Shown here: in pieces, positions 1-64,000 of the stretch
Numbering within the stretch: the first letter of the stretch is position 1
Layout: the number at the start of each line of letters is the position of its first letter
Assembly: GCA_963839575.1 (NCBI GenBank)
Contig: CAWIVQ010000003.1
Coordinates: 2,269,378 to 2,333,377 of the forward strand
Length of the DNA: 64,000 bases
Direction of reading: 5' to 3'
Source: an uncultured Actinomycetes bacterium
GTDB taxonomy: Bacteria; Actinomycetota; Acidimicrobiia; IMCC26256; PALSA-610
Program-made: the position numbers and the translations under genes
The notes under the pieces: generated by a model
Told to the model about the DNA's origin: nothing
The model's database searches: none
Seen by the model: the letters and a program-made list of their open reading frames with translations, nothing else

Positions 1-925
1 CTCGCGCACGGGCTCGTCGACAACGTGGCCAAGCGCGGCAGCTGCGACTTCGTCGACGACATCGCCAAGCCGCTGCCGTTGATCGTGATCGCCGAGATGC
101 TCGGCCTCGCGGTCGAAGAGCGCGAGCGGCTCGCGCACTGGTCGGACACGATGATGGCGGGTGAAGGCGCCGACGCCGACGACCCGCGGCAAGCAGCTGC
201 GGGCGAAGCGTGGGCGGAATACATCACCTATCTCGTCGGCCTGCTCGAGGAGCGGCGCGCGCACCCCCAGGACGACCTCATCTCCGTGCTGCTCTCCTCC
301 GCCGACGCCGGTGAGATCTCGTTCGACGAGCAGGCCCTGATGGCCAAGGTGCAGGCGGGCGGGCTCGCCGACGCGCGGTCTCGGCCTCGGTGCCGACGAC
401 CTGCTCGCGTTCCTCGTGCTGCTGCTCGTCGCGGGCAACGAGACGACGCGCAACGCGCTTTCCGGCGGCATGCTCGCGCTGTCGAGCTTCCCCGGCGAGC
501 GCGACAAGCTCGTCGCCGATCTCGGCCTGGTGAACAGCGCAACCGAAGAAATCCTGCGTTACGTCTCGCCCGTGATCAGCTTCTCGCGCACGGTCACGAG
601 CGACACCGAGCTGCGCGGCCGTTCGCTGAAGGCCGGCGACGTGTTGCTCAACGTGTACCCGAGCGCGAACCGCGACGCGGAGGTGTTCGACGACCCCGAC
701 GCGTTCCACGTCGACCGCTCGCCCAACCTGCACCTGGCGTTCGGTACCGGTCCGCACTTCTGTCTCGGCGCGAACCTGGCCCGCACCGAGATCCGGGTGT
801 TGCTGGAGGAGCTGTTCACGCGCCTGCCCGACATCCACGTACCCGAGGGTGTCGACGCCGAGCGGGGCGCCAACGCGCTCGTCACCACGATCCAGCACCT
901 CCCGGTGGAGTTCACCCCCGCGTAG
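1..925 (+). CDS. cytochrome P450 (5' end outside window; one frame change around 345-415 as assembled)
   Basis: Frame 1 reads IAKPLPLIVIAEMLGL...DDLISVLL. Frame 2 continues DDLLAFLVLLLVAGNETTRNAL (I-helix), EEILRY (ExxR) and the heme loop FGTGPHFCLGANLAR. Stop at 923-925. Confidence 0.85.
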
Positions 926-1741
926 CGTGGCGATGCGCCGTCAGGCCGGCGGCGCGCACGGTGACGATCGCGACTGCCGTGGTGCGCTGCGCTCCGGCAT
1001 CGATGACCTCGACCCGCAACACCGTGCCGTCGCTGCGGGCGCCGACGGCGCGCGCCGTCGCGCGTACGGGGCCGACGCGGTTCGGCGCGAGGAAGTGCAG
1101 GACGACGTCGGTGGTGTGACCGCCGCCGGTCGCGTACTCCGCGGCGAGGTCGACCAGCGTGGCGACGACGCCGCCGTGCAGGATCCCCCACGGATTGCGC
1201 AGCTCGTCGGTGAGGTCGATCTCGAGGGTGTCGGCGCCGACCGGTCGGATACCGAGCCACTCGGGGATCGCGGGCAGGTCCGCGGCCGCGCCGGCGCCGG
1301 TATCGAGCACGAGGGGCCGCGGCCACTGGGGTGGACCGTTCTCGGGAACGAGGATCGCGGAGGTGAGCACGCCGCTGGCGACGAGTGCGTCGGCGGCGCC
1401 CTCGTCGCGGATCTGCACTGTGGTCACGACGTTGTTGCGGCCGCGCCTCAGCACCGTGGAATCGATACGCAGCGGACCGGCGTGCGCGAGCGCCACGACG
1501 CGCGCCGCCAGGTTGGTCGAGACCACCCACGTCGGGGAGCGCGGCGAGGCCTCCGTTGAGGCCACCGACGTTGTCGAGCATCGTCGAGCAGCGCGCCGGT
1601 TCGGACCCCGCCGGCCGGATCGCAGAGATGGGGCGCGACCGGCGCGTGCCCGACGAGGTGCAGCTCGTCGGTCTCGCGCATCGTGACGCCCACGTAGCGG
1701 CCGACATCGCGCCCCGGACCCGACTCGGCGAAGTGGGTCAC
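912..1741 (-). CDS. PaaI/hotdog-fold thioesterase, double-hotdog type (2 frame changes near 1560-1610)
   Basis: C-terminal half has NPWGILHGGVVATLVDLAAE...GPVRATARAV. The N-terminal half is rebuilt from two other frames (VTHFAESGPGRD..., MLDNVGGLNGGLAA). The GTG start overlaps the upstream stop (ACGTGACC). Confidence 0.7.
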
Positions 1742-2561
1742 GTGAGGCCCCGCGTCGCGACCGCGTGCGCGACGGTCATCAGCCGGTCCTCGGCGCCGGA
1801 GTCGACGAGCTCGACGCGGGCCGAGCCGTGGCCGGTAGCCGTGCCCAGGATCTCGACGGCGGAGCGCACCGGCCCGATCTTGCCGAACCCGAGGTAGGTG
1901 ACGTAGAGGTCGGTGACGACGACGGCTTCGCCCGTCGCGGCACGCAGCGCGTGCTCGGCCGCGACCTCGGCGACGGTCGCGACCACCCCGCCCTGCATCG
2001 CGCCCATCGAGTTGAGGGACCACTCGATGACCGGCACGTCGATCACGCCGTGGTGAGTGTCTTGCACCACGACACCCAGCTCGTCGAGCAGATGTTGGCG
2101 CAGGCGCGATTCCGTCGTGGCCATCGTCGAGGAGCTGTGGCGGATGCTCCCGATCTCGGGATTCGTCTCGCGGCGCGCGAGCACCGCGAAGCTCATCGTC
2201 GCGATCCCGATGTTCCGGTCGTGCTCGTCGACCAGCGCAACCTCGATGACGACGGTCGTTCGCCCCGCCCGCAGTACCTCGGCCCGCGCTTCCACGACCG
2301 AGCCGGGGCGCGCCGCGCCGACGAGGTGCAACGTGAGATCGGCCGTCGCGATCCAGCCCGGTTCGGCCGCGCTCGCCGCGAGCCCGCCGCCGAGCACGTC
2401 GACGAGGGTGGCCAGCGCGCCCGCGCGCGCCTGGCCGAGGTCGGTGCACAGCTCGGGGACGACCGGCATCCACGCCCGGCTGCGCGGCGGTCGGCGTCGT
2501 GCTCGAACGAGAAGCGCAGATCGCGCAGCAGGTGCTGTTCGGGCGGGTAGGTGGCGGCCAT
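1738..2561 (-). CDS. double hotdog-fold thioesterase (paralog of the downstream gene)
   Basis: Intact 243-aa ORF 1738..2469 with two hotdog halves (GALATLVDVLGG..., MQGGVVATVAEVAAE...). It probably extends to ATG 2561 (MAATYPPEQHLLRDLRFSFEHDADRRAAG) through one frame change near 2470. Confidence 0.75.
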
Positions 2562-2625
2562 CAGGACCGGACGGTACCGAACCGGCACGCGATCGCGCCT
2601 TTCGAGCGGGGCGATCTGCGATTCC

Positions 2626-2943
2626 TCAGTCGGCCGGCTCGACGTCGACGATGTCGTCCGCCTCGACGACTGCGAGCGTCGCGACCGTGCCCTTCGGGTC
2701 GACGCGGCCGAACTCGTTGCGCTTGTACGCGTTGCCGTCGCCGTCGAACGCCCACGCGTGTCCGGGACAGACGAGCTCGTCGTCGACGACGTAACCCTCG
2801 GCGAGATCGTGATCGAGGTGCGGGCACCACCGCGGCGCGCTGCGGACCCGACCGTCGTGGCCGCGCCACAAGACGTACTCCTCACCGTCGACCTCGACCA
2901 CGCGCACCGCGCCGGGCGCGAGCGCGGCTGCCGGCAGCCGCAC
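2626..2943 (-). CDS. Rieske [2Fe-2S] domain protein
   Basis: CPHLDHDL...CPGHAWAF Rieske motif pair. The GTG start overlaps the upstream stop (TAGTG). Confidence 0.85.
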   Translation of the reverse strand: MRLPAAALAPGAVRVVEVDGEEYVLWRGHDGRVRSAPRWCPHLDHDLAEGYVVDDELVCPGHAWAFDGDGNAYKRNEFGRVDPKGTVATLAVVEADDIVDVEPAD

Positions 2944-3514
2944 TAGTTGACCGTCGCGTCTTCGGGATAGTTCGAGAAGAGCGCGAGGCGACCGCGCTGG
3001 CGGCGCAGCACGTCGCGCCACAGCGTTCCCGGTGCGTCGACGAACGGATCGTCGGGTTCGAGGTCGACGACGAACCACCCGCCCTGCTCGAGCTCGGCTT
3101 CGAGCTGTCCCGGCGCCCAGCCCGCGTAGCCCCCGAACACGCGGAGGGATTCGAGCGCGGCACCGATCCGAGCGGGTCGTCGGCAAGGTCGACGGTGCCG
3201 AGGTCGTCGAGGATCTGGACGAAGCTCTCCATCTCGGCGCGGGCGAAGTCGGCGTGGCGCCGGCGCGCGAGGGCGATGACCGCGTCGGTCGCGACCGGGC
3301 CGCCCGCGAACACCACCTCCGGGGGCGACGTGACGCCGCGCCACTCGGGGAAGACGTCGTCGATCGCGGTCTCGCTCGGCCGGTTCAAGACGATGCCGAG
3401 CGCGCCGTCGTCGCCGTGCTCGAGCACCAGCACGACGGTCCGGTCGAAGTTCGGGTCGACGAGGGGCGGCGCGGCCACGAGCAACCGCCCGCGGAGCGAT
3501 TCGGGCTCGGGCAC
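2943..3514 (-). CDS. YqgE/AlgH family protein (UPF0301), one frame change near 3167
   Basis: N-terminal part LRGRLLVAAPPLVDPNFDRTVVLVLEHGDDGALGIVLNRPSE and C-terminal part LRVFGGYAGWAPGQLEAELEQGGWFVV lie in two frames. Confidence 0.8.
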
Positions 3515-3580
3515 GACTCGAATATTGGCACGACGGATCGGGCCAACCGGAGCCGCGGGGCGCGCCGTAGCATCGCCGGT

Positions 3581-4970
3581 GATGAGCGTCTCGTCCGGTC
3601 TGCTCGCGGCCCTTCGCGACGCTGTCGGTGCCACGCACGTGCGCACCGATCCCGATCTGGTCGAGGCCAACGTCGTCGACTGGACGGGCCGGTTCCGCGG
3701 CGCGACCGCCGCGGTCGTGCGGCCCGGGAGCGTCGACGAGGTCGCGGCCGTGCTCGCGCTCTGCAACGCGGCGGGTACCGCGGTCGTCCCGCAGGGCGGG
3801 AACACCGGGCTCGTCGGCGGCTCGGTGCCGCTGCACGGGGAGATCGTCGTCGACCTCCGGCGCCTCGACGCGATCGGGCCGGTCGACGCGCGGACCGGGC
3901 AGGTCACGGCGCAGGCGGGGGTGACGCTGGCGCGGCTGCAACGGCAGCGCCCGCGCCGCGGGCTGGCAGTACGGCGTCGACCTCGGCGCGCGCGACGTGG
4001 CCACGGTCGGGGGCATGGTCGCGACGAATGCGGGCGGCGTGCACGTGTTGCGCTACGGGCCGACGCGCCGCCAACTCGTCGGCATCGAAGCGGTGTTGGC
4101 CGACGGCCGTGTCATCCGGCGCCTCGACGGGCTCGAGAAGGACAACTCCGGGTTACGACCTCGCCGAGTCTCGTGTGTGGCAGCGAAGGAACGCTCGCGG
4201 TCGTGACCGCGGCGCGTCTGCGCTTGCACGCGCCGACCCGGTACTCGGTCCTCGCGCTCTGCGCGTTCGACGATACGGACATCGCGCTCGACGCGGTGGG
4301 AACGCTGCGGCGCGAGCTCGACTGCGTGAACGCGATCGAGCTCTTCTTCGACGAACGGGCTCGACCTCGTCTGCGATCGCCTCGGCCTCGCGCGGCCGTT
4401 CGCGGCCGCGCACGAGGCCTACGTCCTCGTCGAGGCGGCGGCCAACACGGATCCGACCGATGCGCTCGGCCGCGCGGTGGAGGCGTGCGCGGGCGTGGCC
4501 GACGTCGCGGTCGCGACCGATGCCGCCGCCGCCCGTGCCCTGTGGCGCTACCGCGAAGGCCATCCGGAGGCCATCAACCTGCTCGGTACGCCGCTGAAGC
4601 TCGACGTGTCGCTGCCTGCGGGTGCGCTCGCAGCGTTCATCCACGACGTGCCCGCGCGCGTGGCCGTCGTTCGCGCCCGACGCGTCGGTGTGGATGTTCG
4701 GGCACGCCGGCGACGGCAACGTGCACGTGAACGTCACCGGCGCTCTCGCTCGACGCGGAGCGTGTCACCGCGGCCGTGTTCGAGCTGGTCGCGGCGCGCA
4801 ACGGCTCCATCAGCGCCGAGCACGGCATCGGGGCGGCCAAGCGCGGCTATCTGCATCTAGTGCGCAGTGCGGTCGAGATCGCGACGTACCGCGCGATCAA
4901 GCGTGCGCTCGACCCGGTCGGCATCCTGAATCCGAACGTGCTGCTTCCGGATGCGGCGACCGACGCGTGA
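3581..4970 (+). CDS. FAD-linked oxidase (GlcD / D-lactate dehydrogenase family), at least 6 frame changes
   Basis: VVRPGSVDEVAAVLALCNAAGTAVVPQGGNTGLVGGSVP, MATVGGMVATNAGG, CGSEGTLAVVTAARLRL, MFGHAGDGNVHVNV and SISAEHGIGAAKRGYL are spread over all three forward frames in family order. Confidence 0.8.
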
Positions 4971-5128
4971 CGCGCGCTTGACAACTCCGGGCGAACGGCA
5001 ACACTGAAGACCTGAGTGTCGCATCGGTGCGCGGCGCCGCGTGCAGGTGTGGCCAGGCTCGGGTCGCCGTTCGTCGGACCGCCCGCCGCCTTCGGCGATC
5101 CGAGCCCCTTTCCGACCCGAGCCCCGCG

Positions 5129-5734
5129 CTAGGTGAGCGGCTCCGCGGCGCGAGCCGGATCGTTCGCCGGGAGTTGATCCTGCGCCCAGGTCATGCGTTT
5201 CCAGTCGGGGATCGGCGCCTCGACGTCGGGCTTCGGCACGAACTCCGACCGCTCGACCACCTGCAGCCGGTGGATGTAGCGCGAGCAGTTCGGGAAGACC
5301 TGCGTCGTCCGCACGCGCACGACCAGCGCGGCGCCGGCCATCTCCGCGCGCAGGGGATCGTCGAGGTCTACGGACGCGACTCCGTTGACGCGCACGCGGT
5401 TCGGGTGCTCGAAGTCGATGAAGAGCATCCCCACCTTGGCGTGCGAGCGAATGTTGCCGAGCGACAGGAACATCCCGTTCCCGTCGTAGACGGGGAACGC
5501 GATCGTGCGCTCGTCGAGCACGCGCACGAAGCCCGGGTCACCGCCCTTGTAGGAGCACTGCGGGTTGCCGCCGGCGTCGCACGTCGCCAGGAAGAACATG
5601 TCGCGCGACTCGATGAACGCCTTGGCGTGCTCGTCGACGCGCTCGCTCACCAGCAGCTCGTCGATCCGGTCCGCGACCCGGCGCGAGTCGAACTGATCCT
5701 GCCAGTAGCGATGGTCGTCGTTGAAGGTGCCCAC
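5129..5734 (-). CDS. pyridoxamine 5'-phosphate oxidase-related FMN-binding protein
   Basis: Intact 201-aa ORF. MFFLATCDAGGNPQCSYKGGDPGFVRVLDERTIAFPVYDGNGMFLSLGNI is typical of the PNPOx-like split-barrel family. Confidence 0.75.
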   Translation of the reverse strand: MGTFNDDHRYWQDQFDSRRVADRIDELLVSERVDEHAKAFIESRDMFFLATCDAGGNPQCSYKGGDPGFVRVLDERTIAFPVYDGNGMFLSLGNIRSHAKVGMLFIDFEHPNRVRVNGVASVDLDDPLRAEMAGAALVVRVRTTQVFPNCSRYIHRLQVVERSEFVPKPDVEAPIPDWKRMTWAQDQLPANDPARAAEPLT

Positions 5735-5761
5735 GCGACCATCGTCGCACGGTTTCGGGTG

Positions 5762-8180
5762 TCAGCGAAGCTCGTACAGCGGGTTCACGATGGCGAGACG
5801 GCCGTGGTGGTCGATCGCCATGCCCTCGACCGTCACGGTGGCGCCGATGGTGATGCCCTCGATCCCGCGGCGGCCGAAGAACACGACCGACACCGCGCCG
5901 GTCTCGTCGGCGACCGTGCACTCGAGGCTCGGGGCGCCGCCGAGGGGCTCGACGCGGATCGCCTGGATGCGGCCGTGCACCTTCACGTTCTCGCGGCAGC
6001 GCACTTCGTCGATCGGGTTCGCGCCGGGGGGCCGCACGAGCGTCGCGGTGTCGACGTGAGCCTTGCCGTTGCCCTTGGCCTTCCCGTTCTTGACGCCGTT
6101 GCCGTCGCCCGAGCCCTTGCCGTTGGTCCTGGCGTTGCCGAACGGTGCCGGCGCCGCCTCGCCGGGAACGACGATCGTCTCGCGGTCGTCGAAGTGGAAG
6201 GGCACGATGGTGACGTTCGCGTGCGGCAGCCGGGAGATCTCCCGCGACAGCGACTCCGCGGTCTGGTCGTGCAGGATGCGGTGCCACGCGCCGTTGAACT
6301 TTCGTTCCGGCAACAGCACGCAGACCTCGGAGTCGCCGGAGCTCAACTCGTGCGCGACGGTCTCGACCGCGGACCGCGTGAGCCGCCGGTCGGGGCAGTC
6401 GATCAGCTCGAGGCCGAGGTTCGTCAAGCCGTGCTCGCGCCACTCCGCCGCGAGCGTGTCGGCGCCGTGCTCGTCGATGACGAAGTGCACCGCCCGCAGC
6501 TCGTCCGGTCGCAGCGCGCGTCCGAACTGCATGGCCCGGGCCACGGCGAGGTCGAGCCGGTCGACGAACACCATGACGACGAGTCGCTTGCGGACGGGCG
6601 CGGCGACCGCCTTGGGCACGTCGTGCGCCAGGGCTTCGTCCTCCGTCTTGTACTGCTTGGCCAGTCGCATGAGGAAGAAGACCATGATCGGCACGAACAC
6701 GACGATGACCCAGGCGCCGTGCGTGAACTTGAAGATCGCGATCACGATGTCGACGACGAACGAGAGGAAGGCGCCGAACCCGTTGACGAACAGTCCGCAT
6801 CGCCAGCCCTCCTCCTTCTCGCGGATGTGGTGCTTGGCCATGCCCGCCTGCGACAGCGTGAACGACGTGAACACGCCGATCGCGTAGAGCGGGATGAGCC
6901 GGTCGACCTTGGCGTCGGTGGCCAGAAGGAGCACGATCGCGGCGGCCGCGAGGAAGATGATCCCGTTCGAGAAGACGAGGCGGTGACCGCGCTTGGTGAG
7001 TTGACGGGGCATGAAGTTGTCGCCGGCGTGGAACGACGCGAGTCGGGGAAAGTCGGCGAAGCTCGTATTGGCGGCGAGCACGAGGATGAGCATCGTGCCG
7101 GCCTGCAGGCAGTAGTAGAGGATGTTGCCGACGGCCCCGCCGCCGTACGCGAGCTTGCCGATCTGCGAGATGACGGTCGGCGTGCCGTTCGAGAACGGCG
7201 CCACGTGCATCTTGGCGTCCATGATCGACAGTCCGAGGAACATCACACCGAGCAGCGAGCCCATGACGACGAGGGTCGAGCGCGCGTTCTTCCATTCCGG
7301 CTTCTTGAACGCCGGGACGCCGTTCGAGATGGCCTCGACGCCGGTGACCGCGGCGCCGCCCGACGCGAACGAGTGCAGCACGACGCGAGCGCTCGCGCCC
7401 ATCAAGATGCCGCTGCCCTTGGTTCCCGAACGGCATGAGCACCGGAGGCGTGCTGGTAGTTCGCGCGACGCCAGGCTGCCGTTGAACGCCTTGACGACGC
7501 CGACGCCGATGAGGATTCCCATGTTGAGGATGAAGAAGTAGGTCGGGACTGCGAAGACCTTCCCGGATTCGCGCACGCCGCGCAGGTTGCCCCACGCGAT
7601 GATCACGACGAACGCGATCGAGATCCACAGGATCCACGGGATCGAACACCGAGAAGGCCGAGGCGAGGGCGGCCGTACCGGCGGCGACCGACACCGAGAC
7701 GGTCAACACGTAGTCGGTGAGCAGCGCGACGCCGGCGACCTGCGCGGGCAGCAGCCCGAAGTTGTCGCGCGTCACCATGTACGCGCCGCCGGCGGTGGGG
7801 TAGGCCTTGATCGTCTGGCGGTACGACAGGATCAAGAAGAACAAGACGACGAGGAGCGCGGTCGTGATCGGTACCACGAGCGCGAACGCACCCAGTCCGA
7901 CCACGGGGATCAGGACGCGCAGCATCTCCTCGGTGGCGTAGGCCGACGACGACAGGTTGTCCGACGCGAAGACGGCGAGGGCGGTGGGCTTGCCCAGACG
8001 TTCGTGCTCGAGTTGCTCGGTGTGCAGCGGTGGCCCGAGCAGCTTGTTCTTCAGGCGGTAGCGCACGCTGTCGGGGGGCAGCTCGAGACCGGGAACGACG
8101 GGCACCGGCATCGGCAGCGAAGACGCCGTGTCCTTGGCGGCAGGAGCCGTGTCGGTCGTCGGAGTCGGCTCGGTGAGCAA
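5762..8180 (-). CDS. APC-family amino acid permease with cytosolic C-terminal extension ending in an OB-fold-like domain (one frame change at about 7638-7640)
   Basis: N-terminus LGKPTALAVFASDNLSSSAYATEEML is followed by about 12 TM segments. The C-terminal region has a G/K-rich linker and then VKVHGRIQAIRVEPLGGAPSLECTVADETGAVSVVFFGRRGIEGITIGATVTVEGM. Confidence 0.8.
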
Positions 8181-8387
8181 GGGTCTCTCCTGCGATGCAT
8201 CCAGGCGGCCGGCCGGCCGCCGTTCTCATCACACCAGGACACCCGTCAACGGGGTATCAGGAACGCATCGGGCTCCGTCAAGAAGATGTCAAAAGCCCCG
8301 GGCCGGGCGCTCACGGGGCGGTCACAGCGGGCGTGGTTCAATGCTTCTCTACGTCGAGAACGCGCAATGCCGCCGGGCGGTTCAGGG

Positions 8388-11300
8388 ATGAGGATCGGGC
8401 GGCGCGTCGGAGTCGTGGCGCTCGTCGTCGCGGCCTCGACCGGCCTGCTCGCAACGACGCCGGTGCGGGTTCCGGCGCTCACCACCGCCCGGCCGTCCAT
8501 CCCACTCTCCCCGCCGACGGGGATTACCGGGGCGCCGGGCACTCGCCGGGCGGCGCGGGCCATCCGGCACCAGGTTCCCGACATCGACCTCGACCACGTC
8601 GTGGTGCGATTCCGTTCTCGTCCGGCCGATCTCTCGGCCCGCCTCGCGCTCGACGGTGCGCGCATCAGCCGCGTCGATCTCGGGGACGAGCTGGACCGAG
8701 CTCGCCACGCCGAATCACACCGCACGCCGGGTGCGCGCCGCGTTGCTCGCGCGATCCCGCCGTCGCCCAGGTCGTGTTCTCGTACATCCGCCACGCGTCG
8801 ACCCTGCCCAACGATCCGCAGTGGGCGGCGAAGCAGAGCAGCGTACCTCTCGCCGCTCCGGCTCGATCGGGCCTGGGACATCAGCCAGGGGAGCGGCGTG
8901 ACCGTCGCGGTCGTCGACACCGGCACCGATCTCGACCATCCTGACCTCGCGGGCCAGCTCGTTGCGGGTCGCAACGTGCTGCACCCGGGCGCATCGCCGC
9001 AGGACGACAACGGGCACGGCACGCTGGTCAGCGGGCATCGTCGCCGCAAGGACGAACAACAATCGCGGCGGTCGTCGGCATCGCGCCGAGCGCGAAAGTC
9101 ATGCCGGTGAAGGTGCTCGACTCCAGCGGGAGCGGGAGCGACGCCGACATCGCGCTCGGCATCGACTGGGCGCGCACTCACGGCGCCAAGGTGATCAACC
9201 TCTCGCTTGGGCGGGTCGTTCGACGATCCGATGCTCGCCGACGCCGTGCAGAACGCGATCGCCGCCGACATCGTCGTCGTGGCCGCCGCCGGGAACGACG
9301 TCGGCCGAGACGGTCGGGTTCCCGCCGCCGTACCCGGGTGTCATCGCGGTGAGCGCGACGACCGCCACTGGTGCACTCACGTCGTTCTCGAGCTACGGAT
9401 GGCGGATCGACGTCGCCGCGCCCGGTCTCGACATCACCTCGACCGCGCTCGGTTCGGGCGACCAGTACGCGACCGAGTCGGGTACGTCGTTCTCGTCGCC
9501 GATCGTTGCCGGCGTCGCCGCGCTCGTTCGCTCGAGGCACCCGACGTGGACGCAGCAACAGGTCGGCGACCAGATCCGCAACACCGCGCGCGACGTCGGG
9601 CTCCCGGGAGTCGATCCCGCGTTCGGGCACGGCATCGTCGACCCGCTCGCCGCGCTCGGCGGGCCTCCGGCCGCGCCGCACCCGGCCGTGCGGGTCGGTG
9701 CCGACGAACCGAACGACACCGCGACCGATGCCACGCCCGCTGGCGATCGGTGCCGTCGCACAGCGCGCAGATCGCGCCCGAGACCGACGAGGACTGGTAC
9801 CGCGTGAACTTCGTCGTCGGCGGGCTGGTACTCGATCCACGTGCCGACCGGTCCGGCCGCGCTCGACCACGAGATGGACCCGATCGTCGAGCTGTACCAC
9901 CCCGACAATTCGTTCGCGGCATCGCAGGAGCTCGCGGGCGGCGACCTCCTCTTCGACGTCACGGTCACCGGCAACTACTTCGTGCGGGTGCGGAACGTGA
10001 ACGGCAGTACGGCGCCGTACACGATCGTCGTGCAGGTCGACCTCGCACACCGGCGCGTTTCGCTGCCGTCGCTCGACGTCGACTTCGGCACGCCCGCGCA
10101 GTCGGTCGGGATCGCCGACGTCGACGGCGACGGGCGCAAGGACGCGCTCGTCGCGTTCGGTGACGCAACACGGCGTTTCCCGACACGCTCGCCGTGTTCG
10201 CCCAGACGCCGAACCGCTCCCTCTCGCTGCTCGCCGCGCTGCCGACCGATCGTGATGACGGGGGGCGGGATGGCGACCGGCGATCTCGACGGCGACGGCA
10301 GGCCGACGTGGCGATTCCCGTGAGCGGGGGCATCGACGTCTTCGCGAACACCTGAGCGCGAGCACGGTTCCCACCTTCATCGCCGCGCCGGGGACGACGA
10401 GCGGTCGCGATCGCCGACGTCGACGGCGACTCGCACAACGACATCGTCGCGGTGGGAACGTTCGGGCGTGAAGGTGTTCTGGGGGCCGTCGTTCACGGCG
10501 CCACCGACCTCGACGAGCGTGAGCGTCAGCGGCGGCGGGGTCGACCGTGGCGGTCGGCAACGTGACCGGCCACGGCGACAACCTCCTCGACGTCGTGACC
10601 TCGGGTGTCAACGTGTTCCGGCAGACGTCGGCGCGCTCGTTCGCGGCCGCGGTGCTGCACACCGTCACGAATGGTTCGGCAGTCGCCGTCGGCGACGTCA
10701 ATGCCGATACCGCGCCCGACGTCGTGACGAGCGTCCACGCGAGTCCGGGGGCAGTGAGCCGGTTGGTGTCACGACGGCAGCGGCGGTCTCGTCGCGGCGG
10801 CGGCGTTGCCGACCGAGGCGAAGCCCGAGCCGATCGCGGTTTCCGACGTCGACGGCGACGGGCGCGACGACATCGTCGTCGTGCACGACTTCGTGTCGAC
10901 GGGGTTCTTCTCGGCGCCCGCCGACGTCGGATTGGCTCCCCCAGACCGCGCCCGGCGTCTTCGGCGCGGAAGCAGACGTTCTCGATCGACGACTTCAACA
11001 CCGACCTACGACTCGAAGGCCCTCGCGGTCGGCGACCTCGACGGCGACGGTCGCGACGACGTGCTGGTCGCCACGGGGTTCGGCATCGCGATCCTCGTGC
11101 AGAACTCGGGGCTGCTCCCTTCGCTCGGCGCAGCCTGGGTCGTCGACGCGCAGCCGCAGTCGCTCGCGACGAACGTGGCGGCCGGCGTCGAATCCGACCG
11201 TCACGCTCGGGCGCAACGTGACGAACGTCGACGGGACGACGGTGCAGCTCCGCGATGCCGTGGGGCACACCGTGGCGGCAACGGTTTCCTACAACGCGTG

Positions 11301-12438
11301 GCGCGCCGGATCACCGATCACGCCGACGGCGGCGTTGGCGAACGGTCGGTACTCGATCCATCTCGCCGGGCTGACCGACACCGGGGGCGAGACGCTCGCC
11401 GACGCGGGCACGACGTTCACCGTCGGCCCCGCGCCCGACGAGATCGCGCCGCAGACCACGCTGCACTCGCCGCCGTCGGGGTTCCGCACGAGCGCGACCG
11501 CCACGCTGTCGTTCAGCGCGAACGAGGCGCGGTTCGGCGTTCTGGTGCAGCGACAACAATCAGCCGTACCACGTGTGCACGTCACCGCAACAGCGTCACC
11601 GCGACCGCCGGGGACGCACTCGTTCCGGGTGTTCGCGCGCGACGTTGCCGGCAACGAGGATCCGACCCCGGCGCTGGCGACGTGGACGTACCGCCTCGCC
11701 GGTGCACGGCTACTGGATGCTCGGGGGTACGGGCACGATCTATCACTTCGGCAACGCCCCGGGCCTCGGGAACGCGTCGACCGCGTACGCGGCCGACGTC
11801 GACGTCTCCGTCTCGGGCTACGGCTACTGGATCGTCGACGCCGTCGGCCGGGTGTTCGCCTTCGGCGACGCCCGGTCGTACGGCAACGCGCCGGCGCTCG
11901 GCGCCGGCGATTCCGTGACGAGCATCAGCCGGACCGCTACCGGGAACGGCTACTGGCTGTTCACCCGGCGCGGGAGGGTGTACCCGTTCGGCGACGCGCA
12001 CTTCTACGGCGACCTGCGCAGCGTCGCGCTCAACGGCGGCGTGGTCGATTCGGTCCGGACGCCGTCGGGCCACGGCTACTACATGGTCGCGTCGGACGGC
12101 GGAGTGTTCTCCTTCGGCGACGCGCGCTTCCACGGATCGACCGGGCGGCACGAAGCTCAACCAGCCCGTCGTGGGACTCGTCGCCGACTCCCGACGGCCG
12201 CGGCTACTGGCTCGTCGCGGCCGACGGCGGCGTGTTCGCGTTCTCGGCGCCGTTCCGCGGCTCGATGGGCGGCGTGCACCTCAACCGGCCGATCGTGGGC
12301 ATGGTCGCGTTCGGGAACGGCTACCTGATGGTCGGCGCCGACGGCGGCATCTTCGACTTCTCGACCAAGCCGTTCCTCGGATCGCTCGGCGGCAACCCGC
12401 CCGCGGTGCCGATCGTCTCGGTCGCCGCAATCGGCTGA
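8388..12438 (+). CDS. giant secreted multidomain protein: signal peptide, S8 subtilase, PPC domain, FG-GAP/VCBS repeats, Ig-like domains, 6 GYW-type repeats (more than 10 frame changes)
   Basis: [22 protein letters not shown] signal. Catalytic triad [44 protein letters not shown]...DEDWYRV (PPC). Repeats [47 protein letters not shown]. Ig-like [22 protein letters not shown]. Then [14 protein letters not shown] repeats up to the stop at 12438. Confidence 0.7.
11704..12438 (+). repeat. six tandem ~42-aa GYW / DGG(V/I)F.FGDA.F.GS coding repeats (putative beta-propeller blades)
   Basis: [142 protein letters not shown]. Confidence 0.8.
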
Positions 12439-12479
12439 CGTCCGCGACGCACCCGGTCGGCCGCGGTCGACGGTGTTCG

Positions 12480-13173
12480 TCAGCGAACGACGGCCGCGGT
12501 CTCGGCGCCCGTCTCGGTCTCGGACGCGTTCTCGGACGTCGCGGTCGTCGTCGCGCTCCGCCGCGGCGCAGCCCCGCTTCCGCCGGCGCGGAGTCGCGGA
12601 TGGCGCCGCCCGGGGGATCCGCTCGCGGCTCGCGCGCCGGCGCCGAGCGGCGGGGCGCCAGGACCCGGAAGGTGACCAGCAAGAACACGAACAGGCCGCC
12701 GGTGAGCGCGACCCACTGGACCGCGAGATTCCGGTTGTCGGCGCCCGACGTGAATCCGTGCACGGTCGCGAGCACGAACATCGGGATGCTCGTGAGGTGC
12801 ACGGCGTGCCAGAGCTTGCGCGGCAGCTTCTTCATCATCCACGACGTGAGCTGGATCGCGACGAGCAGGTACGTCGCGGCGATGCCCCACGCGACCGCGC
12901 CCGGGCGCCACGGCGGAGGCGAACGGTACGAACAGCTCGCGCGGGCCGAAGTAGACGAAGTTGTCGGCCCACAGCGCGACGATGTGCACGCCGACGAACA
13001 CGATCGACAGCGTCCCGAGGAACTTGTGCAGATCGAGCAGCCACGCCGGCACGCCCTTGCGCCGGATGAGGCGGGTCGACAGCGCGAGTCCCCAGAGGAT
13101 GCTGAGCGTCACGATCGACCCACGCGACCAATCCCGACGCGCGCGCCGCGTACCACGAGAGCTTCGGGTTCAA
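12480..13173 (-). CDS. ferric-reductase-like transmembrane domain protein (di-heme cytochrome b, MsrQ/YedZ-like), 2-3 frame changes
   Basis: NPKLSWYAARASGLVAW, HKFLGTLSIVFVGVHIVALW and HAVHLTSIPMFVLATVHGF (two His pairs, each with 13 intervening residues) are spread over three frames. The 3' end is uncertain. Confidence 0.7.
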
Positions 13174-13194
13174 CTCGCCGAGCAGCGACGAGCG

Positions 13195-14100
13195 TCACGT
13201 CGCCGGTCCCGATTCGACGCATCCCGCCGTCGTCGAGGAAGAGCCACGCCGACACCCGCGGCGTGCTCCGCGAGGCGCGTCCCGGCGTCGGCGCCGCCGA
13301 TGACGATCGACTTCGCGATCCCCTCCGCCCACCACGCGTCGCGGGCGGCCACGACGACGGCCGCGACCCCGGACGCGGGCCGAGTCGCCCGTCGCGGGGT
13401 CGATGAGGTGGTGGTACCGGCGACCGCCCCGCGTCCAGCCGCGGATGCGGGTCGGTGCTGGTGACGATCGCGCCGTCGCGAGCGGGAACCGGAACGCGAC
13501 GCGCGCCTCGTCGAGCGGATCGAGCACCGGGAACGTCCCACCAGCCGGCGCGGCGGCGGTTCGCCGCGGGCGCGGAGGTCGCCGCCCATGCCGACGAGCG
13601 CGGTGCGGGCGCCGCGGTCGACGAGGCCGCGCGCGACGAGATCGGCCGCGAGGCCCTTGCCGACACCGCCGAGATCGAGGCGGACGCCGCGGCGGGAGCC
13701 GGACGCGCGAGCGTTCCTCGTCGATCTCGACCGCGCCGAAACCGGGCGCGGGGATGCGTGCGGCCTCGTCATCGGCCGATGCCGCGACATGCTCGAACGT
13801 CCGGTCGTAGCCGACCGCTTCGAGCGCGTCGAGGATCGTCGGGATCGAACGTCCGTCGGTCGCGCGGTGCAGATCGGCCGCGCACGTGAGTGCGAGCAGC
13901 ATCGACCCGCTCACGTCGGTCCACTCGCCCGCGCCGGCGTTGAGCGCGGCGAGCTCGCTGTCGCGGCGGAACCGGCTCCAACACTGTTCGAGCCGTTCGA
14001 GCTCGGCGAACGCCCAGTCGACGACGCCGTCGGGCGCGTCGCCGACGACGACGTGCGCGTCGCTTCCCATCGCGCGGGCGTGGCGCTCGACCAGTACGCG
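13195..14100 (-). CDS. apbE: FAD:protein FMN transferase ApbE (at least 4 frame changes)
   Basis: ERHARAMGSDAHVVV, LDLGGVGKGLAADLVARGL, YHHLIDPATG and AARDAWWAEGIAKS are spread over three frames in ApbE order. The start is uncertain (ATG 14070 or slightly upstream). Confidence 0.75.
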   Translation of the reverse strand, partial: RVLVERHARAMGSDAHVVVGDAPDGVVDWAFAELERLEQCWSRFRRDSELAALNAGAGEWTDVSGSMLLALTCAADLHRATDGRSIPTILDALEAVGYDRTFEHVAASADDEAARIPAPGFGAVEIDEERSRVRLPPRRPPRSRRCRQGPRGRSRRARPRRPRRPHRARRHGRRPPRPRRTAAAPAGGTFPVLDPLDEARVAFRFPLATARSSPAPTRIRGWTRGGRRYHHLIDPATGDSARVRGRGRRRGRPRRVVGGGDREVDRHRRRRRRDAPRGARRGCRRGSSSTTAGCVESGPAT

Positions 14101-14142
14101 TTCGCCGGCGCGTCGCGGACGGATCGACTGTCGGTGTGCCGG

Positions 14143-14921
14143 TCACGGGCACTTGGATCCGGTGCACGGCGGCGGCGGGGGCGGCGGAGGTGTGGTGACG
14201 ACCGGCGTCGGCGCGTTGGTGGCCGGGGGCGTGGTCGGCCGGGGCTGACGTGCGGCGTGGTCGGCGCCGGCCCCGGGTCGGCTGCGACGGCGCGGCGCGG
14301 GCGACGGGCGCGGGCGCGCCGGGAGTGCTCGGGCTCGCGAAGCCTCCGCCGCCCGACCGACGGCGCGGGCGTGCCGGACCCCGGGTTGGGTGACGACGGC
14401 GCCGGCCACCCCGAAGTACCCGCACCGCTCGGGTTCTTCGGTCCCGTGCCGGCCGCGGGTTGGGTCGCGGCCGGCACGGTCGTGAGGCCCTTCGGCAACG
14501 ACGGGGCCGCGACCGGGCGACCCCACTGATCGACGTAGACCACGTGATGCACGTCTTTGACGACGACCTTCGGCGGCGGTGCGGGTCGCGTGGTCGGTGG
14601 ACCCGCGGCGACGGCGCGCGCTCGACGACGCGGCCGATGCCGGCGCCTGCGCTCCGAACGCCGCGACCATCGAGAGGAACGCCGACGACGACAGCCCGAC
14701 GCTGAGGATCCGGCCCGCGGCCGCCGGATGGCGGCGCCGGGCGCGCTGCGCGGATGGGGACGAAGTCGCAGCCGAGGGGTGGTCTCACTCGCTGGTGTGG
14801 GCGTCGGCACGAGGGTCGGTGCGAAGCCGCCGCCGCGGTGCGCGGCGTTGGCGCGGCTCCGGCGGCCTTGCGGGCGGCGAGCCGCGCGAGGCGCTCGTCG
14901 AATCGGGGTTCGCTCGGTCAT
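14143..14921 (-). CDS. membrane-anchored Pro/Thr-rich hypothetical protein (paralog of next gene; several frame changes)
   Basis: ATG 14921 lies 9 nt after the upstream stop. Rebuilt sequence has a basic N-terminus, the hydrophobic segment FLSMVAAFGAQAPASAA, KVVVKDVHHVVYVDQWGRPV, a long P/T/G-rich region and the end PPPPPPPPCTGSKCP. Confidence 0.45.
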
Positions 14922-14931
14922 GCCCGCCGCC

Positions 14932-15538
14932 TCAGTGGTCGCAGTTCCACACGCCGTTGTCCTCGAGCTGCGGCTGACGCAGTTCGGCGGCATCGGCGGG
15001 ATCGGCTTGTTCTTCGGCCAGTCCTTCGGCACCCCGACCGGCCAGGTCGTGGTCGTCGTGGCGGGATGGTCGTCGCCGGCGACGGCGGGGTCGTTTGCGT
15101 GGTCGGGGCGGCCGGTCGAGTCGTCGGCGTGGTCCGGGCCGGCGCCGGTGGTTGGCGGTCGTCCCGGGGTCGCGAGGATGCGGGCTGCGAGGTCGGCGTC
15201 GTCGTATCGCTCGCGGTCCCGCCGCCGGGAGTCGTCAGGCTCGCGCCGGTGGGGCCCGCGACGCCGCCGCTGACCCGTGACGGCGCAGATCCACTACCCG
15301 CCGCCGCGCTCCCGCTCTCGCCGTTGGCCGTCTCGACGACGTAGCGGTCGTAGATGTCCCGGCGTTCGACGACGACGCCCGGTTTCGCGGCCGCCGCGAC
15401 GGCCGCGCTCGCATGGTGGCGGGCGCCGCCGCCGAAGCCGAGGAACGAGGCGCCGGTGACCGATGCGCCGGCGACGATGCTGCTTCCGAGCACGAGCGTT
15501 GCCGCGCTGGCCGCGGCGAGTGCCGTTCTTCTTTCCAT
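14932..15538 (-). CDS. secreted/membrane-anchored Pro/Thr-rich hypothetical protein (frame change near the 3' end)
   Basis: MERRTALAAASAATLVLGSSIVAGASVTGASF signal/anchor, KPGVVVERRDIYDRYVVETANG, a T/P-rich tract, and the rebuilt C-terminus KPIPPMPPNCV.QPQLEDNGVWNCDH. Confidence 0.5.
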
Positions 15539-15664
15539 CGGGTTCCCCCCTCGACGTGACTCCAGGGTGTTTCGGCGGTTTTGGCCTCGGGACTCAAGTA
15601 CTTCGACCGAGGTTTTCGCCGGCCTTATACCGGACTTGTGGTCGAGAAGGTGCCGATCCGGTGG

Positions 15665-16293
15665 CTAGTGCTGGGGGCGGACGACGATGATCGGGGTCAG
15701 CTCGTCGTTCTGGCCGAGCGGATTGTCGAGCAGCACCTCGCGCACGGCTGGCGCGCGACCGGGAACCCGCTGCTCGTGCCGAGCACCTCGACGTTGATGT
15801 TGTTGGCATCGACGATCGCGACGGGCGTCCCCACGTGTGGCGCGATCTCTTCCGCGGCGGCGTCGGGATCGGCCGGGCCGAGCATCGCGAACTCGTCGAA
15901 CGGCTTCACGGTCGCGGGGCTGAAGCCGTCGATCTCGGAGATGCGATGGCCGGCGACCCGGTAGAAGTCGCCCCGGCGCCGGAGGACGAATCGGGTGAAC
16001 GAGCCGATGATCATCGCGAACAACATGCGCCACCAGCCCGCCTGCATGATCGCGACCTGCATCTTGCGCGGATCCGAGTAGCCGACGTCGTCGGGGTGTT
16101 TGGTGACGCCTTTGACGAGGAGCTTGGCGAGCACGCCGGGGCGGACGACGGAGTGATGGATCACGCGGCCCTGCGAGATCGTGACGAACTTCTCCGAGAC
16201 CGCGAGCCAGTCGCCCGGTTGCAGCACCGGCTTCACGTACTCGTCGAAGACGGGCTCGAGTGGTTCTTTGATGTGGATCAGATGCGTTTGCAC
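15665..16293 (-). CDS. CofE-like (F420-0:gamma-glutamyl ligase family) protein, one frame change near 15760
   Basis: LAVSEKFVTISQGRVIH...VAIVDANNINVEVLGTSSG is typical of the PF01996-type fold. The C-terminus REVLLDNPLGQNDELTPIIVVRPQH is in a second frame. Confidence 0.65.
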
Positions 16294-16335
16294 CGGGATC
16301 CGCTCGTAGTCGACGCCCTCGGCGTCGGCGCGTCG

Positions 16336-18159
16336 TCATACCGCGACCGCCTGATCCATGTAGCGGCGCATCCAGAGCTCGGTCACGAGCACGCGCCAGA
16401 AGATGAGGCCGTCGCCGGGTCGACCGGCGAGGTACTCGTCCCAGGAGGTGACGAGCTGCGCCGGGTTGTAGAGATCGCGCGCTGCCAGCTCGGGCGACGA
16501 GAAGACGGCGCGGATCTCGCGCGCCTTGGCCTTCATCCACGTGATGTCGGGGTTCGTGAACCCGACCTTCGAGCGGCGGAGCCGATTCTTGTCCGGCATG
16601 CGGCCCTTCATCGCGTTGCGGTACACCGCGCGGTTCCAACCGCCCTTGATCTTCTGGTCGATCGGCAGCGAGAAGATGAACTCGACCAGCTCGTGGTCGA
16701 GGAACGGGACGCGGGCCTCGATCGAGAACGCCATCGAGTTCTTGTCCTCGTAGCGGAGGAGGTCGGGCGTCGAGTACTGGAGCACGTCGCTCGCGAGGCG
16801 CTCGTTGAGGTTCTTGTGCGAGTGGAACTGCACGCCGGCCGCCGAGCCGGGCTGGAGCAGCTCGCGCGCGTTCACCGGGTTGGCGCCGCGCTGCGGCAGC
16901 TTGGAGCGGATGAGCTCACCGGCGTACTTCTTGTAGAGGTCGCGACCCTTGACGATCTCGCGCCCGGCCGCGAGGTAGTGGCGCTGCGCGATCGCGGAGC
17001 TGAGGTACGCGCGGAAGTAGGGGATGTAACCGGCGAGCAACTCGTCGCCGCCGTTGCCGCTCACCATGACCTTCACGTACTGGCTCGCGAGCCGGTACAC
17101 GGAGTAGTAGGCGTAGGGCGCGGAGGCGATCGTCGGCTCCTCCTGGTACCAGATCCACTCGTCGATCTCGTTCCAGAAGTCGTCGAGCTTGGGGTACGCG
17201 TAGTGCGGGATGCTGCCGACCGCACGCTCGACCTCGTGGATGTATTCGCTCTCGTCGATCGTCTCGCCCGGGAACAGGGCGGAGAAGGTGAAGAGGCCGG
17301 ACGTGTGCAGGTCGGTGCCGCTCGACATGAGGCGCGCCATGGTGGTCGCGACGCCGCTCGAGTCGAGCCCGCCCGACAGCGGCACGCCGACCGGCACGTC
17401 GGAGATGAGATGGCGCTTCACCACGCCGTCCCACCGGCTCGCGAACTCCTGCGCGTAGTCGTCGTCGGAGCGGCTCGACGCGAACTCCGGATTGACCGGT
17501 GGGTTCCAGTAGCGCTCGATCTTCACGATGCCGTCGGGTCGGACCAGCATCGTGTGGGCCGGGAGCAGCCGCTTCACGCCGTCGAAGAAGGTGTCTTCAC
17601 CCTCGTCGTGCAGGCGGAACAGGAGGAAGCGCCTCACCGCGTCGGCGTCGGGCCGGCGCGGTACCCGGGCGTCTTGGAAGAGCGCTTTCAGCTCGGATCC
17701 GAACGCGAAGCCGTTCGGGCCGTCGACGTAGTAGAGGGGCTTGATGCCGAGGCGGTCGCGCGCGAGGAACAGCTCACCGCGTTCGTGATCGGAGATCGCG
17801 AACGCGAACATGCCCGTCAGGCGGTCGACCACACTGCGGCCCCACTCCTCGAAGCCCCGCAGGATGACCTCGGTGTCGGAGTGGTCGGTGACGAAACGCC
17901 GGCCCCGCTGCTCCAGCTCCCGGCGGAGCTCGGCGTGGTTGTAGATCTCGCCGTTGAAGACGAGCGCGAGGTTGCCGTCGTCGCTGTAGAGCGGCTGATC
18001 GCCGGTGGCGACGTCGATGATCGCGAGCCGCCGCATCCCGATCGAGAAGTGGCGGCCGATGTCGGTGCCCTGACCATCGGGGCCGCGGTGCACGATCGAA
18101 CGCAACATGCGTTCCAAGAGCTCGGGATCGGAGCCGGCGAAGCCGACGATGCCACACAT
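16336..18159 (-). CDS. asnB: asparagine synthetase (glutamine-hydrolysing)
   Basis: Intact 607-aa ORF. MCGIVGF carries the N-terminal nucleophile Cys2. Also GMRRLAIID and the SGGLDSS PP-loop. Confidence 0.9.
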   Translation of the reverse strand: MCGIVGFAGSDPELLERMLRSIVHRGPDGQGTDIGRHFSIGMRRLAIIDVATGDQPLYSDDGNLALVFNGEIYNHAELRRELEQRGRRFVTDHSDTEVILRGFEEWGRSVVDRLTGMFAFAISDHERGELFLARDRLGIKPLYYVDGPNGFAFGSELKALFQDARVPRRPDADAVRRFLLFRLHDEGEDTFFDGVKRLLPAHTMLVRPDGIVKIERYWNPPVNPEFASSRSDDDYAQEFASRWDGVVKRHLISDVPVGVPLSGGLDSSGVATTMARLMSSGTDLHTSGLFTFSALFPGETIDESEYIHEVERAVGSIPHYAYPKLDDFWNEIDEWIWYQEEPTIASAPYAYYSVYRLASQYVKVMVSGNGGDELLAGYIPYFRAYLSSAIAQRHYLAAGREIVKGRDLYKKYAGELIRSKLPQRGANPVNARELLQPGSAAGVQFHSHKNLNERLASDVLQYSTPDLLRYEDKNSMAFSIEARVPFLDHELVEFIFSLPIDQKIKGGWNRAVYRNAMKGRMPDKNRLRRSKVGFTNPDITWMKAKAREIRAVFSSPELAARDLYNPAQLVTSWDEYLAGRPGDGLIFWRVLVTELWMRRYMDQAVAV

Positions 18160-18211
18160 CGCGGTCAGCCTACGGGTGGCGCGCGGCCGCCGGGGGCCTG
18201 GCCGCTTCCGA

Positions 18212-18875
18212 TCAGTCGGGTTCGGGTGGGGCCAACGTGGTCGGTCCCACGTGGCGGTCGAGCCACCGGTTCACGGGTGCGGCGTCACGCCAGGCCCCGA
18301 CGATGCGGTCGGCCGCGCCCGCCGTGTGCAGCCAGCGCGGCGCGCCGAAGCCGCGGCCGACGTGCAGGCCCTTCATACGCAGCAATTCCGCGCGCGGATG
18401 ATCGGGGTCGAATCCGCGTGGTGCGCGCTTCAGCGACTCGCGCGTTCCGACCTCGTACTTCTCGGCGCGCGACGGCCGCGACGGCGGCCGCGAGCTTCGG
18501 GCCGGTCCGGTGGTCGGCCACCGCGTCACGAAAGCGCGCCAGCTGATCGCTCTGCAGGTGGTAGTACCCGCTGGCGGTCCACAACCCCTCCCCGGAGATC
18601 TGTACGTAGTACGACGCGCCGCCCTCACTCTCGGTTACCGCCGCCGCGGCCGTCTTGTACGGCGTCTTGTCCTTGGAGAAGCGTGTATCGCGGTTGGGCC
18701 GGAACATCCGCAGCGGACCGAACTCCCGCTCGATCAGGGTCGACAACTCGAGGAACGGCGCCTTGACGCATTCGTCGTAGACGGCTCGGTTCGCCTGCCA
18801 GAACGCCTTCGAATTGTCGGCCTCGAGCCCGACGTAGAGCTCCAGGGCCGCGTCGGGCCAACCCCTGAACGTCAC
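18212..18875 (-). CDS. DUF2461 / TIGR02453 family protein (one frame change near 18480)
   Basis: FRGWPDAALELYVGLEADNSKAFWQANRAVYDE...RMFRPNRDTRFSKDKTPYKT. GTG 18875-18873 overlaps the TGA of the upstream LigD-Pol gene. Confidence 0.75.
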
Positions 18876-19897
18876 TCGGCACTCTTTTGCTTGCGCGCAC
18901 GGCTCGGCGCCACGCGTGGCGGCTCGCCCGGCATCTTCGGGTACACCGGTGGCCACGGTGCATCCGGCATCCCGTTGGCGAGGTCGCGTTCGTACATGGC
19001 CAACAGCGGGGCAATCGATTGTGGCTCGGCCGGCATGTCGGCCCACGGATCGCCGAGCCGTTCGACGCGCTCGGGCACCGTCGCGATCGTGAGCGCGTCG
19101 GGCACGATGGTCTCGAGCTCGCTCCACGCGAAGGGTGTCGAAACCTGCACGCCTTCGCGCGCGCGTGCGCACCATGCACCGAAGATCGTCTTGTGAGGCG
19201 CGTTCTGGTTGAAATCGATGAAGATGCGCTCGCCGCGCTCTTCCTTCCACCACGCGTCGGTGATGCGCTCCGGGTTCCGGCGGGCGAGCTCGCGCGCGGC
19301 CGCCACGGCCGCGGCCCGCACCTGGATCGAGTCCCATTGCGGAAGGAGACGCACGTATATGTGGATACCGCGGCTCCCCGTGGTCTTCGGGTGCGCGTCG
19401 ATCCCCAGCTCGTCGAAGAACGCGTGCACGTCGCTGGCGACGGCGCGGGCGTCGTCGAAGGTCGTGCCCGGTTGCGGATCGAGGTCGATGCGCAACTCGT
19501 CGGCGTGCTCGGGGTCGCCCGCGTGGCTCGGCCACACGTGAAAGCCCAGGCATCCCAAGTTCACGGCCCACGCGATATGCGCGAGGTCCGCCGCCACCAG
19601 TGCCCGCGACGTCGTGCCGTTCGGCGTGCTCACGATCGTGGTTTCGAGCCATTCGGGCGCGTTCTCGGGTACTCGCTTTTGGAAGAACGACGACCCGGTC
19701 GCGCCGTGCGGGAACCGCTGCATCAGCACCGGCCGACCGCCGATGGTGCGCATGATCGGCGCGGCTACGGCGAGGTAGTAGTTCACGAGGTCGAGCTTCG
19801 TCTCGCCCCGTTCGGGGAACAGGATCTTCCCCGGGCTCGAGATGCGCACCGCGCGCCCGTCGATCTCGAGCCCGATCGCGTCATCGCCGCGCGCCAC
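18872..19897 (-). CDS. stand-alone LigD polymerase/primase domain protein (NHEJ PolDom)
   Basis: Intact 341-aa ORF. ISSPGKILFPERGETKLDLVNYY, RFPHG, LRIDLDP, KTTGSRGIHIYV and IFIDFNQN are typical of LigD-Pol. Confidence 0.9.
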   Translation of the reverse strand: MARGDDAIGLEIDGRAVRISSPGKILFPERGETKLDLVNYYLAVAAPIMRTIGGRPVLMQRFPHGATGSSFFQKRVPENAPEWLETTIVSTPNGTTSRALVAADLAHIAWAVNLGCLGFHVWPSHAGDPEHADELRIDLDPQPGTTFDDARAVASDVHAFFDELGIDAHPKTTGSRGIHIYVRLLPQWDSIQVRAAAVAAARELARRNPERITDAWWKEERGERIFIDFNQNAPHKTIFGAWCARAREGVQVSTPFAWSELETIVPDALTIATVPERVERLGDPWADMPAEPQSIAPLLAMYERDLANGMPDAPWPPVYPKMPGEPPRVAPSRARKQKSAE

Positions 19898-20010
19898 GAC
19901 CGAACGCTATCGCCGCTCCGGTTCTTCTGCGTCGAGTCTCCGACCCGTCGCGCTTCAGCCAACGCTTTTCCGGTCTCGACACCGCGGGCGGTGGGCGCGC
20001 ACCTCGCAAC

Positions 20011-20339
20011 TCACGGTTTCGAGGCGCCGCCGCCGCTGCCGTTGACGAAGACGAATTGCGGCAGCGCATTGTTGGTCTTGAGCCGGACGCTCGCATGGAC
20101 GGCGTTCGGGTTCTCGCATTCACCCCAGAGCCCGCCGATGTTGGGCACTGAACCGAGAAGCACCACCTCGCCCCGGTTGATCAAGACGAGACCCGATTGC
20201 GACACGGCCCCGCTGCCGTGCACGAAATTGCTTTGTGAGACCCCGCCACCCCGCTGCCCGCGAACGCCGCAGTCGCCGTGAGCACCACCAGGCTGACGAC
20301 GCTCCCGAGCACGACACCTTTCGAGAACGTTGCCTTCAC
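20011..20339 (-). CDS. small secreted hypothetical protein (one frame change near 20225)
   Basis: AGGAAGAGG lies 7 nt before GTG. VKATFSKGVVLGSVVSLVVLTATAAFAGSG signal, then GSGAVSQSGLVLINRGEVVLLGSVPNIGGLWGECENPNAVHASVRL. Confidence 0.5.
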
Positions 20340-20653
20340 GAGCGCGCCTCTTCCTGCTTCACCCATCGGAACGAAAAGAGACCCGGCGTGCACCGCGGCG
20401 GCTCTGCTGTCCAAACCGCGCTGACGATGGTGATCGCGACGTTCGCAACCGCGCTCGGCATCACGTTCGCCGCGCCGGGCGCCGAGACCTTCCTCCGGGC
20501 CGGTGCTGCGACGCGGCGGCGCTCCTCGCGCGCGTAGAAGATCCCGCCGTAGCACGTGGAAACTACTGTCGGGTAAGGCCTTTGGCCCCTTTTTTCGGAC
20601 CGGGTCGCACCGGTACGCTGGCGCCAAGTTGGCGGCGGGTAAAGGGGCCCCGA

Positions 20654-20956
20654 ATGGCTTTGCAGACCGACGTTCCAGTGCTCGTTCCAGTGCTTCGACC
20701 TCTCGCAGAATCCCCGGTCGAGGCTCCACTCCCGGCGCATGTGCGCTGTCTGTGTCGGTTCGAGAACGGCACTGTCTTCGCGTACGCGGAACGCGGGCAC
20801 GAGTTCATACGCGCGAGCGACCGGGAGTTGTGGGCCGTGGAGCGCGACGGCACGCTCGTGTCGGCACGATCGGGCAGTGTGCTGGCGCAGCGTCGCGGTC
20901 GCGTCTACTTCGCCTCCGACACCGAGACGCCGTTGTACTACGAGCGCGCGGTCTAG
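20654..20956 (+). CDS. hypothetical protein carrying an uncharacterised ~85-aa domain (paralogous to the C-terminus of the gene at 55385..56415)
   Basis: CRFENGTVFAYAERGHEFIRASDRELWAVERDGTLVSARSGSVLAQRRGRVYFASDTETPLYYERAV aligns with [40 protein letters not shown]...[12 protein letters not shown]. Confidence 0.6.
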   Translation: MALQTDVPVLVPVLRPLAESPVEAPLPAHVRCLCRFENGTVFAYAERGHEFIRASDRELWAVERDGTLVSARSGSVLAQRRGRVYFASDTETPLYYERAV

Positions 20957-20984
20957 GAAATCCGCGCTCTCGGGAACGCGCGGT

Positions 20985-21602
20985 TCAGGGGCGGGCCGGT
21001 TCGAGCAACAGCGTGATCGCGTCGGCGAGGTCGTCGGTGACGGTCGCGATCGAGATCCGGCCCGCTACCCAGGACCGCAGCCGCGCGGCCAGCACCGCGT
21101 CGACAACCGTCACGATGCGCTGCGCCGTATCGCGGTCGACGGATTGGATCGCCTCGACGTAGATGTCGTTCGTCGTTTGCGCGAGCCGGGCGAGGATCTC
21201 GGCGGCGAACGGGTCCGACGACGTCTCCAAGGTGGCGACGAGTCGCGCCAGCGACGGCTGGCGTTGAAACGCCCGCACCGATCGGTTGATCACCTGCGTG
21301 AGGCGTTGCGCGTCGGTGGTGCCGCGCAGGGGGTTGCGTGAGATGTTCGTGCGCAACGTCGCGGCCCAGGACACGAGTACCTCGGCGAAGAGGTGCTCCT
21401 TGGACGCGAAGTAGTGGTACAGGGTGCCCAGGGCGACGTTGGCTTCCTCGGCGACGTCTTTGACCTGGATCTTGTCGAAGTCGCGTTCGCCGAGGAGCGC
21501 GAGACCGGCGGCGACGATCCGGTTACGCCGCGCCTGTTGCGCGTGCGTGAGCTTGGCCGGCAGGAGGTTCGACGGTCTGAGCGTCGGTGTGGCGTCGGGC
21601 AT
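20985..21602 (-). CDS. TetR family transcriptional regulator
   Basis: Intact 205-aa ORF with the HTH VKDVAEEANVALGTLYHYFASKEHLF. Confidence 0.9.
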   Translation of the reverse strand: MPDATPTLRPSNLLPAKLTHAQQARRNRIVAAGLALLGERDFDKIQVKDVAEEANVALGTLYHYFASKEHLFAEVLVSWAATLRTNISRNPLRGTTDAQRLTQVINRSVRAFQRQPSLARLVATLETSSDPFAAEILARLAQTTNDIYVEAIQSVDRDTAQRIVTVVDAVLAARLRSWVAGRISIATVTDDLADAITLLLEPARP

Positions 21603-21616
21603 TCCCAGCCCAGTAT

Positions 21617-21635
21617 ACTAGAACGCGATTCTAGT
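21617..21635. promoter_or_regulatory. candidate TetR operator (inverted repeat ACTAGAA-N5-TTCTAGT)
   Basis: Palindrome in the 56-nt divergent intergenic region between the TetR gene (start 21602) and the amidohydrolase gene (start 21659). It is the AT-richest spot locally. Confidence 0.5.
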
Positions 21636-21658
21636 TTCGGAACTCTTCAGGAGGACTC

Positions 21659-22883
21659 GTGTCGTCAGCGACCGATCAGCGGTACACGATCATCTCTTCC
21701 GACACCCACGCCGGTGGAAGTCACGCGCAGTACCGGGAGTTCCTGGAAAAGAAGTACGTCGACGATTTCGACGCATGGCGCGCGAAGTACAAGAACCCCT
21801 TCAAGGACCTGGGTGACCAACGGCGTTGGCGCAACTGGGACAACGACATGCGCAACGGTCAACAAGACGCCGACGGTGTGGTCGGTGAGGTCATCTTCCC
21901 GAACACCGTGCCGCCGTTCTTCCCGAGCTTCGTCCTGTTCGCGGCGCCGCCGAAGCCCGACGAGTACGAGCACCGGCTCGCCGGTGTGCGCGCCCACAAC
22001 CGTTGGCTCGAGGACTTCTGCGGGCAGTTCCCGGAGCGGCGCGCCGGCATCGGTCAGTTCTTCGTGAACGACATCGACGACGCGATCGAAGACATCAAGT
22101 GGATCAAGGAGCACGGCCTGCGCGGCGGCGCGCTGCTGCCGTCGGTGCCGCCGGACGCCACCTGGCTCAAGCCGCTCAACCACCCCGACTACGACCGCTT
22201 GTGGGCGGTGGCCGAGGACCTCGACGTGCCGCTCAACTGCCACGGTGGAGTCGGCGGCCCGTCGTATCTCCCGCACCCGTCGTCGGCATTGATCCAGATC
22301 ACCGAGCTCGGCAACTACTCCCGTCGACCGCTGATCTTCATGCTGTTGTCGGGCGTGTTCGAGCGTTTCCCCAAGCTCAAGTTCGTGATGACCGAGCAGG
22401 GCTGTGCGTGGATCCCGTCGTTCCTCGCGCAGATGGACGACGTGTTGAAGCGCGTGAAGAAGGCCGGCGCGATCGGCGAGCTGCGGTTCAAGCCCGAGCA
22501 CATCCTCCCGAAGTCGGCAACCGAGTACTTCCAACAGAACGTGTGGCTCGGCGTCAGCTTCCCCGGTCCGGCCGACGCTCGTGCCGCGAGGGAGACGGTG
22601 GGCGTCGACAAGTTCATGTGGGGTTCCGACTACCCGCACGACGAGGGCACCTACCCGTTCTCGCGTGAGGCGTTGCGCCAGGTGTTCTCCGACTGGAGCC
22701 CCGCCGACATGCAAAAGATCCTCACCGACAACGTGGCCAAGCTTTATGACTTCGACGTCGCCGCGCTCGAAGCCTCTCGCGGATCAGTTCGGTCCGACGC
22801 AGGCCGAGCTGGCGCAGCCGTTGCTCGAGCTGCCGGAGAACCCGAACGAGGCGTTGCTCCGCGTGAAGGTGCCCGCCGCGTAG
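21659..22883 (+). CDS. amidohydrolase-2 family metal-dependent hydrolase/decarboxylase (ACMSD-like), one frame change near 22770
   Basis: CAGGAGGA SD before GTG. IISSDTHAG, NCHGG, MWGSDYPHDEGTYP. The C-terminus PLADQFGPTQAELAQPLLELPENP is in a second frame. Confidence 0.8.
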
Positions 22884-22916
22884 GCGCGCACCCCGCGCCG
22901 TCCGGGCGCCGTCGCG

Positions 22917-23363
22917 CTACGAATCGGATTCGCGTTCGCGCTTTTCGATCTCTCGTTCGCGCAACGTCAGCTCGCGCTCGCGAAGCTCCGCCTCGCGTCG
23001 GTCGAGGTCGGCGTTCTTGGCGCGCTGCTCGGCTTCCCAGACGTCGAGCCGCCGATCGAGCTCTTCTGAGCGCCGGTCGGTGATGACTTCGGGCGTCGCG
23101 TTGAAGCGCGGTTGATCCTCGTAACCGACCGGGCGGCGGGACGAGAAGTCGGTCGACACCGGCCGCCAACTTCCCTTCGCGGGCCGCCCGAGCAGGAGCC
23201 AGGCGAGCGCGCCGATGTCGGCGAGGATCACGACGACGATCAGCCAGATGCCCTTGGGCAGGTTCCGGCAGAGCGTCGGCGTCGGTCGCGATGACGTCGA
23301 GGACCGCCCAGACCCAGAAGGCGAACACGAGGATGAAGACGAGTCCCGAGGCTTCGAACAGCA
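22917..23363 (-). CDS. PLDc_N-domain small membrane protein with coiled-coil tail (one frame change near 23285)
   Basis: [27 protein letters not shown], then [28 protein letters not shown], then an E/R-rich repeat ([21 protein letters not shown]). Confidence 0.65.
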
Positions 23364-23497
23364 CGGTCGCACCCCCTCGTCGGCCTCGCGTACCGGAATT
23401 CCGGGCCAGGGTAGCGGTGGCGCCGCGGTCCAATACACTGGTCGGCAGCGAGCCGGTCGAATTGGTCGGTCGGTCGTGTATCAGAAACGAGTATTTC

Positions 23498-23698
23498 GTG
23501 GCACAAGGCACGGTCAAGTTCTTCAATGCCGAAAAGGGTTACGGCTTCATCTCCCGCGAGCAAGGTGACGACGTGTTCGTTCACTTCTCCGCAATTCAGG
23601 GTGACGGATACAAGACCCTCGACGAGGGCCAGCGCGTCGAGTTCGACGTGGCGCAGGGCCGCAAGGGCCAAGAGGCGCAGAACGTCCGCGTCATCTGA
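23498..23698 (+). CDS. cold-shock protein (CspA family)
   Basis: [31 protein letters not shown] contains the RNP1/RNP2 motifs. 66 aa from the GTG start. Confidence 0.9.
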
Positions 23699-23753
23699 CG
23701 CTTCAGTCACCTCGCGGGAGCCGTCGGCACACCATGCCGGCGGCTCTTTCGCG

Positions 23754-24999
23754 TCAGCAGTGCTGGTACGCGGCGGTGCCGAGGAGCTGATCGAGCCGCA
23801 CGGGCTTCAGGCCCTTCGCGCGGAGGCCGTCGATGATGAGCGGCAACGCCTGCACGATCACGTGGCGGTTCGCGGCCGGGTTACCGTCGAGGCCGTCGTG
23901 CAGGAGCAGGATCGCGCCGGGCCGCGCGCCTGCGAGGATGCGCCGCGCGACGAGTTGGGCATCGTTCGTCGCCCAGTCGCCGGCGGAGGCGCTCCACAAC
24001 ACCATGTGCATGTGATGGTCGCGCACGACCTGCGCGAGGAACGGGGTGCGATCGCCGTGCGGCGGGCGATAGAGCACGGGACAGGTCCCGATCGCCCGCT
24101 GGAAGGCATCCTGCGTGCGCTGCAACTCGGGATAGCGCGGGTCGAGCCAGCGCCACTGGTCGTGTTCGTACGAGTGATTGCCGAGGAGCTGGCCGTCGTC
24201 GTAGAGCGCTCGCGTGATCTGCGGGTCCGCGTCGATGGCTTTGCCGACCTCGAAGAACGTTCCCTTGATGCCGTGCGCGTCGAGGATGGCCATGACCTTC
24301 TCGCTCGCGCCGATGTTCGGCCCGTCGTCGAACGTGAGCGCGACCTCGCCGCTGTTGGTCGGTCCGTGCACGACGCCGCCCCCGAACCAGTTCGCGTCCG
24401 GCGTCTCCGCGCCGAGGTAGCCGGTGAACACGAGGGTGGTCGCGACGAAGACCGTCCCGAACGCGAGAGCCCGGCCGCGACGCGAGGCGCGCGTCGGGAA
24501 GTGACCGAGCGCCGTGAGCGCGGTCGCGGCGCCAACCACGGCCACGGCGACGGCGACGAGCGCGACCTCCGTCCCGACGAGCCGCACGACCGCGAGTGCG
24601 ACGAGCGCGAGGAGTCCGCCGGCTGCGGTCCGGGCCGGTCCAACGGGTCGAGGTGAGGCGACGCGGCCGCCGAGCGCGAGGCCGATCCCGATCGCGAACA
24701 GCACCGCGATGATCACCACGGTGCCGATGTCGTCGCGTTGACCGAGCAGCCAGACCGAGGTGCACGCGACGACGCCGCCCGCGACGGCGAGGGAGCGGTT
24801 CGCGGGGAGGAAACGGGTGCGCCACCCATCCGGCCGCCAATGCGACCACGATGATCGCGAGGTCGACGGCGTGGTTCAGGTGCGGATCGGCCGACGCCGC
24901 CAAGAAGAAGGCCACCGGGGCGGCGACGGCGAGCACCGCCCGGACGGCGACCCGGAGCCGGTCGGCGTCGGGGCGCTCGGGCTGGTCCATCGGCCCCAT
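23754..24999 (-). CDS. polysaccharide deacetylase (NodB domain) with polytopic N-terminal membrane region (1-2 frame changes near 24800)
   Basis: ALTFDDGPN, GNHSYEHD and LYRPPHGD are NodB motifs. The upstream hydrophobic segments continue to ATG 24999 in another frame. Confidence 0.75.
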
Positions 25000-25046
25000 C
25001 TTGGCTCGTACGGTGCAAATTTTCGGATCGGCTTGACTTCGAGAAC

Positions 25047-25059
25047 GAGAACCGTTCTC
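25047..25059. promoter_or_regulatory. perfect 13-bp palindrome GAGAACCGTTCTC, candidate metalloregulator (Zur/Mur-like) operator
   Basis: Lies 9 nt upstream of the GTG of the Zn/Mn-type binding protein. It resembles a GC-shifted Zur half-site arrangement (TGAnAA-N-TTnTCA). Confidence 0.45.
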
Positions 25060-25067
25060 ATTATGGG

Positions 25068-25996
25068 GTGTGGTTCCCCCGGAGGTCGCCCGTCCCGCGC
25101 CTCGTCGCGCTCACGCTCGCGGGTGTGCTCGCGGGTGGGGTCGTGGGCGGCTGCAGCGGATCGTCGGCTGGTCCGGGTGTGGCGAACGGGGTCGTGAAGG
25201 TCGTTGCCGCCGAGAACTTCTGGGGCGACATCGCGACCCGGATCGGTGGGCCACACGTCGCGGTGAGGTCGATCATCACCGACCCGTCCGCCGACCCGCA
25301 TCAGTACGAGTCGGACGCGCGTGACGCGGCCGCCATGGCCGACGCGCGGGTCGTCGTCGTCAACGGCCTCGGCTACGACGACTTCGTCGCCAAGTTGTTG
25401 TCGATCACCTCGAACCGCGCCCGGGTGGTGATCACCGTGAGCGATGTGCTGCACGTGACCGGCCGCGACGCGAACCCGCACCTCTGGTACGACATCCCCC
25501 GCGTTCCCGCCGTGGCCCGCGCGATCGAGGCCGCGCTCGTCGCGGCCGATCCGGGTGATGGGGCCGTCTTCGCCGCGAACCTGAAGACGTTCGTCGCCTC
25601 GCTCGCGCCGCTCGACCGGCTGCTCGCGCGGATCACGCGCCAAGTACCGGCACGCGCCGGTTGCCTACACCGAGCGCGTTCCCGGGTACCTCCTCGATGC
25701 CGCCGGCTTGGACGTCGTGACTCCGCCCGGGTTCGCGCGGGCGATCGAGGACGGCAACGAACCGAGCGCCGGAGATGCGCAGGCGATGGACGACCTCATC
25801 CGCAGGCACCGGATCCGTGTGTTGGTCTACAACTCGCAGGCGACCAGTCCGGTGACGCAGCACGTGCGGGATCTCGCCCTCGGCGCGGGGATCCCCGTCG
25901 TTGCCGTCACCGAGACGGTGCCGGAGGCCGAGGCGGGTTACCAGGCCTGGCAACAGCACCAACTCGAGGCGCTCCTCGCGCGCGCTGGGCGGCTGA
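25068..25996 (+). CDS. metal ABC transporter substrate-binding lipoprotein (ZnuA/TroA family), frame changes near 25640 and at the 3' end
   Basis: Lipobox LAGGVVGGCSG. AENFWGDIATRIGGPHVAVRSIITDPSADPHQYE. NSQATSPVTQHVRDLA. Confidence 0.8.
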
Positions 25997-26002
25997 CGGT
26001 GG

Positions 26003-26830
26003 CCGTCGTGCGGTTGCAGCGATGCGGCGATGCGCTTCGGCGAGCGCACGTTGTTCGAGCATCTCGACCTCGACCTCGAGCCGGGCGAGTTCCTCGCGGT
26101 GCTCGGTCCGAACGGGTCCGGCAAGACCACATTGCTGCGGATCCTGCTCGGGCTCGACGCGGTTGTCGAGCGGCGCGGTCGAGATCGCCGGGCGGATTCC
26201 ACGGCGCGGGAGTCACGACGTCGGCTACGTGCCGCAGCAGCGCGCCTTCGACCGCGGACCTGCCGATCCGCGGCCGCGATCTCGTGCGGTTCGGGCTCGA
26301 CGGCCACCGGCGCGGCCTCCCGTTCGCCACCCCCGCGACCCGTGCGCGCGTCGACGCCGCGATCCGGTCGGTCGGCGCGCAGGGTTACGCATCGGCGCCC
26401 CTCGGGCTGCTGTCGGGAGGCGAGCAGCAACGGCTGCGGATCGCGCAGGCGCTGATCGGCGATCCGCGGGTGCTGTTGTGCGACGAGCCGCTGCTCTCGC
26501 TCGACCTCTCGCACCAGCAGGCGGTCAGCGAGCTGATCGACGCGCGCCGGCGCGACGCCGGGACCGCGGTCGTGTTCGTGACACACGAGATCAACCCGAT
26601 CCTGGCGTACGTCGATCGGGTGCTGTATCTCGTCGGTGGGCGCTGGGCGATCGGCACGCCCCAAGAGGTGCTCACGAGCGCAGGTCTGAGCGACCTGTAC
26701 GGCACCGAAGTGGACGTGTTGAACGTGCGAGGCCGGATCATCGTCGTCGGTTCGGACGACCGCGCTCCGACCGAGCCCGGCGGTCATCCGCATCATCACC
26801 ACGATCCGTCACGGGGCGGGATCGCATTGA
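26003..26830 (+). CDS. metal ABC transporter ATP-binding protein (ZnuC-like) with His-rich C-terminus (about 3 frame changes)
   Basis: [12 protein letters not shown] (Walker A), [15 protein letters not shown] (signature), LLCDEPL (Walker B), tail [11 protein letters not shown]. Confidence 0.75.
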
Positions 26831-27689
26831 TCGGCGACCTGGCTCTACCTCTCGCAGCCGTTCGCGCAACACGCGCTGATCGCGGGCGCGCTGGTCGCCG
26901 TCACGTGCGGCCTGATCGGACCGTTCGTCGTGACGCGCGGCATGGCGTTCGCGGTGCACGGGACGAGCGAGCTCGCGTTCACCGGCGCGGCGGCCGGTCT
27001 GCTGGTCGACAACAATCCCATCGGCGGCGCGTTGATCGGCGCGTTGATCGTCGCCGCGGTGATCGGCGCGCTCGGGGTGCGCGAGCGCGAGCGCGATTCC
27101 GCGATCGGCGTGATCCTCGCGTTCGGTCTCGGGATCGGCGTGTTGCTGCTCGGCTACTACCACGGCTTCGCGACGGCGGCGACGAACATCCTCTTCGGCA
27201 ACATCTTCGGTGTGAGCAACGACCAGCTCCTCGCGCTCGTCGCCATCGGGCTCGGGGTGGTCGTGGTGATGGCGCTGTCGTGTACCGGCCGCTGCTGTTC
27301 GCGTCGGTCGACGCCGACGTGGCGACCGCGCGCGGTGTGTCCGTCCGCGGGCTCGGTCTCGTCTTCCTGTTCGTGCTCGCGCTCACCGTCACCGCGGCGG
27401 CTCAGGTGGTCGGCACGCTGCTCGTGCTCAGCCTCGCGATCACGCCCGCCGCGGCCGCGGCGCAGCGCTGGTCGCCGAACCCGCTGACCGTCACCGGTCT
27501 GTCGATCGCGTTCGCGCTGGTCGCCGCCGACGGTGGGATCCTCGTCGAGCCTGGCGAGCACGACGATCAAACCGAGCGTCTTCGTGACCTCGATCAGCTT
27601 CGGCATCTATCTGGTCTCGAGAGTCCTCGGCCCCCGCGTGTCGCGGCACCGGCCGGCGGCCCGTTGCCGATATGGTCGCGGGCGCGTGA
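26827..27689 (+). CDS. metal ABC transporter permease (ZnuB-like), 2-3 frame changes
   Basis: ALIAGALVAVTCGLIGPFVVTRGMAFAVHGTSELAFTGAA...ILFGNIFGVS...TVTAAAQVVGTLLVLSLAITPAAAA. The predicted TGA at 27687-27689 is reachable only after one indel. Confidence 0.7.
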
Positions 27690-28774
27690 ACAACGACGAA
27701 GAACGCATCGCCCTCTTCCTCGACTACGAGAACCTCGCGATCGGCGCGCGGGAGCAGCTGCACCTGAGCGCGTTCGACTTCCGCCCGGTCGCCGACGCGC
27801 TGGCGGAGCGCGGCCGCGTCGTGGTGCGGCGCGCGTACGCCGACTGGTCGCGATTCGACGAAGACCGCCGGATGCTGACTCGCCACCACGTCGAGCTCAT
27901 CGAGATCCCGCAGCGGATGGGATCGGTGCGCAAGAACGCGGCCGACATCAAGATGGCGGTCGACGCGATCGAGCTCTGCTTCGAGCGCGACTACATCACG
28001 ACGTTCGTGCTCGGCACCGGCGACAGCGACTTCACGCCGTTGGTGCACAAGCTCCGCGAGCTCAACCGGCGGGTCATCGGTATCGGCGTCGAGGCGTCGA
28101 CCTCCGCGCTGCTGCCGCCCGCGTGCGACGAGTTCCTGTTCTACGAGCGACTCGAGGGAGTCGAGCCGGTCGCGGCGCGGCGACCGGCGAGCCGGACCGG
28201 CGCGGGCCAAGCGGTCGCGCGGCCGCCGAGGAAGGAGGCGGTCGTCGACGAAGAGCAGCCCGCCGGCGCGTGCCGAGGAGGCCGATCTCGGCGTGCTCGT
28301 GACCCAGACGCTGTCCGGGCTCGTCGCGCAGCGCCGGCGGCCCGGTGCTCGCGTCGATGCTGAAGCGCGCCATCCTGCGCAAGGACCCGACCTTCAGCGA
28401 GACCACCTACGGGTTCCGGGGATTCTCCGAGCTGTTGCGCCACCTCGAGGAGCGCGGCACTGGTCGCGCTCACGCCCGGTCCCGGCCAGGGCGATCCCGA
28501 GGTCAGCTTCCCGACCGAGGTCGGCGACGAGCAGGCGGCGTTCGCTTTGCTGCGAAAGGTCGTCGACCAGCTCACGGCCAAGTCGGGCCCGCCGCACCTG
28601 TCGGGCCTGAAGACCCAGCTCCGCAAGGTCGAGCCCGACTTCAGCGAGAAGCGGTTCGGTTACGGCGGGTTCTTGCAGTTCTGCAAGGCGGCCCGGGCGC
28701 GGGGCCTGATCGAGATGGACTGGGACGAGGACGCCGACGACTACATCGTCCGGCCCGGCTCGTCCACGCCCTGA
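27686..28774 (+). CDS. NYN-domain (LabA-like, predicted RNase) protein with two OST-HTH/LOTUS domains (about 3 frame changes)
   Basis: IALFLDYENL...RAYADW...GTGDSDFTPLVHKLRELNRRVIGIG (NYN). LKRAILRKDPTFSETTYGFRGFSELLRHLEERG and LKTQLRKVEPDFSEKRFGYGGFLQFCKAARARGLIEMD (LOTUS). Confidence 0.75.
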
Positions 28775-29064
28775 CTCCCGGCCCACGCCGGTTTCTCGGT
28801 ACGTGCGGGCCGGTGATGGTCAGGGCGTCAGCCCTTGCCGCCGCGGGCGGGGCCGCTCTTGCGGGGGTGTTCGTCTTCGCCCGCCCGCTCCCGGGCGCGT
28901 TGGCGGGCGGCCGCGGCCTCGAGCTCGGTGGGGCGTTTGGGCGGCGCGCCGGCGGTGCGGGCCGGCTTGCGAGGAACTGCCATGCCGGAAACATAGAGGG
29001 CCAGGCCACGCCCGGAGCGAAAACCGCCCGAAATCCGGCCCTCCGGGGCCCGTCGGCGGGTGAG

Positions 29065-30770
29065 CTACGCCGACCGCTCGCGGTCGTGGTCGTTCTGGTG
29101 GTCGGTGCTCGTGGTGGGCGAGCCGGTCGCGCTCGAGGGCCCGTTCCTCGTCGCTGCAGTCGTCGGCGAAGACCGGCGGAACGCCGCCGAGGCCCATCGC
29201 CGCGACCTCTTCGAGCGCCTCGACGGTGCCGTGGAGCGCCCCGGACTGGGTGAGGGAGTGGGGGAGCTTGCGGAAGACGATCACCGCGCTGATGAGGGCC
29301 AGCGCCGCGCCGACGACCACTGCGAGGTGGATGCCGTTGACGAACGCATGGCGACGCGCTCGACGCGAGCGCGTCGCCGGCCGCCGTCGGCAGCGTCGAC
29401 GCGACGTGCAGCGCGCCGGCGATCGACGTCCGCGCGCTCGCCTGGTCGGCCCGGCTGAGGCCGCGCAGCGCGGGCGCGACCGAGCTCGCGTAGCGCGACG
29501 CGGCGACGCTGCCCGAGCACCGCGATCCCGAGCGCGGCGCCGAGCTCCCGGGTCGCGTCGTTCATCGCGGAGCCGGCCCCGCGCGCCGCGGTGGCACGGC
29601 CGACATGATCGACGCGGTCATCGGTGACATCGACAGTGCGATGCCGGTGGTGAGCGGAACGACGCACAGCACGACGTACGCGTACGGCAGTGTGCGTCGT
29701 CAGGCCGGTGAACAAGAGCAGACCGGTCGCGATGCAGAGCATGCCGAACACGACGGTGCGATGCGCGCCGAAACGCGCGCTCAATCGCGGTGTGAGCGGC
29801 GCGACGACGATCATGATCATCGCGATCGGCATGAGCCGGAGCGCCGCCGACAGCGCGCTGTAGCCGAGCACGAGCTGGAAGTACTGGGTGATGAGGAACA
29901 TCACGCCGTACATCGCGACGAACACCAGGATCATGCCGCCCGTACCGGTGCTGAACGCGGGCCGCCGGAAGTAGTGCATGTCGAGCATGGGCTCGGGCGT
30001 GTGCAGCTCCCAGGCGACGAACAGGGCGAGCACGACGACCGCGACCGCGAAGGCGGCGATGGTGCCGACGCTCATCCAGCCTTTGTCGGGCGCCTCGATG
30101 AGCCCGTACACGAGGGCGACGACGCCGACGATCGACAGCACCGCGCCGAGCGGATCGAACTGCGACTCTTCGGGATCGCGCGACTTGGGAACGAGGAACT
30201 TCCCGGCGACGAGGGCGAGGACGATGATCGGCACGTTGACCAGGAAGATCGATCCGTACCAGAAGTGGCCGAGCAGGATGCCGCTCGCGACCGGACCGAA
30301 CGCGCCCGCGGCGCCGGTGACGCTCGCCCAGATCGCGATCGCCTTGGGTCGTTCGTGCGCCGGGGAAGACGTTGATGATGATCGACAACGTCGACGGCAT
30401 GATCGAGCGCGCCGGCGACGCCCATGATCGCGCGGCACGCGATCAGCTGGCCCATGCCCGTCGACTCCGACGCGAGCGCGGCGCCGACGAGGAACAGCAC
30501 CAGCCCGAGTTGCAGCGCGCCCTTGCGCCCGAAGCGATCGCCGAGCGCGCCGGTGGAGAACAAGAGGCCGGCGAACACGAGCGAGTAGACCGCGACGACC
30601 CACTGCAGCTGCGACTCGGTGGCGTGCAGCTCGCGCGAGAGGGTCGGGATCGCGACGTTCAGGCTCGAGTTGCCGACGAACACGATCAGCAGGCTCAGGC
30701 AGAGCACCGCGAGCGTCCACCAACGGCGATCGAACGCGAGATCGGCCGGGCTCTTGGTCGCGGCTTCCAT
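29065..30770 (-). CDS. MFS transporter, DHA2 (EmrB/QacA, 14-TMS) drug:H+ antiporter type (4-5 frame changes)
   Basis: WWTLAVLCLSLLIVFVGNSSLNVAIPTLSREL, LGDRFGRK and WYGSIFLVNVPI, with many TM segments across three frames. The 3' end is uncertain. Confidence 0.75.
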
Positions 30771-30826
30771 GGTCACTCCGGGGATGGCAGGACGGCAGAG
30801 ACATGTCGGGTGGCAACGCCGGAAGT

Positions 30827-30857
30827 GGAATACGTGTTCCGGATCCTCTACTATAAT
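30827..30857. promoter_or_regulatory. candidate TetR operator (GGAATACGTGTTCC) plus TATAAT -10 box for a leaderless TetR transcript
   Basis: Imperfect 14-bp palindrome at 30827-30840. A perfect TATAAT at 30852-30857 ends 7 nt before the ATG at 30865. Confidence 0.5.
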
Positions 30858-30864
30858 CGGAATC

Positions 30865-31580
30865 ATGCTTCCGCTTGAAACGAAGGGTGCCGGAGCGGCG
30901 GAAGTCCCGTTGCGGAACCTCGTGTGGGCGAAGCTCCTGGCGACCGCCTGCCGCGAACCGCGGCGCGCCGACGCCCGCCGCAACCGCGAGCGGGTGCTGG
31001 CCGCGGCCGAGGCCGTCTTCGCCGAGTGCGGGCTGAAGGCGCCGGTCGAGGAGGTCGCCCGGCGGGCCGGAGTCGGCGTCGGCACGGTGTGTCGGAACTT
31101 CCCGACCAAGCAGGCGCTGATCGAAGCCGTCGTCGGCGCGATGTACGAGACGCTGCTGCGCGAGGTCGAGGCTGCGCTGGCCGATCCCGATCCCGCCCAC
31201 GCGTTCGAGCGGTTCGTCGTCGGGCTGCCCGACTTCCAGGCCCGCCACCGCGCGCTCGCCGACCAGATGGCGAACGAGAACATGCTGGACGGCGGCTGCG
31301 GAACCGCACGAGAAGTTGCTGCGCGCGGTGTCCGAGCTCGTCGCCCGGGCTCAGGCCGCGGGCGCGATCCGCGCCGACATCGGGCCCGGCGACGTGTCGA
31401 TGTTGTTCTCCGGCGTCGCCCACGCCACCGGCGTGGTGCGGCGATCTGCAGCCGGTCCTGCGCGAGCGCTTCGTGCGCATCATCCTCGACGGCCTGCGCG
31501 CCGACGACCCCACCCCGCTGCCCGGGCGTCCGCTCGACTTCGCGCAGCTGCGACGGATGACGCAGCGGCGCGCGAAGTGA
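30865..31580 (+). CDS. TetR family transcriptional regulator (2 frame changes)
   Basis: RRNRERVLAAAEAVFAECGLKAPVEEVARRAGVGVGTVCRNFPTKQALIEAVV. The C-terminus is rebuilt from two further frames. Confidence 0.8.
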
Positions 31581-33303
31581 TCGTCGCGCAAGACGTCGCC
31601 GCCCGACCCGCGAGCATCTCGATCCCCGGCGTTGGGTCGCGCTCCTCGTCGTGCTGCTCGCCGCGTTCATCGTCGTGCTCGACAACACGGTGCTCAACGT
31701 CGCGATCCCGACGATCCGCGCCGACTTCCACACGACGCTGCCGTCGCTGCTGTGGGTCGTGACCGGCTACGCGCTGACGTTCGCGACGCTGCTCATCATC
31801 GGCGGGCGGCTCGGCGACATCTACGGCCACCGCCGGATCTTCATCATCGGCGCCGCGCTGTTCGGCGTCGGCTCGTTCGTCGCCTCGGTCTCGACATCGG
31901 TGCGCCCAGCTCATCGTCGGCGAGGCGATCATCGAAGGCATCGGCGCGTCGCTGATGCTGCCGTCGACGCTCGCGATCCTGTCGACGACGTTCAAGGGCC
32001 GGGAACGGGCGACGGCGTTCGCGGCCTGGGGCGCGACCGCGGGCGTCGCGGCCGCGTTCGGACCGGTCGTCGGCGGATTCCTCACGTCGAACTACTCGTG
32101 GCGTTGGTCGTTTCGCATCAACGTGATCATCGCCCCGCTCGCGATCATCGGCGCGCTGCTGTTCATGACCCGCGGCGTGCGTGCCGAACGCCGCATCCCG
32201 CTCGACGCGGTCGGCGCGGCGTTGATCGCGGCGGGGATGTTCCTTCTGGTGTTCGCGCTGAGCGAAGGCAGCACGTACGGCTGGTGGACGCCGCTGAAGG
32301 AGTTCTCGGTCCTCGGGCACGGCGTGTGGCCCGTGTCGCGAGCCGTCTCGATCATGCCGATCGTGCTCGCGCTGTCGATCGTCGTCCTGGTCGCGTTCTA
32401 CTTCGTCGAGCGGGCCAAGGAACGCCGCGACGAATCGCCGCTCTTCCCGTTCGCGCACCTGCGCATCAAGACCTACCGCTACGGGCTGCTCGTCGGCCTC
32501 GTGCTCGCGATGGGCCAGTTCGGCCTGAGCTTCGTGCTGCCCGTGTTCCTGCAGGGCGCGCGGCTGTTGACGCCGGAGCAGAACGGTTGGTGGCAGTTCC
32601 CGACCGGAGTGTTCATCATCATCGGCGCGCAGGTCGGCGGCCGGCTGATCCGTGCGGTCGGCACGACGATCGTCGTGCGGCTCGGGCTGTTCTCGTACGT
32701 CGCCGGACTGCTGCTCATCCTCCACGCGGTGTCGCTGGACATCACGGTGTGGCGGCTGGTCCCCGGTCTCGCGTTCTACGGGATCGGTATCGGGTTCGCG
32801 GGCGCGCAGCTCACCAACGTCGTGATGTCGGAGGTCCCGGCGCGAGAGCTCCGGGGTCGCGAGCGGCGCGAACACGACGGTCCGCCAGGTCGGCGCGGCC
32901 CTCGGCGTCGCGATGATCGGTTCGCTGCTGAGCGTCCAGATCCTCAGCCACTCGGTGAGCCGGATCCGCGCCGCCGCGTTGCCCGCTCGCGGTGAAGGCG
33001 CAGGCGCTGGCGGGCGTGCACGCGCAGGGCGCGTTCTACGAGCCGCCCGCGTCGACGAGCGCGCACGACACGACGATCCTGCAGCACGCGCTGCGCACGA
33101 GCGTGGCCGGCGGAACGCGCGTCGCGCTCCTGTTCGCGGCCGTGGTCGTGCTGATCGGCGCGCTGCTGTCGTTCCTCATCCCGCGCGTCGCCGCCCCTGC
33201 GGCCCGCGCCGCCGACGAGCTCGAGCCCCTCGAACCCCTCGACGTCGACCCGAATCTGCTCGACCCGAATCTGCTCGACCCGAACCCCGCCCAGTTGGCA
33301 TGA
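31577..33303 (+). CDS. MFS transporter, DHA2 family (about 4 frame changes)
   Basis: The GTG overlaps the TetR TGA (AAGTGA). LDNTVLNVAIPTIRADF, GGRLGDIYGHRR, WRWSFRINV. The tail carries a DPNLL tandem repeat. Confidence 0.8.
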
Positions 33304-33331
33304 AAACCGGTTCCTCGACCCGCTTTAACCA

Positions 33332-33386
33332 CCAACAGTTGGCATGGAAAGTGGGTTGTGGGGCCGGTTTTGCTGCCAACTGTTGG
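33332..33386. terminator. 13-bp perfect inverted repeat (CCAACAGTTGGCA / TGCCAACTGTTGG) between convergent genes; likely bidirectional terminator or REP-like element
   Basis: Arms at 33332-33344 and 33374-33386 with a 29-nt loop. It lies between the MFS stop (33303) and the efeB stop (33398). There is no clear U-tract. Confidence 0.45.
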
Positions 33387-33397
33387 ATGATGAGAGG

Positions 33398-34658
33398 TTA
33401 GGTGAAGAGGGTGGCCGAGGTACGCGTCGGTGGTGACGCCGGGGAGGACGGCGAAGGCGGCGCTGCCGTCGTGCTCGATGTAGTCGTTCAACGCGTCGTT
33501 CTCGGCGAGCCGCTGCTGTAAGGGGATGAACTGGCGGCGCGGGTCGCGTTGGAACGCGACGAAGAAGAGGCCGGCGTCGAGCTCGCCGGTGACGGGGTCG
33601 ATGCCGTCGCTGAAGCTGTAGCCGCGGCGCAGGATGCGCGCGTCGCCGTTCTCGGCCGGCGCGGCGAGCCGGATGTGCGCGTCGGCCGGGATGACGAGCT
33701 TGCCCTTGGCGTCCGTCGCGGCGAGCTCCGGCGGGTCGTGCTCGTTCAGCCTGCCGAGCGGCGCGCCGGTGAGCTTCGAACGGCCGATCGTGGCTTCTTG
33801 GTCGGAGAGGGCGGAGCGGTCCCAGTGCTCGAGGCGCATGCGAATGCGACGGGTCACCATGTACGTGCCGCCGGTCATCCACGCGGGCGCGTCCGTGGCG
33901 CCGGCCCACACGTGTTCGCGCATGAGCGCGGCGTCGCTCGTGTCGAGGTTGTTCGTGCCGTCCTTGAAACCCTGCAGGTTGCGGGGACTCGATTGGCTGC
34001 CGGTCGACGCGGCCGGGCCGAAGCCGAGCTGCGTCCAGCGGATCGACGCGACGTCGTGCCGCGATGCGGGTCAGGTTGTGGAACGCGTGGAACGCGACCG
34101 TGGCGTCGTCGGCGCAACATTGCAGCGCGACGTCGCCCCCGCTGCGAGCCGGATCGAGGCTCTCGCCGCCGCCGAACGCCGGGATCTCGACGAGCGGCGC
34201 CGGGAGCTCGACGCGAGCCCGAGCCGGTCGCGACCGTGGGCGTCGACGAACACGCTGCGGCCGAGGCCGACGGTGATCGTGAGGTGCGACGCCGGGAGTT
34301 CGAGGGCCTCGCCGGTGTCGGTCGGCGCCGCGTCCGCCTCGGCGGGTTCGACCGCGCCGATCGGCTTGCCCGCGCTGAGCAATGCGGCCGCGCTCGACCA
34401 CTTCCGCAGCAGCGTCTGCAGCGCGGCGCGATCGTCGCGAAGAGGTCGAAAGCTCGCGAAGACGAGCCGGTTCTGCGGGGGGGTGAGGATGCCGGCCTGG
34501 TGGGCGCCGTGAAAGGCGACGACGTCGGGGGCGGCGCCGGATGCGCCCGCCGTGGACGACGAGGCGGCGCTGCATCCGCCGACGGCGAGCGCGGCGCCCG
34601 CGACCGCGAGGGCGCCCGCGCCGCCGAGCACCTCTCGGCGTGACGGGCGCGCGCTCAC
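33398..34658 (-). CDS. efeB: Dyp-type peroxidase / deferrochelatase EfeB with Tat signal (at least 4 frame changes)
   Basis: MSARPSRREVLGGAGALAVAGAALAVGG (twin-Arg). FHGAHQAGILTPPQ. TYMVTRRIRMRLEHWD, RRGYSF and GLFFVAFQRDP. Confidence 0.8.
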
Positions 34659-34659
34659 G

Positions 34660-35819
34660 TCAACCGGTCACGAGGAGTGCCGGCACCTTGGCCAGCGAAT
34701 CGGCCAACGCCTCGACCCGCGCGGCGAGCGCCCGGGTCTGCGGCCTTGTCAGCTCGGTGTAGAGCGCGAAGCCCCCGCCCGGGGGCTTGTACGCGTCGAG
34801 TGCCCTGTCGGTCGAGGCGAACTGCTGTGCGATCGTGCCGGCGAGCGCCGGATTCTCGGCCGCGACGAGTGGGCGTACAGCCTCGATGGCCGCGATCGAG
34901 CCGTCGTTGTTGGCGTCGAAGTCCCACAGGTCGGTGTGAGAGTAGCGGTCTTCCTCTCCGGTGATCTTGCTGCTCGCGACCTCGTTCATGAGCTCGACCG
35001 CGCCGTTCGCGATCTGTGCGGGTTCGAGCGTGATGGTCGGGACGAGCGACTGCAGCCGTTTCACGTCGGCGAGCAGCTGGTCGGCGACCGGCGCCATCCC
35101 CGCGGTGTTGGCGGACTCCCACAGCTGCCGCTCGATTCGGTGGAATCCCGTGAACCGGGCGCCGGCGGGAACGTCGTTGATCCGGGCGTCGATGGCGCGG
35201 TCGAGGTTGCCGAAACTCTCGGCGATCGGTTCGATGGTCTCGTAGTGCGTGCGCGCGCTCGGGAAGAGTCTCCGGGCGCCGGCCAGATCACCGGCCTTCA
35301 CCGCGTTCACGAAGTTCGTGGTCGCGGCCACGAGCTGCGTGGCCTCGGCCTCGACGAAGGCTCGGTAGCGGGAGACCGCGGCCGCGCTCCCGGCCGGTGC
35401 GACCGTGGTCTTCTCCGCGTCGGCGGACACGACGATGTCGCCCTTCGCGGCGGTGGTGCCGTTCGGGCAACCGTTTCGTACGTGCCCGGTGTCAAGGTGA
35501 CGCTGAACGACCCGGAAAGGCCCGGAGTGAGGTTCTCGACCTCGCCGATGATGCGGCCGCCCTGCTGCAGCTCCATCTCGGTGACCGCGTCGGCGCCCTT
35601 GTTGCGCACCTCGAAGGTGGCCGGTCCGCCGGCCAGCCCGAGGTGCGCGGGGTCGCATCCCGCCTTCGTCAGCGCGAACGGCACCTTCTGCACGCCGGTG
35701 GTCGACGCGCGGCGCGTCGTTGCCGACGAGCCGCAGCCGCTCACGGCGACGGCCAGCGCGGCGCCCGCGGTCAGCGCGGCGCTCGCGGCCAGGATCGAGG
35801 ATCGGTGCACGTGTGTCAT
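34660..35819 (-). CDS. efeO: iron uptake component EfeO (lipoprotein; cupredoxin-like N-domain plus M75/imelysin domain), one frame change near 35470
   Basis: Lipobox AVAVSGCGS. FEVRNKGADAVTEMEL. HYETIEPIAESFGNLDRAIDAR...FTGFHRIERQLW. Confidence 0.8.
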
Positions 35820-36676
35820 CCCCCCACCGTGGCGGGCCGCGGCGCCGGCGCCGACGCCGGCGACGTGTTCACTCCGGCAGGTCGCGCCGGTACGGCGACG
35901 ATGACGAGGAACGGCACCGCGTAGACGACCCACGCGACGACCTCCGCCCAGGTCGGCCGCGGCTGCAGCCCGAACATGCCCGTGATGAGCGCGGCGCGGA
36001 CGCTGCCCGGATGCACGAGCCACCGAAGGTCGAGCGCCGGGCCCTGCAGCGAGTCGAGCCATCCGGCCTCGTGCGCGGTGTGCGCGGCGGTGGCGAGGAG
36101 GCCGGCCGCGACGAGCACCAGGACGATGCCGGTGACCCGGAAGAAGCGCGCCATGTCGATCTTCACGCCGCCGCGGTAGATGCCGTAGCCGATGGCGACG
36201 GCGACGACGATGCCGAGCACCGCGCCGGTCATCGACGAGGTTGCGTTCGTCGACGACTGGAGGATCGCGAGCAGGAACACCGCGGTCTCGAACCCTTCGC
36301 GGAGCACCGCGAGGAACGCCATGAGGATCAGCGCCCACGCGGAGCCGGTCGCGAGCGCGGCCGCGGCGCTGGCTTCGAGATGTCCTTTCAGCTCGCGGGC
36401 GTGGGCGCGCATCCAGAGCACCATCCAGCTGACGAACGCGACCGCGACGAGGCCGACGATCGTCTCGAGTCCCTCTTGGCTGCGTTGGGGGAGGCTGCGT
36501 TCGGCGATCCGCAGCGCGATGCCGCCGCGAGGCACAGCGCGACGCCGAGGCCGACTCCCGTCCACAGCGCCCCATCTCGCGGGTGCGGCCGTTGCGCACA
36601 AGAACGCGGCGACGATGCCGACGATGAGCGAGGCCTCGAGGCCCTCTCGCAGTCCGATGACGAAGGTGGGAAGCAT
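35816..36676 (-). CDS. efeU: FTR1-family iron permease EfeU (ORF stays open, but about 26 codons at 36521-36598 are out of frame)
   Basis: REGLE and REGFE motifs with about 7 TM segments. Alternative frames restore VRNGRTREMG and ALWTGVGLGVALCLAA where the open frame reads CATAAPARWGAVDGSRPRRRAVPRGG. Confidence 0.85.
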   Translation of the reverse strand: MLPTFVIGLREGLEASLIVGIVAAFLCATAAPARWGAVDGSRPRRRAVPRGGIALRIAERSLPQRSQEGLETIVGLVAVAFVSWMVLWMRAHARELKGHLEASAAAALATGSAWALILMAFLAVLREGFETAVFLLAILQSSTNATSSMTGAVLGIVVAVAIGYGIYRGGVKIDMARFFRVTGIVLVLVAAGLLATAAHTAHEAGWLDSLQGPALDLRWLVHPGSVRAALITGMFGLQPRPTWAEVVAWVVYAVPFLVIVAVPARPAGVNTSPASAPAPRPATVGG

Positions 36677-36700
36677 GCGGGGCGGGCTCCGGGCTCCGAA

Positions 36701-36740
36701 CTAAGGGTGACCTCACCTAACTTAGGGTACCCTTAGTAAG
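36701..36740. promoter_or_regulatory. two tandem ~20-bp AT-rich quasi-palindromes resembling DtxR/IdeR-family iron boxes
   Basis: CTAAGGGTGACCTCACCTAA followed by CTTAGGGTACCCTTAGTAAG. Unit 1 has the outer TAAGG...CCTAA arms of TWAGGTWAGSCTWACCTWA (12-14 of 19 matches). It lies 24 nt upstream of the efeU start. Confidence 0.4.
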
Positions 36741-36823
36741 TCGTCAAGGTGCGGGGTCGCGTCGGTTCACGGGCCGCCGTCCGGAGGCGCTCATCCGGGT
36801 CCGATTCGAGCCGATCGTGCAAC

Positions 36824-39342
36824 GTGATGGTGGCGCGGAGCCGGCGGTCGGTGGTGGCGGCGATCTCGACGGCCCTCTGTCTGGTCGCGTTCGTCTCGTT
36901 CGGCGACGATGGCGCGCAGCGGAGCGGCGGTCGACACGAACGCGCCCGTGCTCGTGTCGCTCGCGATGAGTCCCACGACCGTCGACACGTCCGCCGGCCC
37001 CGCGGTCGTCACGATCACCGCCCGGCTCACCGACGAACGCAGCCCGTCGATCGGGGGCACCGCGCCGCTCAGCCGGGTCGTGCTGACCGGGCCCGGCGGC
37101 CAGCAGCAGGCGACCGCCTACCTCTCGCAGGCGCAACGGATCTCGGGCACCGCGACCGACGGCGTCTACCGCTCGACCTTGACGATCCCGTGGCACGCCG
37201 CGCCCGGCCAGCTGGAACGCGTCGGCGGTGCTCGTCGACATCTCGGGCAACACGGCGACGCTGACCACGGCCGAATCTCGCCGCCGCCGGCTTTCCGTCG
37301 TCGATCGACCAGACGGGCGCGGGCGACACCACCGCGCCGCAACTCGTCGCGCTCGGCATCGCGCCCCCGAGCGTCGACACGTCGTTGCAGCCGGCGACGA
37401 TCACCGTGAGCGTGCACGCCGTCGACGACCTGAGCGGCGTGTCCGACGGCGTGGCGATGGCGGCGAGCCAGGTCGTGCTGCGCGGCCCGAGCGGCGCGCA
37501 CCACGCGCGCGCGACTCTGAGCGTCGACCACCGCACCGCGGGCAACGCCGTTCGACGCGACCTTCGTCGTCGCGGTCACGCTGCCGCGCTGGTCGGAGCA
37601 AGGTGACGTGGACCGTCGAGAGCGTGACGCTCGTCGACCAGGTCGGCAACCAGCAGACGCTGACCGCGCCGGGCGTCACGTTCACCCAGACGGGCATCGG
37701 CGACACCTCGCCGCCGCAGTTCCGCTCGTTCTCGCTGTCGACGACGAACGTCGACGTGCGGACCTCGTCGGCTTCGATCGTCATGCGGAGCCGCATCGTC
37801 GACGATCTCTCGGGTGCGGCCGACGGGTTGGTCGACTCCGCGACGTCGGTCGTGTTCGAGTCGCCGTCGGGCCGGCAGCGCCTGACCGTGCCGTTCGGTG
37901 CCGCGCAACGCGTCGGCGGGAACGGCCTCGACGGGAACTACTCGATACAGCGCGACCGTGCCCGCCCACGCCGAACCCGGCGTGTGGACGATGACCGACG
38001 CGTGGCCGACCGACCAGGCCGGCAACGTCGGGCACCTCTCGGCCGCCGACTGGGCGGCGAAGGGGTTCCCGGGTCGTTCACGGTCGTGTCCGACACGCCG
38101 CCCGACACCGGTCCGACGGTGCCGCCCGACCCGACGACCACGTCGACGACATCGGGTTCGGTGTTCACGACCACGACCGATGCGGGGGTCTCGACCACCA
38201 CGGTTCCGGGGAATTCGACGACCTCGGCTCCGATACGACGAGCACGACGAGCACGACGGTCGACCCCTCGAGCACGACGACACGACGATCCTTCCCGACA
38301 CGAGCGATCCCGACACGAGACCACGGTTCCCGGCGACGGCAACTCGACGTCGACCTCGACGACGGTGCCGGAAAGCACGACGTCGGTGCCGGACGCGACG
38401 AGCACGACGACGACGACCACGCACCGACGACGACCACGCACGACCGTGACGACGCACGACGCTCGACGACGACCACGGTCGCGCCCACGACGACGACCAC
38501 GGTCGCGCCCACGACGACGACCACGGTTCCCGTGCACTCCGACTCGCGGCGGTACGCCGCATCTGCGCCGGGCGAACGGCTACTGGTTCGCGACCACGAC
38601 CGGGCGCGTGCGTCGGCTTCGGCGCGGCCGCGCCCGCGTCGCATCGCGAGCGCGTCCTAGCCGGGCTCGGCGGCGTTCGACCGCGTCGTCGGGATCGCGA
38701 GCACGCCGTCGGGCAAGGGCTACTGGCTCGCGACCGCGCTCGGCGACGTGCGGGCGTTCGGCGACGCGCGCTCGTACGGGTCGATGCGCGGCCGACCGCT
38801 GACCCGAGCCGATCGTCGGCATCGCCGCGACACCGAACGGCGCACGGCTACTGGCTGGTCGCGACCGACGGCGGGATCTTCAGCTTCGGCAACGCGCACT
38901 TCTACGGCTCGACCGGCGCGATCCACCTGAACCAGCCGATCGTCGGCATGACGTCGACGCCGAGCGGCCACGGCTACTGGTTCGTCGCGGCCGACGGCGG
39001 CCTGTTCAGCTACGGCGACGCCCGCTTCTTCGGATCGATGGGCGCGACCCACCTGAACCAGCCCGTCGTCGGCATGACGCGCACGCCGAGGGGCCGCGGC
39101 TACTGGATGGTCGCCGCGCGACGGCGGGATCTTCAGCTTCGGCGACCGCGCGGTTCTTCGGGTCGACCGGCGCCATGCACCTGAACCAGCCGATCGTCGG
39201 CATGGCGGCCTCGCCGACGCGCGCACGGCTACTGGTTCGTCGCCGCCGACGGCGGGGTCTTCAGCTTCGGCGACGCCCGCTTCTTCGGGTCGCTTGCGGG
39301 CCCCGGCGCCGCGTGGTCGGGATGGCGGTTCGGGCGTCCTGA
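36824..39342 (+). CDS. large secreted protein: signal anchor, three ~115-aa Ig-like modules, Thr/Pro-rich linker, six GYW-type repeats (more than 10 frame changes)
   Basis: [27 protein letters not shown]. Modules each have D.xAP.L.S..(S/A)P..VDTS...DDLSG...G.W.V..V.L.D..GN. Linker [22 protein letters not shown]. Then [24 protein letters not shown]-type repeats. Confidence 0.65.
38575..39342 (+). repeat. six tandem GYW / DGG(I/V)F.FGDA.F.GS coding repeats (second copy of the repeat family in the window)
   Basis: [124 protein letters not shown]. Confidence 0.75.
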
Positions 39343-39614
39343 CCGTTCTGGGCCCGGCGAGAGGCGGTGGGGCGCGTGGGGCGAGTGTGACCTCGGTCTC
39401 CGGCCCCGGGCGCCTCTCAAGGGGCCCTCGAGCGGCCGACGATGAAGCCGAATCATGCTCTCCATCCCGAAGCAATCGGCAGCCGCGCGACACCGGCGCG
39501 CCCGGCGGACGACTTCGTCCCCGGCGGCTCGGATCGGGCCGCCGCGGCTCGCTCCGGTAGCGCCCGCACCGTCGCGAGCGTGGTGGTCGCGCCGGTGATC
39601 GTCGCCGCGTCCCG

Positions 39615-42165
39615 GTGAGCGGGTCGGTCCGGCGGCTCGTGTACCTCGGCGCGCTGGTGCTCGTCTGGTCGTTCATCGTGCGCGCGGTGCTGCGCACAGC
39701 GCGCGTCCGGCGCTGGACGGGCGTCGCGTCGGCACCGGGCTTGTCGTCCTCGGTGAAGGCTGCGCGCACGCTGTTCGTCACGTCGGGGCACGTCGAGTTC
39801 CTGCACGGCCGCCGACGGGCTGCGCATCGCCGCCTACCTCGTGCTGGTCGTCACGTTCGGTGCGATCGTCCGCCAACGACACTCCGACAACGGCCAGGCG
39901 TCGGTGCTCGACGGCGCGATCGTCGGCTGCGCGCTGTTCGCCACGTGCTGGCCGATGCTGGCGTACCCGTCGGCGATGTCGCGCTCGGCCGAGGTGTCGG
40001 GCGGATGCTCGGCGTCGCGCGGCCGTTCCTCGCGATCGTCCTGTGTGCGGTCGGCGTGCGGCTGTTGTTCCGCCACGAGGGCGCGTCGAGACTGCTGTTC
40101 GTCGGCGTCGTCCCGCTCGCCGTCGCCGACCTCTTCGAAGGCGCCGGGCTCACCCACTCGACCGGAACCGGTCACGGCGCTGCTCGAGATCGGCGCGCTG
40201 TTCGCGCTCTCGATCGATCGCGATCGCGGCGCGCCGGGCCAACGGCGGCCGCGACGCGGAGCTCGTCGACATCGATCCCGCGAACCGGCTGCGCGTGCTG
40301 TGCATCCTGACGTCGGTCGCGCTTGTGCTCGGCGATCCCGCTCGCCGACGCGTGGTCGTCCGGCCATCGCGACGTCTCGACGCTGGTGCCGGGCGCGTGC
40401 GCGATCGTCATGTTCGGGCTGATCGCGCTGCGGCTCTGGCACCTCGCCGCCGGCGCGCGCGCGGCGGGTGTGCGGCACGGCCTGCGACGGCTCGGCGCGT
40501 TGGTGCAGGGTCTGAACGACGCGATCTTCGTCGTCGATCGCGCCGGTGTCATCTCCTACGCGAGCCCGCGAGCGAGCGCGATCCTCGGCGTCGACGCCGA
40601 CGAGCTGGTCGGGCGGCGGTTCGACGAATCCCTCGGGGACGGAGAGTCCGATCGGATCGCCCGCCAGCTCCGCGCCTCGGCGCGCGTCGCCGCTCGGCGC
40701 GCACGAGGAGCTCGTCGGCGTCTTCGTCGACGGCGAGGGCGCGCCGCGCGACTTCGAGATGAGCATCGTGAACATGCTCGGCGACAAGGACGTCGCCGGC
40801 CTCGTCGTCACGATGCGCGACGTCACCGTGAAACGCGAGCTGGCGCGCGAGCTCGAACAGCGGGTGTTCCGCGACGACCTCACCAAGCTCGCGAACCGTT
40901 CGCTCTTCCTGGACCGCCTCGACCAGGCGCGGCTGCGCAGCCGCCGCACCGGCGCGGGGATCGCGGTGATGTTCGTCGACCTCGACGACTTCAAGGCGGT
41001 CAACGACGGTCTCGGCCACGCCGCGGGCGACACGCTGTTGTGCGCGGTGTCCGGACGCTCGAGCGAGTGCCTCCGCCCGAGCGACACGATCGCGCGTCTC
41101 GGCGGCGACGAGTTCGCGGTCCTGCTCGACGGTGTCGCCGACGTCGCCGAGGTGATGATGGTCGCGCACCGGCTGCTCGAGGTGCTGCAACTCCCGGTCG
41201 AGATCGACGAGCTGTCGGTGACCGTTCCGGCGAGCATCGGGATCGCGATGGCCGAGCAGGGTCACGCGCACAGCAACCTGATGCGCGACGCCGACATCGC
41301 GCTGTACCGGGCGAAGGAACAGGGCAAGAACCGCATCGCGCTGTTCGACACGTCGATGGGGTGGGAGGCGTACTCGCGGCTGCGCCTGCGCACGCAACTC
41401 GAGTCGGCGATCGAGAACGCACGAGCTGCGCGTGCTGTTCCAGCCGATCATCTCGCTCGGTTCCAACGAGATCGTCGGGGTCGAGGCGCTCATCCGTTGG
41501 GAGCACCCGAAGCTCGGCACGCTCTCGCCGTCGGAGTTCATCCCGATCGCCGAGGAGAGCGCGCTCATCACGGTGATCGGCCGGTGGGTGCTGCAGCGAG
41601 GCGTGCGCGCACGCGGCGCGTGTGGAACCAGGGCGATCGCAGTCTGTACGTGAGCGTGAACGTCTCCGCCCGCCAGTTGCGCGAAGCCGGTTTCGCGGCC
41701 GAGATCGCGGCCGCGCTCGCGTCGTCGGGCCTCGAACCGTCGAAGCTCATGCTGGAGCTCACCGAATCGGTGCTGATCGACGAGGTCGCCGGGCAGAACC
41801 TGGTCGACAACGTCGCGCCGCTCGGCGTCGGGATCGCGATCGACGACTTCGGCACCGGCTACTCGTCGCTCGCGTACCTGCAGCGGTTCCCCGTGAACGT
41901 CGTGAAGATCGACCGCAGCTTCGTGTCGCGGCTGAACGAGGACGGCATGCGCGCGGTCGTGAAGAGCATGGCCGCGATCTCGGCGGTGATGGGCTACACG
42001 AGCATCGCCGAAGGTGTGGAGACGCCCGAGGAGGCCGCCGATCTCGTCGGTCTCGACTACGGCTTCGCGCAGGGCTTCCTCTACAGCCATCCGGTCGGCG
42101 CGGCCGAGATCAACACGCTGCTCGGTGCGACCGGGCCGATCCGGCCGGAGACCGCCGCGCTGTAA
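39615..42165 (+). CDS. polytopic membrane sensor with PAS, GGDEF and EAL domains (at least 8 frame changes; true start may be upstream, as early as about 39463)
   Basis: About 8 hydrophobic segments. NDAIFVVDRAGVISYASPRASAILG (PAS). RLGGDEFAVLL and DIALYRAKEQGKNR (GGDEF). VEALIRWEHP, ELTES, DDFGTGYSSL and KIDRSF (EAL). Confidence 0.75.
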
Positions 42166-42190
42166 CCGGCGCGCCGCGAACTGATCGGCA

Positions 42191-43265
42191 CTAGACGCCG
42201 AACACCTCGACCTCGGTCGCCTTGACCGCGGCCCACACCTCGGTTCCCTCGGTCAGCGCGAGGTCGTGCACTGCCGGCGGGTGTCACCTCGGCGACGATC
42301 GTCAGCGCGCCGACGACACGGACGCGCACCCGGCCGCGCGTGCCGAGATGCTCGAGGCCGGCGACCGTTCCCGGCCACACGTTCCGCGCGCTGCCGCTCG
42401 GCCGCTCGCGGTGCAGCACGACCGCGTTGGGCGGGACGATCGATCATCACGTCGCCGGAATGCGGCTCCGCGGCGGTGACCGATCGTGTCGCCGACCCGG
42501 ACGTCGGTCGCCGTCGGCGACCCCGCGGTAGAGGTTCACGCCGACGAACTCGGCCACGTACTCGGAGCGGGGCCGGCTCGTGATCTCGTCGGGCGTGCCG
42601 GATCTGCACGACCATGCCCTGTTCGAGGATCAGGATGCGGTCGGCGAGCGCGAGCGCGTCGACCGGATCGTGGGTGACGAGGATCGCGCGCGCCGGCGAA
42701 TCGTCCGAGGATCTGCGCCGTAGTTGGCGGCGGGTCTCGGCCCGGGTCTGCACGTCGAGCGCGGCGAGCGGTTCGTCGAGCAGGAGCAGCTTCGGTTCGG
42801 TCGCCAGGGCGCGGGCGAGCGCGACCCGTTGTGCCTGGCCGCCCGACAGTGTCGCCCGGCCGCGCCGACGCCTAGGACTCCGACGCCGACTTCGGCCAGG
42901 AGGGTACCGGCGCGAGCGCGCGCGTCGGCCCGACGCAGGCCGTGCTCGCGCAGTCCGAACGCGACGTTGTCGAGCGCGCTCAGGTGCTCGAACAGCAGGT
43001 AGTCCTGGAACACCACTCCGACCGAGCGCTGTTCGGGCGGGACGAACCGCCCGGCCGCGGGGTCGTCGACGACGACGCCGTCGATGCCGATGCGGCCGTC
43101 GTCGAGCGGGAGCAGTCCGGCGAGGGCGCGCAACAGGGTGGTCTTGCCCGAACCGTTCGGTCCGAGCACCGCGAGCATCTCGCCGTCGTCGACGTGAAGG
43201 TCGGCGACGAGGGAGAACGTCGCCGAGCGCGACGCGAACGGTCGCGTCGACGCTCACAGCGCCGA
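42191..43265 (-). CDS. modC: molybdate-type ABC transporter ATP-binding protein with TOBE domain (about 4 frame changes)
   Basis: [38 protein letters not shown], and a TOBE-like tail [23 protein letters not shown]...[16 protein letters not shown]. Confidence 0.7.
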
Positions 43266-44065
43266 GAGCCAACGGTCGCGCAGGCTCACGAGCACGACGA
43301 GCGAGATCACGAGCAGCACCAGGCTGAGCACGATCGCGGCGTCGGTGTTGCCTTCTTCGAGCTTGACGTAGACGAACAGCGGCAAGCGTCTGCGTGTGGC
43401 CCTGGGCGTTGCCGGCGAACGTGATCGTCGCGCCGAACTCGCCGAGGGCGCGGGCCCAGCAGAGCACCGCGCCCGCGACGAGCGAGGGCCGGATCATCGG
43501 CAGCGTCACGCGGCGGAAGACGCTGAGTCGCGACGCGCCCAGCGTCCGCGCCGCGTCTTCGAACCGCGCGGTCGGCGGTCCGGAACGCGGCTTCGACGGT
43601 GAGCACGAGGAACGGCATCGCGACGAACGTCTCCGCGAGGATCGCGCCGCCGACGTGGAAGGGAAGGTGGACGCCCACGTGGTCGAGGTACTGGCCGACG
43701 AGGCCCTTCTTGCCCAGTGCGAGCAGGAGCGCGATGCCGCCGACGACCGGTGGGAGCACCATCGGCAGCAACGTCAGCGCGCGCACCAGGCTCGCGGCCC
43801 GGGTACTCGACGCGTGCCTGCACCCAGGCGAGCGGGACGCCGAGCACGACCGCGATCGCGGTCGCCGCGATCGACGTCTCGAGCGACAGGCGAAGCGCGG
43901 TCAGCGACTCGTGGGTCGACAAGCACCGACCACGCCGACGACCACGGCGCACGCCAGAGCAGCCCCGCGAGGGGGATCGACGAAGATCGCGGTCGCGAGA
44001 ACGGCGGCGATCACCACGACGGCGGGAACCTGTGCACGCGTCGCTCGAGTCCACGCGGTTGTCAT
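43262..44065 (-). CDS. modB: molybdate-type ABC transporter permease (about 3 frame changes)
   Basis: [46 protein letters not shown] and [16 protein letters not shown]. The TGA overlaps the GTG of the ATPase gene. Confidence 0.7.
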
Positions 44066-44110
44066 CGCCGATGATCCCCTGCGTGATATCCGGACATAGT
44101 CAGGATGAGA

Positions 44111-44646
44111 CTATTGAGGGTCGCCGTCGAGAAGCGAGCGCAGGAATCGGTCGACGGCGAGCGCCTGTTCCCGGCGCCAGCGGGCGAGGACCACGTCGAA
44201 GCCGTCGCCGGTCGGACGGCCCGAGACCGCCCGGACGACGGCGTCGAGGTGCTCGATCTGGCGTTCGACGAGCAGCCGCGACGAGTTGCCGCCGCGCGCG
44301 AGCAGCGCGAGCTTCACGAGGAGCTCGGTCCGCACGTCGCGAACGTGTTCGACCGGCGTCTCGAGCCAGCGGCGCAGCGCGGCCGCGACCGCGCCGCGTC
44401 GCGCGCACGATCGTGCGCTGCGGGCCCTTCGACTCGGTCGTCTCGCCGCACGCCTCGATGTAGCCACCTTCGGTGAGCGTCGCGAGCGAGCGGTAGACGA
44501 TCGGTCGGGGCACGGTCCACACGCGCCCGACCGGACCGTCGGCCCGCAACGCGCGCACGATCGGCCAGCCGTGCGTCGGGTGCTTCCGCGACGAGACCGA
44601 GCACCACCCAGTCGGCGATCGAGAGCTCGGGAAGCGACGTCGCCAC
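44111..44646 (-). CDS. PadR family transcriptional regulator (2 frame changes)
   Basis: LSIADWVVLGLV...HGWPIVRALRADGPVGRVWTVPRPIVYRSLATLTEGGYIE is the winged-helix core. The C-terminal helical domain is in a third frame. Confidence 0.7.
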
Positions 44647-44669
44647 GGCCGGCAACGTACCGGACCCCG

Positions 44670-45065
44670 CTAACGCGCGGGCGTGTTCGTCTTGTCGGCG
44701 GCGATGCGCAAGATGATGCGACCTTTCGGGCCGACCGGATTGCGATACTCGGTGCCGAGGTACTTCCGGGAGAGCGCGTCGATGTGGTCGCGCGCTTGTT
44801 GCCCGTCGACGACGTCGACCACGTGCCCGCGCACCTCGGCCCAGTCCCACGGGTTCTCGGCGCTGTGTATCAGCACGGTGACACGCGGGTCACGCGCGAC
44901 GTTCTTGGCCCGCTGGCGCTGGGGCTCGGTGTTGACGAAGAGCAACTCGCCGTCGGTGTCGATCCACGTGAGGAGCGCCTGCGGCTGCCCGTCGGGCATC
45001 AACGTCACGACGGTGGCGAGGTTCTTGCCCTGCGCGAGACGGACGACGTTCTTGTCGAGGGGCAT
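44670..45065 (-). CDS. PPOX-class (F420-dependent type) pyridoxamine 5'-phosphate oxidase family protein
   Basis: MPLDKNVVRLAQGKNLATVVTLMPDGQPQALLTWIDTDGELLFVNTEPQRQRAKNVARDPRVTVLI. The reading frame is intact. Confidence 0.75.
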   Translation of the reverse strand: MPLDKNVVRLAQGKNLATVVTLMPDGQPQALLTWIDTDGELLFVNTEPQRQRAKNVARDPRVTVLIHSAENPWDWAEVRGHVVDVVDGQQARDHIDALSRKYLGTEYRNPVGPKGRIILRIAADKTNTPAR

Positions 45066-45085
45066 GACGGCCTTCCGGTTGGGGG

Positions 45086-46513
45086 TCAAGAGCGGGCGCG
45101 CAACGCCGGGAGCGCGAGCGAGCTGCCCACGCCCGAGCAGCAACCCGAGCGATCGTTCGAGCTCGTCCAGGACGGTCGTCGAGGGCGTCGACGAACTCGT
45201 CCGCCTGCTCTTCGGTGGTGATGAGCGGCGGCAGGATCTTGAGCACGTTCTGGTGGTCGCCCGCGACCTGCTCAAGATCCCGTGGTCGCGGAACAGGGGC
45301 ACGATGACCATCTGCGTGAAGAGGCCGGTGCGCATCGACTCGAGCAGCGTCCATTGCGCGCGCAGTCGCAACGATCGGGGCCGGCTGAACTCGATGCCGA
45401 TCATCAGGCCCCGGCCCGCGGACCTCGCGCACGAGCTCGTGGCGCTTGGCGACACCGTCGAGACCGGACATGCAGTGACGCGCCGGTCGTCGAAGCCCGC
45501 TTCGACGATCGATTCCGCGTCGATCGTGTGCAAGGTCGCGAGGCCGGCGGTCATCGCGAGCACGTTCTGGCCGAACGTCGAGCTGTGCACGACCGCACGG
45601 TCGATCTTGTCGAAGACGCGTTCGACGATCTCGCTCTTCGCGATCACCGCGCCGACCGGTACGTAGCCACCGGACAGGGCTTTCGCGACCGTTACGAGGT
45701 CGGGTACGACGTTGCTACTGCTCGAACGCGAAGAACGTGCCCGTGCGGCCGAGTCCGGTCTGCACCTCGTCGATCGCGAGGAGCGCGCCGTAGCGGTGGC
45801 AGAGATCGGCCGCGGCGCGCAGGTAGCCCTCGGGGGCGACGAAGACGCCTTTGCCCTGGATCGGTTCGACGACGTAGGCCGCGACGTCGCCGGCCTCGAG
45901 CTGCGCGCTGCAAGCGCGTCGAGGTCGCCGAAGGGCACGCTCTGGCATCCCGGGAGCAGCGATGCCGAAGCGATCGCGGAACTCGTGCGCGCCGTTCAGC
46001 GACAGCGCGCCCATCGTGAGCCCGTGGAACGCGTGGTCGGCGAACAGGATGCGCGAGCGGCCCGTCGCGCAGCGCGCGTACTTGATGATCGTCTCGACCG
46101 ACTCCGCGCCGCTGTTGGTGAAGAAGCAGCGATAGTCGTCGTTCGGCATACGCGCGACGAGCGCCTCCGCGAGCAACCCGGAGAGCGGGGGGCACTCCAT
46201 CTGCACGAGGTTCGGCAGCTCGAGCTCCATCGCGTCGCGGAGCGCCTGCTCGATGCCGGGATGGCAGCGACCGAGCGCGAAGACGCCGAAGCCGGAGAGG
46301 AAGTCGAGATAGCGCCGGCCGTCGCGGTCGAAGAGGTAGGCGCCCTCGGCGCGCACGTAGTCGGCGTCGAACCCGATGCGTGCGCAGGATCCGCGGCATC
46401 TGCGGGTTCATGTAGCGCTCGTGCAGGGCGAATGCCTCGTTGCCGCGCGCCGCGAGCAGGGCCTTGACGTCGAAGGGGTCGACGGCCCGGGGCGCGTCGT
46501 GACGGTCGCTCAT
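45086..46513 (-). CDS. class III (acetylornithine/GABA-type) aminotransferase (3-4 frame changes, including an artefactual TAG at 45715-45717)
   Basis: FFTNSGAESVETIIKYAR, DEVQTGLGRTG and PDLVTVAKALSGGYVP (PLP Lys). The ATG overlaps the stop of the upstream epimerase (ATGA). Confidence 0.8.
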
Positions 46514-47646
46514 CGCTGCGGATCACTCGTCCGGCGCGCGCCGCGGTTCGGTCGCCGCCGCGTCGGTCGCGCAGGTCGATGTCGGCGCCGAGCTTGCCCG
46601 CGGCGCGGATCTCGCTCGCCGGCGCGTCCTTGACGAAGCCGTTGTCGACGAACCACCGGGCGGCACGGCGTCAACGCGGCGCGGGCCGGCATGCTCGTGT
46701 AGCCGAGCTCGGTGCGGGCCCGGCTGGTGTCGTACTCCATGCGGGTCGTCGCCATGCGCACCGGCTCCGACGGCAACGTCGGCTCGCGGTGCAGCACCGA
46801 CGACTGGATCCATTCCGCGCCGCGCACGATCGGGCAGCACCGCTCGTGGCCGACACCCGGATGCGGGGCACGGCGAAGGCCGCAGATGTCGGCGAGCGTC
46901 GCGAGCATCTCGCTGCAGCGACATGTTCTCGCCGCCGAGGATGTAGCTCCGACCCGGTCGCGCCCCGCTGCGCGGCGAGCACGTGGCCGCGCGCGACGTC
47001 GTCGACGTGCACGACGTTCAGCGCGGTGTCGACGTACGCCGGGGATGCGACCGTTCAGGAACTCGACGATCGTCCGACCCGTCGGGCGTCGGCGCGGTGT
47101 CGCGTTCGCCGACCGGAAAGGTCGGGTGCACGAGCACGACCGGGAAGTCCCGCCGCGCCGGCGCGCAACACCTCGTGCTCGGCGAGGTACTTCGAGCGCT
47201 TGTAGTGCCCGAAGAGGTGCTCGAAATGCACGAGCGTGTCCTCGGAGGCGAGGTCGCCCGTCGTCGGCGACGCCGATCGTGCCGACCGTGCTCGTGTAGA
47301 CGAGGCGCTCGCAGCCGGCGCGTTCGGCGGCCGCGGACACGTTCATCGTGCCGCCGACGTTCACGTCGTAGAAGAGGTCGGGGTCGGCGGCCCAGAAGCG
47401 GTAGACGGCCGCGAGGTGGAAGACCGTCGTCACGCCGTCGACGGCGCGGTCGAGTGCCGCGGGTCGCGGACGTCGCCGACGATTCGTTCGACGTCGAGGC
47501 CGGCGAGGTTGTCGTCGTCGCGTGCCGGTTCGCACAAGGCGCGGACCCGATAGCCCGTCGGCGAGCAGCGCGCGCACGACTGCGGAGCCGATGAACCCGG
47601 ACGCGCCGGTGACAAGCGACCGTCTCGGAATCGTGCAGAGCGTCAC
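46510..47646 (-). CDS. NAD-dependent epimerase/dehydratase (SDR, HpnA-like), about 5 frame changes
   Basis: VTGASGFIGSAVVRALLADGYRVRAL, VFHLAAVYRFW, YKRSKYLAE (YxxxK) and NVVHVDDVARGHVLA are spread across three frames. Confidence 0.7.
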   Translation of the reverse strand: MTLCTIPRRSLVTGASGFIGSAVVRALLADGLSGPRLVRTGTRRRQPRRPRRRTNRRRRPRPAALDRAVDGVTTVFHLAAVYRFWAADPDLFYDVNVGGTMNVSAAAERAGCERLVYTSTVGTIGVADDGRPRLRGHARAFRAPLRALQALEVPRRARGVARRRGGTSRSCSCTRPFRSANATPRRRPTGRTIVEFLNGRIPGVRRHRAERRARRRRRARPRARRAAGRDRVGATSSAARTCRCSEMLATLADICGLRRAPHPGVGHERCCPIVRGAEWIQSSVLHREPTLPSEPVRMATTRMEYDTSRARTELGYTSMPARAALTPCRPVVRRQRLRQGRAGERDPRRGQARRRHRPARPTRRRPNRGARRTSDPQR

Positions 47647-47655
47647 CCACGCCTC

Positions 47656-48847
47656 TCATCTACCTCGCAAACGGCGGGGGCACAACTGCTTATTCCGCCA
47701 GAGCGGCCGCCGTGCGGCGGCCGCCGACCAGCCGCGGCCGCAGGCGGCGAGCCGGCGAAGCTCGGGCTCGGTCGGCCAGCCGAAGCCGAGGCGGAAGTGC
47801 CGGTCGTCGACCTCGAACCAGTGCCCGGGGCCGACGTACGTTCCGTGTTCGCCGAGCAGCACTGCGTAGAAGCGGGCGGTGTCGATCGCGGCGTCGGGCC
47901 TGAACCGCACGAGGCCGACCACGCCTCCGGAGGGTTCGATCCACTCGAAGGTGCTGCTGCTCGCGCATCCAGGTACGCACGATCGTCGAGCCGCGTACGC
48001 ACGTCGTCGAGGATCGGCGGCAGGATCCGGGCGCGATCGGCCAACACCCGGCCCGCGATCGGCCTCGTCGATCGTGGCGCCGCAGATGACGATCTGTTCC
48101 TTGGCCGCGAGCAGGGTCTCGGCGAGCTCGCGGGTCACGACAGACCGCCCAACCCGACGCGCAGGCCGGGGAGCCCGTACGCCTTCGACATCGACGAGAC
48201 GCTGATCGCGCGCGGCGACAGCGTGGCCGCCATCGGGAGCGCGGTGCCATGCGTGAGGTCGCGATACGTCTCGTCGACCAGCAAGCACCGCGCCCGATGA
48301 CTCGGCGAGCTCGACCAGTGCATGCAACGAGCGCGAGGTCGAGCATCGTCCCGGTCGGGTTGTGCGGACACGTCACCGAGATCAATCGTGTCGTGCCGGG
48401 TCGCACGAGCGCCGCGAGCCGCTCGAGGTCGAGTCGCCAGCCGTCGTCGAACGCGAGGTCGACGACTTCGAGATCGGCGCCGATCGCGCGCGGCGTCTCG
48501 AGGTTGGTCGCGTAGTTGGTGCGCACGACCACTGCGTGGTCTCCGGGCTCGAGGAGCGAGGTCGCGGTCGCGAACAGCGCCGCCGCCGCGCCGGGTGTGA
48601 CGATGACATCGTCGGGCCGCAGGCCGTCGCCGCCCGCGGCGACGGCTTCGCGCAAGACGGGATCGCCGAGATGGTCGCCGTAGCGCAGCAGCAGGTCGTC
48701 GAGCGCGGCGACGGGACCCGCACCCCGGTCGGCGTCCCAATCGATGTCGAGATCGGAGAGGCGCCGGTCGGCGACCGAGCTCTCGGAGAGGTTGTTCGTG
48801 ATGGTGTCGTATCCGAGTTGCTCGGGTGACTCGACCTCGATGGGCAT
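47656..48847 (-). CDS. class I/II PLP-dependent aminotransferase (about 4 frame changes; 3' end uncertain)
   Basis: MPIEVESPEQLGYDTITNNLSESS, NPTGTMLD, SSMSKAYGLPGLRVGW (PLP Lys) and RLGFGWP. Confidence 0.7.
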
Positions 48848-48904
48848 CCGGCGGTAGCGCACGGCGCCAGCTTGGCAGGTCGCGCTCGCCAACTCGTCGG
48901 CGAT

Positions 48905-50122
48905 ATGCGAACATATGTTCGTGTCTGCTCGGGAGCCACGATCCTGCATGCCGATCTCGACGCGTTCTACGCATCGGTCGAGCAGCGCGACGACCCGCGC
49001 CTGCGCGGCCGGCCGGTGATCGTCGGCGGCGGAGTGGTGCTGGCCGCGAGCTACGAAGCCAAGGCGTTCGGGATCCGCACCGCGATGGGCGGCCGGCAGG
49101 CGCGCCGCCTGTGTCCGTGGGCGATCGTCGTCGAGCCCCACTTCTCCGCGTACGTCGAAGCGAGCAGGGCCGTGTTCGCGGTGTTCGACGACACGACGCC
49201 ACTCGTCGAGGGGTTGTCGATCGACGAGGCGTTCCTCGACGTCGGCGGGTTGGGCAAGGTGTCAGGGACCCCGGTCGAGATCGCGACCCGGTTGCGGCGC
49301 GAGGGTGCTCGAGCGGGTCGGACTCGCGATCACCGTGGGCGTCGCGCGGACGAAGTTCCTCGCCAAGGTCGCGAGCGCGGTGGCCAAGCCCGACGGTCTG
49401 CTCCTGGTGCCCGCCGACGCGGAGCTCGCGTTCCTCCATCCGCTGCCCGTGCAGCGGCTGTGGGGCGTGGGTGCGGTGACGGCGCGCAAGCTTCACGACC
49501 GCGGGATCGTGACGGTCGGCGACATGGCCCGCCTCGACGAGAGCGGTGCTCGTCGCGATGCTCGGCCGCGCAGTCGGTCGCCAGCTGCATGCGCTCGCGC
49601 ACAACCGTGATCCGCGGCCGGTGCGGGTCGGGCGGCGGCGCGGCTCGATCGGATCCCAGCACGCGCTCGGTCGCGCCGCAGCCCCGACGGTCGCCGGAGG
49701 AAATCGACGCGTCACTGGTCGCGCTCGTCGACCGCGTCGCCCGGCGGATGCGCGCCGCCGCGCGCGTCGGCCGCACGGTGGTGGTCCGCTTGCGCTTCGG
49801 CGACTTCTCCCGCGCCACGCGCTCACACACGCTCGCGCACGCGACCGCGCACACGGGGACCATCCTCGCAACCGCCCGCGAGCTCCTGGCCGGCGCAATG
49901 CCGAGGATCGAGCGTGACGGGCTCACGCTCGTCGGTGTCGCGGTCGGCAACCTCTCCGACGACCGGGTGGTGCAGCTCGCGCTGCCGTTCGATCGTGCGA
50001 GCGGCGGCGCGCTCGACGCCGCGCTCGACGGCGTCCGGGCCAAGTTCGGTACCGCGTCGGTCACGCGCGCCGTGTTGCTCGGTAGACACACCGGTGAACC
50101 GGCCCCGATGCTCCCCGATTGA
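48905..50122 (+). CDS. dinB: DNA polymerase IV (Y-family), 2-3 frame changes in the middle
   Basis: ILHADLDAFYASVEQRDDP, SIDEAFLDV, ITVGVARTKFLAKVAS, LPVQRLWGVG, and a little-finger region in the original frame. Confidence 0.85.
   Translation: MRTYVRVCSGATILHADLDAFYASVEQRDDPRLRGRPVIVGGGVVLAASYEAKAFGIRTAMGGRQARRLCPWAIVVEPHFSAYVEASRAVFAVFDDTTPLVEGLSIDEAFLDVGGLGKVSGTPVEIATRLRREGARAGRTRDHRGRRADEVPRQGRERGGQARRSAPGARRRGARVPPSAARAAAVGRGCGDGAQASRPRDRDGRRHGPPRRERCSSRCSAAQSVASCMRSRTTVIRGRCGSGGGAARSDPSTRSVAPQPRRSPEEIDASLVALVDRVARRMRAAARVGRTVVVRLRFGDFSRATRSHTLAHATAHTGTILATARELLAGAMPRIERDGLTLVGVAVGNLSDDRVVQLALPFDRASGGALDAALDGVRAKFGTASVTRAVLLGRHTGEPAPMLPD
48908..48921. promoter_or_regulatory. LexA SOS box CGAACATATGTTCG
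   Basis: Perfect palindrome matching the Gram-positive/actinobacterial CGAAC-N4-GTTCG consensus. It overlaps the first codons of dinB. Confidence 0.8.
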
Positions 50123-50136
50123 CGTGAGTCCTGGCG

Positions 50137-50877
50137 TCAGGCGTCGCCCGTCTTCGAGGCCGTGGTGAGCGCATCGGTCTCGAGGGTTCCGTCGACGATC
50201 TGGCCGGCCGTCTGGCCGAGGAGATGGTTGTGCGAGCGGGCATAGCCGCGCAAGAGCATGAACGCATCATCGATGTCGACGCCGTTGCGCTCGGCGATGA
50301 TGCCCTTCGCCTGCTCGATCACGATGCGCGATTCGAGTGCGGTCTCGAGTTGCGAGGTAACGACGCGCGCGTCGGTCACGGCGCGTTCTTGGAGGATGCC
50401 GATCGTGGCGATGTCGGCCAGGGCCTGCGCGACCAATTGGTCGCCGACACCGAGAGGCGTGGGGCTGGACGAGAAGACGTTGAGCGCGCCGATCAGTTCG
50501 CTGCGCAGCCGCATCGGCAAGGCCGACACCGATGCGAACCCGGCCTCGTGTGCATGAGGGGCAAAGTGTGGCCAGCGGGCGTACGCGTCGTCGTCGAGGG
50601 CGGTGTGTATGGCAACGCCCTCTCGAAACGCGTCCAGGCAGGGCCCCTCTTCGTGTTGCAGCTCGAATATCTCGATGAGACGCATCCGTTCACTCGACGA
50701 CGCGACGTAGTGCAGGGTGTTGTCGCTGTTGGCCAGCATGATGCCCGCCTCGGACACGTCGACGAGATGGACGCAACGCGTGGCCAGCCGGTGGAGGAAC
50801 TCGACGATGTCGTACTCCTCGACGATCGTGTCCGCGAACTCGATGAACGCAGCGAGCAAGTTCTCTTCTCGGTCCAT
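50137..50877 (-). CDS. GAF plus ANTAR domain RNA-binding regulator
   Basis: Intact from ATG 50877. GAF region AGIMLANSDNTLHYVAS...GPCLDAF. ANTAR region ALESRIVIEQAKGIIAERNGVDIDDAFMLLRGYARSHNHLL. Confidence 0.85.
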   Translation of the reverse strand: MDREENLLAAFIEFADTIVEEYDIVEFLHRLATRCVHLVDVSEAGIMLANSDNTLHYVASSSERMRLIEIFELQHEEGPCLDAFREGVAIHTALDDDAYARWPHFAPHAHEAGFASVSALPMRLRSELIGALNVFSSSPTPLGVGDQLVAQALADIATIGILQERAVTDARVVTSQLETALESRIVIEQAKGIIAERNGVDIDDAFMLLRGYARSHNHLLGQTAGQIVDGTLETDALTTASKTGDA

Positions 50878-50941
50878 ACGTCCCGCCCCCTTTGAGGTCC
50901 TGAGAACGACTTCAGTGTGTGAGCACGTTTCGAATTCCTTG

Positions 50942-51653
50942 TCAGTTGAATCGCAGGGTTCCCGCAGCGACATCGGCCGCGACGTCGCCGATGGGTCGGT
51001 CCGTCGAGAAGGCGTACGCGCGGAGGAGAACGAGCGCATCAGCGACCAAGATTCCGCTCTGCACCGAGATCCGGCCGGTCGCCTGATGCACTTGCATGCG
51101 GTGGTTCGGAACCTGCTCGAGCTGCCAGGCCACCGTTCCCGGTGGTGCATCGGCCTGCCAGGCCATCAGCGTTCGGGTCGCCAGAGCGGCGACTACCTCG
51201 GCGTCGCGGACCTGCGTCTCGGTGAGCGCGCCCGCCTCGTGGTGATAGAGGTTCAGCGCGCCGATGCAGACCCAGTCGACCAGCAGCGGAAACCCGAAGG
51301 CCGCGTCGTACGCCGGCGGCCACGGCGCCGCGGCGGAACTCCGGCCAGCGGACGTCTTTCGCGTCGGAGAGATCGGCATCGAACACCGGAGCCTTGGCGC
51401 GGAATGCCGCGACGCACGGGCCCTCGCCCACGGTGTACTCGACTTCCTCGACGGCTTCGGCGACACGGTCCGACACGCCCACGCAGCCCAATGATCTGCT
51501 GCCGGCCATCAGCACCAGACCCGCGCCCGACACGCCGAGGAAATCGGTGCACGCCAGGCACAGCGCGCTGACGGGATCGCTGTCCCGTTCCGTGTGCCCG
51601 GCCACGAGCTGTGCGAAACGCTCCGATTCGTGCGGGCCGACAGCCACGTGCAC
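50942..51653 (-). CDS. GAF plus ANTAR domain regulator, second copy (one frame change near 51300; start uncertain)
   Basis: GAGLVLMAGSRSLGCVGVSD...EGPCVAAF (GAF). NHRMQVHQATGRISVQSGILVADALVLLRAYAFSTDRPI (ANTAR). Confidence 0.75.
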
Positions 51654-51849
51654 CTCGACGGTTCTCTCGCCGTCCTCCTGCGGAGGACAAACGCATGTGC
51701 GGCCCCGTTCAGACCGACGCGCATCGCGCGACTTGGAAGGAACCGTATCAGCGCGGCCGTCAGCCGACACGCGGATGACCACGCATCTCGTTGCGGGTTC
51801 CACGCGAGCGGGCGACTTCGCCGCGATGACGGTCGGTGTCCGAACGCCG

Positions 51850-52711
51850 CTACAGGTCGCGCGATTCGCGCGCCGAGGTCGCCACCGAGGCGCTGCGTGA
51901 ACTCGACGGGGTCGCCGCCGGGCACGAAGATCACCGTGTCGATTCCCAGGCCGGCGAGGTCGCGCATCTCGTCGAGGAAGGAATCGGACGCGGGGTTGTT
52001 CCTCGACAGAGCTGTCTTCGTGATCGTGGTGTAGTCGCGGCCCTCGTTGTCGCAGTGGTGGCGCAACACATCGAGCTTGTGTGCGAGCTCGACGGGGTCG
52101 GCCGCGAAGAGGTTGCACGCGTCGGCGTACTGCGCGACCAGGCGCAGGGTCTTGCGCTCGCCGCCGCCACCGATGAGAACGGGCGGGCGCGGTGTGCTGA
52201 TCGGACGGGGTTCGCAGATGGTCTCGGCGAGCTGGAAGTGCTTTCCGGCGAAGGGACCGTCCTCGTCGCTCCACATCTGGAAGCAGATCTGCAGCGCCTC
52301 CTCGAGGCGTTCGAAACGCTCGGCGGTCGGCGGGAAGGGGACACCGAGACCGTGGTGCTCGCGTTCGTACCACGCGGCGCCGATGCCCAGCTGGCCACGG
52401 CCCTCCGAGAGGACGTCGAGGGTGGCGACGGTCTTGGCGAGCAAGCCCGGATGGCGATAGGTCACGCCCGTCACGAGGAGCCCGAGCCGGATCGTGGCGG
52501 TGTGCGCGGCCATGAATCCAAGTGTCGTGTAGCCCTCGAGCATCGGTTCGGTGGCGGGCGCCATGGCTTCCATCTGGAACCAGTGGTCCATGACGCTGAG
52601 ATCGCTGATGCCTGCCTCCTCGGCGGCCGACGCGATCGCGGCCAACGTGGGCGCGATCGAAGCGGGCGCGTCGGGCCACGAGAAGCTGACGACGTGCAAA
52701 CCGATTTTCAT
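51850..52711 (-). CDS. LLM-class F420-dependent (luciferase-like) oxidoreductase (frame change near the 3' end)
   Basis: MKIGLHVVSFSW...VMDHWFQM...EGYTTLGFMAAHT...LGIGAAWYEREH. The open frame runs on to 51509, but a TAG at 51850-51852 is reached after one indel. Confidence 0.75.
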
Positions 52712-53115
52712 GTAGTGCTCCTGCGGTAGCGGTCGATCTTGAAGTTGATGGCGCCCAGACAGTCGTTGAGGTGCTCGAGATCGTGCAGCACATGGCGGCG
52801 ATGCTCGTCGAGCAACTCGAGCCGCGCTCGTGCGGTGCTCGGGCCGCCGCGCACGAGGTCGACGTATTCCTGCATCCGGGTGATCGGCATACCCGTCGAC
52901 CGCAGCTTGCGGAGGAAGTCGACCCGGAGCAGGTCGTTCTCGCGGTAGAGCCTGCGCCCGGAGTCGTCGCGATCGACGGGATCGATGAGCCCGATGCGTT
53001 CGTAGTACCGCAGCGTGTGCGCGGAGATGCCCGTCCGCTCGGCGGTGGCCGCGATGGACAAGCCGGGGTGGTGGTCACGGCGCGACCGTATGACTTCGAG
53101 TGCGCTCGAAGTCAA
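52708..53115 (-). CDS. MerR family transcriptional regulator
   Basis: Intact 135-aa ORF. LSIAATAERTGISAHTLRYYERIGLI. Its stop overlaps the LLM start. Confidence 0.9.
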   Translation of the reverse strand: MTSSALEVIRSRRDHHPGLSIAATAERTGISAHTLRYYERIGLIDPVDRDDSGRRLYRENDLLRVDFLRKLRSTGMPITRMQEYVDLVRGGPSTARARLELLDEHRRHVLHDLEHLNDCLGAINFKIDRYRRSTT

Positions 53116-53178
53116 CCCGGTGCCCGCGCTCGTGGGATCGCCGGCATCCGCGCTCAGCGGAGAAGCGTCAGAGAAGCG

Positions 53179-53832
53179 TCAGGGGAGGAGGAGGCGGCAC
53201 CAGCTGTCGCAGAGCCAGCGTTCGAACCGGCGCGGCGACCAACCGCGTTCGACGGTGAGCAACACGTAGAGCTCGGAGCTGTTCGTCGCCCACAGCACGT
53301 CGGCCGCGTCGGCGATCGACAGGTCGGCGCGCAGCCCACCCGCAGCACGGAGATTGCGCGCAAGCTTGCGCATGTTGGCGGCGCGGCGATCGCTGATCTC
53401 CTGCCACACGCGCTGCGCTTCCGGCTCGGTCGACGACGCGTCGCGCAGTGCGAGGAAGAGCGGCGCCATGCGTTCGTGGGTCTCGCGAATGGCGCGGGCG
53501 TAGATGGCGAGCTTGCGGGCCGGGTCGGGTTCGATGCGCAGCGCTTTCACATGCCCGCGCTCCTCGGCCGCGACGGCGCGGTCGGTTCCGGAAATGGCCT
53601 GCTCGATGAGTTCGCGCAACAGCACCGGTTTGCGTCCGACCAACGCGTAGACGGTGTCGACGTTCACCCCGGCCCGACCGGCCACCGCGGCGATCGTGGT
53701 GGCTCGGTAACCGCGCTCGAGCACGAGCTCGCGCGCGGTGTCGACGATCCGCTGCCTCGTCCGGGTCGATTGTGCCTTCCGGCGAGCAGTGTCGTAGGTG
53801 CGCCGCTTGACCTCCCGGGGCATACGCTCCAT
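53179..53832 (-). CDS. TetR family transcriptional regulator
   Basis: RQRIVDTARELVLERGYRATTIAAVAGRAGVNVDTVYALVGRK. Start at ATG 53832 or 53823. Confidence 0.85.
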   Translation of the reverse strand: MERMPREVKRRTYDTARRKAQSTRTRQRIVDTARELVLERGYRATTIAAVAGRAGVNVDTVYALVGRKPVLLRELIEQAISGTDRAVAAEERGHVKALRIEPDPARKLAIYARAIRETHERMAPLFLALRDASSTEPEAQRVWQEISDRRAANMRKLARNLRAAGGLRADLSIADAADVLWATNSSELYVLLTVERGWSPRRFERWLCDSWCRLLLP

Positions 53833-53834
53833 TA

Positions 53835-53859
53835 TTGATCCGAAAGTCCTTCGGATCAA
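53835..53859. promoter_or_regulatory. candidate TetR operator: perfect 10-bp inverted repeat TTGATCCGAA-N5-TTCGGATCAA
   Basis: Lies in the 45-nt divergent region between the TetR gene (53832) and the gene starting at 53878. Confidence 0.6.
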
Positions 53860-53877
53860 GTATGGGGAGAGATCGCG

Positions 53878-54230
53878 ATGACCTACGCGTTCACGCAAGA
53901 TGTACCGATCGACGCCGCGTTCTACGCGCGTATCCGCGACGGGCTCGGCGACGAGCCGCCGAAGGGACTGATCGCCCACCTCGCGATCGAGCGACCCGAA
54001 GGTGGGCTGCGCTACGTCGACGTGTGGGAGTCCGAGGGCGATTGGGACCGGTTCGCCGAGGATCGCCTACATCCGGTGGTGCACGCGCTGCTCGGCGAGA
54101 TCTTCGGTGACGATCTTCCGGCCGAGCCCGAGCGCACGGCCATCTCGGTCGTCCACGTGTGGGGCCCCAGCGGCGCGACGGCGCCGAGTGCGTGCGCTGC
54201 GAGTGCGCGTCGTCTCCTCGGCGCGGTGAA
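53878..54230 (+). CDS. small ABM/dimeric alpha-beta-barrel-like hypothetical protein (3' end uncertain)
   Basis: GGGGAGAG SD before ATG. MTYAFTQDVPIDAAFYARIRDGLGDEPPKGLIAHLAIERPEGGLRYVDVWESEGDWDRFAEDRLHPVVHALL. The open frame then runs through non-protein-like sequence into the next gene. Confidence 0.5.
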
Positions 54231-54396
54231 CGCCCGCAGCTGCTCAGGGGCCGATGCTCGTGCGGTCGCTCGCCGCGAGCATCTTGGGCGTCCGCGCCGC
54301 CGCACTCTGTCCCTCTCACCGCTGTCACCCCGTCAGCTGCACCGCGGCACGCGAGCGCGCTCCCCGATGCGCCGCGGTCCTGCACCTTCCCCGCGG

Positions 54397-55380
54397 ATGG
54401 ACGAAGATGAGTGGATGGGTCGTGCTCCGGCGCTGGTGCTCGCGAGTGCGGTGCTGGCCGGGTGCGCTTCGGGCGCCTCGCCGAGTACCTCGCCGTCGAC
54501 CATCGCACGCCCGCCGACCACGTCGAGTGCGGCGCCCTCGACGACGACGGCCGCGACGGCGCGCGGCCGCGCCGGCTGCGTCCACCGACCCATCGCGCAC
54601 GATCACGACTCCTACTACGGGCTGGCCGCTCCCGGCGGCGTGAGCATCGACTTCCTCGCGACGCACGCGCGGACTCCCGCGACCGACGGCCACGGGAACA
54701 CGATGCAGAGTGTGGGGCTGTCCGTCGAGCGGACGGGCGCGCAGGGCACGCTGCTGCTGACCTCCGCCGACCCCGGATACGAGGTCGTCTTCCGCGGTTT
54801 CGGCGACTTCGACGGCGACGGCCGTACCGATCTCCTGGTCGACGTCTACGGGGCCGGGAACGATGTCACCTACATCGTCTCGGGCACCGTTGCGTCGGGC
54901 ACGCGGGATCCGGCAACTGTCGGCGTGCCGGTGCCGCGACCTCATCTCGCGGGCGGAACGTTCGCGGGATTCCCGGCGGCGGTAGGCGACCAAAATGGCG
55001 ATGGCGCCGACGACGTGAGTTTCGGCCCGGAGGTCTACTCCGGCCGCGACCTGCTCGCCCGAAGTCGCATCGGTACGACCCTCCCTGCGCCATTGCAGAC
55101 CTTGACCTCGATGTACGCCGGCCTGGTGCAGGTCGACCCGAAGGCTCCGCCGTCGTTCGTCGTGCCGGAGGCAACCGGTCCGAGTCTCCGGGTACTCGAT
55201 CGCCGTTCCGATCGACTCCTGCTCGACGGATCCGCGAACGACCTGTCGATCGCGATCACGCTCGGAGCCGGCGCCTCGGGTTGGCTCGTCGGCGGGCACC
55301 ACATCGTGGAATACGGCTATTCCACCCGAAGCGGCAGCACTGCGTGGCGATGGGATCTCGACGCCGCGTGCGGAACGTGA
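54397..55380 (+). CDS. FG-GAP/VCBS-repeat lipoprotein
   Basis: MGRAPALVLASAVLAGCASG lipobox (ATG 54415, alternative 54397). FGDFDGDGRTDLLVDV and VGDQNGDGADDVSFG. Confidence 0.7.
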   Translation: MDEDEWMGRAPALVLASAVLAGCASGASPSTSPSTIARPPTTSSAAPSTTTAATARGRAGCVHRPIAHDHDSYYGLAAPGGVSIDFLATHARTPATDGHGNTMQSVGLSVERTGAQGTLLLTSADPGYEVVFRGFGDFDGDGRTDLLVDVYGAGNDVTYIVSGTVASGTRDPATVGVPVPRPHLAGGTFAGFPAAVGDQNGDGADDVSFGPEVYSGRDLLARSRIGTTLPAPLQTLTSMYAGLVQVDPKAPPSFVVPEATGPSLRVLDRRSDRLLLDGSANDLSIAITLGAGASGWLVGGHHIVEYGYSTRSGSTAWRWDLDAACGT

Positions 55381-55384
55381 GGCG

Positions 55385-56415
55385 CTACTGCGCCCGTTCG
55401 TAGTACAGGGGGAGGCCGGTCTCCACATCGCGGAACGCCCTGCCGGCGCGGCGCGGCGAACGGCACGCCGGATCGTGCCGACAACAACAGGTCGTCGCTC
55501 TCGTGGGCCCAGAGCGCGTCGTCGCCGGCGCGGAAGAAGTCGTGACCGCGCGCGTACGCGAACACCTGACCGTCGTCGAACCGGCAGAGATGACGTCGAC
55601 CGGTTTGCGCGACCGGAGGTTTCGGGATCGAGTCGCCGGCGGTCTCGGTGACCGTCGTTGCGCCGCGCGACGTGCTCGCGAGTGGGTCGCGATCTCGAAG
55701 GATCACCGCGATGGCTGAGCTGCGGATCTCCCGGGTGGCGATGTCGAGGTCGTCGATGACGTCGTGGAGTCGGTCTGCCACATCAGCGTCGACGCCGGGA
55801 TGGTTCGTGATGCCCGCAAGCGTCAGTGTCGATGCGAAGACGCGATTCGTCACTCGGTCGAGGAGGGAGAGCATCTGCGGACCCGGCGCCGGGTTCCCGT
55901 CGCTACGGCGAGGTCCCAGCGCCAACGCGCTCAGGTCGGCGAGCGCGCTCGATGAAGAGTCGTTCGGGCTCCGAGAATTCCCGCGGCGCGAGGAAGCTGA
56001 CTCCGAGCACTCCGAGGACCGACCCTTCGCAAACGAGGGGAATCGCGGCCCAGGCCTGCGAAGGCGTCGCCGAGCTCGCGACGACGGCAGGAAATCGCGC
56101 GGCGGCGTCGGCGCGCGAGGGAACCCAGACGGCCTCCTTGTCCCGTGCCGCCACGGTCAGGGGCAGATCGAGGTCGATGGTCAGGGGAGCGAAGGCGGCG
56201 ATGGACGCTGTCGGGTAGCCGACTGTCACCGCGGGAACGAGCACGTCATCCGAGTCGAGGAACGCCACCACGCCACCCTCGGCATGAAGCCCGGCCATGC
56301 CCTGACGGACGACGATGTCGACGATCTCCGACGGTTCGAGCGCGGTGGTCAGCGCACGAGCGACCAACGCAATCCGCGTGAACTGATCGAGGTCGGCGGC
56401 GACCTGCTCGGCCAT
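55385..56415 (-). CDS. kinase-less sensor: GAF domain, degenerate HisKA_3-like helical region, C-terminal uncharacterised ~85-aa domain (2 frame changes)
   Basis: [22 protein letters not shown]...[17 protein letters not shown] (GAF). [18 protein letters not shown]...[21 protein letters not shown] (HisKA_3-like, no phospho-acceptor His). [29 protein letters not shown]...PLYYERAQ. Confidence 0.65.
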
Positions 56416-56477
56416 GATCCCGTACTCCCTCCGGCGGCTTTCGACCCCGAATCTACGGGCGCACCCCTCGGGTGCCG

Positions 56478-56894
56478 TCAAGCACCCTCTTCTCGTTCGG
56501 GGGCGGGCCGCACCGCGTCGTAGCGGCGCTTCACGAGTTGGCGCGGATGACCCACGAGGCGGGCGACCTCGGAGATCGTCATCGCCTCCTCGTCGACGAG
56601 GATGTGGAAGAACTCGCCCCGCGAGCGCATGAGCACCGAGTGCATCGCGTTCATCGCGTCGATGACGGCATCCCGGGACCGCGGAGCCGCGCTCACCGCG
56701 AAGAGGTCGGCCATCCGCATCTTGGTGTTGATTGCGTCGCGCGTGTGCGCATTCGCCGCCTCGAGCCCGTCCAGTGCACGCCGCATGCGCTCGATCGTCG
56801 CGTCGAGCTCGTCCAACGACTCCACGAACCGGTCCACGACTCCTCCTCGAGCATGTCCGCTTGCAGCGTCGATCGGGCGCCGCGTACACGCCAA
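56478..56894 (-). CDS. hypothetical protein with C-terminal HTH-like segment (start uncertain)
   Basis: Helical, non-shadow-like composition. [21 protein letters not shown] resembles an HTH. Confidence 0.5.
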
Positions 56895-56915
56895 GTCTCC
56901 ACGGGTCTCGTGGCG

Positions 56916-57921
56916 CTACGGAACTGCGTGCAATGCGGTGACGTAGTCGACCTCGTGCTTCGAGCCCAGCATCACCGACACGCGTTCGTGCAGGGTCGAC
57001 GGTTGGATATCGAGAATGCGCTGCGTTCCATTGGTCGCGCGGGCCGCCGGCCTGTTCGACGATGAAGCTCATCGGGTTCGCTTCGTACATCAGGCGCAGC
57101 TTGCCGGGCCGCTCGGGATGGCGGTCGTCCCATGGATACAAGAAGATCCCGCCGCGCTGGATGATGCGATGGACGTCGGCGACCATGGACGCGACCCAGC
57201 GCATGTTGTAGTCCTTGCCGCGGGGCCCTTCGCTGCCGCTGAGGCATTCGTCGATGTAACGGGCGATCGGTGGTGCCCAGCGCCGACGGTTCGACATGTT
57301 GATCGCGAACTCCGCGGTGTCGGCCGGAACCTGCAGGTTCTCTTGGGTCAGCAAGAAGCTCCCGGTGTCGCGATCGAGCGTGAACACCTGCACGCCGTGT
57401 CCGACCGTGATGACGAGCAGCGTCTGCGGTCCGTACAGCGCGTAGCCGGCGCACACCTGGCGAGTTCCGGGTTGCAGGAACGCGCCGTCCGCGATCGGCC
57501 CGTCGCCCGACGAGGGGAGTACGGAGAAGATCGTTCCGACCGATACGTCGACGTCGATGTTGCTCGAGCCGTCGAGGGGATCGAAGAGCAGCAGGAAGTG
57601 GCCGCGCGGGTAGGTCACCGGGATGCCGTGCGCGTGATCCATCTCCTCGGAGGCCATCGCCGCGAGGTAGCCGCCCCATTCGTTCGCTTCCACGAGGATC
57701 TCGTTGGCGAGCACGTCGAGCTTGGCCTGCGTCTCGCCCTGCACGTTGGTCGTGCCGATCGATCCGAGCACGTCGCCGAGCGCACCGCGACCGACGGCAT
57801 ACGAGATCGTCTTGCAGGCGCGCGCGACGGTCTCGAGCAGAAGCCGCAACTCGGGATCCAACCCGTAGTCGCGCTCGCAACGGATCAGATAGTGGGTCAG
57901 CGAGATTCGACCGCGCTTCAC
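56916..57921 (-). CDS. fbp: fructose-1,6-bisphosphatase class I (one frame change near 57060)
   Basis: [34 protein letters not shown] and [19 protein letters not shown]. The C-terminus [16 protein letters not shown] is in a second frame. Confidence 0.85.
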
Positions 57922-58269
57922 AGCGGCGACCGCGACGTCGATGCGCCGAGGTGGCGCGACCTCGGACCTACGAGGTCGATCGCGCGCTCGGCATGCACGA
58001 CGACCGCCGGGAACGGTCCGCGCGGTGCGTGTGCGAGGGGTTCGTCCTTGTGTGTTCGCCGTCGGTGTGTCGCGCGCGCACTTCGTTCCTCCGAGTCGCC
58101 GGTCCTGCGGCTTCGAGCAGACCACGCCCGGTGGCGCTCGTTGGAGAGGAATTGCGACCGCCCGCGAGGGACGAAGGTCACCGTCGGGCCGGTCCCGACC
58201 GCACGACCGCACCTGGACCCGTGACCAACTCACGGTCGTCGGTCAAGCAGGCACATGTCGTGGTGCGGT

Positions 58270-58385
58270 GATCCTGAAGATCGGTGACGACCCGCTGTTC
58301 ACGCCGATCTCGGTGTTCGCCGTCGCCATGTTCTTGATCGCGTTCTGGCTGCTGTTCTGGCCACGCGGGTTCCTGGGAGGGTAAG
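58270..58385 (+). CDS. possible 38-aa membrane peptide
   Basis: VILKIGDDPLFTPISVFAVAMFLIAFWLLFWPRGFLGG. Its stop lies 3 nt before the next start. Confidence 0.3.
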
Positions 58386-58388
58386 GAC

Positions 58389-58613
58389 ATGGCGGTCCGC
58401 GGTCACGTTCTACGAGGCGCGGTCGGCGGCGGCCTCTTCGGTGTCGCCCTCGCGACGATGCTCACGCTCTACGGCGTCGTCCGCCTCGGCGAGTTCACGG
58501 CCGGGTGGATCGTCCTGCTCGGCGTCGTGCTCGGTGTCGTGTGGGCACTGGTCGCCCCGGCGCCGCGGCGCCGAGGGGCGCCGGCCCCGGAGACGGAGCC
58601 GAAGGCGGAGTGA
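58389..58613 (+). CDS. small two-TM membrane protein
   Basis: GGGAGGG SD. GGGLFGVALATMLTLYGVV and GWIVLLGVVLGVVWALVA. Confidence 0.55.
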   Translation: MAVRGHVLRGAVGGGLFGVALATMLTLYGVVRLGEFTAGWIVLLGVVLGVVWALVAPAPRRRGAPAPETEPKAE

Positions 58614-58785
58614 CCTCGCACTCGTGGGGTCCGCTCGTCGGAGATGACCTTCGCCTCTACCGGACCCGACGAGGTCCGACGATCCTGTCGAACAGTCGTA
58701 GTCGCACTCCCCGAACTCCCCCCGTATGGGGAGTGCACTACGGGCAACCCGGGACCACGGGTCGGCACGCCATAAGGAAGTGGCC

Positions 58786-58945
58786 ATGACACACACGTTC
58801 TTTCACGGGGCGCCGCTGTCGTCCCGACCGCTTCGTCCCCGCCGCTCGAAGTCGCATCTCGCCAGCGCGGCGCAACTCGTCACGCTGGTCGCCGCCACCG
58901 GCATCATCATCGGCTGCGCCGCGGTGGCGGTGTTCGTGGCGGTCG

Positions 58946-58974
<29 letters not shown>
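58786..58974 (+). CDS. small single-TM membrane protein
   Basis: AAGGAAG SD 7 nt before ATG. LVTLVAATGIIIGCAAVAVFVAVVSQLAL. Confidence 0.5.
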
Positions 58975-61682
<2,708 letters not shown>

Positions 61683-61862
61683 CTCCCAATACTGACGGAG
61701 CCCGGTGCCGGATGGGCAGCGGCGTCCGGCATGTCCGGGTCGGGACCTTGGCCCCTTGGCCCCGGTCGACGCCGACGGGCACCGGAGGCACGCGGCCGGC
61801 TGTCACGGCCGAACGTCTGATCCGCGCTCGCCGCACGATCGCGGAGACGCCATGATGCGACC

Positions 61863-62252
61863 GTGCCGATCATCCTTCGACGCAGTACCCGGCGGACACG
61901 GCGCCAGGTCGTCTCCGCCCGGGATCACACCGGCGCGGATTTGAGCGGAGCGAAGCTCTACGACCTCGACCTGCGAGGCAAGGTGTTGCGCGAAGCCCAC
62001 CTGCACGGCGCAGATCTCACGGGCTGCAACCTGATCGGTGCCGACCTCGAAGACGCGGATTTGCGCGCCGCGTTCCTGACTGGCGCGCAACTGAACGGGG
62101 CGAACCTCCGGGGTGCGAACCTGACGGGCGCGTACGCGATCGCGACCGACTTCGGCGGTGCTCGGATGGACGGGACGGTTCTCGATCGAGTGATCTACGA
62201 CCAGGCGACGACATGGCCGCCCGGAGTGCTGCCGCCGCGCCCGAACCGGTAA
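61863..62252 (+). CDS. pentapeptide repeat protein
   Basis: Intact ORF. ADLSGAKLYDLDLRGKVLREAHLHGADLTGCNLIGADLEDADLRAAFLTGAQLNGANLRGANLTGA. Confidence 0.85.
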   Translation: MPIILRRSTRRTRRQVVSARDHTGADLSGAKLYDLDLRGKVLREAHLHGADLTGCNLIGADLEDADLRAAFLTGAQLNGANLRGANLTGAYAIATDFGGARMDGTVLDRVIYDQATTWPPGVLPPRPNR

Positions 62253-62458
62253 GCGCCGCCGCCGTCGGTGGTCACGACGTCGACGCGATTTGCGCCCGAC
62301 TCACATCGAGGTGATCCGCGCACCTCGCGCGAAGACGACGCGTCGCACCCGCGTGCCACGTGCGGGGCGAATTGTGGGCACGATCCTCGAGCAGTGAACC
62401 GCGCGTGGCGCGAGGTGTCTAAGGTTCCGCGTCCATTGGCGAACGGGAGGACTTTCGT

Positions 62459-62770
62459 ATGTGGGCACAGCTCATCACGACGCGTCTGAAGCCGGGCAGG
62501 GAACACGACCTGCCGCGGTTGGTCGAGCAGTTGCATGCGGTCGAGCAACCGGATTCGGGTCTCTTGCGCTCGACGGCGATGCAGGACCAGAACGACCCGA
62601 GCCGGGTCTACATGATGGTCGTCTTCGAGAGCGAGGAGAAGGCTCGCGCCCGCGAGAACGATCCGCGACGCGACGCGGGACTGCAAGCCGCGAGGGCAAC
62701 GATGGCGGAGATCTTCGACGGCGCTCCGGAGTTCGTCAACCTGACCGTCGTCGACGACATGACGCGGTAG
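62459..62770 (+). CDS. ABM (antibiotic biosynthesis monooxygenase-like) dimeric alpha-beta barrel protein
   Basis: Intact 103-aa ORF with GGGAGGA SD. MWAQLITTRLKPGRE...VYMMVVFESEEKARARE. Confidence 0.65.
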   Translation: MWAQLITTRLKPGREHDLPRLVEQLHAVEQPDSGLLRSTAMQDQNDPSRVYMMVVFESEEKARARENDPRRDAGLQAARATMAEIFDGAPEFVNLTVVDDMTR

Positions 62771-62820
62771 CCGAGGCCGCGCATCGGGGCAATCGGCCCT
62801 CCCCGGCGAACGGTGGGTCG

Positions 62821-63219
62821 TCAGTAGTTGAAGACCAGTGCTCCGCCGGTCGTGTACTCGAGGACCGACGGTACGCCGGCGACCTCGGCGTTCGGAACCC
62901 ATGTCGCATCCTGCAAGTCGCGGGTCTTCACGCAGACCGGGCACGCGAAGAACCGGCCGCCCTTCGTCGCGTACTCCTCATGAAGAGCCGCGACCGAAGG
63001 CGCACCGGGAACGTCGATCTTGTCGGCGAAGGCGGGAGTCGCGACGTGGACTGCGTCCTTGGTGAGGAACATGACGGCCTGTTTGCCCGCTCGGAGCGCC
63101 TCGACGCCGACGAGGTAGGCGATCAGGACGTTCTCGGGTTCCTCGGCGCCGTGGTTCAAGCAGATGAGCACCTTGGCGTCGCTCGTCGTGCCGGAGGCAG
63201 GAATCGTGGACTCGGTCAT
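62821..63219 (-). CDS. DsrE/DsrF-like family protein
   Basis: From ATG 63219. KVLICLNHGAEEPENVLIAYLVGVEALRAGKQAVMFLTKDAV...FFACPVCVKTR. Confidence 0.65.
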   Translation of the reverse strand: MTESTIPASGTTSDAKVLICLNHGAEEPENVLIAYLVGVEALRAGKQAVMFLTKDAVHVATPAFADKIDVPGAPSVAALHEEYATKGGRFFACPVCVKTRDLQDATWVPNAEVAGVPSVLEYTTGGALVFNY

Positions 63220-63275
63220 TTCCGACCCGCTTTCTGTGTTGTGCGGTGGGTGTCGCTTCGACGGCGGTTCGAGGC

Positions 63276-63689
63276 TCAGGTATCGAGGTGTTCGCTGCAA
63301 AAGCCCGAGCACAGCAGCGACATGCTCCGGATCCGACCGGAGGGGCCGGTATCGGCGAAGACGTGCTGCTCGACGACCATGGTCTCGTCGCCGAACCGGG
63401 CCCCGCGCACTCGCACCCGCCAACGCAGCTGGAGCCGGGAACCGACTTGGCCCACCGACGCATCGGCGACCTCGAACTGCTCGATTTCCCCGAACCACTG
63501 CCGGAACATGGCGCTGATCTCGGTGGCGCCGTGCCACTCGCAAAAGCCCCGGGGGAGCAGCGCGCCGAGCGAGGCGTCGTCGTCGAGCGCGGCCGCGAGA
63601 CGCTCGAAGTCGCGGGCCGCCAGCGCTTCGAGGAGCGAACCGGCCACGGCGAACCGAGGATCCGAGGGCGATGTGTCGATGGTGTCCAT
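63276..63689 (-). CDS. SnoaL-like / NTF2-fold hypothetical protein
   Basis: ORF 63276..63725, likely start ATG 63689. LLEALAARDFERLAAALDDDASL...LQLRWRVRV. Confidence 0.5.
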   Translation of the reverse strand: MDTIDTSPSDPRFAVAGSLLEALAARDFERLAAALDDDASLGALLPRGFCEWHGATEISAMFRQWFGEIEQFEVADASVGQVGSRLQLRWRVRVRGARFGDETMVVEQHVFADTGPSGRIRSMSLLCSGFCSEHLDT

Positions 63690-63747
63690 ACCGGTGTTGT
63701 ACCGCCGGCCCGCCATCGCCCGCATCGGGCAACTGCCCGATCTTTGG

Positions 63748-64000
63748 TCAGGTCGCGAGCGGTTCGACGAGTCCGTTCTGCATCGCGAACAGCGCCGCGT
63801 TGGTCCGAGTGGTCACGCCGAGCTTCGTATAGATGTGCTCGAGGTGCGACGACACCGTCTTGCGGCTGATGGTCAACGTCGCGGCGATCTTCGGATTGGA
63901 GAATCCGCGCGCCACCAGCACCAGCACGTCGACCTCGCGGCGGGTCAAGCCGGCCGGGAGCGCGGCTCGGCGGCGCACGCGGTGGCCGGCCGCGCTCAAC
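63748..64000 (-). CDS. LuxR-family (GerE HTH) regulator, C-terminal part only (continues beyond window)
   Basis: LTRREVDVLVLVARGFSNPKIAATLTISRKTVSSHLEHIYTKLGV. Confidence 0.85.
   Translation of the reverse strand, partial: LSAAGHRVRRRAALPAGLTRREVDVLVLVARGFSNPKIAATLTISRKTVSSHLEHIYTKLGVTTRTNAALFAMQNGLVEPLAT

Follow-up and report, generated by a model that had tools for sequence, protein, structure and literature searches.

Cell-envelope proteinases of Firmicutes, such as lactocepin PrtP and the streptococcal C5a peptidase ScpA, have an N-terminal subtilase (S8) head that a beta-sandwich stalk joins to the wall attachment at the C-terminus. They contain a PA insert, their stalks are of the Fn3 type, and the anchor is a covalent LPXTG/sortase one or of the S-layer type. 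The protease analysed here appears to follow a similar outline, whereas its parts are a PPC domain, an FG-GAP propeller, Ig-like domains and a putative non-covalent propeller; only weak matches to the LPXTG-anchored peptidase model NF040553 were obtained. For the S8 catalytic domain, the closest curated model was that of the MycP mycosins (TIGR03921). The relatives with the most similar domain order are uncharacterised S8/FG-GAP proteins of Micromonospora, Kribbella, Dactylosporangium, Terrabacter and Saccharothrix (P0056, P0058, P0071, P0091), which share the order signal, S8, PPC, FG-GAP propeller and Big_5, align with 65-73% of the query and are 35-39% identical to it there. Micromonospora, Kribbella, Terrabacter and others commonly encode this S8-PPC-FG-GAP-Big_5 core, and we know of no experimentally studied member. 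None of these proteins has the repeat module, named GYW, that ends the protein described here: their C-termini consist of fn3 together with unassigned sequence, or carry known wall binders, three CWB2 repeats in P0075 and PASTA in P0073. Seven-blade FG-GAP propellers with DxDxDG loops are also found in the integrin alpha ectodomain, which adds Ig-like legs, and in PAL lectin, while the present protein is bacterial, fused to a protease, 12-19% identical to them and has no known beta-subunit partner. CWB2, PASTA, PG_binding_1, LysM, SH3b, choline-binding repeats and Listeria GW modules are repeat-type wall binders that occupy the same position as GYW.

Analysis of the window, a stretch of 64,000 nucleotides from an uncultured actinobacterium, by GC3 phase tracking and three-frame translation showed that coding on the plus strand was unbroken from position 8388 to a TGA stop codon at 12436-12438, with frequent changes of frame. 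The region is one gene for one collinear secreted protein, as a preliminary description of this DNA had proposed, with 28 frameshifts and no in-frame stops. Its length is about 1,346-1,353 codons, depending on whether the start is taken at 8388 or at the alternative in-frame ATG at 8367 (MPPGGSGM...), and the corrected product of 1,348 aa was 71% identical to the intact orthologue P0001 in frameshift-aware alignment. From the N-terminus, the parts are a predicted signal peptide, a putative propeptide, the S8 subtilase, a PPC-like sandwich, an FG-GAP propeller of seven blades, a pair of Ig-like domains and the GYW module (Table 1).

Table 1. Positions of the protease gene and its parts in the window
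Feature	Positions	Strand	Basis
Whole coding region, multidomain S8 protease	8388..12438	+	~1,346 codons; collinear with 30 intact orthologues
Signal-peptide-like N-terminus	8388..8480	+	Basic n-region and hydrophobic core, present in orthologues too; predicted
Putative N-terminal propeptide	8481..8867	+	Conserved in orthologues; predicted
Frameshift-bearing span	8674..12184	+	28 sites (26 extra nucleotides, 2 missing); frameshift-aware alignment to P0001
Peptidase S8 catalytic domain	8889..9633	+	PF00082, 189.9-205.6 bits
PPC-like beta-sandwich (EPNDT...ETDEDWY...VRVRN)	9721..10044	+	PF04151, E 0.0025, 19.1 bits; all-beta in AF2 model
Seven-blade FG-GAP (integrin-type) propeller	10081..11138	+	FG-GAP_3 and FG-GAP over cut-off
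First Ig-like domain (Big_5/Big_13-like)	11139..11430	+	Sub-threshold in window copy
Second Ig-like domain, conserved Cys pair	11431..11694	+	Corrected sequence; AF2 beta strands
C-terminal GYW module, six ~42-aa repeats	11702..12435	+	HMM hits 11687-12435; AF2 model

A total of 30 intact collinear orthologues (1,270-1,366 aa) were obtained from metagenome proteins, the named ones being Acidimicrobiia, and about 37 full-length members of the orthologue family were found. Full-length relatives matched with E = 0, 43-72% identity and 95-100% coverage, and the closest relatives were long-read soil MAGs. The short-read assemblies L002, L003 and L005 each carried the gene as a single intact ORF, which answers the question raised earlier of whether orthologues are one ORF or several. 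The locus was syntenic across seven relatives, and vertical inheritance in an uncultured actinobacterium is the best explanation of the gene. The protein had been described as a mosaic; its domain order held overall, while the architecture proved to be that of a conserved syntenic orthologue family and not a one-off. The view that no known characterised family has this full architecture was borne out, as the best NCBIfam model scored below its cut-off and GYW was unmatched.

At the N-terminus, a hydrophobic stretch of 16 residues comes after a basic one, which is consistent with the signal peptide proposed earlier; export by it is a prediction from these features, and no TM-like segment was detected along the corrected protein beyond the N-terminus. 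The propeptide region of the window copy gave no match in a Pfam search, a Fervidolysin_NPro-like match was found in this region of 1/30 orthologues, and Fervidolysin_NPro was above cut-off in P0046, an S8-PPC-GYW paralogue. Against a PF00082 cut-off of 21.8 bits, the raw stitch reached 189.9 bits and the corrected sequence 205.6 bits, with the profile covered from 1 to 288 of 288. The previously noted catalytic triad was read directly as intact codons for D at 8916-8918 (VVDTGTD), H at 9015-9017 (NGHGT) and S at 9487-9489 (SGTSFS), and the oxyanion N codon was likewise intact at 9294-9296 (AAGND). The triad and oxyanion Asn columns were invariant in 30/30 orthologues. By the intact triad and oxyanion Asn, the S8 head is predicted to be an active subtilase.

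The PPC domain recognised earlier was borderline in the window copy, where PF04151 scored 19.1 bits against a cut-off of 25.9, although positions 1-69 of the 70-position profile were covered after correction; 5/30 orthologues showed PPC at E<=0.01, and at the equivalent position of the homologue P0056 it scored 31.6 bits, above cut-off. The FG-GAP propeller was firmer. All of the approximately seven calcium-type loops counted before were read directly, at 10117, 10282, 10416, ~10550, 10694, 10845 and 11034 (six of the seven canonical), and FG-GAP_3 (PF13517; six stretches, 75-78 bits) and FG-GAP (PF01839; 43-54 bits) both exceeded their Pfam cut-offs. The top Foldseek PDB matches were integrin alphaIIb ectodomain and PAL lectin (E 1e-10 to 1e-8; model pLDDT 78.8), and the top matches spanned the propeller plus the Ig legs (residues 452-1122 of the orthologue P0002). 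For the first Ig-like domain, the Big_5-like assignment was sub-threshold in the window copy (Big_5/Big_13, 18-25 bits; Big_5, PF13205, 18.4-21 bits against a cut-off of 23.6) and was carried by the relatives, with Big_5 in 27/30 and Big_13 in 17/30 orthologues (E<=0.01) and Big_5 at 44-50 bits in homologues. The second Ig-like domain, also proposed before, was all-beta in the AF2 model (pLDDT mostly 86-93), which supports the assignment; its Cys pair (C1072/C1082 of P0002) was invariant among the 30 orthologues, and its Pfam matches (Big_7/Big_13/Y_Y_Y) were weak.

The six C-terminal GYW repeats of the preliminary description were confirmed and form a module of 249 aa. The AF2 model predicted a closed six-bladed beta-propeller (pLDDT 94.2, pTM 0.91) with 6 x 3 = 18 strands, the last strand (PIVSVAA) completing blade 1. 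This predicted fold, with 42-aa three-strand blades, sets GYW apart from the repeat-type wall binders, to which a sequence relation was sought and none was found; we know of no wall-binding domain with a six-bladed propeller fold. Foldseek showed that the model resembled WD40 and YWTD propellers (probability 1.00, TM 0.5-0.66, 9-18% identity). Closed topology is common to GYW and the WD40 and YWTD/LRP6 propellers, while no Pfam propeller family was matched, and no significant curated-model match was obtained to known propeller repeat families, WD40, RCC1, NHL, YWTD, Kelch and PQQ among them. RCC1/BLIP-II propellers have three-stranded blades, and an isolated sub-threshold RCC1_2 hit (22.8 bits) was present in 1/63 GYW members. 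The module had no hits in Pfam and NCBIfam except spurious ones to L24e and DUF5818, and single-sequence and profile searches of PDB sequences gave nothing significant; the best PDB profile match, to the GyrA CTD (E 0.054), was treated as chance. About a dozen of the listed GYW matches were labelled 'ribosomal protein L24E' by their source. A literature search found nothing relevant on Acidimicrobiia wall propellers, FG-GAP subtilases, the repeat motifs or endolysin propeller wall-binding domains.

GYW was present in about 19,500 protein clusters (50% identity), nearly always C-terminal in secreted proteins. A signal-peptide-like N-terminus was found in 83/135 family representatives, and another TM-like segment in only 1. 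On viral contigs, the GYW HMM matched 45 ORFs, each at its C-terminus, spread over 44 contigs, which had been located by a degenerate DNA motif for DGG[IV]F.FGDA; scanning viral contigs with subfamily-specific peptide patterns gave no matches, and only one metagenomic record among GenBank phages had GYW repeats. Among the 43 viral-contig ORFs scanned for domains, 27 had an N-terminal Amidase_2 endolysin domain followed by GYW, 1 had GH25 and 1 had PG_binding_1, and the neighbouring genes were tape-measure, tail, head and endolysin genes. With just 2-3 repeats, a monomer of most phage versions is too short to form a closed six-bladed propeller, so that they may bind differently or need oligomerisation. 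Bacterial fusions were with NlpC/P60, CHAP, transglycosylase-like and L,D-transpeptidase (YkuD) domains, and the remaining partners were very diverse (fn3, PKD, DUF5122, CAP, phytase, NHL). In phage endolysins as in bacterial peptidoglycan hydrolases, GYW thus took the C-terminal, non-catalytic position. It shares endolysin amidases, NlpC/P60, CHAP and surface proteases as partners with the repeat-type wall binders, and among the S8-FG-GAP-Big_5 homologues it is interchangeable with CWB2 and PASTA, which fill the equivalent C-terminal slot.

Judged from this domain context, GYW probably represents a new type of cell-wall anchor, because phage endolysins carry it where a wall-binding domain normally sits. 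Together with the wall binders found in the homologues' slot, this analogy favours the earlier suggestion of a surface-anchored exoprotease. The explanation we prefer, with fair confidence, is that the protein is a cell-envelope subtilase and that its GYW propeller, a wall-binding module not described before, keeps it attached to the wall. The pre-pro-subtilase of about 1,350 aa would be exported via its signal peptide and would mature by loss of the N-terminal propeptide. The GYW propeller would bind the cell wall non-covalently (peptidoglycan or a wall-linked polymer) and keep the protease at the surface, a propeller-type wall-binding module thus replacing the covalent LPXTG anchor of Firmicutes proteinases. 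The Ig-like pair and the FG-GAP propeller with its calcium-type loops may serve as stalk and ligand-binding platform, like an integrin alpha ectodomain, with the stalk keeping the PPC domain and protease head off the wall, and the head would cleave extracellular or surface proteins. The same module recurs in many further secreted proteins as well as in phage endolysins. A broader proposal is put forward tentatively, at somewhat less than even confidence: GYW may be a new wall-binding family that provides the main non-covalent surface display of Acidimicrobiia-type actinobacteria, recognises a lineage-specific wall structure and has been co-opted by phage endolysins. It would then do in this group what SLH, CWB2 or LysM do in others, and the window protease would be one of many displayed proteins.

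The strongest competitor, which we regard as unlikely though of real weight, is that GYW does not anchor the protein to the producer's own wall and acts in lectin-like or protein-binding capture of polysaccharide, other cells or prey walls, or in oligomerisation. Beta-propellers are often lectin or ligand-binding folds, and the GYW model matched generic propellers only; the partners are heterogeneous, phytase, CAP, PKD, NHL and DUF5122 propellers included, and the FG-GAP propeller is another candidate for binding within the protein. The most distant syntenic orthologue, L009, ends just after the second Ig domain without GYW, so the protease can exist without the module. Against capture stand the amidase-type architecture of most scanned viral-contig ORFs with GYW in the wall-binding slot, the fusion of GYW to several classes of peptidoglycan-remodelling enzymes, and the known wall binders CWB2 and PASTA in the slot of homologous proteases. 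The anchor and lectin readings also overlap, because a lectin's ligand could be a wall glycan.

As a protease, the protein adds one more to the multidomain subtilases of the cell envelope, and its C-terminal module is of greater interest: a confidently folded predicted six-bladed propeller, widespread as counted above, with no sequence counterpart in Pfam, NCBIfam or PDB. If GYW binds walls, it would explain how surface proteins are displayed in a large lineage of soil and water, most of it uncultured, thousands of 'hypothetical' proteins could be annotated as surface-located, and a new targeting domain would be available for engineered lysins against organisms without isolated phages.

The frame breaks could also be read as real mutations gathered after loss of function in a true pseudogene, which we consider improbable. 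The sites were located by frameshift-aware protein-to-DNA alignment with the intact orthologue P0001 as reference; a codon-usage stitch gave 23 shifts against 28, having missed a compensating cluster in the second Ig domain, and removing the window-specific insertions straight from a three-way DNA alignment did not restore the frame. That alignment, with a 92.6%-identical relative (L001) and an outgroup (L002), revealed 24 window-specific insertions of 1-2 nt absent from both. Between 8.0 and 14.5 kb the indel density was 8.3/kb, compared with 1.4/kb in the flanks, and it correlated weakly with GC content and with substitution density (rho 0.44 and 0.47). Decay would agree with this clustering beside almost clean permease and asparagine synthase genes, with insertions that were not homopolymer errors (only 19/67 window-specific insertions extended a homopolymer) and with the close relative L001, likewise split into three ORFs. 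However, substitutions on the window branch indicated purifying selection (60 synonymous and 38 non-synonymous; 24/14/60 by codon position, 61% at third positions), and there were no nonsense codons among 1,348 corrected codons. The ratio of 28 indels to about 100-165 lineage-specific substitutions was far above the expectation for mutational decay, and insertions far exceeded deletions (26:2 in the gene), the reverse of the bias towards deletions usually described for bacterial pseudogenes. The same damage was present in the adjoining ApbE/ferric-reductase genes and in a distant gene at 37-39 kb. Frame breaks in the protease gene were confined to long-read MAG copies, with about 1-4 apparent breaks in each of the others (from ORF fragmentation) and 0 in short-read assemblies. 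The pseudogene reading was therefore rejected on selection, nonsense codons, shared damage and intact short-read copies. Since the substitutions are still under purifying selection and the frameshifts are mostly lineage-specific 1-2 nt insertions, the sequence data point strongly to errors of an insertion-prone long-read assembly and not to gene decay. As this case shows, heavily frameshifted genes of long-read MAGs can be recovered and distinguished from pseudogenes with the help of a close relative and an outgroup.

It is very improbable that the protein is a type VII secretion mycosin that processes ESX substrates. TIGR03921 was the best NCBIfam model (239-266 bits), and JGI gives many orthologues the mycosin name. 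However, the window copy (239.5 bits) and four intact orthologues (244.7-265.8 bits) fell below the curated equivalog cut-off of 278.75 bits, and only positions 1 to ~308 of the 353 in the model were aligned, its C-terminal part being absent. In addition, about 900 residues of further extracellular domains followed the catalytic domain, a C-terminal transmembrane anchor was absent (0 TM-like segments after the N-terminus), and no ESX/Ecc/Esx genes were present in the conserved flanks, of which 20 kb were covered. Family membership was rejected on the scores, the missing anchor and the missing ESX locus; the subtilase is mycosin-like but not a mycosin.

A set of several independent genes (protease, FG-GAP protein and GYW protein) has next to no probability and was rejected. 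Gene callers do split the region in this way in long-read assemblies (for example L001, 932 + 241 + 285 aa), but the frame-corrected domain junctions had neither stop codons nor start contexts and the 30 orthologues were single ORFs of constant domain order and length. The conserved flanks of the locus held permease, sulfotransferase, ApbE, asparagine synthase and similar genes. The convergent FRD-ApbE module reported earlier was recovered as ferric-reductase-like/ApbE genes on the minus strand downstream; no functional link to the protease was evident, and the arrangement is one of conserved synteny.

The analysis showed that the protease gene encodes one continuous protein of the secreted type. 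Its subtilase (S8) active site is intact, it carries an FG-GAP propeller of seven blades as well as Ig-like domains, and it ends in a six-bladed propeller, the GYW module. Because the G+C content of the window was about 70%, long spurious ORFs were found in every frame. Translation in three frames, like a plot of GC3 phase, gave an unbroken coding signal along the gene with the frame switching every 50-400 bases, and a codon-usage dynamic programme stitched it into a product of 1,346 aa with zero stop codons. Alignment to the intact orthologue P0001 required 28 frameshifts, 26 of them at an additional nucleotide in the window and two at a lost one, and left no in-frame stop. The corrected protease contained 1,348 aa with 71% identity to P0001, the start being taken at the in-frame ATG at 8367. 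The next ATG, at 8388, was the start used in the preliminary description, whose reading of one continuous coding region was confirmed by all of these approaches.

Coordinates of the protease gene, its neighbours and other GYW-related features
Feature	Sequence	Position	Strand	Remark
Protease coding region	window	8388-12438	+	
Protease stop codon TGA	window	12436-12438	+	codon read directly
AA_permease_2 transporter, ~804 aa	window	5762-8180	-	upstream, divergent from protease
Ferric-reductase-like membrane protein, ApbE, Pro/Ala-rich protein	window	12440-15700	-	downstream, convergent with protease
Second GYW protein	window	~36900-39360	+	GYW HMM matches 38661-39355
Further full GYW module	L007 (related MAG)	558-1301	-	~9 kb upstream of protease orthologue
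Syntenic orthologue	L009	2658-6164	+	most distant syntenic orthologue
Viral GYW ORF	L055	3484-4512	+	
Viral GYW ORF	L041	6443-7381	-	
Viral GYW ORF	L017	4493-5167	-	
Viral GYW ORF	L030	8021-9319	+	six repeats
Phage GYW protein	L057 (MK557849.1)	42901-46815		mangrove-soil metagenomic phage

The window and the close relative L001 shared 92.6% nucleotide identity across 20 kb, and a three-way DNA alignment with the outgroup L002 assigned 24 insertions of 1-2 nt in the protease gene to the window alone. Window-branch substitutions in the protease were 60 synonymous and 38 non-synonymous (24/14/60 by codon position), and this branch was no more relaxed than that of L001 (100/75). Taken together, the absence of nonsense codons (0 in 1,348 corrected codons), the ratio of about one protease indel per four to six lineage-specific substitutions, the excess of single-base insertions over deletions (67 vs 28 in 20 kb) and matching frame damage to the neighbouring ApbE/ferric-reductase genes and to a gene at 37-39 kb speak for technical insertions and against a decaying pseudogene. 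Only 19 of the 67 insertions lengthened a neighbouring identical base, and most window-specific 1-2 nt insertions lay outside homopolymers. Indel density was patchy, at 8.3/kb in 8.0-14.5 kb vs 1.4/kb elsewhere (positions 1-19932 against L001), with further patches at about 36.7-40.6, 42-44 and 46.4-48.3 kb; it correlated weakly with GC and with divergence, neither of which explained the patchiness.

After correction, Peptidase_S8 was matched at 205.6 bits. The proposed catalytic triad was upheld, its codons and that of the oxyanion Asn being intact in the window copy and invariant in 30/30 orthologues. The nearest curated family was the T7SS mycosin, which scored 239-266 bits, intact orthologues included, against a cut-off of 278.75. 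Mycosin identity was rejected on this score and on the unmatched C-terminal part of the model, the lack of a TM anchor and the lack of ESX genes nearby; for the same reasons of score, anchor and gene context, the JGI name ‘mycosin’ on many orthologues is an over-annotation. The PPC profile was matched over its full length yet below threshold in the window copy (19.1 bits); it was matched in 5/30 orthologues and passed the cut-off in the homologue P0056. FG-GAP_3 and FG-GAP exceeded their cut-offs with seven calcium-type loops, as predicted earlier, while Big_5 and Big_13 were sub-threshold in the window copy and matched in 27/30 and 17/30 orthologues, respectively. Structure prediction and Foldseek, suggested in the preliminary description, were run on individual segments. 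The AF2 model of residues 452-1122 of the intact orthologue P0002 (pLDDT 78.8) was all-beta, and its best PDB matches were the integrin alphaIIb ectodomain (propeller and Ig legs) and the FG-GAP lectin PAL. The second Ig-like domain carried a Cys pair that was invariant among orthologues.

The GYW module comprised the last 249 residues, with constant length in orthologues and a mean column identity of 77%. Its AF2 model (pLDDT 94.2, pTM 0.91) contained six blades of three strands each, blade 1 being finished by the C-terminal PIVSVAA strand, in line with the six uncharacterised repeats described earlier. Foldseek returned generic WD40 and YWTD propellers only (TM 0.5-0.66, 9-18% identity), no sequence relative was present in the Pfam, NCBIfam or PDB copies searched, and literature searches produced no description of the module. 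The sole Pfam ‘match’ was a spurious, sub-threshold L24e hit inside the repeat (PF01246, E 0.001-0.7), which accounts for the JGI name ‘ribosomal protein L24E’ on about a dozen GYW proteins (P0127, P0128, P0130, P0133, P0139, P0143, P0196, P0210 and others).

Among representatives of 50%-identity clusters, the GYW profile matched 19,477 at E<=1e-3 and 8,873 at E<=1e-30, nearly always at the extreme C-terminus. Signal-peptide-like N-termini were present in 83/135 representatives, and another TM-like segment in 1/135. Partner domains were extracellular and diverse (fn3, DUF5122, PKD, TIG, DUF11, CAP, S8 and phytase) and included the peptidoglycan enzymes NlpC/P60, CHAP, transglycosylase-like and L,D-transpeptidase. 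The second GYW protein of the window, with about 17 frameshifts, had three Ig-like domains (DUF7034/DUF7743/DUF7035), a linker rich in Thr, Pro, Asp and His that contains HDDD-type repeats, and six GYW repeats of canonical form. The further module in L007 suggests that one genome encodes several GYW proteins.

Scanning IMG/VR with a degenerate DNA motif of the repeat identified 44 viral contigs (L013-L056), on which the GYW HMM matched 45 ORFs (E 1e-7 to 1e-92), nearly always at the ORF C-terminus. Among the 43 ORFs scanned for N-terminal domains, 27 had Amidase_2, one GH25 and one PG_binding_1; neighbouring genes matched PHROGs for tape-measure, major tail, sheath, head and endolysin functions. 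Endolysins are canonically laid out in this way, the GYW repeats taking the place of the wall-binding domain. The G+C content of some of these contigs was just 42-46%. The only GenBank phage record with GYW repeats was L057, whose 1,304-aa protein, named ‘glycoside hydrolase family 25’, is encoded beside a ‘chitinase’ and a minor tail protein and is possibly a lysin associated with the tail. Since this sole record is a metagenomic soil phage, the module is absent from the cultured actinobacteriophages in GenBank.

Two homologues sharing the S8-FG-GAP-Big_5 core carried established wall-binding domains in the C-terminal slot of the GYW module, three CWB2 repeats in P0075 and a PASTA domain in P0073. 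Given these two independent lines, the exchange with CWB2/PASTA and the Amidase_2-GYW viral ORFs, the GYW propeller is, judged by domain context, probably a wall-binding domain shared with phage endolysins, which favours the surface-anchored reading proposed earlier. The protease would be exported by Sec, matured with the assistance of its propeptide and retained non-covalently on the wall by the GYW propeller. The FG-GAP propeller and the Ig domains would form a stalk, stabilised by calcium and doubling as a platform for ligands, with the protease head facing outward. The layout resembles that of Firmicutes cell-envelope proteinases, whereas the anchor differs. In the main rival reading, the GYW propeller would be a lectin that binds external substrates and not the wall of the producer itself. 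Weak points of the anchor model are that most phage versions have 2-3 repeats and that the L009 orthologue (42% identity) stops directly after the second Ig domain, without the GYW propeller. The most valuable by-product of the analysis is the GYW propeller itself, a large domain family without annotation that probably binds the wall.

Among 5.8 billion proteins searched were about 37 full-length relatives of the protease (1,270-1,366 aa, 43-72% identity, 95-100% query coverage, E = 0), nearly all from metagenomes, the few with names being Acidimicrobiia. They were collinear with the protease from signal peptide to last residue. The architecture is that of a conserved orthologue family rather than a unique mosaic, and its core is widespread in actinomycetes. 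As to whether orthologues are one ORF or several, the gene was a single uninterrupted ORF in the short-read assemblies L002, L003 and L005, and seemed, from ORF fragmentation, to be broken at about 1-4 places in MFD-series long-read MAGs.

The locus was syntenic across seven relatives, in the order FAD oxidase, amino-acid permease (-), protease (+), sulfotransferase (-), two small genes, ApbE (-), F420-ligase-like and asparagine synthase. The permease gene, with one frame change near 7650, was kept in relatives, though L009 lacked both it and the ApbE neighbour. The downstream genes, with about 19 frameshifts, were convergent with the protease as previously described and showed no evident functional link to it; relatives additionally had the sulfotransferase and two small ORFs there. 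Identity across the syntenic relatives was 75-93% for flanking genes and 48-74% for the protease, a pattern that fits a vertically inherited, fast-evolving surface protein.

Follow-up and report, generated by a model that had tools for sequence, protein, structure and literature searches.

A secreted GYW-repeat protein with Ig-like modules and a predicted beta-propeller beside efeUOB in an uncultured soil actinobacterium

The window analyzed here is a 64-kb stretch of DNA from an uncultured soil actinobacterium of the Acidimicrobiia type. It contains a gene for an uncharacterized secreted surface protein, which lies divergent from the iron-uptake genes efeUOB (Table 1). From its N-terminus onward, the protein has a signal sequence, a run of three Ig-like modules, a low-complexity spacer, and six GYW repeats that are predicted to form a beta-propeller. 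The repeat domain belongs to a very large family of about 21,000 clusters, for which neither Pfam nor NCBIfam has a model and no structure has been solved. The GYW protein may best be read as a wall- or glycan-binding surface protein. Its gene would be transcribed from a conserved promoter-like element of its own, the tandem iron boxes would be operators of efeU, and the adjacency to efeUOB would be accidental. We hold this reading as a whole tentatively, at slightly less than an even chance. An iron role of the GYW protein is not supported, because the adjacency is found only in the closest relatives and the boxes are predicted to belong to the promoter of the iron operon.

Table 1. Features of the GYW-repeat gene and its neighbors (positions are those of the window)
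Feature	Position	Strand	Basis or detail
efeB, DyP peroxidase	33325-34575	-	Pfam; intact DyP gene in L013
efeO, Peptidase_M75/imelysin	34660-35658	-	Pfam
efeU, FTR1-family iron permease, divergent neighbor	35816-36676	-	Pfam FTR1, E 3.6e-51
Box 1, TAAGGGTGACCTCACCTAA, DtxR/IdeR-like operator (predicted)	36702-36720		Consensus match, conservation
Putative efeU core promoter	36719-36747	-	-35 TTGACG 36742-36747, 17 nt, -10 TAAGTT 36719-36724
Box 2, TTAGGGTACCCTTAGTAAG, core 14-bp palindrome TnAGGGTACCCTnA	36722-36740		PWM
Conserved upstream element CTCAT-N17-CCGATCG, 9 nt before ATG	36790-36817	+	Invariant columns in alignments A1 and A4
GYW-repeat secreted protein gene	36827-39342	+	Three-frame translation, GC3 frame plot, tblastn with P0005
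N-terminal signal sequence, basic and hydrophobic	36827-36919	+	Read directly
Three tandem Ig-like beta-sandwich modules	36921-38074 (~36921-37275, 37274-37604, 37606-38074)	+	Pfam, AlphaFold2, Foldseek
Thr/Pro/Ser-rich low-complexity spacer, ~150-160 aa	38074-38560	+	Translation; intact in L013
Six 42-aa (126-nt) GYW repeats, predicted beta-propeller	38560-39342	+	Repeat families D1-D4, AlphaFold2 of P0005
Membrane PAS-GGDEF-EAL (c-di-GMP turnover) gene	39442-42165	+	~100 nt downstream of the GYW gene

No open reading frame in the ORF listing spans the GYW gene in the window. The GC3 frame switches repeatedly along the gene, and tblastn matches of the intact orthologue P0005 hop between frames. 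The original prediction gave the right architecture but treated the gene as intact, having joined frames without saying so. Its strand was correct; its start, a GTG at 36824, was one codon too early. The start codon is the ATG at 36827, which is the invariant one in alignment A4. The conceptual product is about 838 aa, and the stop codon ends at 39342.

The nearest relative, L013, contains an intact ORF of 831 aa with 91.9% nucleotide identity to the window gene. The two genes are separated by 35 indel events, of which 31 are not multiples of 3 nt, and most are 1-nt insertions. Mismatches fall at codon positions 1, 2, and 3 at rates of 5.9, 3.9, and 14.5%, respectively. The frameshifts are best explained as assembly errors in a gene that is intact in reality, because the flanking genes are disrupted by indels of the same kind and the substitutions are biased toward the third codon position. 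Decay of the gene into a pseudogene in this organism is highly improbable. The roughly 30 frame-disrupting indels and the missing ORF fit decay, but such indels are region-wide: relative to L013 there are roughly 70 over 33-42 kb, among them 12 across efeB-efeO-efeU and 24 in the GGDEF-EAL gene, and frame switching was met across the whole window. Against decay also stand the predominance of single-base insertions, the absence of in-frame stops from the stitched, frame-corrected reading, and the third-position bias, which shows purifying selection. In L001/P0001, which is another long-read assembly, the frame is also disrupted close to the same CCCGGG site, though in a different manner. Indel correction is needed before any gene call in the window is trusted.

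The signal sequence had been described as a signal anchor. The N-terminal signal sequence is present. Orthologues P0003, P0005, P0007, P0008, and P0011 all retain the RR pair, the hydrophobic stretch, and a small-residue motif. A cleavable signal peptide of Sec or Tat type (SRRS) is more likely than an anchor, because the conserved small-residue motif ARSGA|AVD follows the h-region. This signal peptide would export the GYW protein.

The three tandem modules that follow are about 115 to 125 aa each. They had been called beta-sandwich-like, and both Pfam and the structural model identify them as Ig-like. The motif DDLSG, reported for every module, occurs in modules 2 and 3; module 1 has TDERSPS instead. 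The modules match Pfam DUF7034, DUF7743, and DUF7035 above the gathering threshold of 27 bits, with 28.4, 39.2, and 41.3 bits for the stitched window protein and 37.5, 34.4, and 35.8 bits for the L013 orthologue. Sequence searches of NCBIfam and the PDB returned nothing for the Ig region, and the literature contained nothing relevant on the three DUFs. The AlphaFold2 model of the P0005 Ig region (pLDDT 95.2, pTM 0.84) contains three all-beta domains. Foldseek matched it to adhesins with Ig domains in tandem arrays, SiiE and RbmA among them.

Consecutive beta-sandwich modules are also found in the BIg domains of SiiE, in RbmA, and in the MG domains of alpha-2-macroglobulins. The modules have conserved Asp-rich motifs (D.TAP, DDLSG, and D..GN) in common with the adhesin Ig arrays, and the likeness is at the fold level only, with a whole-chain TM of about 0.2 and 14 to 15% identity. 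Unlike arrays of the SiiE or RbmA type, they belong to Pfam DUFs with no assigned function. In other lineages, relatives of the Ig stalk have either RTX repeats (27 of 92) or dockerins (4 of 92) in the place of the GYW domain; these are different secretion or anchoring modules. The fusion to RTX Ca-binding repeats is a further likeness to large adhesins. The three modules would act as an extended stalk or an adhesin-like passenger.

The Thr/Pro/Ser linker of about 150 aa and the six GYW repeats of the original prediction are both present. The spacer varies in length among orthologues and would cross the wall zone. The repeats start at 38578, 38718, 38846, 38972, 39098, and 39227, and their consensus ends.tP.G. 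The GYW region has no sequence match in Pfam, NCBIfam, or the PDB, and literature searches for the GYW repeat, motif, or domain and for repeat peptide strings returned nothing relevant. The AlphaFold2 model of the P0005 GYW domain, which has five repeats where the window version has six, is all-beta (pLDDT 93, pTM 0.89) and forms a closed ring of blades, one per repeat. It matched 860 PDB chains at E <= 0.001, and the best 50 of these 860 were beta-propellers, mostly of the WD40 type. The top matches are generic propellers, with a best TM of about 0.5 to seven-bladed WD40 proteins.

With propeller lectins and with WD40- and RCC1-type propellers the domain shares its predicted fold, a closed all-beta propeller in which each repeat of about 42 aa supplies one blade. 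The conserved aromatic residues (Y, W, and F) in each blade are also propeller-like. It differs from the WD40 and RCC1 families in its profile matches: the match to RCC1_2 was below threshold (19.9 bits, cut-off 22), and no WD40 Pfam match was reported.

The number of GYW repeats seems to vary from 4 to 6 among orthologues. A closed propeller would not be expected to vary in this way, unless repeats were collapsed in short-read assemblies. We rejected it as a case against a closed propeller, as 13 loci contain six position-specifically conserved repeats and the shorter arrays are mostly on short-read contigs. The shorter arrays may be collapsed repeats.

The divergent efeU, efeO, and efeB genes are all on the minus strand and form a complete set, as originally described. 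About 150 bp separate efeU from the GYW gene. The three-gene EfeUOB systems of Escherichia coli and Bacillus subtilis are not known to contain a counterpart of the GYW protein. Synteny of the GYW gene with efeUOB is largely not conserved among relatives, an outcome that the original prediction had named as counting against it. The GYW gene adjoins efeU intact at 7 of 20 orthologous loci and with remnants at another 3, all in one shallow crown-group clade. Among metagenomic (JGI) efeU loci with enough flank, it was upstream of efeU in 4 of 59. Within its clade the adjacency was lost at least four times, and none of the outgroup orthologues L003, L004, L005, L009, and L020 has it. The arrangement appears to be a clade-specific accident of gene order. 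It is no evidence of iron function here, and for the original claim the outcome is negative.

The GYW gene has a conserved element of its own immediately upstream. Of 24 orthologous loci, 21 have the pattern CTCA-N17-CCGATCG-N7-9-ATG, and the efe-less loci L003 to L006, L008, L011, L015, and L019 are among them. Orthologues outside the efe-adjacent group lack the boxes and keep this element. It is possibly the promoter of the GYW gene, giving a leaderless or short-leader mRNA. We also considered an RNA hairpin and rejected it; the stems drawn by eye shifted between loci.

The tandem DtxR/IdeR-like boxes that had been predicted before efeU are genuine and conserved, with TWAGG half-sites. Box 1 matches the IdeR consensus TTAGGTTAGGCTAACCTAA at 14 of 19 positions, which is the best match in the 64 kb (0.05 expected per shuffle); box 2 matches at 12 of 19. 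The boxes are conserved in 10 loci. In a PWM of 20 boxes, T1, A3, G4, G5, C10, and A14 are invariant, and G6, T7, C11, and T12 occur in 18 to 19 of the 20. The DtxR/IdeR iron box is a 19-bp palindrome, TTAGGTTAG(G/C)CTAACCTAA, known from the DtxR regulon of Corynebacterium glutamicum (PMC1382209). The boxes here share with C. glutamicum DtxR boxes the TWAGG/CCTWA half-sites, the tandem layout, and the predicted location at the core promoter of an iron-uptake operon. They differ from the 19-bp box in that the conserved core is 14 bp (TWAGG-N4-CCTWA).

The boxes lie 26 nt from the efeU ATG and overlap the putative efeU core promoter. Box 2 is inside the -35/-10 spacer, box 1 covers the expected transcription start, and between them the boxes extend over the -10. 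The promoter hexamers, read as CGTCAA and AACTTA on the plus strand, are conserved in alignment A4, and the layout TTGAC[AG], 17 to 18 nt, TAAGTT also occurs in L021 to L027. Neither a promoter nor a terminator in 36500-39700 was called by a simple sigma-70 scan, which thus passed over the putative efeU promoter; we infer both this promoter and that of the GYW gene from comparative conservation only. Upstream regions of metagenomic efeU genes contained an iron box with at most 4 mismatches in 31 of 78 cases and with at most 2 in 12 of 78. A near-canonical example from a distant lineage, TTAGGTAAGGCTTACCTAA, has 2 mismatches. In many lineages without a GYW gene beside it, efeU is likewise preceded by palindromes of the box type or by canonical iron boxes.

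The boxes are predicted to be operators of the efeU promoter, because they overlap TTGACG-17-TAAGTT and because iron boxes precede efeU where it has no GYW neighbor. Iron control of efeUOB is plausible, given that the boxes are genuine and that near-canonical iron boxes are found at orthologous efeU promoters. A DtxR-family gene is located beside efeU in three loci of other lineages, two of them confirmed by Pfam; the genes adjoining efeU in L066 and L070 have Fe_dep_repress, Fe_dep_repr_C, and FeoA domains. No DtxR-family gene turned up in the window or in L001 to L020 when these were searched by tblastn with an IdeR query. The series of efeU promoters, from canonical 19-bp iron boxes to the 14-bp palindrome, offers a natural case for studying operator divergence in the DtxR family.

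The original prediction was that the shared boxes co-regulate the GYW gene with efeUOB, and it hinted at extracellular capture of iron or heme. In full, IdeR/DtxR would repress both, and the GYW protein would capture iron or heme outside the cell for use by the Efe system. The divergent layout, the short intergenic region, and the two conserved boxes are consistent with this, as are the adjacency in 7 of 20 loci and on 4 JGI contigs and the canonical iron boxes before efeU in other lineages. In corynebacteria, a single DtxR site can control both divergent genes (PMC1382209). The box centers, however, precede the GYW start codon by about 95 and 115 nt and are outside the promoter-like element that the GYW gene keeps for itself. 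Only one shallow clade has the adjacency, with at least four losses, and the outgroup orthologues and 55 of 59 efeU loci lack it. For the most part, the Ig and GYW domain families are found in non-iron contexts. No Pfam or NCBIfam metal-binding family matched the GYW protein, and no NEAT, hemophore, hemopexin-type, or other metal-binding fold was among the top Foldseek matches of the Ig and propeller models. The top 50 of each contained only tandem Ig arrays and generic propellers, respectively. Co-regulation and iron or heme capture are together very unlikely.

A weaker form of the idea is that the gene is iron-regulated without being part of iron uptake. A DtxR-family protein would modulate it, for example by activation when iron is plentiful, opposite to efeUOB. 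The tandem boxes are at an upstream-activator distance from the GYW start, and DtxR is a dual regulator that activates ftn and dps (PMC1382209). In L010 and L018, efeUOB is replaced by an MFS gene, and the boxes and the first efeU codons survive beside the GYW gene. The retained boxes could also serve the GYW gene there. These two loci also keep the useless efeU codons, however, which suggests a recent rearrangement, and orthologues outside the efe-adjacent group have the same promoter-like element without boxes. We consider iron regulation of this kind unlikely.

The wall- or glycan-binding reading draws on the GYW family at large. The GYW profile matches 21,215 clusters at 50% identity, and the domain is usually C-terminal. 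Partner statistics were taken from the 120 best-scoring GYW homologues, which are mostly short. Among these close, short homologues, 16 of the 29 with another Pfam domain were peptidoglycan-active or peptidoglycan-binding: NlpC/P60 in 7, transglycosylase-like in 3, and M23, VanY, YkuD, 3D, CHAP, and PG_binding_1 in one each. Longer members have proteases, glycosidases, and Ig domains as partners. When 80 longer members were sampled separately, the commonest partners did not include peptidoglycan enzymes.

Wall-binding modules such as LysM, SH3b, PG_binding_1, GW modules, choline-binding repeats, and LGFP are likewise C-terminal tandem repeats behind a Pro/Thr-rich spacer. Like them, the GYW domain occurs in promiscuous fusions, both with peptidoglycan hydrolases and with other enzymes that are secreted. 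Unlike the wall-binding modules of Gram-positive proteins and lysins, it has no sequence match and a predicted beta-propeller fold. No match to LysM, SH3b, PG_binding_1, SLH, CW_binding, or LGFP was found in Pfam or NCBIfam. The sortase LPXTG signature (motif, hydrophobic segment, and basic tail) is absent from the window protein, L013, and P0005, which end directly after the last repeat. The C-terminal six-bladed propeller would bind glycan or peptidoglycan and so hold the protein on the cell wall or another glycan surface. The broader proposal is that the propeller is an unrecognized wall- or peptidoglycan-glycan-targeting domain of Acidimicrobiia and related Actinomycetota that tethers hydrolases, proteases, glycosidases, and adhesin-like stalks to the envelope; we regard it as possible while leaning against it. 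A general lectin or ligand-binding role of the propeller is equally compatible with the data. If wall or glycan binding is correct, a domain that recurs in tens of thousands of hypothetical proteins of abundant, uncultured soil Actinomycetota would gain a name, and the positioning of peptidoglycan-remodeling enzymes and surface proteins in these organisms would be explained.

The steadiest neighbor of the GYW gene is the PAS-GGDEF-EAL gene, which tblastn placed downstream in 14 crown-group loci, some of them efe-less. Its L013 orthologue matches Pfam EAL (1e-66), GGDEF (1e-46), and PAS. An alternative is that the GYW protein is controlled by c-di-GMP and serves as an adhesin or in the biofilm matrix, with the propeller binding an external ligand (a plant or soil polysaccharide or another cell) and the PAS-GGDEF-EAL protein controlling or sensing its deployment. 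The pair is on the same strand whatever the upstream context, the Ig stalk resembles the SiiE and RbmA arrays, and GYW partners include glycosidases and proteases. The pairing is nonetheless conserved only in a moderately shallow group and may be inherited gene order. Outgroup loci L004, L009, and L020, which have enough flank, lack the GGDEF-EAL neighbor; L003 and L005 end too near the gene. The GC-rich hairpin between the two genes (z = -1.8) is unexceptional for its GC content. We find c-di-GMP control of an adhesin doubtful and retain wall or glycan binding as the preferred reading.

The sole phage match to the family was in one genome (MK557849). This genome has a gene for a protein of 1,304 aa that contains two GYW-like arrays. 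The protein is annotated as "glycoside hydrolase family 25," yet no Pfam domain was found in it, and we rejected it as an endolysin. Possibly a phage tail-like protein borrowed the GYW propeller.

The window has a G+C content of 70%, and its ORF listing contained no single frame across 36824-39342. In a three-frame translation and a GC3 frame plot, the frame shifts many times along the GYW gene while the protein continues without stops. The stitched product has three N-terminal modules, a Thr/Pro/Ser-rich stretch and a set of GYW repeats (see table). The original prediction was confirmed in part. The parts that it named are correct, but it read them across frames, and the DDLSG motif that it gave to every module is confined to modules 2 and 3. 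It also placed the start at GTG 36824, whereas the conserved start in an alignment of orthologues (A4) is the ATG at 36827.

Features of the GYW gene and of other parts of the window
Feature	Position	Strand	Description
Box 1	36702-36720		TAAGGGTGACCTCACCTAA; 14/19 to IdeR/DtxR consensus, best in 64 kb; 0.05 expected per shuffle
Box 2	36722-36740		12/19 to IdeR/DtxR consensus
CTCA-N17-CCGATCG-N7-9-ATG element	36790-36829		Immediately 5' of GYW gene; conserved
GYW gene	36827-39342	+	Stop ends at 39342
N terminus of stitched product			Basic and hydrophobic (three-frame translation)
Modules			Three, each ~115-125 aa
Thr/Pro/Ser-rich stretch			~150 aa
GYW repeats			Six, each 42 aa, beginning GYW
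GC-rich hairpin	39343-39435		Long; -71 kcal/mol
PAS-GGDEF-EAL gene	39442-42165	+	~100 nt 3' of GYW gene; multi-pass membrane protein
"First" GYW-repeat gene	~10531-12427	+	FG-GAP-like DVDGDG repeats, Ig-like segment, six C-terminal GYW-type repeats
Paralogous gene pair, copy 1	5129-7702	-	PNPOx-like protein (~211 aa), then AA_permease_2-matching protein (~646 aa)
Paralogous gene pair, copy 2	15697-18270	-	As copy 1; ~10.6 kb apart

The closest relative (L013, from MAG MFD01299.bin.2.46) has an intact 831-aa ORF at 91.9% DNA identity. Compared with it, the GYW gene contains 35 indel events, 31 of them non-3n, and single-base insertions predominate. Mismatches occur at 5.9%, 3.9% and 14.5% of codon positions 1, 2 and 3, which points to purifying selection. 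There are 12 non-3n indels in efeB-efeO-efeU and 24 indels of the same kind as in the GYW gene in the gene downstream of it. A decaying pseudogene could also carry frameshifts, but with this mismatch pattern and with such indels in the neighboring genes it is scarcely credible. Viterbi frame segmentation found frequent frame switching throughout the window, and most other GYW-gene orthologues are coded in a single frame. Because the indels are region-wide, L013 is intact, substitutions favor third positions and most orthologues are in frame, we conclude that the organism in all likelihood has an intact gene and that there are consensus errors in the window. Indel correction is needed before any gene call in the window is trusted. 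The spurious ORF at 37228-38802 has an identical 524-aa counterpart in the database (P0021), whose NCBI/ENA record places it on a 3.71-Mb contig; a long-read MAG is thus a very likely source of the window. Frame-shifting indels are unevenly spread over 1-64000, for example at 25000-47500 versus 5762-7702 and 16336-18270. Many genes change frame every few hundred bases, and two ORFs of ~1.9 kb stay intact.

The three modules match Pfam DUF7034, DUF7743 and DUF7035, all above threshold. Full-length orthologues share 51-88% identity; their sources are MAGs of uncultured Acidimicrobiia and Actinomycetota, and metagenomes from soil. For P0005, an intact orthologue, AlphaFold2 modeled the stalk as three beta-sandwich domains (pLDDT 95.2, pTM 0.84). 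Foldseek matched this model to adhesin Ig arrays in tandem and to MG domains (SiiE, RbmA, mastigoneme and alpha-2-macroglobulin). The GYW domain of P0005, with five repeats, was modeled as a compact all-beta fold (pLDDT 93, pTM 0.89) and matches generic propellers only (TM ~0.5).

The GYW region had no sequence match in Pfam, NCBIfam or PDB, and nothing on it was found in the literature searched. Its profile nevertheless picks up 21,215 clusters (50% identity), with E<=1e-30 for 12,269 of them. The repeats are mostly C-terminal in family members. Six position-specifically conserved repeats are present in 13 loci, including the window, and fewer repeats are found mainly in short-read contigs. 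A further Pfam domain is present in 29 of the 120 closest matches (mostly <370 aa). Peptidoglycan-active or peptidoglycan-binding domains make up 16 of these 29 (NlpC/P60, seven; transglycosylase-like, three; M23, VanY, YkuD, 3D, CHAP and PG_binding_1, one each). The partners in 80 longer members are diverse secreted enzymes, Ig or propeller domains, including S8, trypsin, A4, GH43, GH99, GH3 and Big_3_5. Distant stalk relatives swap the GYW repeats for RTX Ca-binding repeats (27/92) or dockerin (4/92).

The best-supported reading, still a tentative one, is a secreted protein that would be kept at the surface, with an Ig-like stalk, a long Thr/Pro/Ser spacer and a C-terminal GYW propeller that may bind wall or other glycans. 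Four points suggest this: the domain is C-terminal and sits behind a spacer, it is fused promiscuously to exo-enzymes that include peptidoglycan hydrolases, stalk relatives have RTX or dockerin modules instead of it, and a phage tail-like protein also contains it. Phage MK557849.1 (L102) encodes a 1,304-aa protein (42901-46815) with two GYW-like repeat arrays. It had no Pfam match, and the depositor's label "glycoside hydrolase family 25" was not confirmed. Genes annotated as chitinase and esterase follow it.

The boxes were scored against the IdeR/DtxR iron-box consensus (PMC1382209), and both are kept in ten orthologous intergenic regions. In a PWM of 20 boxes, T1, A3, G4, G5, C10 and A14 are invariant and G6, T7, C11 and T12 occur in 18-19, so the conserved core is a 14-bp palindrome (TnAGGGTACCCTnA). 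Its two copies lie 20 bp apart (15 bp in two loci). The boxes are probably a variant form of the DtxR operator. The efeU strand carries TTGACG and TAAGTT separated by 17 nt, and both hexamers (-35 and -10) are conserved. Box 2 lies inside the spacer of this putative efeU promoter. Box 1 lies just 3' of the -10, 26 nt from the efeU ATG. This layout looks like a classical repressor operator of efeU.

A scan for efeU orthologues returned 80 metagenomic loci, 59 of them with an upstream flank of 600 nt or more. The GYW gene is upstream of efeU in four of these 59, where EfeU is at least 78% identical to that of the window. The palindrome TWAGG-N4-CCTWA precedes efeU in many loci without a GYW neighbor, and 31 of 78 efeU loci carry an iron box close to the canonical form (TTAGGTAAGGCTTACCTAA is one). 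Since box-type sites precede efeU without the GYW gene, the boxes appear to be efeU operators of the DtxR type.

Iron boxes of 19 bp with at most two mismatches lie ~20-80 nt 5' of efeU in L032, L039, L048, L053, L061 and L073. Further such loci are L081, L082, L086, L091, L096 and L098. The efeU orthologues behind near-perfect boxes show 53-60% identity. Other lineages have the 14-bp palindrome at this position, and the two forms together make a graded operator series. A DtxR-family regulator gene adjoins efeU in L070 (2697-3383, -), L066 (2614-3285, +) and L036 (3-551, -). The first two regulators were confirmed by Pfam (Fe_dep_repress, Fe_dep_repr_C and FeoA domains). The palindrome TGTAAGGTATGCCTTACA is upstream of efeU in L036 and L070.

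GYW-gene orthologues were found at 20 distinct loci. An intact, divergent efeU is present in seven (the window, L001, L007, L012, L013, L014 and L016), only a remnant in three (L002, L010 and L018) and none in ten. In L002 (1206-1403), efeU is reduced to its last 50 codons. An MFS_1 transporter gene replaces efeUOB in L010 (1-2210) and L018 (3834-6000), where the first efeU codons persist. The boxes persist in all three. An NJ tree of the stalk region placed the efe-adjacent loci inside one crown group, alongside efe-less L006, L008, L011, L015 and L019. Both efe genes and boxes are lacking in the outgroups (L003, L004, L005, L009 and L020). The GYW gene appears to have gained its efeU neighbor once, recently.

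The original prediction was right that the boxes are DtxR-like, and control of efeUOB by iron is plausible. Its expectation that the GYW gene stays next to efeUOB in relatives largely fails, and co-regulation is not borne out, as the boxes sit on the putative efeU promoter. It took the shared boxes as a hint of iron or heme capture, but the best matches listed for the P0005 models included no metal-binding fold, whether NEAT, hemophore or other, and this role is very unlikely. Two results remain of more interest: the GYW propellers, a large family without a domain model, and the variant geometry of the iron boxes.

The GYW gene has an upstream element of its own. CTCA-N17-CCGATCG-N7-9-ATG occurs in 21 of 24 orthologous loci (upstream regions of L001-L025), regardless of the upstream neighbor. 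Its geometry would fit a promoter whose mRNA has a short leader or none, possibly an alternative-sigma promoter for a leaderless mRNA. No Shine-Dalgarno sequence is evident before the ATG. The box centers are ~95 and ~115 nt 5' of the ATG, and the boxes could modulate the gene in response to iron with no part in iron uptake; since orthologues without boxes keep the element, this is rather unlikely.

The PAS-GGDEF-EAL gene (8610-11309 in L013) follows the GYW gene on the same strand in 14 crown-group loci, including the efe-less ones, and is a steadier neighbor than efeUOB. An externally directed adhesin tied to c-di-GMP signaling would suit this neighbor and the adhesin-like stalk matches. It is rather unlikely beside the reading as a wall- or glycan-binding protein. 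The hairpin between the two genes is not exceptional compared with shuffles (z = -1.8), and no T-tract terminator was found there.

The "first" GYW-repeat gene is also frameshifted, and no efe genes adjoin it. The ~646-aa proteins of the paralogous gene pair have a weak C-terminal OB-fold (tRNA_anti-codon) match.
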